64,000 nt of DNA from Auanema rhodensis (GCA_964057225.1 OZ059895.1:14384001-14448000), one strand, 5' to 3'; positions 1 to 64,000 are shown, counted from the stretch's first letter. Numbers and translations: made by a program. The notes: generated by a model not told the origin, from the letters alone.

Positions 1-2144
1 CGAAGCATTAGCTGGGCATCTCCGCTATAAGAAAGTGTACAGACACGACTGATGCTGATGATGATGACGTGACTTTAAGGAAAACTGATCGCATACGACC
101 CAGATCGAGCAGAAAGCAGCACTACTAGCAACAGTCAGCATTAGCAACTGGCGACGACATCGACGACGCTGATGGTGACGATCAGCGGTTCTTGGGGGCC
201 TCGTCGCTGTCTCTGTTTCTCTCTTCTTCTCATCCTATCCATCTTTTCTTGTTTAGTGTAGGATAGTCCGGTCGAATAAAGGACACGTGGCCAAGTTGGA
301 AGACAGGCTGTAGTGATTGGGGCTAAGGATTGTGGGAGGGGGGGGGAGTGAATCGGGTGTATAAGCAGAACGGATAGAAGGTCGAGAGACGATTAATTAA
401 TTAAAAAGAAAAAATTAACATGATAACGATTCAATTGAAGAAATATAAAAAAATTTATATAAAGAAATGTATACATATAGTTAGCATAGTTAACGATTTG
501 AGGGCAAAATGAGCGAAATGAACTAACTGTGTGGAAGAGGCAATGGTGGATATAAACAATCAAATGAACTAAAGATAAACATCAAAGGGTCAAAATATCA
601 TCATCATCGTCATCTTGTTCGCCATTTTTTCTTCCAAAAAACACTAAAATCTGCCATATACAAAAACTAAGTCGGAGATTGATGAGCCATAAAGTGATCA
701 AGATGAGGCTCCTGCTGCTACTGCTACTGCTACTGCTACTGCTCAACTTCTTCCTTATAGCAATATGTATGCTCAATATTAGGTCATGAAGAATATAATA
801 TATTTACTTTTTCATAGAAAATCTTTGAATATATCTCATAAGTACTATGGATATAATGGTAACAGGCAAAATAATTCTTGAAAAAAAATGAGTTTTTCAT
901 GAGAAAATGTAAAGAAACCTTTAAAACAAAGGCGGAGTAGATTTTAAGAATGTTTCAGAAAATTTCGAGAAAAAAACTTAAAAGAGATTAGGCTGACAAC
1001 GTTAGGAAAACCAAATGTAGACCAAAATTTAAAAAAATAAAGACAGAGAGAGGGAGAGAGAGAGAGAGAGAAACAGTTAAGAATCGAAGGGAGTTAATGC
1101 TATAAAACAGAAGAAACGGTGAAGACTGAAGTTCAGACAGTAGTTAGAAAGATATACGAAAAGAACACAGCTGACCTTATAACTTTGGCCGTGAGGAAAG
1201 AGAAGAGGATAGTGAACGTCCAATTACAACACAAAAATCAGAGAGAAATGAGAGAAAATAATATAATAAATAATAGTATATAAGTATAAGAGAGTATATA
1301 GATAATGGAAAAAAAAAGGAAAATTTAATGACTAAATCTTGAAACTTAGGTTCAAACTATAGCCAACAACTTGAAACATTTTTATTTATTTAAAAGACAG
1401 AGCAATAGATAGATACATTGATGCAAAAACATGAAGAAAAGAGAGGGAGATTGAAGAGTACAGAGGTGAAGGAAATAGTTAGAGAAACAAAGTCTATAAG
1501 ATGTGTTAGAGATACAGGGAAAAGTTGTAGAATGATCGAGAATATTTCAAAAATTAAATTACCTATTAGAATTTGAAAATCTTTTTATTTTGTTTTTAAA
1601 ACTTATTCTGTTATAATACTAATGATATTCATTAAATTATTACAAAAATAGCATTTAATTTGAATAAACTATATGGATGATGTGAAAATCAAAACGTTTA
1701 TGAAGAGAATTTATTATAATATAAGAATTAATATTTTACATTTATGAAAGGGAATTATCTGAATTAACTAGAACATTTCAAATTTACATTTTGCACGGAA
1801 AAGATTGGAAAACGTATGTAAGAATGGGAAGACCATCTTTAGGATTATCAGTCTGGAAACAGCTGTTGTTAACTGAAGTTTAACGTCTAGTACACATGAT
1901 AGAAATGAAACATTAGACATCAAAAACATTTGAAATTGATAAATTCAAATTGGTTTCGAAAAATAATTTATGTTTCATGTTTCGTTTTAATAAAAAAAAT
2001 ATAATGAAATGAATTTACGACCATTTTCTATTCTCAATTATTCATACATAGCACAACAGAACTGTTCACTTGACAGGTATGAAACACATCTTTCTTCTTA
2101 TTTTTTTCAAAACATCATTTTATATTCAGAAACATTGGCAATCG

Positions 2145-4190
2145 CTCATTTCGACCAAAATATTTGAAATGAACATCTCTCTAGTCATTACCATAGCCTG
2201 AGCAAGTTAGAACTCAAATTTGTGAGCTACTCTAGATACAGCCTGTATACAACCATCTCAACTATAATTCCCAAAACGATTATCATCCTTATTGATTTTT
2301 CAATTTTAAAAATCCAAAGAACTTGATTCATCCAATGATTTTCGATTCATGTTGCTCTCCAGTGGAGAGCGTTCCAAAATTTAATTCGAACACAGAATGT
2401 TTCTGGTTGAATCAGGAAAGTACCTCAAACTTGGGTAATTAAACCGAAGAAGCAGTGTCTCCTCCCAGTGGCATCAATGCACGTGTCGTATCACATAGAC
2501 GTGTTGTGTCTCTCCCCCCAACATGATAAAGACCGTCTCTCTTGACTTGACACCATGGGTCCTACACACGTGTAGGCTACATCTGAACTTGGCTCATCTT
2601 AACTATAATTCCCAGAATGATTATCATCTTCGTTGATTTTTCAATTTTAAAAATCCAAAGAACTTGATTCATCTAAGGATTTTCGATTCATGTTGCTCTC
2701 CAGTGGAGAGCGTTCCAAAATTTAATTCGAACACAGAATGTTTCTGGTTGAATCAGGAAAGTACCTCAAACTTGGGTAATTAAACCGACGAAGCAGTGTC
2801 ACCTCCCAGTGGCATCAATGCAAGTGTCGTATCACATAGACGTGTTGTGTCTCTCCCCCTTACATGATAAAGACCGTCTCTCTTGACTAGACACCATGGG
2901 TCATACACACGTGTAGGCTACATCTAAACTTGGCTCATCTCAACTATAATTCCCAAAACGATTATCATCCTTATTGATTTTTCAAGTTTAAAAATCCAAA
3001 GAACTTGATTCATCCAATGATTTTCGATTCATGTTGCTCTCCAGTGGAGAGCGTTCCAAAATTTAATTCGAACACAGAATGTTTCTGGTTGAATCAGGAA
3101 AGTACCTCAAACTTGGGTAATTAAACCGAAGATGCAGTGTCACCTCCCAGTGCCGTCAATGTGGGCGCCGTATCCCATTGGGGTGCTGTGTCTGTCTTTA
3201 ACCCACATAGAGATTGCCTCTCCACACTAGACAATGACTACTGCATATGAGCCTGAACCAGAAAGCAGCCTAGGTTTGTGACAATATCCGATATTGCCTG
3301 AATACAACTGCTCTTTCCTACTGAAGTTTAGCAATAAACGGTTATCTTCTTAAATTATATGAGCCTGAGCTACTTAGAACTTAAGTTTGTGAATAACCTC
3401 TCATACAGCCTGAATACAACTGCTCATCTCAACTATAATTCCCAAAACGATTATCATCCTTATTGATTTTTCAATTTTAAAAATCCAAAGAACTTGATTC
3501 ATCCAATGATTTTCGATTCATGTTGCTCTCCAGTGGAGAGCGTTCCAAAATTTAATTCGAACACAGAATGTTTCTGGTTGAATCAGGAAAGTACCTCAAA
3601 CTTGGGTAATTAAACCGACGATCCGGTGTCACCTCCCAGTGGCATCAATGCACGTGTCGTATCACATAGACGTGTTGTGTCTTTCCCCCCAACATGGTAT
3701 AGACCGTCTCTCTTGACTAGACACCATGGGTCATATACACGTGTAGGCTACATCGAACTTGGCTCATCTCAACTACAATTCCCAGAATGATTATCATCCT
3801 CATTGATTTTTCAATTGTAAAAATCCAAAGAACTTGATTCATCTAATGATTTTCGATTCATGTTGCTCTCCAGTGGAGAGCGTTCCAAAATTTAATTCGA
3901 ACACAGAATGTTTCTGGTTGAATCAGGAAAGTACCTCAAACTTGGGTAATTAAACCGAAGATGCAGTGTCACCTCCCAGTGCCGTCAATGTAGGCGCCGT
4001 ATCCCATTGGGGTGCTGTGTCTGTCTTTAACCCACATAGAGATTGCCTCTCTTCCCCAGACAGAGACTGTCTGAATTATATGCTCAGCTATCTCGACCAA
4101 AATATTATATAATATTTAAAATGAACATCTATCTGCTCAATTTCTATGATCCTGAGCAACTTAGAACTTAAATTTGTGGGCAAACCTCCA
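2145..4190. repeat. Higher-order tandem repeat: five ~341-bp units plus three copies of a ~70-110-bp linker
   Basis: Units begin CATCT(C/T)AACTA(T/C)AATTCCC at 2254, 2595, 2936, 3425 and 3765 (periods 341, 341, 489, 340). A ~110-bp core (GATTTTCGATTCATG...GGGTAATTAAACCGA) is identical in all five. Unit tails are type A (copies 1, 2, 4) or type B (copies 3, 5). Linker CCTGAGC..TTAGAACT..A.TTTGTG lies at ~2197, ~3364 and ~4151. Confidence 0.95.
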
Positions 4191-7100
4191 ATAACTAATA
4201 AAGATCGAATTTTCTAATTAACTTTGCTCTTTATCAATATTTTCAAGAACTCTTGAACTGCATTAATTTCGAAAATATTTAAAGAAAATGTCAAATTAGT
4301 TGAGTAGAATGGTTTTATTATAAATTAAAGTTAAATATATGCATTAATTATTATATTATTTACATATACATGTATAATATTTATATTTTCTTAATCATTT
4401 TCTTTTATCTTTTCTTCTTTTTTTTTCGTTTTTTTGATAATAAAATTAGTCTATTGCCTAAAAGCTATAAATGGTCATGTTCCCACGGTTTTTTTATCAA
4501 AACGAACAGCCATTTAAAAGAAAAAAAATAAATAAAGAAATCGGGAATATCTATTGCTAGATGTATAAACTGGACCAGTTTCGTTTCAATGATAAGCCCT
4601 GATGATGCTGTTGGAACATAACATCCTGGGAGGATTTTATCTTTCAGGTAGGTCCCGTAACGAAGAAACGTTTGCTTTGAAAATGAGAGATGGTCGTCGA
4701 CGGTCTGAGCCAGTATAGAAGAAGCTATAAGCACTGATAATAGAAGAAGTAAAGTACAAATTCATAGAAAACATTGAAGAACTTAACTATATGATATAAA
4801 TAAAAATATTGTGGAAAAATGAGAAAAAGTTTTCAATTTAAGATCAAAGAATAGCCGAAATAGGCTAACTAATCATTATAAAGGTCAGAGCTTGAGGAAG
4901 AATACAGGAGTAGCTAGTTGCTACTGTTCAAAATGGTCTGTTGTTCGTTCATCTAATGTCTTCGAGTTCATTTGTTCAGGGCTAATATATAACGTTGAGT
5001 AGGGCCATTAGCTCTTATCGAATTGTCGTCATCTTTTTGGAGCTTTTTGAATAGAAATACGATGAATAAGATGAGATGAGAGACGAAGTTAAAGCATTTA
5101 TATAATTTAAAAAAAATAAAAATAAGTTATACTATACGTATAGTTAGAGTATAAGAAAGTGCATAAGTGAAATGGACGAGAAAAAAAAACTTTTTTAACC
5201 CAAAAAGATGATAAGAATTGGGATTGATTAGGCTTTTTCAATCAATGAACTTATATATGGCCATCATAAATTAAAATATATATTTTTTCATTTTCTCTCA
5301 CCTTTTACATCTTCAAAAATCTTTTTTTTAATTATTTAAAAGAATAATTTCTTATCTTAGATTTGATATTTTTGAAAAAAAATATATATAAACAAGCTCA
5401 TATTCACATATCTAACTCTGCTTATATCATATAGTTAATATAGAAGGAGAACCCTTTTACGAACATATAAATAGCATAATTAAGAGATAATTTTAATAAA
5501 ATGTGAAGAAGAAGAAGAAGAAGAAGAAGGTGTTCCGTTTTCATCTCACTTCGACTTAACTCACTCTTATTCCAAGCAGCATCTCTTGCTTGTCTCGTCG
5601 GCTGTCAGCAGTCTTATAATTTCTTGCCGTCGGTTGTCTTTCATCTTATAATATACGGTGGTTAGGCTTTCTGCCTGATGGGACCTCCGTACTGACGTTA
5701 GAAGTCAATAAAGAAAACGATAGGAAGATGGAGCTGACTTCTGCTTCTCATCTTTTATTCAACTTCTAGCCTTCACTATCAACTTCTGATTCATTATTTT
5801 TGAATCAATTACTATATTAACTATATAATTAGTTAGTTTTTTTCTTTTAATTTAGATTATATCAATGAGATAATTTAGTTATTCCTTTTTCAAAATATCA
5901 CATGTATGTATCTAAGCTGTGTCAGCATGATATGCTTCAACTCTTTCTCTCTCTCTTTCCTTTTTTTGCTCCAAAAAACTGATTTTTCTTTCTTTTATAT
6001 TTATGTTTTCTCAGTATTTCTATTCTATAATCTAACATCCGGATGTAACCATACATCTGCCTGGTACACACCATCATAATCTTATTTCATGAATCCAACA
6101 ATCCTTTGCTCACTCACATCTCACTCATTTCAACCTGCTTTTCCCTACATTCTCTGTCTTCTTTCATAGATTTTCAAGCTACAACTACTAAAGTAAATCA
6201 TTGTATTCATGTTAGAAACACAACATCATGACGCTCCCCCCCAACCCTTCCCATTTCTCCCTCAGTTCTCTTTCATTCTCTCTCTCTTTTTCTTCATTTC
6301 CTTTCTACTCCCTCAATTGCTTAATATCCCCCCCCCCAATGGATTGTATGTTGTTGCTTGTCCTTGCATCGTCTTGACGACTACCGTTTCAAGTCATCTG
6401 CAAATCTTCAGTAATCATGTAAAGTATCACGTCTACCATCTGCGCATACGTCATCTGGAGTCCACGGACGTTCGTCGGCAACGTTTCCGTCAGCTTGTTT
6501 ACGAGTCTTTTACGATCGTCAATCGAGACCATAATTATGAATCGTTGTACTTGCTTGAACTCTTGCAGAATACAGAAGATAGAGCGAGAGATAGAGAGAG
6601 AGAGCATGCATATCCTTCTCCTGTTATCTTATGACTTTCTCCTCTCTCTCTCATCTCCTCTCTCTTTCCCTCTCTCTCTCTCTATCTCTCTCTCTCTTAC
6701 CAGTTATGAATCCAGACTCAAAATACATAATGATCACAGCTGATATAGCCATCTGAACTACTCTACTATCCTCGCTCTTCCTTATATGTCGGACAGTTGT
6801 AAAACAATCCGTAATTATACATATAATAAAAAAATTTTATTATACAGTAATTATAATGTTTTTAATAATTTTTTTCGAAAATTGTCTCATAATGATAGGA
6901 TAAGACAGGTTGAACACCGGCACCCGATTGTCGGAACTATCTCACTAAAGCTCATTAATTTTCAGCATAACAACAATATGAGCTTAACTACCTATTAAAA
7001 GAAAATAAAAGAAAATATTTTCATTAAAAACATCGATAACTTATAAGATTTAATGAAGTTAGCCATGCTACATCATACATGTCTCATTAACTATATGAAT

Positions 7101-10100
7101 TCAACTGATGTGACATGTCTGCTGTTATGAAGAAGCAGCTTCAAGCTTCATGCGTATGTTGAGTTCTTCCCTCGATTTCACATAATATCACATATTATAT
7201 GTTTAACTTAAAGGTGTTTTTTACACATAATAACGGAAAAATACAGGGACGAAAAAAAGATTTTTTTCTAATTTATTGCCACATACACATATATCTCACA
7301 CTTTTTTTTTCTTTTTCAACTTGGCGGCCAACTTAAAAGGAAACGAGGACGATACTTAACACCTGCCACTATAAAGAACATCCCAAGAATTTTTCAACAG
7401 GCCACACATATAGCTCTTGCACCTAATCCAGAACGAATCTCATTTTTTGCGGATAAAAATGAAAAATTGTGAAGAAACAGCTGATGACCTAGCATGGTAT
7501 GCTAGCTGTAGCTAGCAGCTATCACGATATGCTAGTGAGTATATGAAGAATTCAGAGAGAAAATAGAGAGCTGTATCTCAGATAGAACGAACTGTTCATC
7601 TTCAAATCATAAAATCTCTCTTTACTCCTTTCGTTTCAATGTCTCTCTCTCTTTTCTCTCTCATATTTTCAGATTCTCTCTAACTCTTTTTCCCTCTATC
7701 TTTCCAGCCTCGAACATTTACTCTTAATCGCCTCTTCAACGTCTTCTTCTTTCTTCCATCTTGATTTATACTCTGCTTTCCCGAACAGGTTCATTCCACA
7801 AGACAGCCACTTTTCTTCGACTCTTTCATCTTGCCGCCTCGCTCTGCAGTCATCTATAGCCTTCCGTCCTCTCTTCATCAGGCTACTATCAAACTAACTC
7901 CGAGAGTTCTCTCTCTCTTTCTTTCTGTCTCTTATCTCTTCTACTCTCTCTATCAGATGTCTGCCCACTTCCAAATCAGTCGCTTTTGGCTTATTTCCAA
8001 ATTAATTTCTCATTTCCTTCATATGAACCTATAGCAGAATCTGATTCACCCCTGTAATAGTTCATTATATCTTACTATCAGGCAGCTCTAAAGCTACTTC
8101 TCATCTACCGTATAAGCAATACTTGATGATCTTTACCTCAAGCATGTCATTCTACTCTTCTACCTTCATGTTTCACTATCATTCAACTTCAATATTCAAA
8201 GATTTAAAGCTTAAAGGCAGTCCACGTGTAGTTGTGACTCAAGTCATATCTGATGTCGTCAAGCTTTCATTCCCGATACTCCAATGTGATTTATCGGCAA
8301 ATTTCGTAAGCAATAATGAGTTTCATCACAAAAACACTAAAAATCTCTCTTTCACTGATTCTTCTGCTGTTCTTACCGTTTTCTCTCCCTCTCTCTCTCT
8401 CTTTCTCTCTTCACACCCCCTTCTTCATCCAACCCTTTCACCTTCTCACTCTCTCTTTATATATATTTTCTCTTTTTCTTTGATTAACAGCTGTGTATTC
8501 AAGTTTTACTAACTTAAGCATGAATACGTGTGAGCTCATTCAACATCATACCCTTCAATACCAGCTTCAATTTATCAAATCTCATAGCTTTTCTAAGTTA
8601 CATCACACTCACTACTCTGAAAAATCCAATTTTGACCATATTCTACAGTATTCCCTCCATTTTAAGCAAAAATTAATTGAAACGGATTTCCTTTTTTCGC
8701 GTAAATCCGTCCTTGATAGGTTTTCATTTTATTCCATCTACTCATCCAACCTTTTCATCCAATTCTCACACATCTCAATCCTCCTCTTCTCCCCTCCCTC
8801 TCTCTCTCTCTCTCTCTTTGTCAGTTCTACCTCCCTTGTTCCGACCTTCCATCTTCGTGTATTTAGCTCTTGATGACTTTCTTCAAACGATTTTCCCGAA
8901 TCAACCACATAAGGTTTTGCAACAAAAAAAAAAGGAAAACCAGCATTCAAGTTACTGTAGTCGCCCGTAACCTCTTCTTAAGCTGTCGCTTTGATTGATA
9001 ATGATAGTCGAATAACCAATCCTCTCCCATCTTCCTCAACTTCCTCCGCCTCTTTCTTCTTGTCGTTATCTCTTCTATCTTTCAGCTTTTCTATTCAATT
9101 TATCCTATTATTCTTGATTGTCTCTCAATCTGCCATACTATTTCTCTAAACTTTGCTTCCAGCTTCAACTTTATGCTCTAAAATATCTGAAAATCACTCG
9201 TGTTCAGCACTTCATCTACTTATTTTTCTTTTTATCTTCTCGTTTCCGTTTCAGACTTTTCAACTGTTACACCTGATATCCAGGTGCTATGAGTAAAAGG
9301 ATTTCCTCATTAACTATATTTAACTATATTCTACTTCTATATATAGCATAATACCATATAGTTTATATTTATTTTATATTTCACCCTTTTTCAATGATAA
9401 TTTCTTGTCTTCCTTTTCTTCTTCGTCTTCATCTATTTCGTGGTCTTGTCTCATCCTTATATCATCTTTTACTTATATTATATGGTTATCTAGCTCTATA
9501 GCTAACTATGTATATCCATTTACAACACTACTATCTGACAATCGTTTCTATCACCTTTCAATGCTTCTCCTTCTTCGTCAAGCTACATCAGTCAAACACA
9601 TCCTCATGTTGAATCCAGCTGTGTACATTCGTATAACCCCCCACAGTGGGTGTCCAATCACTTCAATGAAAGCTTTGAACGGCAGAAATAACCAAAGACA
9701 TATGAAGAAGAGAAAGAAGACGAACAAGAAGATGAAGATGCTAACGCTGCAAACTATTGTCTGAGCGCTACCTGACTGTCTGACCCGCCTGCCTGTCTGG
9801 CTTGCCTAACTACCATGACGATCGTAATCTGCATGTATTATTGGTATTCAGATGACATTGACTACATAAGAACAAGACAATATCACCGGAATATACGATG
9901 TATGTTGTTGTTGTTGTTCTAACAAATGCCCACAATCGTCATCCTGATGAAGCCTGACGAGCTGGAAAATCAGAAAATTTCTCGAGAAAGCAGCCTTAAT
10001 CATGAAATGAATAAGCTTTTGCATAACTAACTATCATATTCATACCATATAGTAAACCAATAAAACCTCCATTCCCCATTCTTCTTTACTCTTTTCCTCA

Positions 10101-12323
10101 GTTTGTGCCTTAACCTCGCCCTTGGTATCGTTCCATACAAATTCAAATCATCGCCAATCACCCGTAGCGCCAATTGCGGCTTGGGATCTTGTTCGTTTCT
10201 GTTGTCTCCAGAGCCAGGCTAGGTTGGCTACTATACGTTCCTTATAGCCATCAGACAGCACCATCTGAAATCCATCTGTACTACATACCACACTTCTTTA
10301 GAAATTTGTGTTTTTGTCATTAAAATCATTATGAATTGCCTGTCTCATCATGAAGATGTTCAATATTTTGGTAATTCCGTCCCCTCCTTCTTTCTCTGAT
10401 CCTTCATATGTAACTCTAAATCAAAAATAGAGTGTAAACCTACTTTTAACTATAACATTTTGATGATGATAATTAGTAGACAAGTAATATTCCATTAACT
10501 ATAATTTATAGTTAACTAACCTATTCATATAATCAGATTTATGATTCTTCCTTCACTTTTCAAAAGCTTTTATTAACCTACAAGTCATCTAGTAGCCTTA
10601 TGCTCATCCATCGTCTGTCTGTCTCTCTGTCTGTCTCTCTGTCTTCTATACAGTCAAATACAAGCATGTGCTTGTAAAATATCTACATGACACATATATT
10701 CTTCTTCTTCTTTCTTATTTATATTCACATAAATAATCTTAAATGTTTGTTTACCGTAATCTATGATTCAAAATCTGAATGAACAAGTTACTAGTTGGCT
10801 GGTTCATATCAAGTTCAAACGAAATAGTCTAATGAGTCACGTGTATGACGCAATATTTCCGTGAGATTTCGTTCAAATTTCATTTTCAACCTGCTAATTG
10901 CACGAATCGGTTGGTTGTCACATATTACTTAGATCACTATTTTGCTTTTCAATTAATCTTAATTAAATATAAATAGTTAAAGAATACACTGAAAAATGAA
11001 AAATAATGCTCGTAATGCTCTTAATGCTCAAAATCCCACATTTCTGAAATGCTTTAAACTGATCGAAATATTTTGACATTTCGTTCTGTGTCATTTACAC
11101 GTAGAAACATAGAATTCTCGAAATCCAATGAGCAATTTACCTGTTTCTGAGGATTTATAACATCGTTTAGCTGTTTTATGGACCAACAGGGAGCAGGTTG
11201 GCCATTCACGAATTCATATCATGTCGTATCTTCTCATCCTTAATCGCTCATTATGTATCAGGCTAATGCTAGTTTGAATGAGAAATTAGAGTTTAATGGA
11301 GTATAATAGTAAATTAGAGAGGAATAGAGAAATAAAGAAAAATAAAAAGGTAAATTAGTTCTTGAACATGAAGTATTAAGCTCTAAGATGATACATTGGT
11401 CAGCTGGTTCAACAAATTTTATTTTATTTTCATTTGAATTATCTCATTGCTCATATAAACAGATAAACACGAATAGAATTATCAAAACTCTCTCTCTCTC
11501 TCCCTCTCCCTCTCCCTCTCTTTTTCCTGGTCCACACATCACCCCTTTTCTTTGCCTCTCTGTCAATGTTCCCTGCAATGCTCTGACTCTACAGCTCCAA
11601 CAGGTACTGCTGCTCCGAGCAGCTGATCGGCATTTCTAACAATTTAATTGAAATCGTTAAAAAACTTGTCAGACTACATCCAGAACTTGGAACCAATTCT
11701 TCAGTATCTTGACATCCGACATTCGTTTTTCAACGTTCGTCGTTTCTCTTTGAGCAAGCCCACCGTGAAAAGAAAAATGTATTTGCATCTGCCCCCACCC
11801 CTCAACCTCCTTCCTCCACTTCTTTAATTGTAAATTCCGTGTCTAAATCATATTCCCTCTCTTATGCCTTCTTTCCCTCTATTTGTCTCTCTCTCACTCG
11901 CCTTCTTCGTAAATTGGAAGCAAGATAGTGAGAAATAGAAGAGAGAAAGAGAATGAAAAGGAGTTTGTGTAGAAAACTTAAAAGAGAAAGAGAAATAGTT
12001 CCATATGGATCTAACTATACGGATGGTCAAAATGATGTTTTGTGAACTTTGACGAGAAAAAAACCTCTTTATGAGCTGTAATTCGTAAAGAATGTGTTAG
12101 TTTAAGTAAGTTAGCCTATACATGTGGTCTTATATGAAAATTAGAAGAAAACCATCTGATTTATTATGAAAATATCTCTCAAACTTTCATTTTTTCAATC
12201 AAAAAACACACATAAACATCTTGGTGACACTTCAACACACAATGACAAAGCTGTCACACAGTTCACAGGTGTATCAACTAACTTGAAGTCGAAATGAAAG
12301 CATCTGGAGAATGCTGAATCCGG

Positions 12324-12329
<6 letters not shown>

Positions 12330-12370
<41 letters not shown>
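12330..12370. repeat. (GA)n microsatellite
   Basis: About 20 uninterrupted GA units. Confidence 0.95.
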
Positions 12371-12372
<2 letters not shown>

Positions 12373-13170
12373 TAGAGAGAGAGACAATGGTAATCTAAAC
12401 AGATGAGTAAGGAAAACCAACATGGCTTTTCCTTACTCATTGCTTTCAATACCATCTATCTTCTAACTTTTTGGATTAATGAAGATGAGCAAAATCTTAG
12501 GCTCTACCGTAATATACCAACATTCTTCTACTAAATATCGTGCTTTTCCTTCAATTCTTTAATGAATTAGGAGAATATTGTAACGTCTTGTTGTCAACGA
12601 TGACCAGTTTGTCAACTATGTTCCTTTTCAAATCGTTCATTGCCTCATCGTATATCTTCTTTATTGCTTTTCTTTTTAACCAGGTGAGAGCAGTTCTCGA
12701 ACTTGACCGAACAAGCTCTTTCATCTCGCCGACATCTCTTAGCTTATCTTAACTAAACTCTGATTCACAGCTTCATTTCATTCCAAGAGAGGATTTTTCT
12801 AATCAGACCGATAGTTCTCAAACGTATTTCTTCACATCCTCATCATGATTTTCACTCTCATAATCTAACTGACACATTACTATACCTGACACCTTAAAAT
12901 CCAATTCCATCACTTCTTTTCTTCCTTTTTTTAACTTTTTTTCTCAAAAAAAAAGTTTTTATTTTCCTAATTCATTTATTCGTAGCTCATCTTCTCATCA
13001 TTACTCATCATCCAATCCATATGCGGTCGTCTGTATACGTCTTCAGCGGCAAAAGCATCTCCTTCGTCCTCCTCCTCTCCCACTACCTCTGTCTGTGTCA
13101 TCAGCATCAATCCTCATCAAATCATAAGCTTTTCTTTAATAAAGTTCATTCTTTTTCATTTCAAACATAC

Positions 13171-13256
13171 GTCTCCCTCTCTCTCTCTCTCTCTCCTCCT
13201 CCTCTCTCTCTCTCTCTCTCTCTCTCCCTCTCTCTCTTTCTTTTTTTTCTCTCTCT
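13171..13256. repeat. Interrupted (CT)n microsatellite / polypyrimidine tract
   Basis: Direct reading of sequence. Confidence 0.9.
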
Positions 13257-16232
13257 TTATCTAAATTCACGAGTCAAAAGCCAAGTGATGCAAGTGCTAA
13301 GAAGAGATATTCATCAACTTCTTCTTCGACAGCTCCAAAATTTCAGATTAAAAGCAGATGCTTCTAGATTATTTCCTCTCAATCTCACGCAAAACATTGT
13401 GAATTTTGATTTTTTCCTTTGAACCTTCGTTATTTTCTCATTTATTTTATGATTATTATTATAATATTTCAACTATTATTTCTTATTTCTTACAATTTCT
13501 TACAAGTTTCAAACTATTTTAGCTTTTGCTACCTTTTCTCTCCCAATTCGTACAAATGATTTCCATCCTTATTCAGAAGTTTCTTCTACAATTTTTCGAA
13601 ATTCACAGTATCGCTTTGCCATTCCGAACGAAAAACCTTTATTGACTTTTCCTCCGATTGATATACTACCGTAATCTGTGTGAACGGCTTTTCATCAGCT
13701 CGTTTTCCAATGTTGCCGTCTGGTTGGAGGAAATAGTCATCCTCCTTCCTCAGATTGAAAGAACTTCAGATTGATTTCGAGTGATTCAGAACATCTCCTC
13801 CCTATTCTCTCTCTACACCCCCACCCCCCCCCCCTCTCTCTCTCCCTCTCTCTCTCTCTCTGTCTTTCATTTTGAGACTTTGTGTCATTCAAATAGAAGA
13901 AAAGAAATTCAGATCATAAGAAGAAGGAGAACAACGACTTTGACGAGGAACAAGGAAAACTAGACGATAAGACCAAAATCGGAAAGTTTCGTTGTCGTCG
14001 TTCCGCTGTTGGTTACGGTCGTATAGCAAATAGACATAGATACCGTATCTGAAGTGAAAACCTGTAACAAGCCAAATGAATCGAGAAATGGACCAACAAT
14101 GTTGAATTGGACCTCAACTCGGTGTGATATACACTTCCCTATGTAGTTTTCAACCATTAAGCTTGTATCATAGCTAACCTGCGTCATATGATATCAGATG
14201 ATTCTATTAGTTTTGAGCAGATTTGCATCATAAATCACTGAGCTCCACCTCATTTGTTCTCATTCAGGAGGCGACGAAAATTCAAAACCAAACGAGATGG
14301 AAAGCCCGATTTGAATTGGTGAACTGTCGTTCATCTAAATAGCAAAGTATCCTTAAATGCTTTACTTAATTCAGAAGAAGGCTGTCGATAAACTGCTCTT
14401 TAACTGTCATTTTTGATCCAATTTAGATAACTTATAATGTGTCGACAACAAGCGGCCGCCTTTTATCTCTGGCGCCTACCTCATTACTACTTCATCCAGA
14501 CGATGATGTGTTCGCCGTTCAGTTGTCCATTTTCTAACACTTGGCTCGAACACTGTCTCGTCGTGATCTTCATCATCTTCACCTTCTCGCTTCTCTCACA
14601 TTCGTCGTTTTAGCTCCTCTCTAGTCTCTGTCGATCAAACAGTCGTAGGGTCTTCGTTTGTCGTCCAAGTGTCTAGCATATCGTTCTTGGTCTTGGTGTT
14701 AGTTCGTACATTCACGCAGAGGTAGCTGGATACGATAATCAGAATACTGACAGACATATTGACGACGATAATCAAAATCATTCAAAAATCTGGGAGAGAA
14801 GATGATGATCTTCGTCTGAATTCTATTGAAATTCGCAGTTCGACACAGAATTCTCTTCATCTGCCTTTGAAGTCATTGTCATCATAGTTGGGCATGTTCT
14901 TCATCGTAATCATGTCCTTATATAGACATATATCAACTGATTAGGAACGTACTGAAAGACATCTGAAGACCCGCACCATTTGAACCTGTCCTTTGATCTT
15001 CGCCGACAGTTTGAATTCACCCATATCTGTATATGTGGCACAGAAAATTGAAACGAAATTTGAATTTCAGCCTCTACAGCTCATCCAAACAGATTTTTGT
15101 TTTTAAAAATCTGAGTCAAACCCTCTAAACGATGTATTCCAAGAGCTGCTGAAATCCAAGCAGAAGTCATGGATCAGCACAAACAGAGGTCGAATGGCAT
15201 GGTGTCCAAGGTAACCTTGGAACGTTAAAGGTCGTCGTCGTCGTCTTTACATAGAATTTCAAACTCCAGATTCTACTTTGAACTATACTTTCCATTACTT
15301 TTTCATTCACTTAATTCACATCTTTAATCTTCTTCCGATTTCTTAAGATCATATTAAGTATGTACTTCAACTTGTAACACAAGATGTACGACTACATTGA
15401 TCCCTTTTTAAGCTTGTCAGTCACCTCATCAGCCTTGTGTTGTGAATGTCTAGTTGAATGAAGCTTGGGCGGCAAGATGAAAGGATAGCCAAGAAGCGCG
15501 ACATTCATAGCCTACGGTAACGAGCTTCCTTCTTCTCATTCCCTTTAACTCCATTCTCTCTTTCTCTCTCTCTCTCTCCCTCTCTCTCAATTTCAAATCC
15601 TATTTCCTGTGGTAGCTCCAGCTTTAACCTTCATCCACTTCCTCAATCTCTTGTAGTCTACCTGATTCTCATCTTATCCACTCTTTCTGATCCCAGCACT
15701 TTGCATTCTGCTTCTGTTCTTACCAACTCTAGTCGGGTCTTCGGACTCAGAGCCAAACCAGCCAGCCAGTCAACCAGCAGCTGCAGCTAGTGTGGTTCTA
15801 GTGCCCGCCCCTCTTGGCTTGTCTATCTTGCCTTGTCTACAACCCCTTTTCTCTTGTATCCATCTTTATGTTTTCTTCCTCTCTGTATTTCTCTGTTTCT
15901 CTCATCTTTCCCTTCACTCTCTCGTCTCTATCTCTCGTTATCTGCCTCCTTTCCAGCCTCCTTTTACTTACTTGCCTGCAGTCCTTCTCGGTCGTCCGTC
16001 CTTCTCTTCCGCTTCAAATTTGCCGTACAGAAAGCTTGATTCGCTCTCCTCCTCCTTTAGTTCCCGTAAAAACCTTTCTAATAACCATTTGAAGCGAAAA
16101 CTCTTGAGAAATCGAGTCTGTAAGCTATTTCAAATATTACCTAATGATCATCATCATGAGAACATCATGAGATATGTTTCCCATTTTATTCAACTTTCAT
16201 CACCCATCAACTCCCCGTTTCTCTCACACTAT

Positions 16233-16235
<3 letters not shown>

Positions 16236-16283
<48 letters not shown>
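16236..16283. repeat. (CT)n microsatellite
   Basis: About 24 CT units. Confidence 0.95.
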
Positions 16284-16284
<1 letters not shown>

Positions 16285-18059
16285 ACCCTCTATCTCTACT
16301 TTATTTTCATCTTAATCTGCACCTTAAAAACTTCTAATGTCATCAGCACATGGTTCTTTCAAGACATCCAATTCAGCTCTTCCCAATGATTTATATGTAA
16401 AATTTTAAAATAATTTCGCACAAAGCTATATGATATAGTTAAGAAAAATCTTCAAATAGTTTTAACCATGCTAGCGTCACCCTGTCTACCGTACAGGATG
16501 ACTTTCCCAGACATCAAATTTTCATTTTTTTTTCTTCTCATTATTTGGTGTCCGAATGATGATGATGATGATGATTCTACAACTACATAGAAGGTCATCA
16601 AACTCACTTTGATTATCTTCGTCCATATTTCCATCAACATCATCATCATGTAGCTGCTATTACAACTACTGTTTCATCATGTTAACAAGCTCTTAACTTA
16701 CTTAACACTCAAGCTTCTTCTTCAATTCATTTCATTCCTTTTATGTCTTTTCAAATATCATTTTCTCTTGTTAAAGGTCAGAAAAGATATTTACTTTTTC
16801 CAAACAAAAACTTTTAAATCAACATCAATATTTGATTTCAAAAGAAGCTTCTATCCACCACATTTTTTGCTTCTCTCCCCTTCATTCATTCTATTCTATT
16901 TATTTTTCTATAAAATTCATATACAAATATTCCATGATTGTATGATTTTCTCGAAAAAAAAAAGAAAAACTTTTATAACCATTGAAGCAATTATTCTCAA
17001 AAGTCAGTTTAGTATCATCCCGCTTCATCATCATCATCATCATCATCCCCTTTGTCGTCGTCGTCGTCGTCGTCATGGATGTCTCTATCACCATTCTTAT
17101 CACTATTCATTCATTTTCTGCTTCCTATTTCGAGATGTTTCTTCAAAAATCATCTTACAGATCTCTTTATAGATCATTTAACCTTTCTCTCATTCATTCA
17201 TTTATCAATTATATTCCACCAACTTCAACAACGAACTTCATTTCTGCGGAAAAATGAAGTGTCTTGTATAGGATGTCAGTTTCCTTCCTTGAATTTTCTA
17301 AGTTACACAAAGCAACAACTCATTTTCAGTGATGCTTCCCCATCTCTTTTGGCCAATTCTTTTTAAACTTTTCATGTTCTTGAACCTTTTCAATTGTTGT
17401 TGTTGTTTATTCTCTCATAATGTAGCCAAGTTTCAAAAGTTATTTAACTTCTTAAACCTTAATTAAACTCATATCTTCATCCTTTTCTCATCTCATTGAG
17501 AAAAATGGCAAAAAAACGATGAAGAAAACTAATATTATCCATTTAATTCCTCATTTACTGTGACAACTATAGCCATATATCCTTTTATAGTCCGATTTAC
17601 AATGGCTACCACCTCATTTCTCATCTCATCATCATCATCATCCTTTTACTCATCACACCCATTTAACTATAATTTCTTCTTTTTTTCCTTCTTTTCATAT
17701 TAAATTTTACTAATTCAACTTCATTTTCTTTTAATAATTTTCATATTTTTAGACCTTTAATCTCAACTTCTTCTTCTTCTTCTTCATCCTCAACAAGAGT
17801 TCTCTACACTTATACATAGACGAACAACAAGAGTAGGGTGATAGCTATCGAATACGGCGACATACATATACACACACACACACACACATACTTCCACAAC
17901 TACTACTACTACTGCTACTGCTATTGCTACTAAGAAGCAACGAATTCTGACTTCTATTCATTATAGCCAGTTTTGGACAAGAGCACGATATACTCTCCAA
18001 CGTCGTCAGGAGAGCTCCTCACAGCCTTAAACCAGCCAGCCAGTCGCAGCTGCATAATC

Positions 18060-18135
18060 TCTCAAGCCAATCAACACGACTGGCCCCGCCCACTCGCTAT
18101 TACGGTAGCTGGTGGTCCTAGAAGACTTTTTCACA
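18060..18135 (+). promoter_or_regulatory. Putative egl-5 proximal promoter / 5' leader
   Basis: CCAAT at 18067-18071, GC box CCCCGCCC at 18084-18091 and TACGGTAG at 18101-18108, in a locally GC-rich patch just before the ATG. Confidence 0.4.
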
Positions 18136-21100
18136 ATGAATCCAACAGCCACGACGGCAGCCACACTCTCTTTCGATTTTTCGGCTTCCAGTAGCCAACC
18201 GGAAGCTAACGATCATCTTCAGGTTTGAATTATTTAAATTTATAAGTTTTAACTTCGAAACGTATTTTAACTATATGTAAAAAATTATTATTTTAATCCC
18301 TAAACTATAAGAATAATTATAAAATTATATTTAAAATCATTATATGTAATAAAAAACTTCATTTATATAAAGAAAATACATTTGTTGAAGCTTAAATAGG
18401 CGTCAAATACCATTTGAGGAAACTTTAACGAGCTATGACACAACTCAAGTGCCAACTTGAGGTTTCAATTCGTTTTTCATTTGTAATTCAAATCAATGAC
18501 TTTCTCTCACAAAACTTCTTATACTCATTATTCACTCAAAATCAACAGCATTAGCAAAAAGATAATCAATATTCAGTATTTCTAGGGAAATTGAGATAGA
18601 AAAGCCTTTTCCACCTGGTTTTTCGGAATAATCTTCCCACAACCTAATTCATAGTTTTTTGCCTTAAAAACCAAATGTTCCTCGAAAATTATAGGTTACA
18701 GGATGTGGGAAAAAGAGGCGAAGCCTTGTTACATCTCGCTTGTTTCAAAATGAAAATTTACATTTGGTTTTCAACAAGCATACATACGACGACTACCTTC
18801 CCAAGTTTTATTCACATTTTACAGCATATCAACAGCATTTTTCAACTTGAAACTTTAACATATCACATATCTTTCTAATTCATTTTACATTTATATTAAA
18901 TTTAAATATTTAAATATATATATAAACTGATAGTTATTAATATGATTTTCAGCGATTGGCTGCGATGACTCAGGGTGTTGGCAAAGAAGATCCCGATCAA
19001 GCTACTGCTCCATCAACAGATGCTCTATACTCAGGTATAACTTTGTGTATTTTTAATTTTTATTTTAAATAATCGATTATATAAATATATATATTTCTAT
19101 ATTATAACTAAAATATAATAGTTAAAATGTTTAACAAGATATAATGGTGATTAGAAACGCTCATTGTTGCGAACTACCGTATCCAATTTCCACCAAATGT
19201 TATGTGATTCTTGTCGGCTGCTCGTTGATTTTGAGATCGACATTTGAAAGACAGAACTAATATATTGAAAAATATTTTGCCAACACTACCATTGGCCTTT
19301 TTTCATTTAAAATTGGCTGAAATTTTTCAAAAAAAAAATAATAATATAATTAGTTGAAGAATATTAATAATTAAAATTCTTATAAACATTCCTGAACATT
19401 GTAGCTCTAGCGCTAGCTCTAGCTCTAGCTCAATTCAATCATCTTATCATATCACAATGTTATTGATGCTATTCATCTTATTTCAGCTGGAGCTGCTGCC
19501 TATATGCCCGGATATGCTGGATGGCCTAACTACTATCAGCAGTTTGGCCAACCAGCTCTAGCTCCTGCAGCATTTTCTGCTTGGCCACCGCAATGCTATG
19601 CCACTCCACACTGGCCAAACTACGGTAGGTCTTACTTTACGTCATTTTACGTGAGAAAAAACAAAACAATTCAAATATTTAAAATCTCTTCTTGCTTTCT
19701 TTCATGTTTTTTCTTTCTTTTCATTTTTTTCTGTTTATCTGAAGTACTCTGTTACCTTCGTTAAATTATCGTTTCTTTTGTTTTTCTTCTCAATTTTCAT
19801 TTTATTTTAGTCTTCTGATGATTTAAAAAGAATCTGTTTAATGTTTCTTCTATTCTTGCGTTTATCCTATCCCCTTCCTCCTCTTCCCACTATCTCAATG
19901 CTCTTCTGACTAAACGTTCATACTGTCCTCGTTTGCCGACAACCCTTTCTACCTGATTTGCATAGAAAACTCGTTTTAATCATGGCCATATACGATTGCA
20001 CGCAACTTTATCTCCTCCTACGCCTTTTCTTTCATACACCCCTATGCATAACTTTCTTTTTGAAAAATTTTAATCGAATTCGTCTGATACAGTATGGTTC
20101 ACATGACCAGCCGGTTTGTTCAGTCTTTCTCAGTTACGTGAACTTTCTAAAGTTCACGTGACCTGACTAGGCATCATATACCTAACAACGTGAGCACGTG
20201 AACTCAGAATCTTCAAAATATCAGATTTTGAGATGATGTTTGATTATTATTCAACAATAATTGAAAACGTTAGAAATAGAAAATTTTTCATGAATTTGTG
20301 CTGTATTATAGTTTCACCACTAGCTTGATGTATCTTGTCCTTAAGCAAAAATGTCCTAAATGGCACTCTTCTCAACGCTGATTTATGACTAACTTCAATG
20401 CTGCATGACGAGTTGTCTCCATGATCCGTCTTTGCCAAGTCTGCTCTAACTTCCGACGGATGTGATGCTAGTTCTTGGCGTCGATCCCTCTGGTGATGAA
20501 GAGCGAGACGACGACGTCCGCATGAGATTAGAAGGCAGTGTATATCGTTCTCTCGCTATCCTGCAAGCTACAGCCTTCACATGGCATAGAGCAATATCCC
20601 ACATCAGTACCCGTCGACCCTCCCTATATTTTGCTTTCGTCCCTTGTCTTATTAGCATTTTTGAACATCTGCACTAAAATGATCATGAAAGGCTTTTGAG
20701 AGTAGCCGGGAGTCTGTGGCTTATACTGAGGGTAGTAAGCAGAGTAAGGGATAGGGGGGAGGGTTGAAAAAGAGATAGAGAGAAATCGAGAGAGATAGAC
20801 AAAGAGATCGGCAATGGTAGTGCTAAGAAAGGGAAAGGGTAAAGGGGTGCAACCGGGTTGAAAGACCAGAACATACATGGTGAGAATGGCTAATTATGCC
20901 TCGTTATGCTATCAGATGAATGGCCTTGATGGCTATTCAGGAGCTCGGTAGGCTAAAAAGCCTTCTGAACACGATTATTGTGAAGCCTTCGGGGGTAACT
21001 CATTCATGATCCAAATATATGATGATATATTGGACGTGTCTGATGATAGACATGGGAAAGCAGAAACAAATTCAATTGATATCAAAATTGGTTTCCAACT

Positions 21101-21953
21101 GCTTTTCACCTGTCACATCCACAGCCGCCTTAGTGCGTTGTCATGCTCTCTGCAACTTGTCTCCTTCTCCTCTCTTGCTTCTTAACTTGTGATCATTTTT
21201 CCCTTTCATCCTTATCCTTTTCAACTTCTTCAAATTGTTTTTATCAAAATTTTGATCGACTGATGTGCTTCTGATGCTTGTGCTCGTGTGTGCTCGCCCC
21301 TTCTAGTGTCTGGCGACGCCGCGACAGGCAAACACACGCGAGTAGCTTGCCCAGGAACCATCTCGAGCTTTAAAATACTTTTTGCTTTGTTTTAAGTACT
21401 TCCTCTAAACTAAGAGGAAATACAGAAACAATTCAATTCAAAGTCCCTATACTCACGTGTGTTTGTTGCAGCGGCTTCGAAGAAGGGTCGACAAACCTAT
21501 CAGCGGTACCAAACGTCTGTGCTGGAGCAGAAATTCCAACAGTCCAGTTATGTGTCCAAGAAGCAGCGAGAAGAGTTACGTCTTCAGACAAATCTGACGG
21601 ATAGACAGATCAAGATATGGTTCCAGAATCGCAGGATGAAAGCTAAGAAAGAGAAACAACGCATCGATGATCATGTAGATAGCCATTCTGCCCCACTCTT
21701 GCCTCCCAACCCTCCACCTAAAAACCCGGGAGCTGGCTCAGCACCTGGCGCTACATCCGGAATGCTTGTTGACGACGACAGTAAAAAGTGGTTGGATGCT
21801 ACCGTGGTCGCCAGTTCGGCGCCGCCACCAACCGCTGTTTGGCCCGGTCTACCGCATCCAACCACGAACCTGTTGAGTTTACAGGGTCAAGGTGGACCTC
21901 AAGCTCAAAACCAGCAACCAAATCAGCAGCATTCATACTATTGTCCACCATGA
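18136..21953 (+). CDS. egl-5: Posterior (Abd-B-related) Hox protein EGL-5, 262 aa; exons 18136-18222, 18953-19034, 19487-19624, 21472-21953
   Basis: All introns are GT-AG and phases join. Spliced protein: MNPTATTAATLSFDFSASSSQPEANDHLQ/RLAAMTQGVGKEDP.../...[82 protein letters not shown]...YYCPP. The segments NDHL.RLAAMTQGVGKEDP, WPNY, the homeodomain and terminal CPP match C. elegans EGL-5 as recalled. Confidence 0.97.
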
Positions 21954-23138
21954 GTGCCTCTCAACCATCTACTTGTGCTTGATGAAGACGTCGTGTCATA
22001 TGAGTTCATGAGTCTAGTGCACATGACCTCATAATTCATCAGATGACGTTGTCGAAGAACTTCAGATGTCAGCAGCATTATCATAACGTAACCCAGCCAC
22101 TTTATCATCAATAACAACAACGATTCCGTTCTAGTCAAGATCTTCGTATACGTCCAATCCAATGATTCCTACCACAACCCAGCCCCCAGCCCCTATTTTA
22201 CCTACAAACAGACACAGACACACATATATAGACATGCACATACACATCGTAACCTGGTTTTTCTAAAATCCAAGTTAAAAAAAAATTTTTTTTTGTATTT
22301 CTATGACATTTACAAACATTTTTTCTTCTTCTTTTTTTTTCTGAGCAATTAATTATCTTAATTACAAAACAAAAAATTAATTTTACCCCATTCATCCATC
22401 AATTCTTCCTCTCATCTTCAATCGTTTTTTCTGATTTTGAATTACCTAATTTCATTTATCTAGTTAATGTATATCGTTCTTTCAAAACTATTTTAGAAGA
22501 CTTTCGTCTTCACAATCTCCTGCCCGGTTTTTACGTTATTTCCACTTACCGTAATCCAATTATTCATTACTTAAGTCAAGCTTATTCTATTCTGATTCTC
22601 GTCTTCTTATACTTTCACCTGATTTTCCTGGATATGTATATGCTACTTCATCTCCTTTCCATCTACCAAACATCCCCCTTTTTCAAACCATTATCTCGTT
22701 TCTCAAACTATAGTAACCATATATTCACGTACATCGGCAACCAGACTCCCGTTACCTTTCCTATCCCCCCCCTCCACTCCCTCCCACACATCTTCTTATA
22801 GGTATTGATATTATTCCATTAACTATATATATATATAATATAATATATATTTATACATATACAGCAGTTCTCCATATAATATGCTTTTTAATTGATTTTT
22901 ATAATCAATTATTCAATAATCTGTATGTCCGTCCGTCTTTTCTTCCTCCATATATGGTCATTCGACAGTCGGGTTCTCAATTTTTCAAAATATTTGTGCT
23001 TCATCACCCATCATCGTCTTCGTACTTTGTTTCATATAACAACAAAAAAATGTTAACTTTAGCCCATTTTCTTCCATTTCTTTTACTTTTATGCTGTTTA
23101 TTTTCTTCTTTCCGAGAAAAATATTCATTTAATCCTAT

Positions 23139-23144
23139 AATAAA
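23139..23144 (+). terminator. Candidate polyadenylation signal of the egl-5 terminal exon
   Basis: AATAAA ending a ~1.2-kb pyrimidine-rich 3' UTR-like stretch, ~300 nt before the ant-1 acceptor. Confidence 0.5.
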
Positions 23145-23448
23145 TCAATTTTTCAAACACTAACTTCCACATTTGTGTGTAAAATTTTAATAATTTGAGA
23201 AGATTATATGCTCGAAGTAGAAGTACAATGATTGAGATTTTCAAAACGTGAAGCTGAATCTAGTCGAGTAGGGCTGAACCGCACACAGTTACAATCAGAT
23301 TCAGCTCATAATAAGACAACACAATGATTCTAGATTATAGCATAGTATTCAACTATATCACATTAACTATATTACATATAATTATAATAATACAATTGAT
23401 TACAAGGAAATTATTTGTCGGAAATAACTATTTTTCCTCTTTTTTCAG

Positions 23449-23732
23449 TCGCTGAAATTTGCAAAAAACGTGGCCGACAGACCTACACTCGACATCAGAC
23501 CTTGGAATTGGAAAAAGAATTTCATTACAACAAATATCTAACCAGAAGGTATGTTTCTTCCTCCTTATCAATCATCAACATCAATTTCAGAAGACGTATT
23601 GAGCTGAACCGTACATTAGGCTTATCCGAGCGTCAAATCAAAATTTGGTTTCAAAATCGTCGAATGAAATTGAAAAAAGAAAACAAAGGCTGTGATGGAT
23701 CAGCTCCAGATTCCACATCATCGAACTCATAA
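23449..23732 (+). CDS. ant-1: Antennapedia-class (central Hox) homeobox exons 23449-23548 and 23591-23732; no own start codon, probably alternative 3' exons joined to egl-5 exons 1-3 (182-aa product)
   Basis: Strong acceptor TTTTTCAG at 23441-23448 and a 42-nt GTATGT..TTTCAG intron. Spliced homeodomain [60 protein letters not shown] is 49/60 identical to Drosophila Antp as recalled. RGRQ and RRRRIE distinguish it from MAB-5 (RTRQ, RKRRQE). Confidence 0.9.
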
Positions 23733-24046
23733 ACACGAATGTTTCACTTCAACTGTATATATACATAGACCTAAAGCATAGACATGTGTAGGCAATAATC
23801 ACGTTGTATCTGAATTTGAGCTCCAAAAAAGCTCTAACTGCCATATTAACGAAGTCCACTGACCCTAGTCCATACACTTGTACTTCATTGATCTCATCAC
23901 TTGCAAATTTTGATTTTGCCATTTCATTACTTCAAGTTTGTTAAACTTTTAAGGAAAATGTTGTCTTTTCATTATCCTTGTCATATATGTCACTTTTATG
24001 TATTTATTTCATTATTTGATGGCTGTCTGTATACAGGCAACTTGAA

Positions 24047-24103
24047 AATAAAATGCTTTCAGTCTCTTGTCTTGTCCCAATTCCCGACGTCTTTTTCAAT
24101 AAA
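24047..24103 (+). terminator. Candidate polyadenylation signals of the ant-1 terminal exon
   Basis: AATAAA at 24047-24052 and 24098-24103, 315-370 nt after the stop. Confidence 0.5.
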
Positions 24104-25099
24104 TTCTTGATTTGGAGAATATACTACCGTATGAACTACCGTAATCATTATATATATGAAGAATAGAGAAAAGAAATGAAAAGCAGAAACGAAAAAGGTA
24201 ATTGCTTTAGTGAATGAAAGCATAGATAGAGAGTTGGAGAGGAGAGGGAGACAGGGGGCAGCGCAGCCGCGAGAGAGACACACGGCCAAAAGAAAATAAT
24301 ATGCGAAGAGGAGGAGGAAGAACTACAGTGTACCATTGATTCAAAATTAAAAGTTATTGAAGTTAAGGGAAGCGAACTAAGAAGAAGGGAAGAGGAAGGA
24401 AGACGACATATAGAAACCTTCAGATGATTTTTCAAGATGACCATTCTAATGAAAACGAGACAAAAGACTCATTTTGAATTTTGGCGCCCACGTCATCAGA
24501 ATCGAAGGTTTAATGTGATTTCATTGGATGACCATTACAAACTGATGCCAAACGAATTACAAAGAGTGATGAAGAAAGATGTAATTGAATATTCGTAGAA
24601 GGAAGTTCATGCGTGAACATCCTTCAATAAAGGTAAAACTTCGTTGGTAATAGCAAATGATATCACCTCATATTCACTTGACTTAAAGACAAATGTTTTG
24701 AGAAGAAATGACGAGGTTGGGAGAGTAAGCTCAATCTGTTGACATCGACAAGAGTAAAGAGCTACAGTAATCCATACTACTGACTTTGCTTTATGAATAG
24801 AAGTGAGTAGAACGAGAGCCGACCAAGGAAAAGCAGGAAGAAAATGGCAGAGAGAGAGAAAACAGATAGAGGGACTAGAGAAAAGAGGTAAATGGTGTGT
24901 GGAAACACAGGATAGAACAGAAAGAAAAGAGAAAGTCGTTGCTTTGCTGGCTCCTTTTATGGCCATAATACTCATTTCCTAGTGACGGAGACAGAAGTCT
25001 AATAGCTTTTTTCCCTCTTCATATTCATGAGACTAAATACAGGATTAGATTAGTTCAAAACTAATCGGGAATATATAGAGAGAGTGAAGATAAAGGAAG

Positions 25100-25132
25100 A
25101 GAGAGAGGGAGAGAGAGAGAGAGAGAGAGAGA
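25100..25132. repeat. (GA)n microsatellite
   Basis: Direct reading of sequence. Confidence 0.9.
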
Positions 25133-26670
25133 GTGATATCGAGTGTAAGATATGTGTACATGTTGATTATACATCGCGCTATAATCTAAGCAATGTCTGC
25201 GACTAAAGCTTTGATCAACTGATACCTAGACATCTGATACTACCGTAATCCTAAAAAAAAGAAGGAATCCCCATGGAATCAACGACAGTTTCTATATCTG
25301 GACGGAATCTCCATCTGCTAGAGTCTTATATGCCTTAAGGGGAAAGACAAGTGAAGGCTTTGTCAGGCAGGCGAATGAGAATCCAAGGAACGACCAGCAA
25401 AAAGCGAAAAAGACACAGCGAATCTAGAGACAGAAGGACGATGAAGGCACAGAATCAGCTCCAAAATGCAGCCAGATATGGCTGATGACTATAAATTGGA
25501 TGCGCAAATGGCGCGTTTTATGTGATTTCTGAAATGGCTTACTGGTAGAATGGCTACTGCACGTCGTCTGTAGTGCAAAGAAGCTTCAGAACAGATCGAT
25601 TTACTGGATTTCATCTTGTCAGAGATGAATTCGGGAATGTCTTCTGCTTCTCATCAGGTTCAAGTTGTAACCTCTAATTATACTTCCAACTTAGGCTACT
25701 ATGAGCAAAGGATTAGCGAAGAAGATGAAGTCAAGTAAGCAGTTTAGAGTTGATCGTTCTAGTCTTTACGTAACAACATTCTCTCTTACACCTTCCGGTT
25801 CCATTCGCATAGCTTTTTCTGCCAAAAAAAAACGTTGGTCACCGGAACAAGACGACGACATCGTGACGCCTTCTATGGTAATTCTAGTAGATTGTGTTAT
25901 TTCGTCCCAGGAACACGACCATGAGTATAATTGGAGAGCAGACAGTATAGAAAAGGGATATAGAAGTATAAAATTGGATGCAAAAAATACAATCTAGAAT
26001 AGATATTGCGAGAATAATCGGTTGTAATTGAATATGAGATGTTGTAATTCTGAATTCCTAGTTAGTACACACGATTTGCAACATGGAAGAAGGGAAAGGC
26101 AAAGAAAAATCTACAGTATCTTGGGCGATCAGTACTAAGAAATGCAAAACACGCAACATCTAGGCTATAAAGAGCATGACACGGGAGAGGCAAAATTCAT
26201 CAAAATTGCATCACCTACTAAAATAATAATAATTTCTTGAAAAACTAAAGGCAATAAGTTGGGTTATATATAGGTAGGTTGCTGGATAAGCTTGTTGGTG
26301 AAAACAAGTTGGGAAATGCAAAATTCTCGTACCGGCCTCGTATCATCCGAAGAATAACTAGCAGCAGGGGGGCCCGGTTTACCACCATCACCACAAATAC
26401 ACATGAAACTGCTCCTCCTTTTTATTCTTATAATTGGCCATCAGTCTATTTTATGGTATTGGCCCAATATGCCTGACGAACTCACGATTACATGCAGTCT
26501 TTCTTCTACACATTCAACGCAGGTGATGCTCGTTAAGAAAATCTGCTGGGGTTCCTAGGACAACTATTCTAACGTTCCCCTGTATGAAATCATAAACTCA
26601 CTGTACAATTATTTTATTTCCCGTAAAAAAGGCAAGAAAAAGCATAAACTCTAACAAAATTATCATCTAA

Positions 26671-29600
26671 TCAAGACCAATCGTCATCATCATCTGCATT
26701 ATCTTCATCTGCAGTTCGTCTTCGTTTGGGCTCCAAAAAGTATTCGCTGATATCCGGCTTCGGGTGTTTGTCGAAAGCCATATGTGTCTTTTCAGCATCC
26801 CGGAATGTATCACTTGATAGATTTACCTTAAGACAATAAGAATAACCCTATATTCAAGTGATATAACATACTTGTCCTAAAACATCTAACTTTCTCTGAA
26901 TCATATCCCAGATAATATCATCAGCTGTGTGACGGGCTACCAAATACTGTACAAAAACTGAATCCTTTTGTCCTACACGATGTGCTCGATCTTCTGCCTG
27001 AACACTACTGTTAGAAAACATTTAGAAGTGAGAACATACTTGAAGAAGAGTTCCTGGATTCCAATGTAATTCAGCGAATACGACAACAGTCGCGGCCGTT
27101 AAAGTAATTCCAACACCTGCAGATGTTACTGATAGTACAGCTACCATCACATCAGGATCTTCCTAGAAATAGAAAAACATTTAAAAAGCGGTGAACATGT
27201 TTAGAAAGAACCTGGAATGATTTACATAGTTCTCCTCTTCTATGACTAGGCGTTGTTCCATCTATTCTAATACATTTCAAATTCTTTTTTTGAACCTAAA
27301 CGAATCGCCTTAATCTTCTAAGTATTAATGATTGCACATACTTCAACCATAATTGTATCTAAAACAATCTGATGATGAGCAAAAATCAAAACTTTTCGAG
27401 GAGGAGCATCACTATAGAAATAGTTGTCAATAATATGACTACACACAGCTGCCGCCTAAAATAAATGTATAAACTTATGCTGTATACGGCTTATTACTTT
27501 TACAATTCCTGTCATACTGAAATACTCAAGTAGTGAATCATGTCCATCATTTTGATTCTAAAAATCTATTTTTTAGGAAAAAGATAAACTCTTTGTCTTA
27601 CACTAGAATTGTTATTTCTTTCAAACGCCTGCTTAGCTTTAAGTAGACCGTCCATTCGATCATTAATCGAATCGCCAGATAGATATACAACCTTGAGCAT
27701 ATTTATGTTGTTGGAAAGTTCTTCGAAATTGTTTTACCTCTCTTCGTTTATCGGGGAGATCTTTAAGGACATCATTCTTCAATCTTCTAATCATAACTTT
27801 TTTCATCAAAATAGCTGCTAATTCCTCACTGTTAGTGCATCCTTTAGCCTTTAAATTGACTTTACTTTATAATGATGGATTATTCGATATATACTTCGAA
27901 ACAGAATCGTCCTTGTTTACCATCACAGTACCTGATCGCAAACTGCTGGAAATTTGGGAATAATCTCTGGTTAATTATGCGAATTTGAGAAAATAATTCA
28001 GCTGGACGAGAAAGAGCAGGAGTACCAGACAACATAATCACCCGATTTGCTATTCTCTGAAAGACGAATAAAACTATGCTCTTTCGTATTAGCTTACAGC
28101 GAGATCAGTAGCAACTTGAGTTCTTTTGGCTTTCGAATCTTTGAGTAAGTGACATTCATCCTAAATAAACTAATTAATATTAATTACAGTGATTCTATGT
28201 TACCAATATAATTACTTGATAAGCTAATTTAGCTAATTCTTTATGTTTCAAGACCATTTGATCATATGATATTATAACTACCTGAATTTTAAATTAATAT
28301 ACGAATTATATTAATATTTTACCGTATTAGATGTTCTCATGTCAGGCATAGGATCAGAGCCTTTTTCGATTACAGAGATCCTATTGATGATAGGTAAAAA
28401 TGTATTAAATTGCTGAAATAAAGAAAATCTGAATAAAACATACTATTTCTAAATTACGATTTTCCAAGCATATTTTACAGAAGAAGGACAAACGATGAGC
28501 AAAGGCCACTCTGATCTGAAAAGCATATCAAAAGAAATGGATAAAAAGAAAAGATAGGTAATACCTGTAATATCTTGCAACAGTTATAGCTTGCAACGAT
28601 TTTCCCAGCCCCATTTCATCAGCTATAATAACTCTGCCTCGTCTTTCCAATGCAAAGCTAAACAATTTGGAGATCAAGTATTAGTGCATGAATTACTTCT
28701 TAATTACATTACTCCATCTTTTTGATAAGGGAAGAGAACTTTGACTAATGTAGGATCCATCATTACAAATAAATTATTTGGAATAGCTTCTTTTCTATCA
28801 TCGGCTAATAAACTTAAAACTTCTATAGGAATATTTACAACTGATACATTAACTTCCTGAAATATAGTTGTATTATAGTTCAATTATGAAGGAGATATCT
28901 GCCTCACTGTTAAATTAGATAAAGAAGATTCCAACTTCTTCATTTCTGAATATTTTACACTCCAAATTTTTTCCTTTTCATCATAAAATCGATTATCCAT
29001 TGGTAAGCATTTAATTGTATTCACAATTGCAGAGTGAAACGGTTGCATTTGAATCTAAAATCTATTCATATCATGCTATATTTTCTTCAGACAGACCTTA
29101 AACCGATCAGAATTGAAAATTTTGAAAGTTACTACGATGTTAGGCTTGGGCAGATGGGCATTTGATCCAGAAAATATTGGAGCAATCTCAAATAGTATTT
29201 CTATGTTTTTTTTATCAGAAAAGAAACAACCTTTTTAACAGGTAATGGAGGATGTGCAACAGTATTAGATTGTTTTAGAGGCTGCTACAGATATTATTTC
29301 GTTTAATTTTTCAAAGAAACTAACTTTATAAAATAGCGTACTATCAGTAGGTTTATATGAATTTGAATTTGGGGGAATATTTACTATATTACTTTTTGCT
29401 ACGCTCAGAGGAGCAGAACTATTAACATTCTGAACAAAATTATTTTCCTTAAAACCTTGGATATAATCACCTGCTTAGCCTGCAATGACTTCGGTAAAGT
29501 GGCAGCAACAGGATCAAACGACGCCTGAATTCAGCATGGCGTTATAAAAGATTAAGATTTAACACGGAAGACTAACCGTTTGCACGTTCCCACCCGTTGT

Positions 29601-29705
29601 TGCTGCAGCAGCTTCACGTGCTTTACGGGCTGCAGCTCGTTTCAGAGCTTCAGCCTTACTACGAGCGATGCGAGCACGTTCTTCATCAGTTAACGGACGT
29701 TGCAT
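26671..29705 (-). CDS. smrc-1: SMARCAL1/HARP-type SNF2 annealing helicase (multi-exon)
   Basis: N-terminal RPA-binding-like helix [31 protein letters not shown]2 motifs [40 protein letters not shown] and [23 protein letters not shown]. Ends DDDDDWS*. Confidence 0.93.
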
Positions 29706-30126
29706 CAAAATCCTGAAGTTGTCGCATTGTCAGCTTTTTCAATTTTAGCAACTCATTATAGAAGAGAAGGCTTCATTTACATATTATCAGTTAACTATAG
29801 CTTTTATTATGGATAACTAAAGAAAATGGGCGTGGCTTAAAATTAAAAGAAATTTTGAATTAGGTTTGTGTCATATACCTTTCGCAATAGGGCGAGTAGA
29901 ACTAAAGGTTTTGGTTATGTATAAACAATGTTCATGAAAACAGTGATAAAGGGTGTTGCAAACAGGCATCAACAAGAATTCAACGTAAATACCGAAATTT
30001 TATTTCAAACAATCAATTATTATTTCAATCTCATATGACTTTGTTGCTAAGGCATAATGCTTATAACCGTAATAATACTCTTATGTGATTTCAATGAAAC
30101 TTATGCAAATGTATTATATTCAAAAA

Positions 30127-31649
30127 TTAAAAAACTATCTTCCATTTAGCTGGCTGCTCACACTCTTTCTCATCGTCTCCACACATACGATTGAATGTTG
30201 TTTCAGGTTTAAATCCTAGAATTTCTCTATCTTCTTGTATTCTATAAGAGAAGGTCGAGACATGGCTTCCGGTGAAATATCTAGCATGTGAACAGATAAT
30301 CTAAGAATAAAATATTACGAAAAAAGATTAAGAATTTCTTACCTGATCAACTATGGCAATCTCTCCATCAGTTAAATCTTCATTTGTAAAGGTAAAAACC
30401 TCACTCTTGACCAACTTTTTCAAATCTTTAAGCTCATGTGCTTCTGCATCAGTTGCCAGAAATACTTTGCTAACTTTATACTTTTGAGCCAAATCATTGA
30501 GCTAAAATGTGTCTTTTGAGAAATTGAATTATGAAGAATTTTACAATTTTTGCTGTTCCTTTAATCGAAGGCAAATTGTTACCGTGAGCTCTTAAAAAGT
30601 CTCTTCTCCGCCAGTGTGCACAAATGTAGGGACCACCTACAGCATTTCTATTTGAAGTTTCATCCCTCCAGGATGGAGGAAGAATTGTTTGATCGGATTC
30701 ATCGTTCGATCCCAATTGCAAATTTCTACAAGGACTAATTAGTAAAAACTCTGATAAAGTAATAACTACCTAAATTCTTGAGCTATATTGACAAGGTGGT
30801 TAGAATAGCGCATACTTCTACGAGCTCGCCAATATTGAACTCCACCATATTCTTCATGAAGAATCGTCTCTCCACGATCAATAAAAATGCTGGTTGAATT
30901 TGGATATATTTTCATAATTAGATCTCTTAAAGTTCCTGATTCCCCTTGAATAGAAACGCATTCAAAGTTATTGGCTTGAACATTTGAATACGAGAAAAAC
31001 CATCCATTCCTAGAAATTTCGAAAATTTTTCAACGGAAAATATGTCTTACCATTTCGCAGTATCTTTATTAAACCTATAATACTTCTGTCCATCCAAACA
31101 ATCTCTTTGGTCGAACTTCAATTCATAACTAGAGCCCCAACCTTCAATATAATGTTGAAGATAAACAACATTGTCAATAATTCCATCCGGATTTTCTTAA
31201 AGCATAAATCATATTGAAACTTTAAAAGATAAATGAAACCTTCCAAAAATTGTTCAAACTCTATAACAGGTACAAAATCATTTAAACTATCTAAATCAAA
31301 GAAAAATTTCCACGGAACTTTAGTTTTTTGTCTGTTCCAATGAAATAATCCTCCCCATGGAGGTAAAACAAGCACATAATTCTCTCCTAAACAATATAAT
31401 TAATTTATAAGAATGTAAAAGTATCAAATCACCTAATTCTCGAAGTAAACGGACACTATTAGCAATTCTCATATAAACATCCCGTCTTAGATTAAAACCT
31501 TCTCCACGATTAGCATCATATATCAAATATTTCCTTTCTTTAGCTATGCTGTATTTGCTTTTATCTACTTTTGAAACTGTATCATCCGCATATATGTGTA
31601 AAACCAGAAATATCGTTATCCATAACAATACCCTCATACCTATATGCAT
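30127..31649 (-). CDS. pad-2: GDP-fucose protein O-fucosyltransferase 2 (POFUT2)
   Basis: Signal peptide, then [71 protein letters not shown] and [11 protein letters not shown]. The start could be 31637. Confidence 0.95.
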
Positions 31650-31930
31650 ATATACATTTCAAATATATAAAGAAGCATAAGTATATAAAACGATTTTCAT
31701 TACTCATTCTCACAATTAAAACAATTTTATTAAAAAAATTTAATTAAAAAAAAAGAAAAGTGACTAGATAAAACGAATATCACAAAAAATGGATATTTAA
31801 GAAGAACGTATAAAGCATCACAGTCAAAAGCACTATTTCTACTACTGGTTACACCAGACTAACAGTGAAAGTGGGCATTTTGCCTTTTGATAGATCAGTA
31901 GTAAAGCTTGCGTGAAAACAACGAAAATTA

Positions 31931-34900
31931 TTACTTTTTGGGCTTTATTGTAATCGGAGAAGCAGGTTTGCTCTTACTAGTTAGACCAGCCAAAAATGCT
32001 CCTGCAGAACGAGGTAATGTGTTCAAACCAGAATTATGCTGTCCTTCTTGCTAAAATAAAAAAAATTAGTCCGCTTCCACGTAGCAATGATATTTACAAT
32101 GCTTTGAGACATTAAAGATGGAATCCCCGTCATTGTGTTATAATGAAATGTCTGGGTTTCATCACCGCTCTCATGATCCTTGTAGTATGTCATAGCTTAA
32201 AGTTTAATTCATAATTATTTACAGAGAACTATGCATACATTTTGACATTCCACGAGGCGCAATTCCATAAACTTCTATTGCGTATGAAATTTTCTTGATC
32301 CAACTTAAAAAAAAAAGATAAAGGATACACATAATAAGATCTTATTAATACCTTTTCATATCATGAGGATTGTAACTAGAGAAATAGTAATCCAAATTAC
32401 ATTTAGAGACACGGAATACACTGAAAAATATTTTATACTTGTTAAAGTTTATCAAAGAAAGAATGCAACCAATTTGAACATCTATCATGACAAAAGCAAC
32501 AAAACGTATTAACTGGCTTCAAATTAATACGTTACGTTGTAGTTTTGGAATGAATATTTAGAGATAAATTATACATAAACTTACTTCTTCTTTGAAGTTT
32601 TAATATCAACAACATCAGAAACTATACATTTAGATATGTTAAGAGTAAAATCGGATTTTTTCGCCTTCAAAGAGTCATATTAGAAGAGTGATGTTTCGGA
32701 AAACTTACATGTTGATTGGGATACGTGCTTAAATTGGGACCTCTCAAGCACATCCAGCACTTAGGCCATTTGTTTGTACTTTCAGATAATTCTCTCCCAC
32801 TTTTTCTAAATATATGAGGTTATTAGCAAAACGGAATGAACCATTACCTTCTTCTGATCCATCCTTCAAATATTTTATCCCCACTGGCAAAATAAGGCGT
32901 CGTTGGAGTAGGAGGAATATCCTCACCACTCCCAGCAGAATTTTCTAGTAAAGGACTGGCAAGAAGTTTATAAGGGGCAGGACTGCATGCACTATTAATT
33001 GAAGACGCTGAAGGACTCGGTTGAACATTGAATACAGGGAAAATATCATCACTGGCGAAGGGCAAATTTCTGAAGTTAAAAACATTATGTCTGCCGTAGA
33101 GAAATTATACTCACGTTGGGGACATTAAACGCAAACTAGCTAATACAGTTTCCCCGACAGGGAAACGACTGAAGCGTTTCCCAACACTCTCATTAGGTGG
33201 AGCTGACCAATCTGCATCAGTAACTTGTGGCTCGACTATGTTCAGATTTGCTAATTCGGACGATTCAACAATGGTAATTGAAGCAAATTCGGCTGGGCCT
33301 AAGAAAATTGAAATAGGAAAACAATTGCTGAATCAAACTAACAAATGACATTATCTGTCACTACGTCTTCCTCTATTTCGTGCACTAATTTGTTATCAAT
33401 AAAAGAGCGAACATAGCCGTCAGGTTGATGGCGCATTGTTCTTGCCCGCCTGACAACATGAGACTCTTTCGGATCAGGCCGTCTAAAAGTATGATAAATG
33501 TTTCAATTTTCAAAATTTTAAAAACCCAAGTAATTCCATAAGATTCCAGTCTAATCGACGATGTTCATCTTCGTCATTACACTTCTTCTCCCGACCACAA
33601 CTAATTGAGGCACGTCGTTTTCTCACAACTTTTTGACTTAAATATGAACCATTTTAGCTGATGTACATAAGGAAAAACGCTTACTTATTCTCAATTTTAT
33701 TAATTTCGTCTCGATGGTACTTTTCGATTTTCTGTAAAGTTGTAACAAAAGTAGAAGACCGACGACGATTAAGCGGGTAATTTAATCCCTAAATTATCAT
33801 TTTCGTATTAGCATATTTTAAATATTCCGAACCTTAATGACTCCTTTTTCATGCTCTCCGGTATAAGCAGCTTGACTCCCGGGAGCTAATTTGCCTAACG
33901 GTTTGGTTGTTATTTTTGGAGCATTACGAAGAGAGACAGGAACAGTATCACGCGGTCTTTTATTAACAACAAGTCTTAATTCCAAATCAACTGTTGATCC
34001 TAATCGTTCAGCTACTCTCACTAGATCCCAACCGATAACCTTGAAAAATGAATCAGTTGAGATGGAGAGCGATTTTAAGAAAACATACCATTCTTCCATT
34101 AATTTGTAAAATTTCATCTCCAGCATCAATCTTCCCACATACATCAGCGGGCGATCTCACCTTTATCTCACTAATTACGTGAACGCCTCGATATGAAGAT
34201 TGTAAATTGATACCCTAAGATTAAAAGATAACAATCGTCCGTACATGGCATAAAGTTACCCAGTTTACTTCGCTCTTGGACCGTTTTAACAGAGCGTGTT
34301 CAGTATGTGCTGTGTATAATATTGCTGGATCGTCATTTTCTCTGATTATTGCTAAACATAACTCTCCAAGATCGTCAGATGCCTATAATATTTAAACAAA
34401 TTTTCTTGATTATATCTGTTTTCTTACTTGAATAATATCATCCGACATATTGAATAGGGATCGAGGTGGAACATTTGCATTACGAACCAAGCATAATATC
34501 AAATCCGTTATCTTATTTCTCCATTCATTATATAATTCATTCTCATCAAAAGGACTTCTTCAAAATTTCTTTGTATAATTAAAATGATTAAAAAGTAACA
34601 AGAACCTGTCAAGCCAAAAAATTAATCTTTTTATGTCTTCAACTAGGTTTGAAATGTCAATTGTAATATTGTTTAAAATAGAAACGATTTCTGATCTTCG
34701 ACTTGCCTATAAAGATTACCTTGTTGTTTATTTATATCAATGTGTCGTACCTTCTCTCTTCGAGCAATTGCTTGTATCATCGTTTGCCGCACTGAGTTAC
34801 AGCTTACTGCTACTCTCATTGCCAATATTTGCAGATTTTCGCGAGGAGCTTCATTGCACTAAAGTTAACTCAATTAGGGTCATATATTTTTGATTTAAAA

Positions 34901-35251
34901 ACTGACAAAGTAAGTCAGAAGTTCAATAGCTTGGATAATAAGTTTTCTGGTTCCCAGGCCACTAATTCCAATATTGCATAATGCCTGGTTATCTATCAAA
35001 AGTAAATGTTTACCACTTTTTATATTATTTTTAATCATGGCTGTAAATGGATTCATACAATCTCCAAGACCTAAACAATGAAATTGCAAAAATCAGATAG
35101 TCAACTCGTTACCTTCTAGCCATTTCGAAATATGTTTCCCTGACCATGCTTCTACTTGTTGTCGAAGCCAAAACGGGTCTTCAGTGGCGTCTATCGAACG
35201 AGTTTGAGACATTGCCTCTTTGTTCTTAATAAGAAATTGATGATGCCTCAT
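31931..35251 (-). CDS. cnk-1: Connector enhancer of KSR (SAM-CRIC-PDZ-PH scaffold)
   Basis: [102 protein letters not shown]. Ends ITIKPKK*. Confidence 0.92.
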
Positions 35252-36433
35252 TTTGTCGTCATATATTGTTCGTTATCCTCATCTGTAATTTGATTTTTAA
35301 TCCAAATATAAACAATAATTAATATTCAATAATAATGCGCGACTTTTAAATAACTAACGAATAACGAAGAAAACTTAATTTGAATAATACTTTAAAGCAG
35401 CCTTCTTTTGAAATAGAGTGACATCACCAAAAAGTAAATATCTTTAAACCTTCAAATCATTAAAGAAACATTTATTTGCGAACATAGACGTACCCAACGT
35501 CAATAAAAAACAAAATGACGCGAGTAACATTAGTTAAGATGTATTTTAAACATAGGGAGCTGTAAATCTGATTTTAAAAAAATATTCATAACATATTATG
35601 TATATTAAAATAGCATGCATTTGATTCAAAATTTGATGACACTCTAACTTTATGTAAAAACGCTTTTATAATCTCATATGCCAGATAGTCAGCTGATAAG
35701 ATTAACAGCCATTCAGAGTTTTCCGAGTCTGTGTGATATGAGCAAAGTGTGCAACGCCATTCAAATAAGCAGAAGCCTTCCTCAACCTGTTCAATATTAC
35801 GACGCAGTTTTGCGTATTAAAAAATATTTTTTATAAATAAATTGATGCCTAGACTGTTAGAACAATAAAACATCGCAGAATCCAAACTGATTATTCTGAT
35901 AATTTCAATAATACAGTGCATATTGTTCTTATGACAAACTTACATTTTTCTATTAAGCTGTTGAAATGTTTTCTCATATATTTCTTTCAAAAAATTGAGA
36001 TGAATATGATCTCTACTTTCATTATTGCTGAGATAATAATCAATTTTTGAGTATTTAAGAAGCCTCTTAGAAAACGTATTAGACGCTTTGTTGACTTCTA
36101 TACATATTTATGAGCGTAGGCTGTTATCCTTCGAAGCGCAATCCAAAAATGTTTGGAGCCCTTCATCAACCCCTCGTCTCTTGTAATTATAATTATTTAG
36201 TTTTATATATCAAATGTATTTCTCTCTCGTATAGTTTAACATGGCGCTTCATAAAAAGCATATACGAGAACATACGTATGTTGTTTTTATATCGAAAGTT
36301 CTTCAATGTATGGTTGTCTCCATATGCGTTGAATCATAAAATAAATATATGAAGTTTTATTAGTCCAGCTACTTTGTATTCTCAACAAGATGTATAAATA
36401 AGATTCTCTCCAAATAAACCTAATATTTTAGGG

Positions 36434-39400
36434 ATGGATGAGGATAATGCTCATGACATTTATAAATATATGTGCAAAACTAGTTCAGAAGATCAAGATG
36501 AGGTATCTGTAACATATAAAAATAAAAGTTTTACTTCCAAGGTGATATTATCCCATCTTTTATTTATACTTATTCAAAATTCAGTTGTCTATACACGGTA
36601 ATATTCTTTGTTGTAATGCTACACAAGAAGCACAGGAACCACTTATATTCGTTCTGGAAGGATTCACAATTCGAAAAAACCAGGTTTATCCATTTTATGC
36701 TGGGACTTGAAAAAACATTGACAAAATCTCAGAATGATAGCAAAGAACTCCTCTTGGGATTTGCTGATTCATCGGAGAATGCAGCTTTAAAATTCAGCTC
36801 TGACGAGATTCTTGAGAAATGGATAGTCCGAGTAATTCAATGAAAAGCTGATTATCATAAATTTAATCTTTTCTCAGATTGCAACGTGTTCGCATCAAAT
36901 GCTACGGGCAGGTCTGGACGAACTAGCTTACAAGTTTTATACAATGTCCACACAAGATGATCCAAGCCCAGATTCTCCTCCTTCATCTTTTCATAGTTTT
37001 TACCTTACTAACCCTTACCGCTGTACACACAATTTTGCTATATCTCAGGTGATCCTCTCTCTTCTTTAAAAAAAGAAAACGTTCTTGTTTTAGCAAAATA
37101 ATCTCCCTGCACGACGAATAGTTGTTGAAGAGACTTTATGGGAGTCTAAATTATCTACATTACTGCCTACTGAGATGATTAAGTCTTATAGAAAATGGAT
37201 AGCTGAGTTGGTTTTTCATACAGACATGCGGTTAGGTAGTCTCACTTTTCAGGTTCTCTTATCTATTAGAATCCCGTCAACGTTCTTGGCCGAGCTTCGC
37301 TATACCTGCGCTACATGAGGTCTTACGTGAAGTTCGTGAAAATGCGGAAACATTTGAACAGTGTTACGAGTTTATGAACGTTTATTCTGTGAGTTTTTAT
37401 TGTTCATACTTCATGTAGTTCTTTCTATTTTCAAGGGACCTTCATTCCGTAAATCAACTGAAAAGCATAGAGTTGCATTTGCTAACGTTCCTACTAATCT
37501 TCATCTTCAGGTATATTTTTTGAGTAATTCTTACGTAAACATATATTTTTAGTCTTTTGGTTTATCTAAAATGTCTACCAAAGAGGTGCTTACCTGCGGA
37601 ACCGCTTCAGCTATTCCTTTACGTTTTCAAGTATGTCTTAAGAGTCCATACATTAGATTGAATTTCTTTTTTAGAATGGTGGATTGAGTAGAATGTGTAC
37701 AGCTTTAGAAGTTGATCCTAGTTATCATGATTTTGCTTTCTGGAGTAAAAGGCAATCAATACTATCTTTGAAAAAAAATATTGGAGAACTCAGTCATCGG
37801 TTTGTAATGGCTCATCATAGTTTTCCATAACTTGTATTTAGGTTGGAAAGTGAATGGAAAATTGCCGATTTTGGAAAACCCGACAAAGTATGTTTAGAAA
37901 TGAGTGCAGGAATAAAACAAGTATGAATTACACAATTTATATATATTGATGCTTTGATATTCTAAGGTATATGAAGGCTTGAAAGATGCTGTAATATGGA
38001 CAAGTAGTGTCGAACAATGTGCTGATATTCTGTTAGAGGAAGAACGTCGTAGAGCTGATTTGGGGATTAAGGTTTAATGCCAGATTACATATCTATTTCA
38101 ATGTTCTATTTTAAGGTTGAAAATCGTGTACCTGATAGCTTACGTAATCAAATTGACACAATTGATGCCATGATTATCAGTCTTAATACTAAAATAGCAG
38201 TTATTGATACCTTAGATGATGCTCAGGTTGCTTGTTCCATGTAAAAATCTTTGTAGTATTCATTTGTTTCTAGTCCGAGAGACGAAGCTATGAGAAAAGC
38301 GCAAGAGAAGCTCTATCTAACTGCTTGGATTTATTAATTGTATTTGCTGATTCTCTTCTGGAATCACAGTTCTTCGGCTTAGGTATTCATGAAAATACAG
38401 GGCAACAACTAGTATTATCATTATTTTTTCAGTTCTTGCTTTGAGTAAACCATCATTGGCTCATAACTACTTCCATATACAGCTACGTTCCGACTTTGTA
38501 TTGTCTCAGGTATGTTGTGTGGAAAGAAACATTTCTTATTATTTAAATTAAGGCTGCAACCATTGGAGCTACAGCAATTCTTAGCAGAATTCATTGTGGC
38601 TGGCCAGTTCATGGAGGTATTTTTCACTCTTTCTTTTAAAGTTATCTTGTCTCATACTTTGAAATCAATGTTTTTACTTCTTTTTCACAACACTGCCTTG
38701 TATTGATTCCGAAACATATTTTCATCATAGGAGTTGCTCCTGATCTGTTGCTGACTGTATTTTCATTCTTATCAGCATATGGTGATGAACGAGGAATGGC
38801 AGAAGATGCATGGGAAGCTTGGAAGTGAACATAAGCTTTAATAATTTTTCTCAAGCTGTTATTACAGAATGTTGGGTGCTCGAGTTGAATTTATTCCAGT
38901 GAGAGCTCCTTCCACTGTTTGTAGAAACTGTATTCCAATGATTAATGGCTCCAGAAATAAAATTAAGGTAAATTTTTCGATATTTAAGTTTCATATTCAT
39001 ATTTTTTAGATATCAATTCCTCTTCCTCATGAAACATTCGACAATCTTCCACAAGAGCTCAAGAACAAACCAAGTATCAAAGTTCATCCATGCTTCTTCA
39101 ATATTGGGGTTGTTTGAAAATATTTGAATCTGGCTTATTTCTTAATGTTTTAGGTAAATCACGAAGCCACTTTAGGACAATCTTTTGGTGGAATATCATT
39201 TGAGACTGCTATTAACCAAGATGGTGCTGATCGCCTAAATCACTATGCCAATCGAGTAGAATGCTCTACCACTGCACGAGAAAATGTCGCCCAGCTTGTT
39301 AATGCTGTGAGTATCTTGAAATCTGAATGTTTTATAATAATTTGTTTCTTTGCTTAGGTTACGTTAGAACCATCTCGTAAGAATTTACAAATTTTTGAAT

Positions 39401-39795
39401 ATGGCGTAGCTGCATGTGACGAGCTAAATGGAGTTTCTGTGTTTTGTTGCAAAAGTGGAAAAGATAGAACAGGAATGGCGGTAACTCTCGAACAAGGATG
39501 GACCCTTCAACAAACATGCGGACTCAATTCTTCTCAAGTATTCAATATCATATTTTATGCACTTTTATTTGCTATTTTCAGGTGAATGAAGTTGTAGCTT
39601 CACTTCGCAAAGATGGAGTTCGAAGAGAAAATTGCCGAAAAAATGTTGGCAAAAATATTTATTCTTTTAGTCCTTTCCAAATGCACTTTTTACCAAAGGT
39701 ACGATTCCAGTTTGTTTTGATTTCTATTTATTTGTTTTTGTTTTCAGTCTTTCCGTCCACCAACGGGTACATACGCTCAGGGAGTTGCTAGCTAA
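36434..39795 (+). CDS. Inositol polyphosphate 4-phosphatase (INPP4A/B family)
   Basis: Catalytic [16 protein letters not shown], plus [27 protein letters not shown] and FRPPTGTY. Start inferred from TTTTAG GG ATG and less certain. Confidence 0.9.
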
Positions 39796-40032
39796 ATTTT
39801 AAATCAAATAACTATGACGAATGTTGACTGAATCAGTTTTTACTACGTAACTTGACCGTTTGTGATTGAGCATATGTGATTAGCTTATTATAACATTTAA
39901 TGTGAATTAATAAGCACCTTTTTGGGTGATATTCTGAATATAAGTTTTATTTGTACAAAATGAAAATTACGGGATTAAATAAATATTTAAATTTGTACTA
40001 GATTTTTATCTCTTTTTTCACTGGAGTTGCTT

Positions 40033-40046
40033 GTTGCCATAGCAAC
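40033..40046. promoter_or_regulatory. X-box (RFX/DAF-19 binding site)
   Basis: GTTGCCATAGCAAC fits the X-box consensus and ends 57 nt upstream of the ciliary gene bbs-5. Confidence 0.92.
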
Positions 40047-40102
40047 ATGTCTGACTCTAACCTACACGAATATGTGTCGCTTTCCCAATTTATATTCCTA
40101 AA

Positions 40103-41528
40103 ATGTCTGGTGAAAAAGGAGATGCTCTTTGGCAGTGTCGCGAAATACGATTTGATGTCGATCAACGGTATGTTGGACCATAATTTTAAAAATAATCAAA
40201 GTTTTTAAGTATGTTACGCCTCATCCCTGGCGAAAATCTTATTGACAGGCTGGATAACGTAGAAGATACAAAGGGAAATAATGGAGAAAGAGGTAGTCCC
40301 TGAATGATTTAGTTTTGTTCATTTTAATATCCAGGAGTGATCAGAGTCACCAATTTACGAGTCATATGGCATTCAGCTACTATGGCCAGAGTAAACCTGT
40401 CAATTGGCTATGGGTGTATCACAGGCATGCAGACAAAACGAGTACAATCGGTAATTTGAATGAGATGTCCATAAGCCTAAGCAGAACTACGTTTTCTTCA
40501 GAAAAGTCGTGGTCAAGACAGTGAAGCTTTGTTTGTGCTTGCTCGTGTTCGAGATAGTCAAACTAAGTTCGAATTTATTTTCACATCCGTTACATCAAGT
40601 GTAAGATAGATTCATCTTCATCTTCCAGTTATTTTTCATTTTTAGCTTCATGCTCGGCTATTCAATACAATCACTTCAGTCTTACGTTCTTTTGAAACTA
40701 CGAAGCTGTATAGAGAACTGAAAATGCGAGGAGCTATAATTGATGATAATGAAAATTTGAAGTTGTTACCGGGTGAACAACTATGTGAAAGGATTTCAGG
40801 CGTTTGGAATTTGAGCCACGATCAAGTATGTTGAGAATTGATAAAATGAAATGATAAATAAGTCGGATTTCAGGGAACTCTCGGAGTTTTCGTAATTACA
40901 AATCTACGAATTGTATGGTTCGCTCAAACGAATACTAACTACAATGTATCAATACCTTATTTACAACTATTTGGAAGTAAATTACGTGATTCTAAATTTG
41001 GCCCAGCCTTAGTTTTGGAAACAACAAGTGCAGTAAGAGAATTTAAAACTTTCTCATAACATTATTGAAATTCAGAGTGGAGAATATGTTCTTGGTTTTC
41101 GAATTGATCCATCTGAAAAGATGCATGGAACATGTAAAATGATACATGCTCTACACAAAACACAGTACATGAATCCAAACTTCGGTGTACATATCAAATA
41201 TGCTCCAGTAAGCATCTTCATTGTCTTCCTAATTAGCAAAACTTTTTAGAGCACCTCAGGAATAACTCCAGAAGCTGAAGCTATAGATCATTTGGAAGAT
41301 GACGTAGAGGTTGAAGAAAAACAACTACGTACTGATGCCTTTGCTGTAAGATCATATAACTTATTCCCATAAATACGTCACTAATATTAGGCATATTTTA
41401 CACAAGGGACTACAAGTACACATGAAGAGCGCCGGCCACCCGTATTTTCTGAGTCTCTGGGATTAGCAGTAGAGCAACTTAAATCAGGTTTTTCTATCGA
41501 AGACTTATGGACTGTACATGTTGAATAA
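40103..41528 (+). CDS. bbs-5: Bardet-Biedl syndrome 5 protein (BBSome)
   Basis: [96 protein letters not shown]. Confidence 0.97.
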
Positions 41529-41913
41529 CTCATCTTATGTGGATATTGTTGGAAAACAACAACTTTTTCATTTTAAGCCATTTTTGAAAACTATATAACA
41601 TAAATAGAGCAGTTAACGCCTACGTGGTATTTAAATATTATTTGTGGAACAATGCGTTTCATTTTTTTTATTGTCCGAATTATTTTATAGTTATAGTTGT
41701 AAAAAAAACAAATTATCCATAATAATGTTAATAAAGTGATAGAAAATAAATTAATTAAGTAGTACTCGAAGTTATCAAATATATAGAATGTTTTCTGAAA
41801 ACTTGCGTTAGCCGCAGTACGTATCTTAAACAGTGCTTGTGCAAATAAAGACAGAAAAGTACGCTTTCTTAGCCTCAAAATAGAGTTCTAGAGTTTTGCT
41901 ACATTAGAAGAAT

Positions 41914-42706
41914 ATGATATTCTCCTTCTTATTGATACTAGGATGTATATATGCTGTAGAATCGTCTCCAAAGATGACATACGACTGTGGCGGTACGTTT
42001 ACTTTCAGAAAAACAATTAGTTAGTATTCCTTATTAAGGCTGTGTTTTATTGATTGGGGAATTAGAGAACTCTATTAAAAAAATTGATCCTAATAAGATG
42101 ATCGAAGCTGGAAGTTTCAGAGTTAACCCAAAAGGTGAACAAGTTGGACTTCAACAGGTACTTTAAGCATTTTGCCTGCTATCATTCACTAACTCTTTAC
42201 AGATTCCTTATGCTCGCTCTAAAACTCATATTAGTGAAATCCTTGATGGTTCATGTGATAAATCAAAGGAATATAAACTCTCCGTATGTAACATTTTGTA
42301 ATTTTTATTCTGTATATATGTATTTTAGGTAAATCCACTAACTGGAAAGGCTGTTTTTGTTCATAAAGATGCAACTTATTTAAAGGGAGATGAAAGTTCC
42401 AGTATGCGGGCTAAGCTTCATAATGCTGTAAGTTCGGAATACATTTGTCTAATTTTAATCTTTCAATTCATTCAGTGTAACGAGTTGGTTGATTCTAAGG
42501 AAGATGAGATTATTTCATTCTTAGGAGTAGAGAGGGAAGATAACGTAAAAGCTTATTGTTTAGAAGAATTAGGTTAGAGCAGGCTTTGTTATATCGTTAG
42601 TATATATCCAATTTTAGGTGTTTGTACAACCGTAGATATGTCACCTCTTCCTCCTGATGAGCCTGAAGACGATAACGAGCAAGTCGAAGTAAATGACGAA
42701 CTTTAG
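41914..42706 (+). CDS. cnpy-1: Canopy (CNPY2-like) saposin-domain ER protein
   Basis: Signal peptide, CGGCVLLIGELE, GSFRVNPKG, IPYARSKTHISEILDGSC and C-terminal ER-retention NDEL*. Confidence 0.88.
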
Positions 42707-42898
42707 GAACTTTTGTTTCTCAACAGGGTTATAACTTATTACTTTTATTTTGTTATCTACTGTAAATTCATATCATTCATGCACAATGTGATAATTTTTA
42801 ATAAATAGGTTATCTGAATTCTTTAAATAAGGTTTAGTTCACGAATCTTTGAATATTTGGCCAATTATATCAAAGTTAAATGTATTTTCTCTATAGTC

Positions 42899-44601
42899 AT
42901 GCAAGTAAATCCTCTAAATACTCTCGAAGAACTATGGAATTGGACAGAGCCTTCCACAGGAAGTTCAAAATTTACACTTATGAATTACAAGTTTGATTAC
43001 ATCATTGAACTGAGAAGAGTTTGTCTTGATTCAGAAATGATAAAAAAGTTTCTGGCGAACCAGAAGTTTTGATCTGCCATGATATGAGAGGGGGGTACTT
43101 GCCTGAAGAAGAGTTCGTTTTCAGAATATTACACATATTTCATGCATCTGATTTATAGAGACACTGGCTTCAATTTTCCTGCAGATCAAAAACCGTATGT
43201 ATTCTTGAACTGGTGGAATATTGATGTTTTTTGCTATTTTTCTCATCATTTTGTGACGATTCCTCCATCAGGCTACATAGAAGTTGCTCACAAACATGGT
43301 ATGATTGATATTCATATTGATCATTTTACAACAGCTTCAGGATGTCTTGTAATGGGAACTTTCATAACTGAATGGGAAGATGGAGAAAACTTATGTGAAG
43401 AATTGTTGAAAAGTCACGAGAATATTGAGAAAACAGTTGATCAACTAGTCAAAATTGCATTGTATTATGGATTCGAAGGTTGGCTTGTGAATATTGAGAA
43501 CGTAATTGAGGTAACACAATATGAATCAAGTGCTCTCATGCGCGCATCTTTCTTAGGAGACGAAAGTTGAATCAATGAAAACTTTTCTTTCTCTTCTCAC
43601 CGAGGGAATGTCGAAACATGTACCAGTTTCAAGAGTAATTTGGTATGATTCTGTGACTTCTGAGGGTAAACTTCGTTGGCAGGATGAGCTTAATGATTTG
43701 AATAGGCAAAATTTTTGAATGAAAAAAACAATTTTAAGCAATTGATAATTTAGGGTATTTTATGATAGTTGTGATGGAATTTATTTAAATTATAATTGGG
43801 ATGAAGAAAGCTTGTTAAATAGTGCTGATTTTGGAACTTTAAACAAAATTTATGTCGGAATTGACGTTTTTGGTAGGGGATGTATAGGTAACAAACCACA
43901 AAGAAAATTGCAATTGAACAATTTCTGTTTTCAGGAGAATGGGATTGCAATAAATCTTTTCGAAAAGTCAAATACATGAGAATGTCCATAGCTCTATTTG
44001 CCCCAGGTTGGATATGTCAGACGTATCCAAGTCTTGATCCTGTAGCAAATGGAATTAAGTTAGTTCAGATAACAAAATTAATAATTAGAGTTCTCCTTCT
44101 GTAGGTTCTGGGATAAACTACGAAATTATACTTCTCAACGGTCTGTAACGGACCTACCACTAGAAACTAATTTTTATCCAGGAATTTCTTTGGAAAAAAA
44201 TGTATGAATAAGCTTATGATGTTTGAAAATATGTCATTTCAGACCTTTTGTCTTTCTAAAATAGAGCTTCAACCTCTATTTGATGGTGAAAAAATATATC
44301 CATCAGAGAAAGGACTTCTCATCCGAGAACCCGGTCCGTACACGTAAGAAGCTCTAATGTAAAACTAAGTTTTGTATAATATTTTAGGTTATTTAATACT
44401 AGTTTCAAGAAAAATGCTATAACAGTTGAATTATCATCTGACGACCAAGACTTGAAACTTCTAGTCAATGGAGAAATATTAAGTCATAGCGAAAAGGGAG
44501 AAGGTTGTAAAATTTTCCGTATTGAACAGAGCAATATTAGCTCAATTGGGATTTATGTTAAGAACGGGTCTACTCTTGTCAAATCTTTGAAAATTTACTA
44601 A
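42899..44601 (+). CDS. eng-1: Cytosolic endo-beta-N-acetylglucosaminidase (GH85)
   Basis: CHDMRGGY, FCYFSHHFVTIPP, AHKHG, GTFITEW, GFEGWLVNIEN (catalytic NxE), IWYDSVT, YVGIDVFGRG, ALFAPGW. Confidence 0.95.
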
Positions 44602-44681
44602 AATAAATAATTTACTATTCTATTGTACAATGACTATTAATTATATGTGAGAATCATAATTTACCGGACTTTGAAGTGATG

Positions 44682-46322
44682 CTATTGGGGATCATGAGCA
44701 AAGAATGGCCTTCCCTCTCTGAAAACAAAAATTAGAATCATCACAGCTTGACAATATGGACAAACCTGTTCAAAAGCGTATGACACACTTGACAAACGGG
44801 AGCAGATCTTCTATTGGGTCCAGAAGGCACTTTCAACTTCACACAATTTTCGCAGAACAGTTTAACACAATGATGACACCTGAAAAAAAACTTTTAAATT
44901 TTCAAAAAGTATTATCAAACCTTGGTTTGGGCCTCAATCTTACAATCGAAGTTTCACACCCGGAACAGTTTTCAACATCTTCTTCCCATTGCCATCGAAC
45001 TTCCTATAAGAAATGAGATTTAATTAAAGCAGAAAGTATTAAACAACCTGCTCAGACTGTCGAATTTTTTCAAGTTGGATTTGAAGGCTCTGAGATAGTT
45101 TCACAAAATCTTTTTGTACGCATTCCATCGTATCTAATTCTTGTTGCAAAGCGCTACAACGAGCTTTATAGTTCTGAGCAGTCATTTCTACTGCTTGTCT
45201 TTCGTTTTGAACTTGTGCAACTTGAGCTTCTAATTCGGCAACAGCTTGTTGCAAATCCCTAATTTTACGAGCCTGCTCATCACTGATAGCAACTGCATCC
45301 CCAACAGATGTTAACTGAACAATAATTTTATATATTCGAAATTGATAAGTTCAAACCTTGCTGCTAGCTATGCCAAGTTTAGTATTTAGATCATTTACTT
45401 GAAGTAATAAATCACGTTCCATACCCTCTTTAAGTCTCAAGTCTTCAGAAAACTGTTCCTTCAACAAAGCCATTTCGTCTTTAAGATCGTTGCTTTCATG
45501 TTGTCGAGCGGCTTTCAGTTCTATGATTTCTTCCCTAAATAGCATAATAAGCTGAACATTAAAATTGCTGAACTACCTGAGTTTTAAACATATAAATTGA
45601 AGTTGATCTACGTCCTGTGGTAAATCAATGAATTCTGACCTCATATCTTTGGCCGTGGACCTGTTTAATCCTAATAAACTCTGGAAAGCAGAATAATTAA
45701 AACAGTAAAACAAATGTTTATAACCTTATATTTCTCAGCTAAAGTAGAAAAATCATCTTCATAACGTGCAAATTGTTGTTTCATTTCGGAAAGTTCTGCC
45801 TTTTGAGCATTAATTTCTTCAGCTTTTGCATCCGATAGTTCATTTAACCGGTTTTTAAGCTTAGTATTTTCTTTAATAGCAGCATCAATCTTATCTTCTG
45901 TATTAGCTGAGATCTAAATTGAAAAATGGCTAAAATACTTTGCGACATTACTTAAATACCTCAGCCATTTTCTTTTCTAAATCAGATCTATATGATCGTT
46001 CTTTAGCTACATCTTCCTCATAGCGTGATGATATTCCTTTCAATGTCTTTATTTCAGTTTTTAATCGTCTTTCTTCCTCCTACACATTTTGAGGACCCGA
46101 TATATATTCAATATAGACTATATGTTTCACAAACCTGCATAATAGTCAAGTTGGTTTCATAGTTTTGACACATCTCACATGAAAGTAGAGCAGATTTACT
46201 GGTGGTCGGTGGCGCAGTCTAATACATTAGAATTCATATAATGATTTTTATGCATAACGAACCAATTCTGATGATGTTGTACTATCATTATCGACAGGAG
46301 GCTCCTGCTGGTTTGTGCTCAT
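44682..46322 (-). CDS. rabn-5: Rabaptin-5-like Rab effector (coiled coil plus FYVE-like finger)
   Basis: CEMCQNYE, LQQELDTMECVQKDFVKLSQSLQIQLEKIRQSE, then RWQWEEDVENCSGC...CHHCVKLFCENC...VCQVC. Confidence 0.92.
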
Positions 46323-47407
46323 GCTAAATAAGATTTAAATTGCTATTTGAATGAGCACAGATGTAGATTCAGTTTTTATAATGTGTTTTATGAACTTTTC
46401 AACAAGTACAAGAATAAAAATTATGATTCATATGCATTTACTTTATAAAGTTACATGTTGGCAGTCAAAGGCATACGAACGTAGAAGGAAGAACCAACTA
46501 ACTATTAAAGGTTTAATAGTTATTGGTCTCGCGCAGAATATAATTTCATAAAAGGCGTGGATATTATCATTTGGCTGTAAGCCAAATTTGTCTGGAAACT
46601 GTGGATTCTGAAGTGATTGGTTTGTAGGCACTGTCACATAGCACAACCATGAATTCCATAACTAATCATCAAACTTCATTTACTGCGTTTTTCATTCCTC
46701 TGCGGTTGCATTCTCACCCTGCGCTCTCTGATGTGTTCTCTTATCAGATGTTTTAGTTTCTAGTAGGTTACTAAGCTGACCCTATTACTCCACCAGCAAT
46801 TCTTCTTCTTGTTCTTTCTTCATCGATCTACTTAACATTTCAATGACCATAATAATTTACATTCTACAAGTTGAAACATGTATCTTATTAAACAACCTCA
46901 ATATGAAATTTATCAAGTGTTTTGATTTTTTTTCTGAGTTACAAAAAAGTAAAATATTAAGATTCAATTAGACCTGTATAGTTATATTTATTTCTGCAAA
47001 AGTTCAATCACAGCGCTCTTCAATGTGTGATCAACAGGCTTCATATCGACGCCAGCAAGCTGAAGAAGAGATAAATCAATTGATCATACGATTTGTGAAG
47101 GCAGTTCTTATAGATTCACCAGTCGTCTTCGAAAACTTCCTTTTCTTCTATTTTTTTACGGCAATTTAAATTTTTCTTTTTTTATTGTTAATAATAGTAT
47201 CGATTTTTTTCAATGTCATGGGTGTTCTTGCTTGTTTACTATACTTTGCAATTTTTTAAATTAAAGAAAATGTTTTCTAACAATTTTCTTATGATTTCAA
47301 CATTTCTCTGAGATCATGCAGATTTAAAAAAATCGTTATCAAATAAAATGATATTCTTAAAATTTAGCATTCATATATGTCACTGTTTTAACTGATAACA
47401 GTATACT

Positions 47408-50400
47408 ATGAGCTGGTTACGAAACCTACAAGGTCAACTGACGGATCTTGCAAATGAAGTATTAAGTGAAGCTACTGAAGAAGTTGCCGATCCCGAATCT
47501 GAATTACAGGTTAAAATTCACACATTTTTGCATCGAAATTTTGCTCTACTTCCAGGTGGCAAACAAGAAATGGTCCGAATTAGATGCTCAATTGACAGCT
47601 GAGAGAAGCAAAACTAGTGCGCTGGAAACAAAAGTGAATAATCTCCAAGAGCAACTGTATGCTGCTCAGGTGCAATTGGAATCAGACACTGAAAAGTACT
47701 CTGACATTTTGAAGTCTCGAGATTCAGAAATACGAAAACTGAAGGTGTTGAAGATGCTTGTTCTTTGTGACCATTTTGGTGTTGTAGGTTGAACTAGAAC
47801 AATCAAAGACCAAAGAATGGGATGATGATGACGATGATGATGATACTGCTCAAAGATGTGCGGATCTTCAAAAGGAGGTTGCTCATTGGAAGTCGTTAGT
47901 TAAACAGCAGACAGCCGAGGTGTCTATTGGTCATTTCTTCGATATCTTATCGATTACCTTAGGGCTCCGAACAAAATGCCGATTATCGGGTTAAACTGGA
48001 TGAGTTCAAGCGACTCAAAGACTTGGAAATATCTGCTCTGATGGAACAGCATTCTCAAATGTTAGCCGAAACAAGAGAACACTACGAAGAAAAGCTTGCC
48101 GCTCTTCATGTAAATTTTGGTTTTTTTGAAGGATGATATCATTATCTGATTCAGGTTCCTTCTTCTTCGTCAACCAGTAATGTAGACTTACTGGATGCTG
48201 TATTATTGGAAAAGGAAGAACTCATGGAAGAAAAAAAAAGATTAGAAGAACTGGTGAGCATAATGTTTGTTTTCATTTGTCTTATTGCACTTTCCGCGAG
48301 TTCTCCGTGTTTACGTTTAAACAGGTGTCCAAGACTACCTTCTATTATTTAGATTATATCATATTTTATTTGTATGATGTAATTAATATTAGAAAAAAAA
48401 ACAGAAAAAAGTTTATAATAGACTATCAGTGTTTTGAACGTATTGGTGATTATGAAATTAAAAAGAGGCTTTGACCATCAGGTGACACGCGGATCTCCGA
48501 AATGTTGAGACTGCGGAAGGTGCTATAACACAATCAGAATGCATAAATTATAAATATTGTTATTTTTGCAGGTTAAACGGAAGTGTAGTGATGATAAGCC
48601 ACTTCTGGTTGACATCATTGATGGATCTGAAAGTTCTGAGTGTTCTCCATCCATGGTCATTCTGGAGAAGACGTTAGCCGATGCCAATAGTAAAATAGAT
48701 GCTCTTGAAAAAGAATTATGCGACAAAGCTCAACTATATGAACAAATTAATTCGCAAAAAGAAGAAATGTTGAACCTTCAGTGAGTCAACATGTTTTCCT
48801 TATCAATTTTATCATTTTATTTATAGAGAACAAAACGATGAGCTCACCAATGCTTATAATGAAATTACGGAAGAGTTTGAAAGATTCAAAAATGATCAGC
48901 GTCCTGCTGATGTTGATGCTCGCGATGTAAATTTGAGTCAAAGAATAGGTATTTTTATTTTTTTTACCCGAGATATTATTATATTATTTTAGAATTTCTC
49001 AGTGCTAGTTTGGTAGAATATAAGGAAAGGTACGAGATGTGTAAGTGTGAGAATGCTGAGACTGTCAAACAATTGGAAAAGCTAAGCGAAGATTTTGAAC
49101 GCCTTCGTGAACTTTTAGCAGAAGCTAAACAAAAAAATTCTGAAAATGATGCTACTATGGCAGTTAGTTTTAATACAGCTTTACCTGAAAATAATATATG
49201 CTTAAGGAGGAAGTAGAGAAATTACGAACAGAGTTGACCCAGTCGGTTGTTGATCGTACACGTTTAAGAGAGGACATCGAGAAGTTCAAAGGTGCAATCG
49301 AATCTATAGACGATGATCTGAGCAGGTTGAGAGAAACAAACAGCTTTCTGGCTCAAGAAAATATAAGACTACAAGAATATTTCGAAAGGTGATTATATGT
49401 AATCTTCTCCCCTTCTAAATCGTGTGATTTCAGAAATAAAGAAGAGCGAAAAGAGCAAAAAGAAGCTGAGGAAATTGAAAAAACTGAAGAGGCCAAAGAT
49501 TATATTCATGCCATGAAAAACTTACAAGAAGAACAACAAAATGAGACGCTCACATTGAAGACTTTGTTGGAGGAAGTGAAAGGACAGAAGGAAGCATTAG
49601 AGCATAAAAACAAGTATAGTTGCCACTTACACTATTGTTTTAAAACAGTTTGTCCAGATTGCTGGAGGAACGTGTAAAACTTTTCGAAGAATATCAAGAA
49701 CTACAGAAAAAAGAAGAAAATAATGGCGCTCTTCATCAATCCCTAACAAAGGAGAAATTAACGTAATTTATTTGAAGATTAATCAGATATTTCAATCTTT
49801 AAATCTCAACAGAAAGTTCATAAAATTTCAAATATTTCGCTATTTTTTCAAATTTGGCAGAAAACTCTTGAAAGCACCCAATAAATTAATCTTATTGTTT
49901 CAGAATTCTGGAAGAGTTGAATGACGAGTTGAAAGAGAAATTGAAACTTTCGGAATCAGAGAATGCTTCAAAAGAAGACGAAGTCTCCTCTTTGAATGAA
50001 CAATTGAGTGAAGCCCTGGCTGCCGTTTCCGAAATGACAGATGAATATAATAAGCTGAAAACACAATTTGATAATCTAGAGAAAGACCTTGGCGTAAGTA
50101 AAGCAGAATTTTGAATGTATGGGAAAATTTTTTTTGATGTTTTAGTTACGGCAGAATAGCTTGGATGAATTAACCATCCAGAATAACCTTCTTCAAATTC
50201 AATTTCAGGAGTCTACTGAAAGTGCCAAAAATTTCAAAAATGAGGTAATCAGATAATGTATTTAATATTATAATCTGAATCTATTATAAAGTTGCATGCT
50301 AAAGAAGTTGAGAATTGTAAACTCGAAGTAGAGCTTGGAAGACTCCAGGCTGAATATGATCAATCTCTGAATATTGTTTCTAATCCGAATGTTGTAAGTG

Positions 50401-52035
50401 AATTATATACTGCTCGTGATGAATTACAAGAAGAATTGAAGAGAGTGGAATTAATGGTACTGTTAATTTATTTTTAACAAGTAAAGTTTTCTTGTTTCAG
50501 TTACTTGAACGAGAATCTGAAATTCTAAGTTTAAAAAGTCAACTGGAAGAAAATCAACAGAAGTCCGAAACATCCGAACAAGAAGTGCTATCTTTTTTTA
50601 AAAGCTCTTTCAAAAAACAAATTTCCAGACTGTTAATTCTTCTACAGACTTGAAAAACAAAATCAGCGAGCTTCAAACTACCGTTGATGAACTTTCCAAA
50701 TTTAATGAACAGCTTAAACAGGTTGGTTATATACATGTATATATATAATTTATCTATTTATAGTCGCTTACCGACAAACATGCTGAGAGCGTTGATTTTT
50801 ACAACAAATTGGTTCAATCTGTTCAACGTGTTGAGCAGCTAGAGGCGGAAATCAACTCAAATCAAGTAGCTAATGAATCTTCAGCTCAAACACTCATGAG
50901 GTAAAAATATTTTATTTATTCTCATTTATTTAATCCATTCAGAGAAAAAGAACAAAAAGACAAGTTATCAAAAGAATTACAAAGACTTAAAGAACATCTG
51001 GTATTTGTCGAGGAAACATCCACTCGGGAAGCTATAGAAGCTGAAAAACGCGAAACTGATTTGAGAGACATGATTCGTGTCCTTCAAAGTGCCCATAGTG
51101 AAGCTAACGTTAATGCATCAGAAGCAACTCAAAATTACGAAGTAACCCAATTATTTCTTTTCATATCTATTTATATATTTAGTCTACCGTAACGGACCTC
51201 ACAGCACGTCTAGCTAATTCGGAGCAAAAACTTGAAGAGTGGAGAGCAAAATATATTCAAGAAGAGCATTTGCGATTGGAAACTCAGGAAGCTTTATCTA
51301 GCCTTCAAGTTAGCCCTGTTTTCTATTGAACAGCATAATTGCTTTCCTTTAAAGAGTGTAGTTCGTGAGCTATCCGTCGATCATGAGAAAGAATCAGCGA
51401 ATTCAATGCATAAAAACCTTGAGATGCAATCAGAAGTCAACGTTTGTGAAAAATACAATAATACTTTTCTAATTTATTTTTTAGGCTCTAAATAGCAAGT
51501 TATCAAGTGCTTTAAGTGATGTTGAAAAACTTCAATTAGATAAACAAGCTATGGAGGAAACATTAGAATATGTAAAGGCAACACTTACTAGTAAAGAACA
51601 TATCATAGGTATATATCATACAAATTCACGCTTATCTGATATTGTTATATAACATGTTCTAGATGATCTTGAGGGTCAAGTAGAAGAACTTCGTTCACCA
51701 GTTAAGTCAAGTGATAGTTATCGTGTCGATGATGCAACACTCCGACAGCTGTTTATGAATTTCTTTACTGCTACTCCGGATACTAGGCCTGATATTGCTT
51801 TACTATTAGCTAGTATTCTTGAATATTCCCCTGAGGATGTGTCAAAGGTACGATATTTTTTTTACAGCGCAAACCAAGTCAGAAATTTAAGATAAAAAGC
51901 GCGGTAAAGCCAGGAAATAATGCAGGTAAAGTAGGGGATGCCGGAACGTCTCTTGCCGAACAATTTGTTCGATTTTTGGAAAACGAGTCAGAGTCGGGGC
52001 GAACAGCCCCTCACCTACCCGTTGACCCCCGATAA
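47408..52035 (+). CDS. sql-1: Golgin GMAP-210/TRIP11 orthologue (long coiled coil plus GRAB domain)
   Basis: N-terminal MSWLRNLQGQLTDLANEVLSE, ~20 coiled-coil exons, GRAB-like DDATLRQLFMNFF..ALLLASILEYS and terminal SLAEQFVRFLENES. Confidence 0.88.
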
Positions 52036-52372
52036 TATATATGCCTTGAACAAAACTGTGATCATATGCGAAGAGCCCTAAATGTATATACAGAGTAAAT
52101 AATTTCATTTTTAAAATTTTATCACAGTGATTAGGGAAAAAGAAATGAAATAGAACAGTCTAGTTTCCAACAACACGATATAAATGTACCAGTGAGGGAG
52201 TAGAGCAATAATACAAAAGAAGGCTAAATTAAGAAGATTGCTGACACAACGATCATCGAAAAAAACAGACATAACATACAAAAATAGAGACCTCGTACAC
52301 ACACTGAATGAGGAAAGCGAAGATCATTTACAAGACTGAGAAAATTTGATACTGCACGGGCAGAGTGAAAGC

Positions 52373-55197
52373 CTAGCTACCTACAGAAGGAGGAGCTAGA
52401 ATATAAGGAGAGGTACACTCCAACATAGTAGCACCGACACCCATCATCGACCTGAAGGTTAATTTTTCTTACTATGTTTTTTTTATATCTATACTACTCT
52501 TTTTAAAACCCGTTTTTAAACCGTAATTTTGATTTTAATAATGTGAGGTAGATAAAACGAACTCTTTCACTGGAGGTTGCAGAGCTACAGGATGTTCTCC
52601 TGTGCGCGCCTCTTCCTCACCAGAGAGCAAAGCAAAGGCCGCGATCCTGGCCCCCAGGGAAGGAGGTGTCCATTCCGCTGAGGAATTGGACTCAGAAGGT
52701 GACCCACTGCCTTCTCTCCATTCATCCGTTGTCTCGCCACATGCCTTGAAAATTGTCTTTTTATTTTTTCCTGCCAATTCACAATTTTCTACCTTGGTCG
52801 GTACGGTTGGGGGGTGATCCACTCTGCCCGACAATCCGTTTCCCGAATTGTTTTTAGGGGACGGTTTGTCATCAGGGGTTCTTTCTATTTTATCGCAAGA
52901 GGGAATTGATGAGGATTGCTCATCTCTTGAGTTCCATTTCCTTTCCATTACAATATCATCTTCTTGTGGCCATCTTTCAACCAACGGCTGAGACTCGTTT
53001 GACCACGGATGTATTCGAGTACGGAAATTTCTTAACAAAAGCATTTATGAAAAAATAGCATTTGATTTGCACATACAGAGAAGAGTCCTCGAGAAATTCG
53101 TCCTCGAAGGGATCGTACACTTTAGGCACTCTTGGTTCTTGGGCTATGGCACGATCATATATAATACGACCACCTCTGCCGACACGCCTTCTAACCATGA
53201 TAGGAGATCTCATGCTACCATCAGAAGCTGGTAGGGACACTTTATAAAAGTGTTTCTCGGGGGAAACCTTAAAAAAATAAGTTTAGAAATACATTACATT
53301 CTGTTGACACTACCTTCATGTGATTAGACAAGCCATCAGATGAAGAGATAAGTGGAGCTCTATAGCAGCAACCTCGCCTTCTCTTGAAGGTGTAGCGACC
53401 GTCTAATTTAGCATCACTTGCTGCCTGAGCACAGCGTTCAACTTCAATAACAGGAGAAACGCCATTAGGACAAAATACTGTTGGAGGTCTGTTCCAAACC
53501 TCAGCATTTTTCTCGAGCCAAGCCTAAAATGAAAAATAAGAACAATTGATGAGACTAATGATATTACCTTATTTGGCACTTCCCTATCGAGACTTCCAAC
53601 GGATTGTCTAATTTTTGTTCGAGAGAACTTCTTACTCTTTTTCTTTGGAACTCCTTCTCCCTAAAAAATAAAATTATTTATTATTTAAAAAAATGTTATC
53701 CTTACCCCTTCTAATTTGCTTATTCCATTAATGGTTGTAAGTGGCTTATCTGATCTTAATTTAGCCATGAATTGATTGAAGATAACTGATCCAAAATCTC
53801 CTAAGCCCATTCGATGAGCCAAAATATCAGAATCCAAATCAATTAAAGCTAGCTTCGTTTTTTCACGACGCTTAACCATATCGAATAAAGTAACAGTTTT
53901 GCGAAGATCATGACTGAGTTTGAGAACCTAAAAATACAAATAAATTACCAAAATAGAAATAAAGCACTAAAAACAACAGGATTATTACAAACCTTTTCAT
54001 AAGAATCTTCATCATTCTTTCGGTTCTTTCTCGTTTGCATTTTTTCCGCACGCCTTCTAAACGCAACATAGGGATTTATAGCACCTTGTGAGTCCTATAA
54101 ATTCATTAATTAGTACAGGTAATATTTAATAACTAAACCTTTCGGCACTCGGTCCTAACCCGAGGTATTAAACCACCAACTCCAAGTTGGAATGAACGGG
54201 TTGAAGCAGCTTTGGCTCTTTTTGCCAGCCAATAATCATATACATCATCGACCACACCTTCATCGAAGGCTAAAATAAAATGTATCACTAGCAGTTTTCA
54301 AGAATATGTAATTACCAGTAAGTACAGATCGAGCAGTAGCAGGTAAACAAATATTATTATCCGAAGATTGAGCTTCAAGAGTATCAAATATACGTTCTAA
54401 AGTTCTTGCATCTATATGAGGTCGGTCAGATAACCACCGCTCATCTTCTGAGTCTACATCGTAATCAGGTTCCTCCTTATCTAATGATAACCAAGCTGAA
54501 AACAAGAAATCCTTGGAGGTCACTGAAAACTTAATATACCTTGAACTTTAATATAGTGATTTTTAGGAGGTGAGGGTTGGGGTGGATAGATTTCATCATA
54601 TCTTTTATTACTAATTTCAAAAACTTTGGGTGTGGGAATAACATGATTGTCTACTCGAATTCCTGATGTACTGGCTTGCTGAGCGATTATAGCATCTTGA
54701 AGATGTGACTCCTGAAATATTATAAAGTTATTCAAGTAAGCGGATTTCAAATTTTTCTAAAGCCCTCTCCCTAGTGCGACAGCCATTCATCAATGGAACT
54801 GCATCCCCGAGTACACTACACAAGGGCGCCACGCACGGGCCAATCGATACGCACGGGGCAATCGCAGATGACGTCATACGACAAGGTGAAAAAAATGCGT
54901 AGGGGATAAGAATTTTGAAAAAAAATATATGAGCATGGTCAGATTGAAAAGGGGATTTTAACAGAATAAGAATTAAAGTAAAAGCATAAGATTTAAAAAA
55001 ACGATCAATAACTGCCACCCTCAGTTACAACTAACCATTTCTTCTTCCTTTTCCATTCCTGTTGGCATTTGTGCCACGGCACGTGCAATCGGCGTACATT
55101 CTGAGAGATCTGGGAGCTCCGTGGAATAGTATACGCACATTGCCTTGTTGGAATCGAGAGCTCTGGCACGGAAAGACAGTTTTGTGGAAGTGGCCAT
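52373..55197 (-). CDS. epc-1: Enhancer of Polycomb (NuA4/TIP60 subunit)
   Basis: MATSTKLSFRARALD, RAVAQMPTGMEKEEEMESHLQDAI, EPDYDVDSEDERWL, NPYVAFRRRAEKMQTRKNRKND, RRRVGRGGRIIYDR. Last exon uncertain: stop at 52373 if spliced, 52535 if read through. Confidence 0.95.
54770..54890. promoter_or_regulatory. GC-rich intronic module in epc-1 intron 1
   Basis: Two tandem ACGCACGGG(C/G)CAATCG copies followed by the palindrome ATGACGTCAT (CRE) at 54868-54877, inside an unusually long (~320 nt) intron. Confidence 0.5.
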
Positions 55198-55936
55198 TTT
55201 GCTGTACTCCCGAAGTGTAACTGCACAAAATGGATGCGGCTGCACCGCCGCTTAGCCTATAGTGATAGTAACGGTAGGGGGGATTCATCCGCCGCGTCCG
55301 GCGTCCATAAGTAAAAAAGAAGAATACAGAATACTTATGAAACGTACGGACAGAGCAAGAGAGAGCGCCTAGTTAACTATCGACCAGTCGCGCGGGCTAC
55401 GCTAAGACACGTCGGCGCACAAATAGCGTGGTGCGACGCGACGCGAGCGGTTCCTAATCTGATGCGTTGCGGTTGACCCGCTGCTGCTGAGCACACCTGT
55501 TGCGTTTTTGCTTGTAGGGGCCCTGCTGTGGTGCTTCTTCTCAATCGGCTATATCTATAAGTAAATTATTCTTTCATTCCAAATTATGTTATAGTAATAT
55601 AGTTAAAAATAATATAAATATTGTGAAGGTGTGAAAGATAATTTTTGGTTATCTCTGTTGCATAAAAAATATTACTTAAATTGTATATAGTAAAATAAAA
55701 TCTGAAAAAGAATTGAGAGGCTATGTATCTTTTGTGCATTTCATTGTTGAAAAACTGACGAAAAGGAAATGGCATAAAGTGATTTAGTGCGAGCTATCTA
55801 TTCGTTGCCAATATGGATGTCAGAGATTGTAACTAAAGGACATAGATAAATGCGCGAGATTAGGATTAAACTGATGACTTATTAGTCTTTTATAGACTAA
55901 TATCTATCTATTGAGCACCTAAGGTTATAATAAGCC
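55198..55936. promoter_or_regulatory. Divergent promoter region between epc-1 and the AAMP-like gene
   Basis: Head-to-head ATGs ~740 nt apart, with a CpG-rich segment at 55230-55530. Confidence 0.55.
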
Positions 55937-57611
55937 ATGAACACTGAGGGCATGGAGCAGGAGGAATATGACCAAGTAATATTTTGTGAACAAAGCTATA
56001 CTTGAGAAAGTAAATTGTTCATATAAACTATATTTCAGATTATTGAACTTGATGGAAACGATGCTCAGCCTGAAAGCGATGATGAAGATCAACAGAGTAC
56101 TTCAAAGTAAATATAGAATCTTGGTATATATATAACTATTAATTTTAGTTGTTCGGGAATGGATGATAATGAAGTTGTAGATGATTCTGTCGCTTCATTG
56201 CAAGCTCACGACCAAGATTGTTTTTCAATCGATGTTTCTGGTAAAAGATTTTTAGCATCTGGCGGTGAAGATGATTGTGCATTTTTGTGGGATCATACTG
56301 TTTCTGGTATTTACATTATTAAAATTGCTATTTATGATAATCGCGAGATATTTATAGAATCTGATCCTGTACTAAAAGTAGAACATAAGGATTCTGTTAT
56401 TTCTGTCAAATTCAATAAAAGTGGTACACTTCTTGCTTCTGCTGATATGGCAGGAAAAATTGTTATTACGGATCTCCGCACTTTGAAAACAAGACTTGAG
56501 GTATGCCATTATTAATATTTGTATAAATCACGTAATTCTCTTGTACAGTTGGAGGACTGTAGTGACCTGGAATGGATTTCTTGGCATACTGCGGCTGATA
56601 TCTTATTTGCTGGAGACAAAGATGGGACTATCTGGATGTGGTTGATAAGTGCTTCAGGAATAGCACAATCCAAGGTTTTCCGAGAATTTTTATCATCTGA
56701 TATAATCTTTTACGATTAGGTTTTTATTGCTGGCGGATCGCCTTGTACCGTTGGCTATGTAATGCCTGATGGGAAACGTTTATTAGCTGGATATGCCGAC
56801 GGAATTACTCGTTAGTTGTGATTGAAATGCTCTAAACAAACTGAAAATTAGGTATGTGGGTCTTACGGGATCAAACTAGCTCTCAAATATCGATGAGATC
56901 TCCAATATCCTCTATTACACATCATGACACTTTACCCATAGGAATTGTTGGAACCCAATCTGGTAACATTTATCTGTTTTCAATTTTTAAATTTTAAATT
57001 AAGGAACTGTTCAAATCATAAATACTGCTCAAGAAAACAGTATCCGCGCTTTTGGTGTGATCCCAGGTTTAGCTGATCCTACTAAGGTTTTTTGACAGTT
57101 TGGAATTATAACAATTCTTGTAATCTTAGCAAGACGATGAAGAAGAAGATGTGAACCAATGTGTTGAGTGTATATCTATAGCACCTAACCACCCATGGTT
57201 TGCTGTTGGGAGAAATGACGGTACAATGTGTATCTATGAACTAGATTCCTCCACACCGAGGTCAATATTCCGATCTCCCCAAGCTCAAGTATGAAATAGC
57301 TTAATGTGAATATATATGTATGTATGTCGGTATTACAGGCTATTAACTCTTGCCAATGGGCAATGGATGGTAACACTCCTTTCTTGATTGCTGGGTCTAT
57401 TGATGGACAAATTAGAATTTTTGATGCACGTGATGGATCTGTATTTAAGGTATTAATTATAACAAGATTTGGAAAATTTTAATCTTGACAGGATCTTGGC
57501 AATGGTGGAGATGAAGTACTTGATATGTTAATTGTTGACTTAAAGCCTTTAAAGTTTTTAACAGCATGTGGCGGAGGGATCATTCGTACGTTTGATCTTT
57601 CAATGATTTAA
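55937..57611 (+). CDS. AAMP/Sqt1-like WD40 protein
   Basis: Acidic N-terminus, then LASGGEDDCAFLW, HKDSVISVKFN..GTLLASADMAGKI, DLEWISWH, DGTIWMW and PDGKRLLAGYADG. Confidence 0.85.
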
Positions 57612-57798
57612 TTGTTGAATTTCAAAATTTTATTAGTTGTTGTTTTTGTTTTTGTTGTATGGATGTTGATTGTCATTGTTTTTCATTAAACTTTTTATAA
57701 CTTGGCATTTTTTGAAGCTCCATATGGTTAATGTCCGATTACTTATTTTGATATTTTTATTTTTTTATACTTTTTTTAAAATTGAATTTCTGGTTCAG

Positions 57799-58221
57799 AT
57801 GGCAACTTATATTATGTATAGAAACACCACGCTTGGTGAAGCGCTACAGAAAACATTAGATGATATGATAAGCGATGGTATGATCAAATAGTTTTGTGGT
57901 GTTTACAAAACTTTTTTAGATTTAATAACTGCTGCTCTTGCGCAAAAGGTCTTAGCTGCATATGATCGTGCTATCAATAAAGCTCTTTCAAAAATGACAA
58001 AACATAAAATGTCCTTTAAGGTCAGTTGTTGGGTTTTTAATTAATATGATGAATCGTTAATTCTTTTAAAGGCTGATAGACTTCGAGCATATCGCTATTG
58101 TGATAATGTATGGACATTTTTAATGGAGAGAGTTGATTTCCGTGATGGAGTGATAGATGGAGGCCCAATAAACCGAGTCAAATTTGTTGCATGTGATGGT
58201 ACCGCTAAGCCAACTGCCTAA
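57799..58221 (+). CDS. Transcription initiation factor IIA gamma subunit, copy 1
   Basis: MATYIMYRNTTLGEALQKTLDD...[10 protein letters not shown]...VKFVACDG, with 2 introns. Confidence 0.95.
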
Positions 58222-58490
58222 ATTTGTATATTGTATATTATTTTGCATTTCAAATAGGTAACAGAAGTAACTACTAACACTGTAATATAACAACCATATC
58301 TGTGATAGTTAGCAACTGTGATTGCTATGTCTTATACTGAACACGTGATAGAAAATCTATATAATCAAAGAACTTATAGTTTATTATACATAATAAATCT
58401 ATTTTTTTACATTTTAAATTTAAACTTAATATGTTATCCTCGTATTATACTTTTCTTGCTTTCGTTGCTCTTCTTAAATTTTTTTTGCAG

Positions 58491-58918
58491 ATGTCTGCTT
58501 ATATCATGTACAGAGAAACTACCTTGGGCACGGCCTTGAGTCGTACCCTTGATGAGTTTGTAGAAGAAGGTCTTATCACTAAGCAACTAGCTCTGAAGGT
58601 TATGAGTACATTCGATAGAAATATTAACCAAGCTTTAGCGAATCGGGCCAAGAATAAGGTATGCTTATTCGTTATCTTGTCAGCTGATATTTTTTCGTAG
58701 GTTCAATTTAAAGCCGATAAGCTGGTTACATACAGATATTGTGACAATGTGTGGACTTTCGTAATGGACGGTGTCGAATTTAGAGATGTTCACAGATTTA
58801 TTGATACTCCTATTGACAAGTACAAAATTAATATTTATTAATGCTTACAAAAAATATATTTAGGGTTAAAATCGTCGCGTGTGACGGACGAGGAGTAAAT
58901 GCCATGACTGGCCCATAG
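58491..58918 (+). CDS. Transcription initiation factor IIA gamma subunit, copy 2
   Basis: [22 protein letters not shown]...[10 protein letters not shown]...VKIVACDG, with 2 introns at positions different from copy 1. Confidence 0.95.
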
Positions 58919-59006
58919 AAGCTAGGTCGGGACTACAAAAGCATGTTTTTGGTCTCACTTTCCGGGTGAAAGATTCTTATGATCTGCTCAAATAAAATCT
59001 CATTTT

Positions 59007-60802
59007 TCATTCTTTTTTTTTACAAGTGCGACACAACGGATATGTCTTGCTAGGATGATGATCCACAGATATTCTTAAATTATTTATAGCGTAATGCATA
59101 ATATTAATAAGGATAAACATACTTTGAATTGCACTTTCTACATCTTTCCTGATTATGCAGATGATTTTCCAAGTGTTTTATTAAGTGAATTGTTGAGGGT
59201 AGAACCATAAAGCATAAGTGACATTTAGGCTTTCGAGTTTTCCAATTATTGCAAATCTACAAATAAGTAATAAGGAAATATCAATAAAAATTGAGAAAGA
59301 GTTACCCTGCGCCTAGAAGTATTTTGAGATCTTGATGAAGTCGCAGGCAACTCTGCAACCTATAATAAAATAACATTTTAAACAAAGTTGATGAAGCTCA
59401 ACTTTTTGATGAGAAATTTCTCCATAAAAAGGAATTTCGTCTATATTTATAAGACTAGAATTATCTGAAAGCGTTAATTTGTTAATTTTTGATATAAGTA
59501 TATCCTACCTACTGAATCCCATACAGAATCTGTGGGATTTACCTCTTCATCTACATATATTACATCTCCGGAAGATGCATACACAACACCCATATCCATA
59601 TGCATTGGTTGAGGAATTGCAGGTCTGTAGCTTCTGCAAGTTTGAAAATAAAATATATGAATCAGGAAGAAATATACTTTAAAGGTGGCTCTGATTGAAT
59701 AGGAAAACAAGCATAATGATGACCGTAAAAAGGGTCATCTTTACTAAGAATTACAGTTCCATCTATATGAATTGTTCGTATAACATCTTTGACGTCCGCT
59801 GAAATAATACAAAAGGTGGTGACACATAAGAAAATTGAAGAACTCACACTCAGCTTTCGCTTTTCGACAGCCTAAACAGGAATAAAACTTTGTACCATCT
59901 AATTGAGATGTTCTATTATAAGAAAATTCTAAATAAGTATTCGTATCTAATTTTGAAATAACAGCAACTTCATGGGCATTTCTTCTCTGAAAACTTGTAC
60001 TTGCGGAGAACCAGGGGAAAATATGAAATTTTACCTTATTTTTATAAAATGACCTTCTATAGCTCACTTGATAATTACTATGATCAACCACAAGCTTGGC
60101 TTCAGTTCTATTAGGTGGTTTCTGAATTAAAACAATATTTAACAATTTCGAAAGCATAATTATATACCGGATATTCAGTTCTTTGTCTCTCCCATGGAAA
60201 AGGTGGTTCATTAGAAGGACGGGTATTTTTATACCTAGGGAATGATCCTTTCTCCCAGAAGATTCTTCCATTAATAAAGGAAAAATCAGATGAAGAGAAA
60301 TGAATGGCACATATAAATGCATTTTCTTCCGTTGGGGCTTCTCTTAAACCTATCTCAGCTGCCCTTCAATTAACAGATATGAACAAATAAATTTCACTAA
60401 ATTACCAGGTTATTCGCATTCTATGATCTACTGGCCAACGAAATAGTAAATACTTAGAGGAATATGATCTACCACAAATAGAGCATGATGGTTTTCTAGA
60501 GCTTCCCTCAGTTGAGCAATTAACTATAAACTCAATATAAAACAAAATAATTATATTAACATTAGTTACCTTCTTCTAAACACTCATAATCAGCAGTTTC
60601 TCTAGATTGAGCAACGTATTCATCATCCTCATCTTCTTCTTCCATTAGTTCATAGCACTCATCCTCTTCCTCCTCTTTTAGTTGAACATTATCAATAAGC
60701 TATAGTAAGAAACAAATGATTGTGAAGTGCTTTCTGTTATTATGAACTTACCATAATAGGTCTCTGATTACATGACGAACTAGTGGAAGCTTGAGAAATC
60801 AT
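59007..60802 (-). CDS. Uncharacterised zinc-finger protein (CCHC-type module, C2H2 finger, C-terminal CxxC pair)
   Basis: Chain of GT-AG exons from MISQASTSS and an acidic exon, then FYSCLGCRKAK...DPFYGHHYAC, CHLCFMVLPSTIHLIKHLENH (C-x2-C-x12-H-x3-H) and CRKC..CRTCKKKE*. Not every internal junction was checked. Confidence 0.72.
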
Positions 60803-61068
60803 TTTAATAATTGAGATCTTACTTATTGTTTCAATGTTAGAGGAAGAGCGCAGTTTCTGTTAAACACAGTGCACTCCAAAAAAGGATATAGAGGAACTTA
60901 TTGCACCTCCTTAAGACAATGCTTAATAAGTATTAATAATATTCAATCATTTTTTAGTGTTTAATTATTTTATTTAGACTTTTAAAAAATCTCAATTTAA
61001 TGATTTTTTTAAAATTTTTGTATTTGTAGGCTTTTGTGACATAGCCATGATCGATATACAATGAATAG

Positions 61069-62892
61069 ATGAGTTCTTTTCTTGAAAAATTTCGAGGTAA
61101 CTACAATTTATAAATATTATTTTTTACTGATGCTTGCAGTTCCCAAATTCTCGAAAAATAACTCGGGTAATACATCTAATCTGAATTTGGTTAATAATGA
61201 TTTAGGTGAGCATGACAATTGTTTATAATAATCATTCGTTTGTTTATAGGAACATCAGATAAAAGTATCGGAATTTCAGAAAAAACCGTAAGTCTAGTGT
61301 ACTCTCTCGATGGGTTATTAAATGATTCCTCGGCATTATCCTTTTTTATTCACTTCCTTGAATCATGCGGTAAATTTCCCTTTTCCTTCAACAAAACGTC
61401 GCTGTTATTTTCAGATAAGTTATCCTTAATTAAGTTTTGGATGCATGTCGAAGGATTCAAAGCTTCGTTTTGTGATCCCTCTGTTGACGCGGCTCAACCT
61501 TGTAAGTTTTTATTGTCAAAATTTTTAAATTTTATTTTTTTTAGTAAGCATTATTGATGCAAATAATATTTATGAAAGATATATTGAAGAATCTGCGTTT
61601 TGTTCTTTGTCTTTACCTCAGAGAATTATAAAACAAACTCAAGGTTAGTGTCAATTTTTATGTGTTTTTATTTAAATTTAACTTTTAGAAAAGTTATCTG
61701 AGAGGCCATTAAAAGCCAATTGCTTTGATGCTGCTCAGTCGTTTGTAAAAAGTCTTTTTCACTTAAGGTTTTTATATTTTTTTTGTTACTGTATTGAATT
61801 TTGAACGCATATTCAGATATTTTGAAGAATTTTTGTCCAGCATTTATTACAAAAAACACGAGTTAGAAGTGTTACAAAGCGGGTGTTCGTTATCAGATGT
61901 TTTACATAATCAACCTTTACTACAGTCATTCATGGAGGCTAGTTTTCATTTTTGACTGTTATTCATGAATTTTTCAATTTAGATTCTGGAGACAGATCTC
62001 GAACGAGAACGAATTCAATTTATGATTGCATGTGAATCATTTGAGAATGATTATTGTGGACTTTCTCCTGAGGAAGCCACCAAAGATGCCTTAGCGTTAT
62101 ATGAAAGGTTTGCTCCAGTCATATTGAATATGTGTACATAATCCCATATTATGTTCAGATTTTTCTCTATGCAGTCACCAAATCCGATAGATGTAGGTGA
62201 TCGGCGAAGAGTGGCGATTGAAGCCGCTATTTGTTCGGATACTGGAAAGCCGGAGTTGACAGCTTTTCGTGCTGCTTATTCGTGTGTTTATTCAGACTTG
62301 CAAAAGGTTTTCATTTTCGAAAATGTCCAATATTATTCCTAATTGTTCTCAGAAATATCTAAATAATTTTATCGATTCGCATAGTTTCCGTAGTTATGTG
62401 GATGATCTGAAGTCACAAATTGAGAACACGGTAAGAATACCTTTTTAATCAACCTGCAAATTTTCTATTTTTGTCAAGGTTGAATTTCCTCGTCATATAA
62501 AGCATCGTACTGCTAACGGTTCTACGGGATCTTCTGACTCTTTGCCTTCAACCTTCAGAAGGCATTGTCAGCTATTGGAACAAGTTCAATCGTCATCACA
62601 ATGTGGTAGTCCTCGTTCACCGAGAACAACGTACGTTGTTTGATAAGTTTTGATCAAAACATTCTTTTTTAGAAATTTGGCCGAGATTGATAATATGGGA
62701 AGATATCGCCCTCTTTACGATTACTCTTTCATGCAAGATACTCGTTCGCCAAATAAATTGAAGTTGAAGCTTCGGCAATATCTTGATAAAAGCTCTTTAC
62801 GAGAAGAAGAGTTGGCTGAAGAAGTTGCCAAATCTATAATCGCTGATGTACATAGCATGGTGGAAGCAGGAAGGAAAAGGGAGCTATTGTAA
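61069..62892 (+). CDS. rgs-5: AKAP10/D-AKAP2-like RGS-domain protein
   Basis: Two RGS-like domains ([30 protein letters not shown]; [14 protein letters not shown]) and a C-terminal PKA-anchoring-type helix [20 protein letters not shown]. Confidence 0.88.
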
Positions 62893-63163
62893 ATATTTGG
62901 TTGGTGATCAGTTTCCATTTCTTTTTTTCTTTTTTTTTTTTACATATTATCAATTTGTATATTCACGGTAGCTCAAAACATAATATATCACTGTTGCATA
63001 ATTGCCATTTAATTAGAGCTCATTTATCATAATTTTATCTGCTGCATTTACACGCATAATTTATGAAAAATCAAATAATACAATAAATATTAAATATGAA
63101 TAGCGAATCGACTTTTGAGACCTGTACTATGAGCATCACTTATAAGTTCAGAAATATATACAT

Positions 63164-64000
63164 CTATACTTGAAGTCTACGATCATTAGAAAACACATCA
63201 AGTGCACCAGCAGAGAAAGGGAATAGCATGTTATCGAATGATGGATTCTAAAAAGGATCATTTGTGTAATATTATAATAAAATTCCTACATAATCAAACT
63301 GATTATTGGTTTGTTCCTGTTTTTTGAATCGTCGCTGAGGAGTTTGCCTTTTTTTCAAATTCTCCACGACAGCCGGATAAGATGAGATGTCACTTTTTGT
63401 TTCAGTTGTTTCCTTCTCTTCCCGTACAGGAAATAATTCTCGTATTGCTCTCACATCATCATCACCTATTATAATGTTTTTAAGGAGTAAATATATAGAA
63501 ATTACTTAATGTGAAATCTGCTATAAAAGGCTTTTTACTAGCAAACATCACTGCTCTAAGATCAGTAGAATGCTCCAATCCTAATAAATGGCCGATTTCA
63601 TGAACAGCTGTCTGAAACGAAATAAGAATATGACATTTAAGTTATGCGAATAGTGGCACGCGGTTGCTTTCTTTTTGAAATTTTTCTCATAATTTACAAA
63701 TTTCATTATGCGTAAATTTCAAAAAGTTTCACCAGATGACATTTGAGAATAGTTTCATATAAATAACCTGAAATAAATTGACTCCATGTTCCGAATTCAG
63801 TGTCCAATCTTCATCTGCGTCGAAATGAAGTCGTCCGTCTCGAGGGTAAAAGGCATGAGCCACAACACCGTCTATGAAATCAAATCGCTATGTAATTATT
63901 ACTTATATATAAATACCTTTTCCATCAAAAGGATAAGGGTCATTGTGTTTTCCCTTTTGAAAGCTGACTGTTAAGTCAGTTTTCCCTTCTTGAAGTTCTT
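63164..64000 (-). CDS. Matrix metalloproteinase (M10A, zmp family), 3' part; 5' end lies outside the window
   Basis: [34 protein letters not shown], zinc motif AVHEIGHLLGLEHS, Met-turn AVMF and DDDVRAIRELFP. No hemopexin domain visible. Exact stop uncertain. Confidence 0.93.

What the first reader, a model, noticed from the sequence alone, without database searches (positions are those of the whole stretch)
18136..23732. One Hox N-terminus, two homeodomains: egl-5 and an Antp-class homeobox look like alternative terminal exons
Seen: egl-5 exon 3 ends in phase 1 (TAC G|GTAGGT at 19624). Both the EGL-5 homeobox exon (GTTGCAG|CG GCT TCG AAG AAG, 21472) and the downstream Antp-class exon (TTTTTCAG|TC GCT GAA ATT TGC AAA AAA, 23449) open in phase 1 a few codons before their homeodomains. 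They give WPNY-AASKKGRQ and [15 protein letters not shown]. The Antp exon has no upstream in-frame ATG and no YPWM exon. Only ~300 nt of AT-rich DNA lie between the egl-5 AATAAA (23139) and its acceptor, and each terminal exon has its own AATAAA. The distal acceptor is a better consensus match than the proximal one. Inference: competition between splicing and polyadenylation selects a posterior-class or central-class DNA-binding domain from one promoter. Established, from memory: shared 5' exons of egl-5 and ant-1 were reported in the filarial nematode Brugia malayi, and C. elegans lacks ant-1. The same architecture in a rhabditid-like genome would make it an ancient conserved system, and the C. 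elegans gene loss would be the loss of an alternative last exon.
Basis: partly seen in the sequence, partly recalled or inferred. Interest (0 to 1): 0.92.

Follow-up and report, generated by a model that had tools for sequence, protein, structure and literature searches.

The report
egl-5/ant-1 two-homeodomain Hox locus
A roundworm Hox gene (egl-5) is followed by a second, start-less homeobox (ant-1) placed so that both can be spliced onto the same front half; this layout, shown by cDNA only in Brugia malayi, recurs in every ant-1-bearing nematode genome I checked, but no RNA evidence could be obtained for this genome.

Summary
Three egl-5 N-terminal exons end in phase 1 at 19624. Phase-1 acceptors stand at 21472 (EGL-5 homeodomain) and 23449 (Antp-class ANT-1 homeodomain, two exons). 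AATAAA signals lie at 23139, 24047 and 24098. The ANT-1 exon has no ATG and no hexapeptide exon.

The window comes from an Auanema-like rhabditid (clade V).

The same layout occurs in eight genomes of clades III, IV and V: same strand, phase-1 donor after HWPNY, phase-1 acceptor just before the ANT-1 homeodomain. In 7 of 8 no in-frame ATG lies upstream of that acceptor.

ANT-1 is under strong purifying selection, so it must be translated. In this genome that needs an upstream coding exon with a phase-1 donor. The egl-5 exons are the only candidates found.

This is the arrangement shown by cDNA in Brugia malayi in 2003, so it is a new member of a known kind.

Alternative splicing here is therefore a strong inference, not a demonstration.

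The scan had already noted the ANT-1 homeobox on this same window (s1-418681), not on other DNA.

The parts
18136..18222 (+). egl-5 exon 1 (ATG, 29 codons, phase-0 donor)
   Evidence: The protein start MNPTATTAATLSFDF is identical to Auanema sp. JU1783 P0001.
18953..19034 (+). egl-5 exon 2 (82 nt; its donor is also phase 1)
   Evidence: The translation matches P0001. BLASTN block against L001.
19487..19624 (+). egl-5 exon 3, ending ...HWPNY + G|GTAGGT (phase-1 donor). Proposed shared donor for both homeodomain exons.
   Evidence: The donor TAY G|GT is conserved in all eight ant-1-bearing genomes, and also in C. remanei and P. pacificus, which lack ant-1.
21449..21471 (+). 3' end of intron 3: GU-rich element (ACGTGTGTTTGTT) next to the weak proximal acceptor ttgcag
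   Evidence: Nearly identical in the window, JU1783, T. colubriformis and N. americanus. Absent in the ant-1-less C. remanei and P. pacificus. A regulatory role is inference.
21472..21953 (+). EGL-5 (Abd-B-like) homeodomain plus C-terminal exon, including the stop at 21951-21953
   Evidence: Pfam Homeodomain, E 1.2e-19. 84% identity to the JU1783 EGL-5 protein; C. elegans EGL-5 is among the hits.
21954..23160 (+). Putative egl-5 3'UTR, with its only AATAAA at 23139-23144
   Evidence: The 3' end itself was not observed.
22954..22974 (+). Perfectly conserved 21-mer (starts with ATG) in otherwise unalignable DNA. Function unexplained.
   Evidence: Identical at L001 13766-13786. No hairpin. No Rfam match. 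Absent from the other loci.
23449..23548 (+). ANT-1 homeobox exon a (phase-1 acceptor, VAEICKK + homeodomain residues 1-28, phase-2 donor)
   Evidence: Acceptor and codon-level conservation begin exactly at 23449.
23591..23732 (+). ANT-1 homeobox exon b (homeodomain residues 29-60, short tail, stop at 23730-23732)
   Evidence: The intron position is shared by all five clade V species.
24047..24103 (+). Two AATAAA signals (24047, 24098), 316 and 367 nt after the ANT-1 stop
   Evidence: The 3' ends were not observed.

Best explanation
This is the egl-5/ant-1 complex Hox locus of an Auanema-like rhabditid nematode.

One promoter and three 5' coding exons encode a 102-residue N-terminus that ends in the Trp motif HWPNY. 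These exons feed a phase-1 donor at 19624.

That donor can join either of two terminal exon sets:
- The proximal set (21472 onward) carries the posterior-class EGL-5 homeodomain, a conserved C-terminus ending in CPP, and a poly(A) signal at 23139.
- The distal set (23449-23548 plus 23591-23732, poly(A) signals at about 24050-24100) carries the Antp-class ANT-1 homeodomain. Using it means skipping the proximal acceptor and poly(A) site.

The two products would be about 260 and about 181 residues. They would share the N-terminus and differ in the DNA-binding domain.

Shown here: the exon anatomy, phases and signals; orthology and conservation of the layout; purifying selection on ANT-1; and the lack of any start codon or private 5' exon for ANT-1 in this genome.

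Inferred: the 19624->23449 junction itself (by homology with the Brugia malayi cDNA result), and any regulation of the choice.
For: (1) Anatomy and phases are confirmed.

(2) The same tandem layout occurs in eight genomes. Each has a TAY G|GT phase-1 donor and a phase-1 acceptor 3-12 codons before the ANT-1 homeodomain. The genomes are:
- clade V: the window, Auanema sp. JU1783, C. auriculariae, T. colubriformis, N. americanus
- clade III: Loa loa and a spirurid-like Logan contig
- clade IV: S. carpocapsae
.

Fused gene models show the same gene order in nine genomes (T. colubriformis, counted above, plus eight more):
- strongylids: T. colubriformis, H. placei, D. viviparus, C. oncophora, A. 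costaricensis
- clade III spirurids: B. pahangi, W. bancrofti, O. ochengi, T. callipaeda
.

(3) ANT-1 compared with JU1783 has dN 0.027, while 36.5 of 42.5 synonymous sites differ. Third-position changes start at the first codon after the acceptor, and the DNA upstream of it does not align.

(4) No in-frame ATG lies upstream of the acceptor in 7 of 8 genomes. The Met inside the exon (VAEMC in JU1783 and C. auriculariae) is Ile here.

(5) tblastx found no frame-specific coding exon, and a motif scan found no hexapeptide-like motif, in the introns, in the intergenic DNA or in 12 kb upstream.

(6) PMC11603191 reports that the Brugia malayi egl-5 and ant-1 homeodomain exons are alternatively cis-spliced to the same 5' exon, with ant-1 placed after egl-5.
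Against: No EGL-5N::ANT-1 protein, annotated or transcript-derived, appeared in any of three searches: by the N-terminus, by the ANT-1 homeodomain within 72-227 aa, and against the 1.84-billion-protein representative library.

Phase compatibility alone is weak evidence, with about a 1 in 3 chance.

The split codon reads Val whether its G comes from the egl-5 donor or from the acceptor's own AG. That codon therefore does not discriminate.

S. carpocapsae has an in-frame ATG four codons upstream of the acceptor, and two species have a Met inside the exon. Independent translation is therefore possible in some lineages.
Confidence: 0.68

Rival explanations
1. ant-1 is an independent gene with its own small or fast-evolving 5' exon that I failed to recognise. 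One candidate is the conserved 21-mer at 22954-22974. It begins with ATG and would end in phase 1 (19 nt, then GT).
For: The 21-mer is perfectly conserved between the window and JU1783, where synonymous sites are saturated. ATG plus 19 nt followed by GT gives the right phase for 23449 (read).
Against: The putative donor is very poor: GTTCTC here and GTCTCT in JU1783. All 19 nt are invariant, which points to a nucleic-acid-level constraint rather than a coding one. The element is absent from the six other ant-1-bearing loci, several of which also lack an ATG. tblastx found no conserved coding exon.
Confidence: 0.1
2. ant-1 is the downstream cistron of an operon-like unit. The 23449 acceptor would be a trans-splice site that receives SL1 or SL2 after cleavage at the egl-5 poly(A) site.
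For: The genes share a strand. AATAAA lies 310 nt upstream of a consensus UUUUCAG acceptor. Cis and trans acceptors look alike in nematodes (general knowledge). JU1783 and C. auriculariae have a Met four residues into the exon, and Steinernema has one just upstream.
Against: In this genome a trans-spliced RNA would have no AUG before helix 3 of the homeodomain. The domain is nevertheless under strong purifying selection. The spacing from AATAAA to the acceptor varies from 120 to 646 nt among species. Brugia cDNAs showed cis-splicing.
Confidence: 0.1
3. The locus makes one protein with two homeodomains. A weak T|GT donor in the Cys codon of the C-terminal CPP motif would splice the EGL-5 exon onto the ANT-1 exon, as many public gene models predict.
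For: Nine automatic annotations contain an EGL-5 homeodomain followed by an ANT-1 homeodomain: T. colubriformis, O. ochengi, B. pahangi, T. callipaeda, W. bancrofti, H. placei, D. viviparus, C. oncophora and A. costaricensis. In six of them (the four clade III spirurids, H. placei and D. viviparus) the junction fits this donor, judged from the protein sequences. That donor is phase 1, and it also exists here as TAT T|GTCCAC.
Against: The donor matches the consensus only at GT. The CPP(NI)-stop ending is conserved in every EGL-5 examined, which argues that it is the true C-terminus. The fused models place the junction differently from species to species, and one contains translated intron (P0121). 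That is typical of ORF-maximising predictors.
Confidence: 0.05
4. The ANT-1 homeobox is a decaying relic that is no longer expressed in this lineage.
For: It has no ATG, and the Met found in relatives is lost (VAEMC to VAEIC). No transcript-derived ANT-1 protein was found.
Against: The reading frame, both splice sites and all 60 homeodomain residues are intact. dN is 0.027 against saturated synonymous change.
Confidence: 0.04

Closest known systems
Brugia malayi Bm-egl-5 / Bm-ant-1 (Aboobaker & Blaxter 2003, as summarised in PMC11603191)
   Same: ant-1 homeobox immediately 3' of the egl-5 homeobox on the same strand. Shared 5' coding exon(s). Phase-1 donor and acceptors (seen here in the related filariae Loa loa and B. 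pahangi). ANT-1 has no N-terminus of its own.
   Different: Brugia has cDNA proof; this genome has none. This is a free-living clade V rhabditid. Its N-terminus is split into three exons and its ANT-1 homeobox carries a 42-nt intron at homeodomain codon 29, which clade III loci lack.
Alternative last exons (skipped-terminal-exon type) in general
   Same: Two terminal exon sets, each with its own acceptor and poly(A) signal, downstream of one donor.
   Different: Here the alternatives encode two different, anciently diverged paralogous DNA-binding domains (Abd-B class versus Antp class), not variant tails.
Nematode operons with SL2 trans-splicing
   Same: Same-strand genes with a few hundred nt between the poly(A) signal and the next acceptor.
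   Different: The downstream unit has no start codon in this genome, so it cannot be a free-standing cistron.
Shared 5' exons among vertebrate Hox genes, e.g. HOXC4/5/6 and Hoxa9/a10 transcripts (from memory, not checked here)
   Same: Neighbouring Hox homeobox exons reached from a common upstream exon.
   Different: In most of those cases the shared exon is non-coding, or the isoform is minor. Here the shared part is the whole conserved N-terminus.

Membership tests
Brugia-type egl-5/ant-1 shared-5'-exon Hox locus | Antp-class ant-1 homeobox directly 3' of the Abd-B-class egl-5 homeobox, on the same strand | tested here: met
   The gap from the egl-5 stop to the ant-1 acceptor is 1495 nt.
Brugia-type egl-5/ant-1 shared-5'-exon Hox locus | Orthology of both homeodomains to nematode EGL-5 and ANT-1 | tested here: met
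   EGL-5 exon: 84% identity to the Auanema EGL-5 protein, with C. elegans EGL-5 among the hits. ANT-1: nearly identical to the homeodomains downstream of egl-5 in filariae and strongylids.
Brugia-type egl-5/ant-1 shared-5'-exon Hox locus | The donor of the shared exon is frame-compatible with both homeobox acceptors | tested here: met
   All are phase 1. This is conserved in eight genomes.
Brugia-type egl-5/ant-1 shared-5'-exon Hox locus | ant-1 lacks its own initiation codon and N-terminal exon | tested here: met
Brugia-type egl-5/ant-1 shared-5'-exon Hox locus | cDNA or RNA junctions from the shared 5' exon to each homeobox exon | not testable with these tools
No such protein was found.
Nematode operon (downstream SL-trans-spliced cistron) | The downstream unit is a complete ORF that starts with AUG after the trans-splice site | tested here: not met
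   There is no AUG before helix 3 of the homeodomain in this genome.
Nematode operon (downstream SL-trans-spliced cistron) | SL2 or SL1 leader on the downstream mRNA | not testable with these tools
   No reads could be laid.
Alternative last exons | Each terminal exon set has its own acceptor and poly(A) signal | tested here: met
   Acceptors at 21472 and 23449. AATAAA at 23139, and at 24047 and 24098.
Alternative last exons | Both terminal exon sets are used in mature mRNAs | not testable with these tools

The most novel reading that the evidence does not exclude
The one-N-terminus, two-homeodomain egl-5/ant-1 unit is ancestral to all Rhabditida (clades III-V), and it is a regulated switch rather than a stage in gene decay.

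In clade V the weak proximal acceptor is governed by the conserved GU-rich element ACGTGTGTTTGTT. The independent ant-1 losses in crown Caenorhabditis and in Pristionchus would then be losses of an alternative terminal exon. Each loss would be accompanied by loss of that element and, in C. remanei, by a consensus proximal acceptor (tttcag).
Probability: 0.3. Interest if true: 0.65.

Novelty: new member of a known kind. Interest (0 to 1): 0.45.

Why it matters
If the junction is confirmed, one Hox transcription unit delivers a posterior-class or a central-class homeodomain on the same N-terminal and Trp-motif scaffold. This would be in a culturable free-living relative of C. elegans, not only in a filarial parasite.

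That would make three things experimentally testable:
- how Hox specificity depends on the homeodomain alone;
- how Hox genes are lost, as loss of an alternative exon rather than of a whole gene;
- how gene annotation should treat this locus.

On the last point, current public annotations call ANT-1 either as a headless fragment or as an artificial two-homeodomain fusion.

Tried and rejected
From then on I worked beside those places and sent none of their letters to any search tool.

(2) Searches for an annotated or transcript-derived EGL-5N::ANT-1 protein found none. One Logan protein (P0032) is a chimera, so such contigs are unreliable at homeoboxes.

(3) A hidden ANT-1 5' exon or hexapeptide. 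tblastx of the introns, the intergenic DNA and 12 kb upstream against relatives gave only nucleotide-level matches in all frames to JU1783, and nothing to more distant species.

(4) The 21-mer as a miRNA: no hairpin on either strand in either species.

(5) The Val split codon as evidence for the egl-5 donor. I rejected it because the acceptor's own G gives the same codon.

(6) The C. elegans egl-5 locus could not be fetched. The Steinernema hermaphroditum ant-1 locus also failed. The 2003 Current Biology paper is not held.
Full report
**Observation**

I read 17800-24400 and rebuilt the gene model in scripts.

The egl-5 5' exons are 18136-18222, 18953-19034 and 19487-19624. They sum to 307 nt, so the donor TAC G|GTAGGT at 19624 is phase 1. 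The exon 2 donor at 19034 is phase 1 as well.

The proximal acceptor at 21472 continues as AASKKGRQ and runs to a stop at 21951-21953. The distal acceptor at 23449 continues as [11 protein letters not shown].

The distal homeobox is split by a 42-nt intron, between 23548 and 23591, in homeodomain codon 29. It ends at 23730-23732.

Pfam puts the proximal exon on the whole Homeodomain profile. It puts the two distal exons on profile positions 1-27 and 29-57.

AATAAA occurs at 23139, 24047 and 24098 only. A motif scan finds just these two homeoboxes in the 64 kb.

**Organism and neighbours**

The best match of the EGL-5 exon is an unnamed protein of Auanema sp. JU1783, at 84% identity over the full length. 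Its 102-residue N-terminus has the same length as mine and is nearly identical to it.

The JU1783 contig (L001) is collinear with the window for more than 20 kb. This stretch includes a downstream SNF2-type helicase gene and an O-fucosyltransferase gene.

Synonymous sites between the two genomes are saturated. The window is therefore a related rhabditid of clade V (Rhabditidae), not the same species.

**What is known**

PMC11603191 makes three relevant points:
- In Brugia malayi ant-1 lies after egl-5, and the two homeodomain exons are alternatively cis-spliced to the same 5' exon. It cites Aboobaker and Blaxter 2003.
- ant-1 is present in most Rhabditomorpha, including most strongylids, and in C. 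monodelphis.
- ant-1 is absent in C. elegans and P. pacificus.

That paper does not examine whether the shared-exon layout extends beyond Brugia, and Auanema is not among its species.

**Comparative test of the layout**

I fetched egl-5 or ant-1 loci from:
- Auanema sp. JU1783 (L001)
- T. colubriformis (L002)
- a spirurid-like Logan contig (L003)
- Loa loa (L004)
- N. americanus (L005)
- C. auriculariae (L006)
- S. carpocapsae (L007)

In all seven, as in the window, three features recur:
- The N-terminal coding region ends HWPNY with TAY G|GT.
- The EGL-5 homeobox exon opens in phase 1.
- A second phase-1 acceptor stands 3-12 codons before an ANT-1 homeodomain, 170-2150 nt after the egl-5 stop, on the same strand.

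C. auriculariae thus keeps ant-1 downstream of egl-5, although no gene is called there.

Fused EGL-5+ANT-1 gene models show the same gene order in nine species:
- strongylids: T. colubriformis, H. placei, D. viviparus, C. oncophora, A. costaricensis
- clade III spirurids: B. pahangi, W. bancrofti, O. ochengi, T. callipaeda

Within the flanks read, C. remanei (6 kb) and P. pacificus (8 kb) have no ANT-1 homeobox downstream of egl-5.

**Must the ANT-1 exon be translated, and from where?**

Against JU1783 the ANT-1 coding sequence has dN 0.027, while 36.5 of 42.5 synonymous sites differ.

In the pairwise alignment, third-position differences begin at the first codon after the acceptor. The DNA just upstream does not align. 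The exon is therefore coding from its first base.

Reading upstream without splicing meets a stop before any Met in 7 of 8 genomes. Only Steinernema has an in-frame ATG, four codons upstream.

JU1783 and C. auriculariae have a Met inside the exon (VAEMC). Here it is Ile. The strongylid and clade III loci (Loa loa, the Logan contig) have no Met there either.

A trans-spliced or unspliced RNA from this genome could therefore start translation only inside helix 3.

A motif scan of the + strand from 10000 to 23449 found no hexapeptide-like motif.

The only phase-1 donors preceded by a conserved ORF are those of egl-5 exons 2 and 3.

**What could not be done**

The decisive test is junction reads.

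The cap then blocked a second try.

Searches for an EGL-5N::ANT-1 protein found none. Public ANT-1 models are headless fragments of 73-102 residues with junk N-termini, or two-homeodomain fusions.

Absence there is weak evidence. Hox mRNAs are rare, and Logan contigs can be chimeric at homeoboxes (P0032).

**Mechanism**

The best-supported reading is a skipped-terminal-exon type of alternative last exon.

The 19624 donor pairs with 21472, followed by cleavage after 23139. Alternatively it pairs with 23449, which makes 19625-23448 a 3.8-kb intron, followed by cleavage near 24070-24120.

The shared N-terminus ends in HWPNY. Its Trp would then sit about ten residues before either homeodomain, where posterior Hox proteins carry their PBX-contact Trp. 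That is inference from general knowledge.

The competition between proximal polyadenylation and distal splicing is plausible but untested.

**Two conserved non-coding elements may bear on the choice**

First, the last ~20 nt of intron 3 are almost identical in the window, JU1783, T. colubriformis and N. americanus, despite saturated divergence. They contain the GU-rich core ACGTGTGTTTGTT followed by a weak G/T-interrupted acceptor.

C. auriculariae has a related GU-rich tract. The two ant-1-less species lack the element altogether, and C. remanei has a plain tttcag acceptor. With only two independent losses, this is a lead and not a result.

Second, a perfect 21-mer at 22954-22974 is shared with JU1783. 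It lies in the putative egl-5 3'UTR, upstream of the AATAAA in both genomes. It forms no hairpin and matches no Rfam family.

**Rivals**

A private ant-1 first exon made from that 21-mer (ATG plus 19 nt, then GT, phase 1) is formally possible. Three things count against it:
- its donor is very poor;
- its invariance is at the nucleotide level, not the codon level;
- it is missing from the other loci.

An operon-like trans-spliced ant-1 fails on the missing start codon in this genome.

The two-homeodomain fusion of the public models uses a T|GT inside the conserved C-terminal CPP codons. It looks like a predictor artefact.

Decay is contradicted by the selection data.

**Verdict**

The kind of system has been known in Brugia since 2003, so this is a new member of a known kind.

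- The layout, including splice phases and the headless ANT-1 exon, is shared by all eight ant-1-bearing genomes examined, across clades III, IV and V.
- It includes a basal Caenorhabditis species, C. auriculariae.
- Within the flanks read, the ANT-1 homeobox is gone in the two ant-1-less lineages examined.

Interest is moderate.

Noticed in passing
window 22954-22974 (= L001 13766-13786): A perfect 21-nt island beginning with ATG, in otherwise unalignable 3'UTR/spacer DNA. It lies upstream of the AATAAA in both genomes. It forms no hairpin, has no Rfam match, and is absent from six more distant loci.
   Followed up: partly
window 21449-21471; L001 about 12592-12614; L002 about 4828-4850; L005 about 8309-8331: A GU-rich core (ACGTGTGTTTGTT) abuts the EGL-5 homeobox acceptor. 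It is conserved from Auanema to strongylids. It is missing in C. remanei (L008) and P. pacificus (L009), which lack ant-1. It may be a splicing-regulator site.
   Followed up: partly
L006 13249-13348 and 13899-14004 (Caenorhabditis auriculariae): An intact two-exon ANT-1 homeobox lies 1.4 kb downstream of egl-5, with no gene called there. This basal Caenorhabditis species therefore keeps ant-1.
   Followed up: partly
P0121, P0002, P0356, P0352, P0354, P0362, P0364, P0371, P0373: Public gene models in nine species fuse the EGL-5 and ANT-1 homeodomains into one protein. Most do so through a weak T|GT donor in the C-terminal CPP motif. These are probably annotation artefacts. No model joins the EGL-5 N-terminus directly to ANT-1.
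   Followed up: partly
window 19919-20019, 20449-20533, 20644-20709, 21248-21448 (intron 3); 8233-16619 (upstream); 24914-25578 (downstream): Blocks conserved with JU1783 at the nucleotide level in all reading frames, in gene-free DNA. They are likely Hox enhancers. None is conserved with more distant species, and none matches Rfam in the parts searched (17000-26100).
   Followed up: partly
P0032 (Logan protein): An EGL-5 homeodomain that switches after NRRMK to a Dfd/Hox4-like tail (WKKDHKLPNTK). This is probably a chimeric de Bruijn contig formed across the conserved helix-3 sequence, so short-read contigs should be treated with caution at homeoboxes.
   Followed up: no
window 26103-28793 and 30136-32428: A SNF2-family helicase gene and an O-fucosyltransferase gene, called on the minus strand in L001, are collinear with the JU1783 contig. 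Local synteny therefore extends beyond the Hox unit.
   Followed up: no
   Followed up: no
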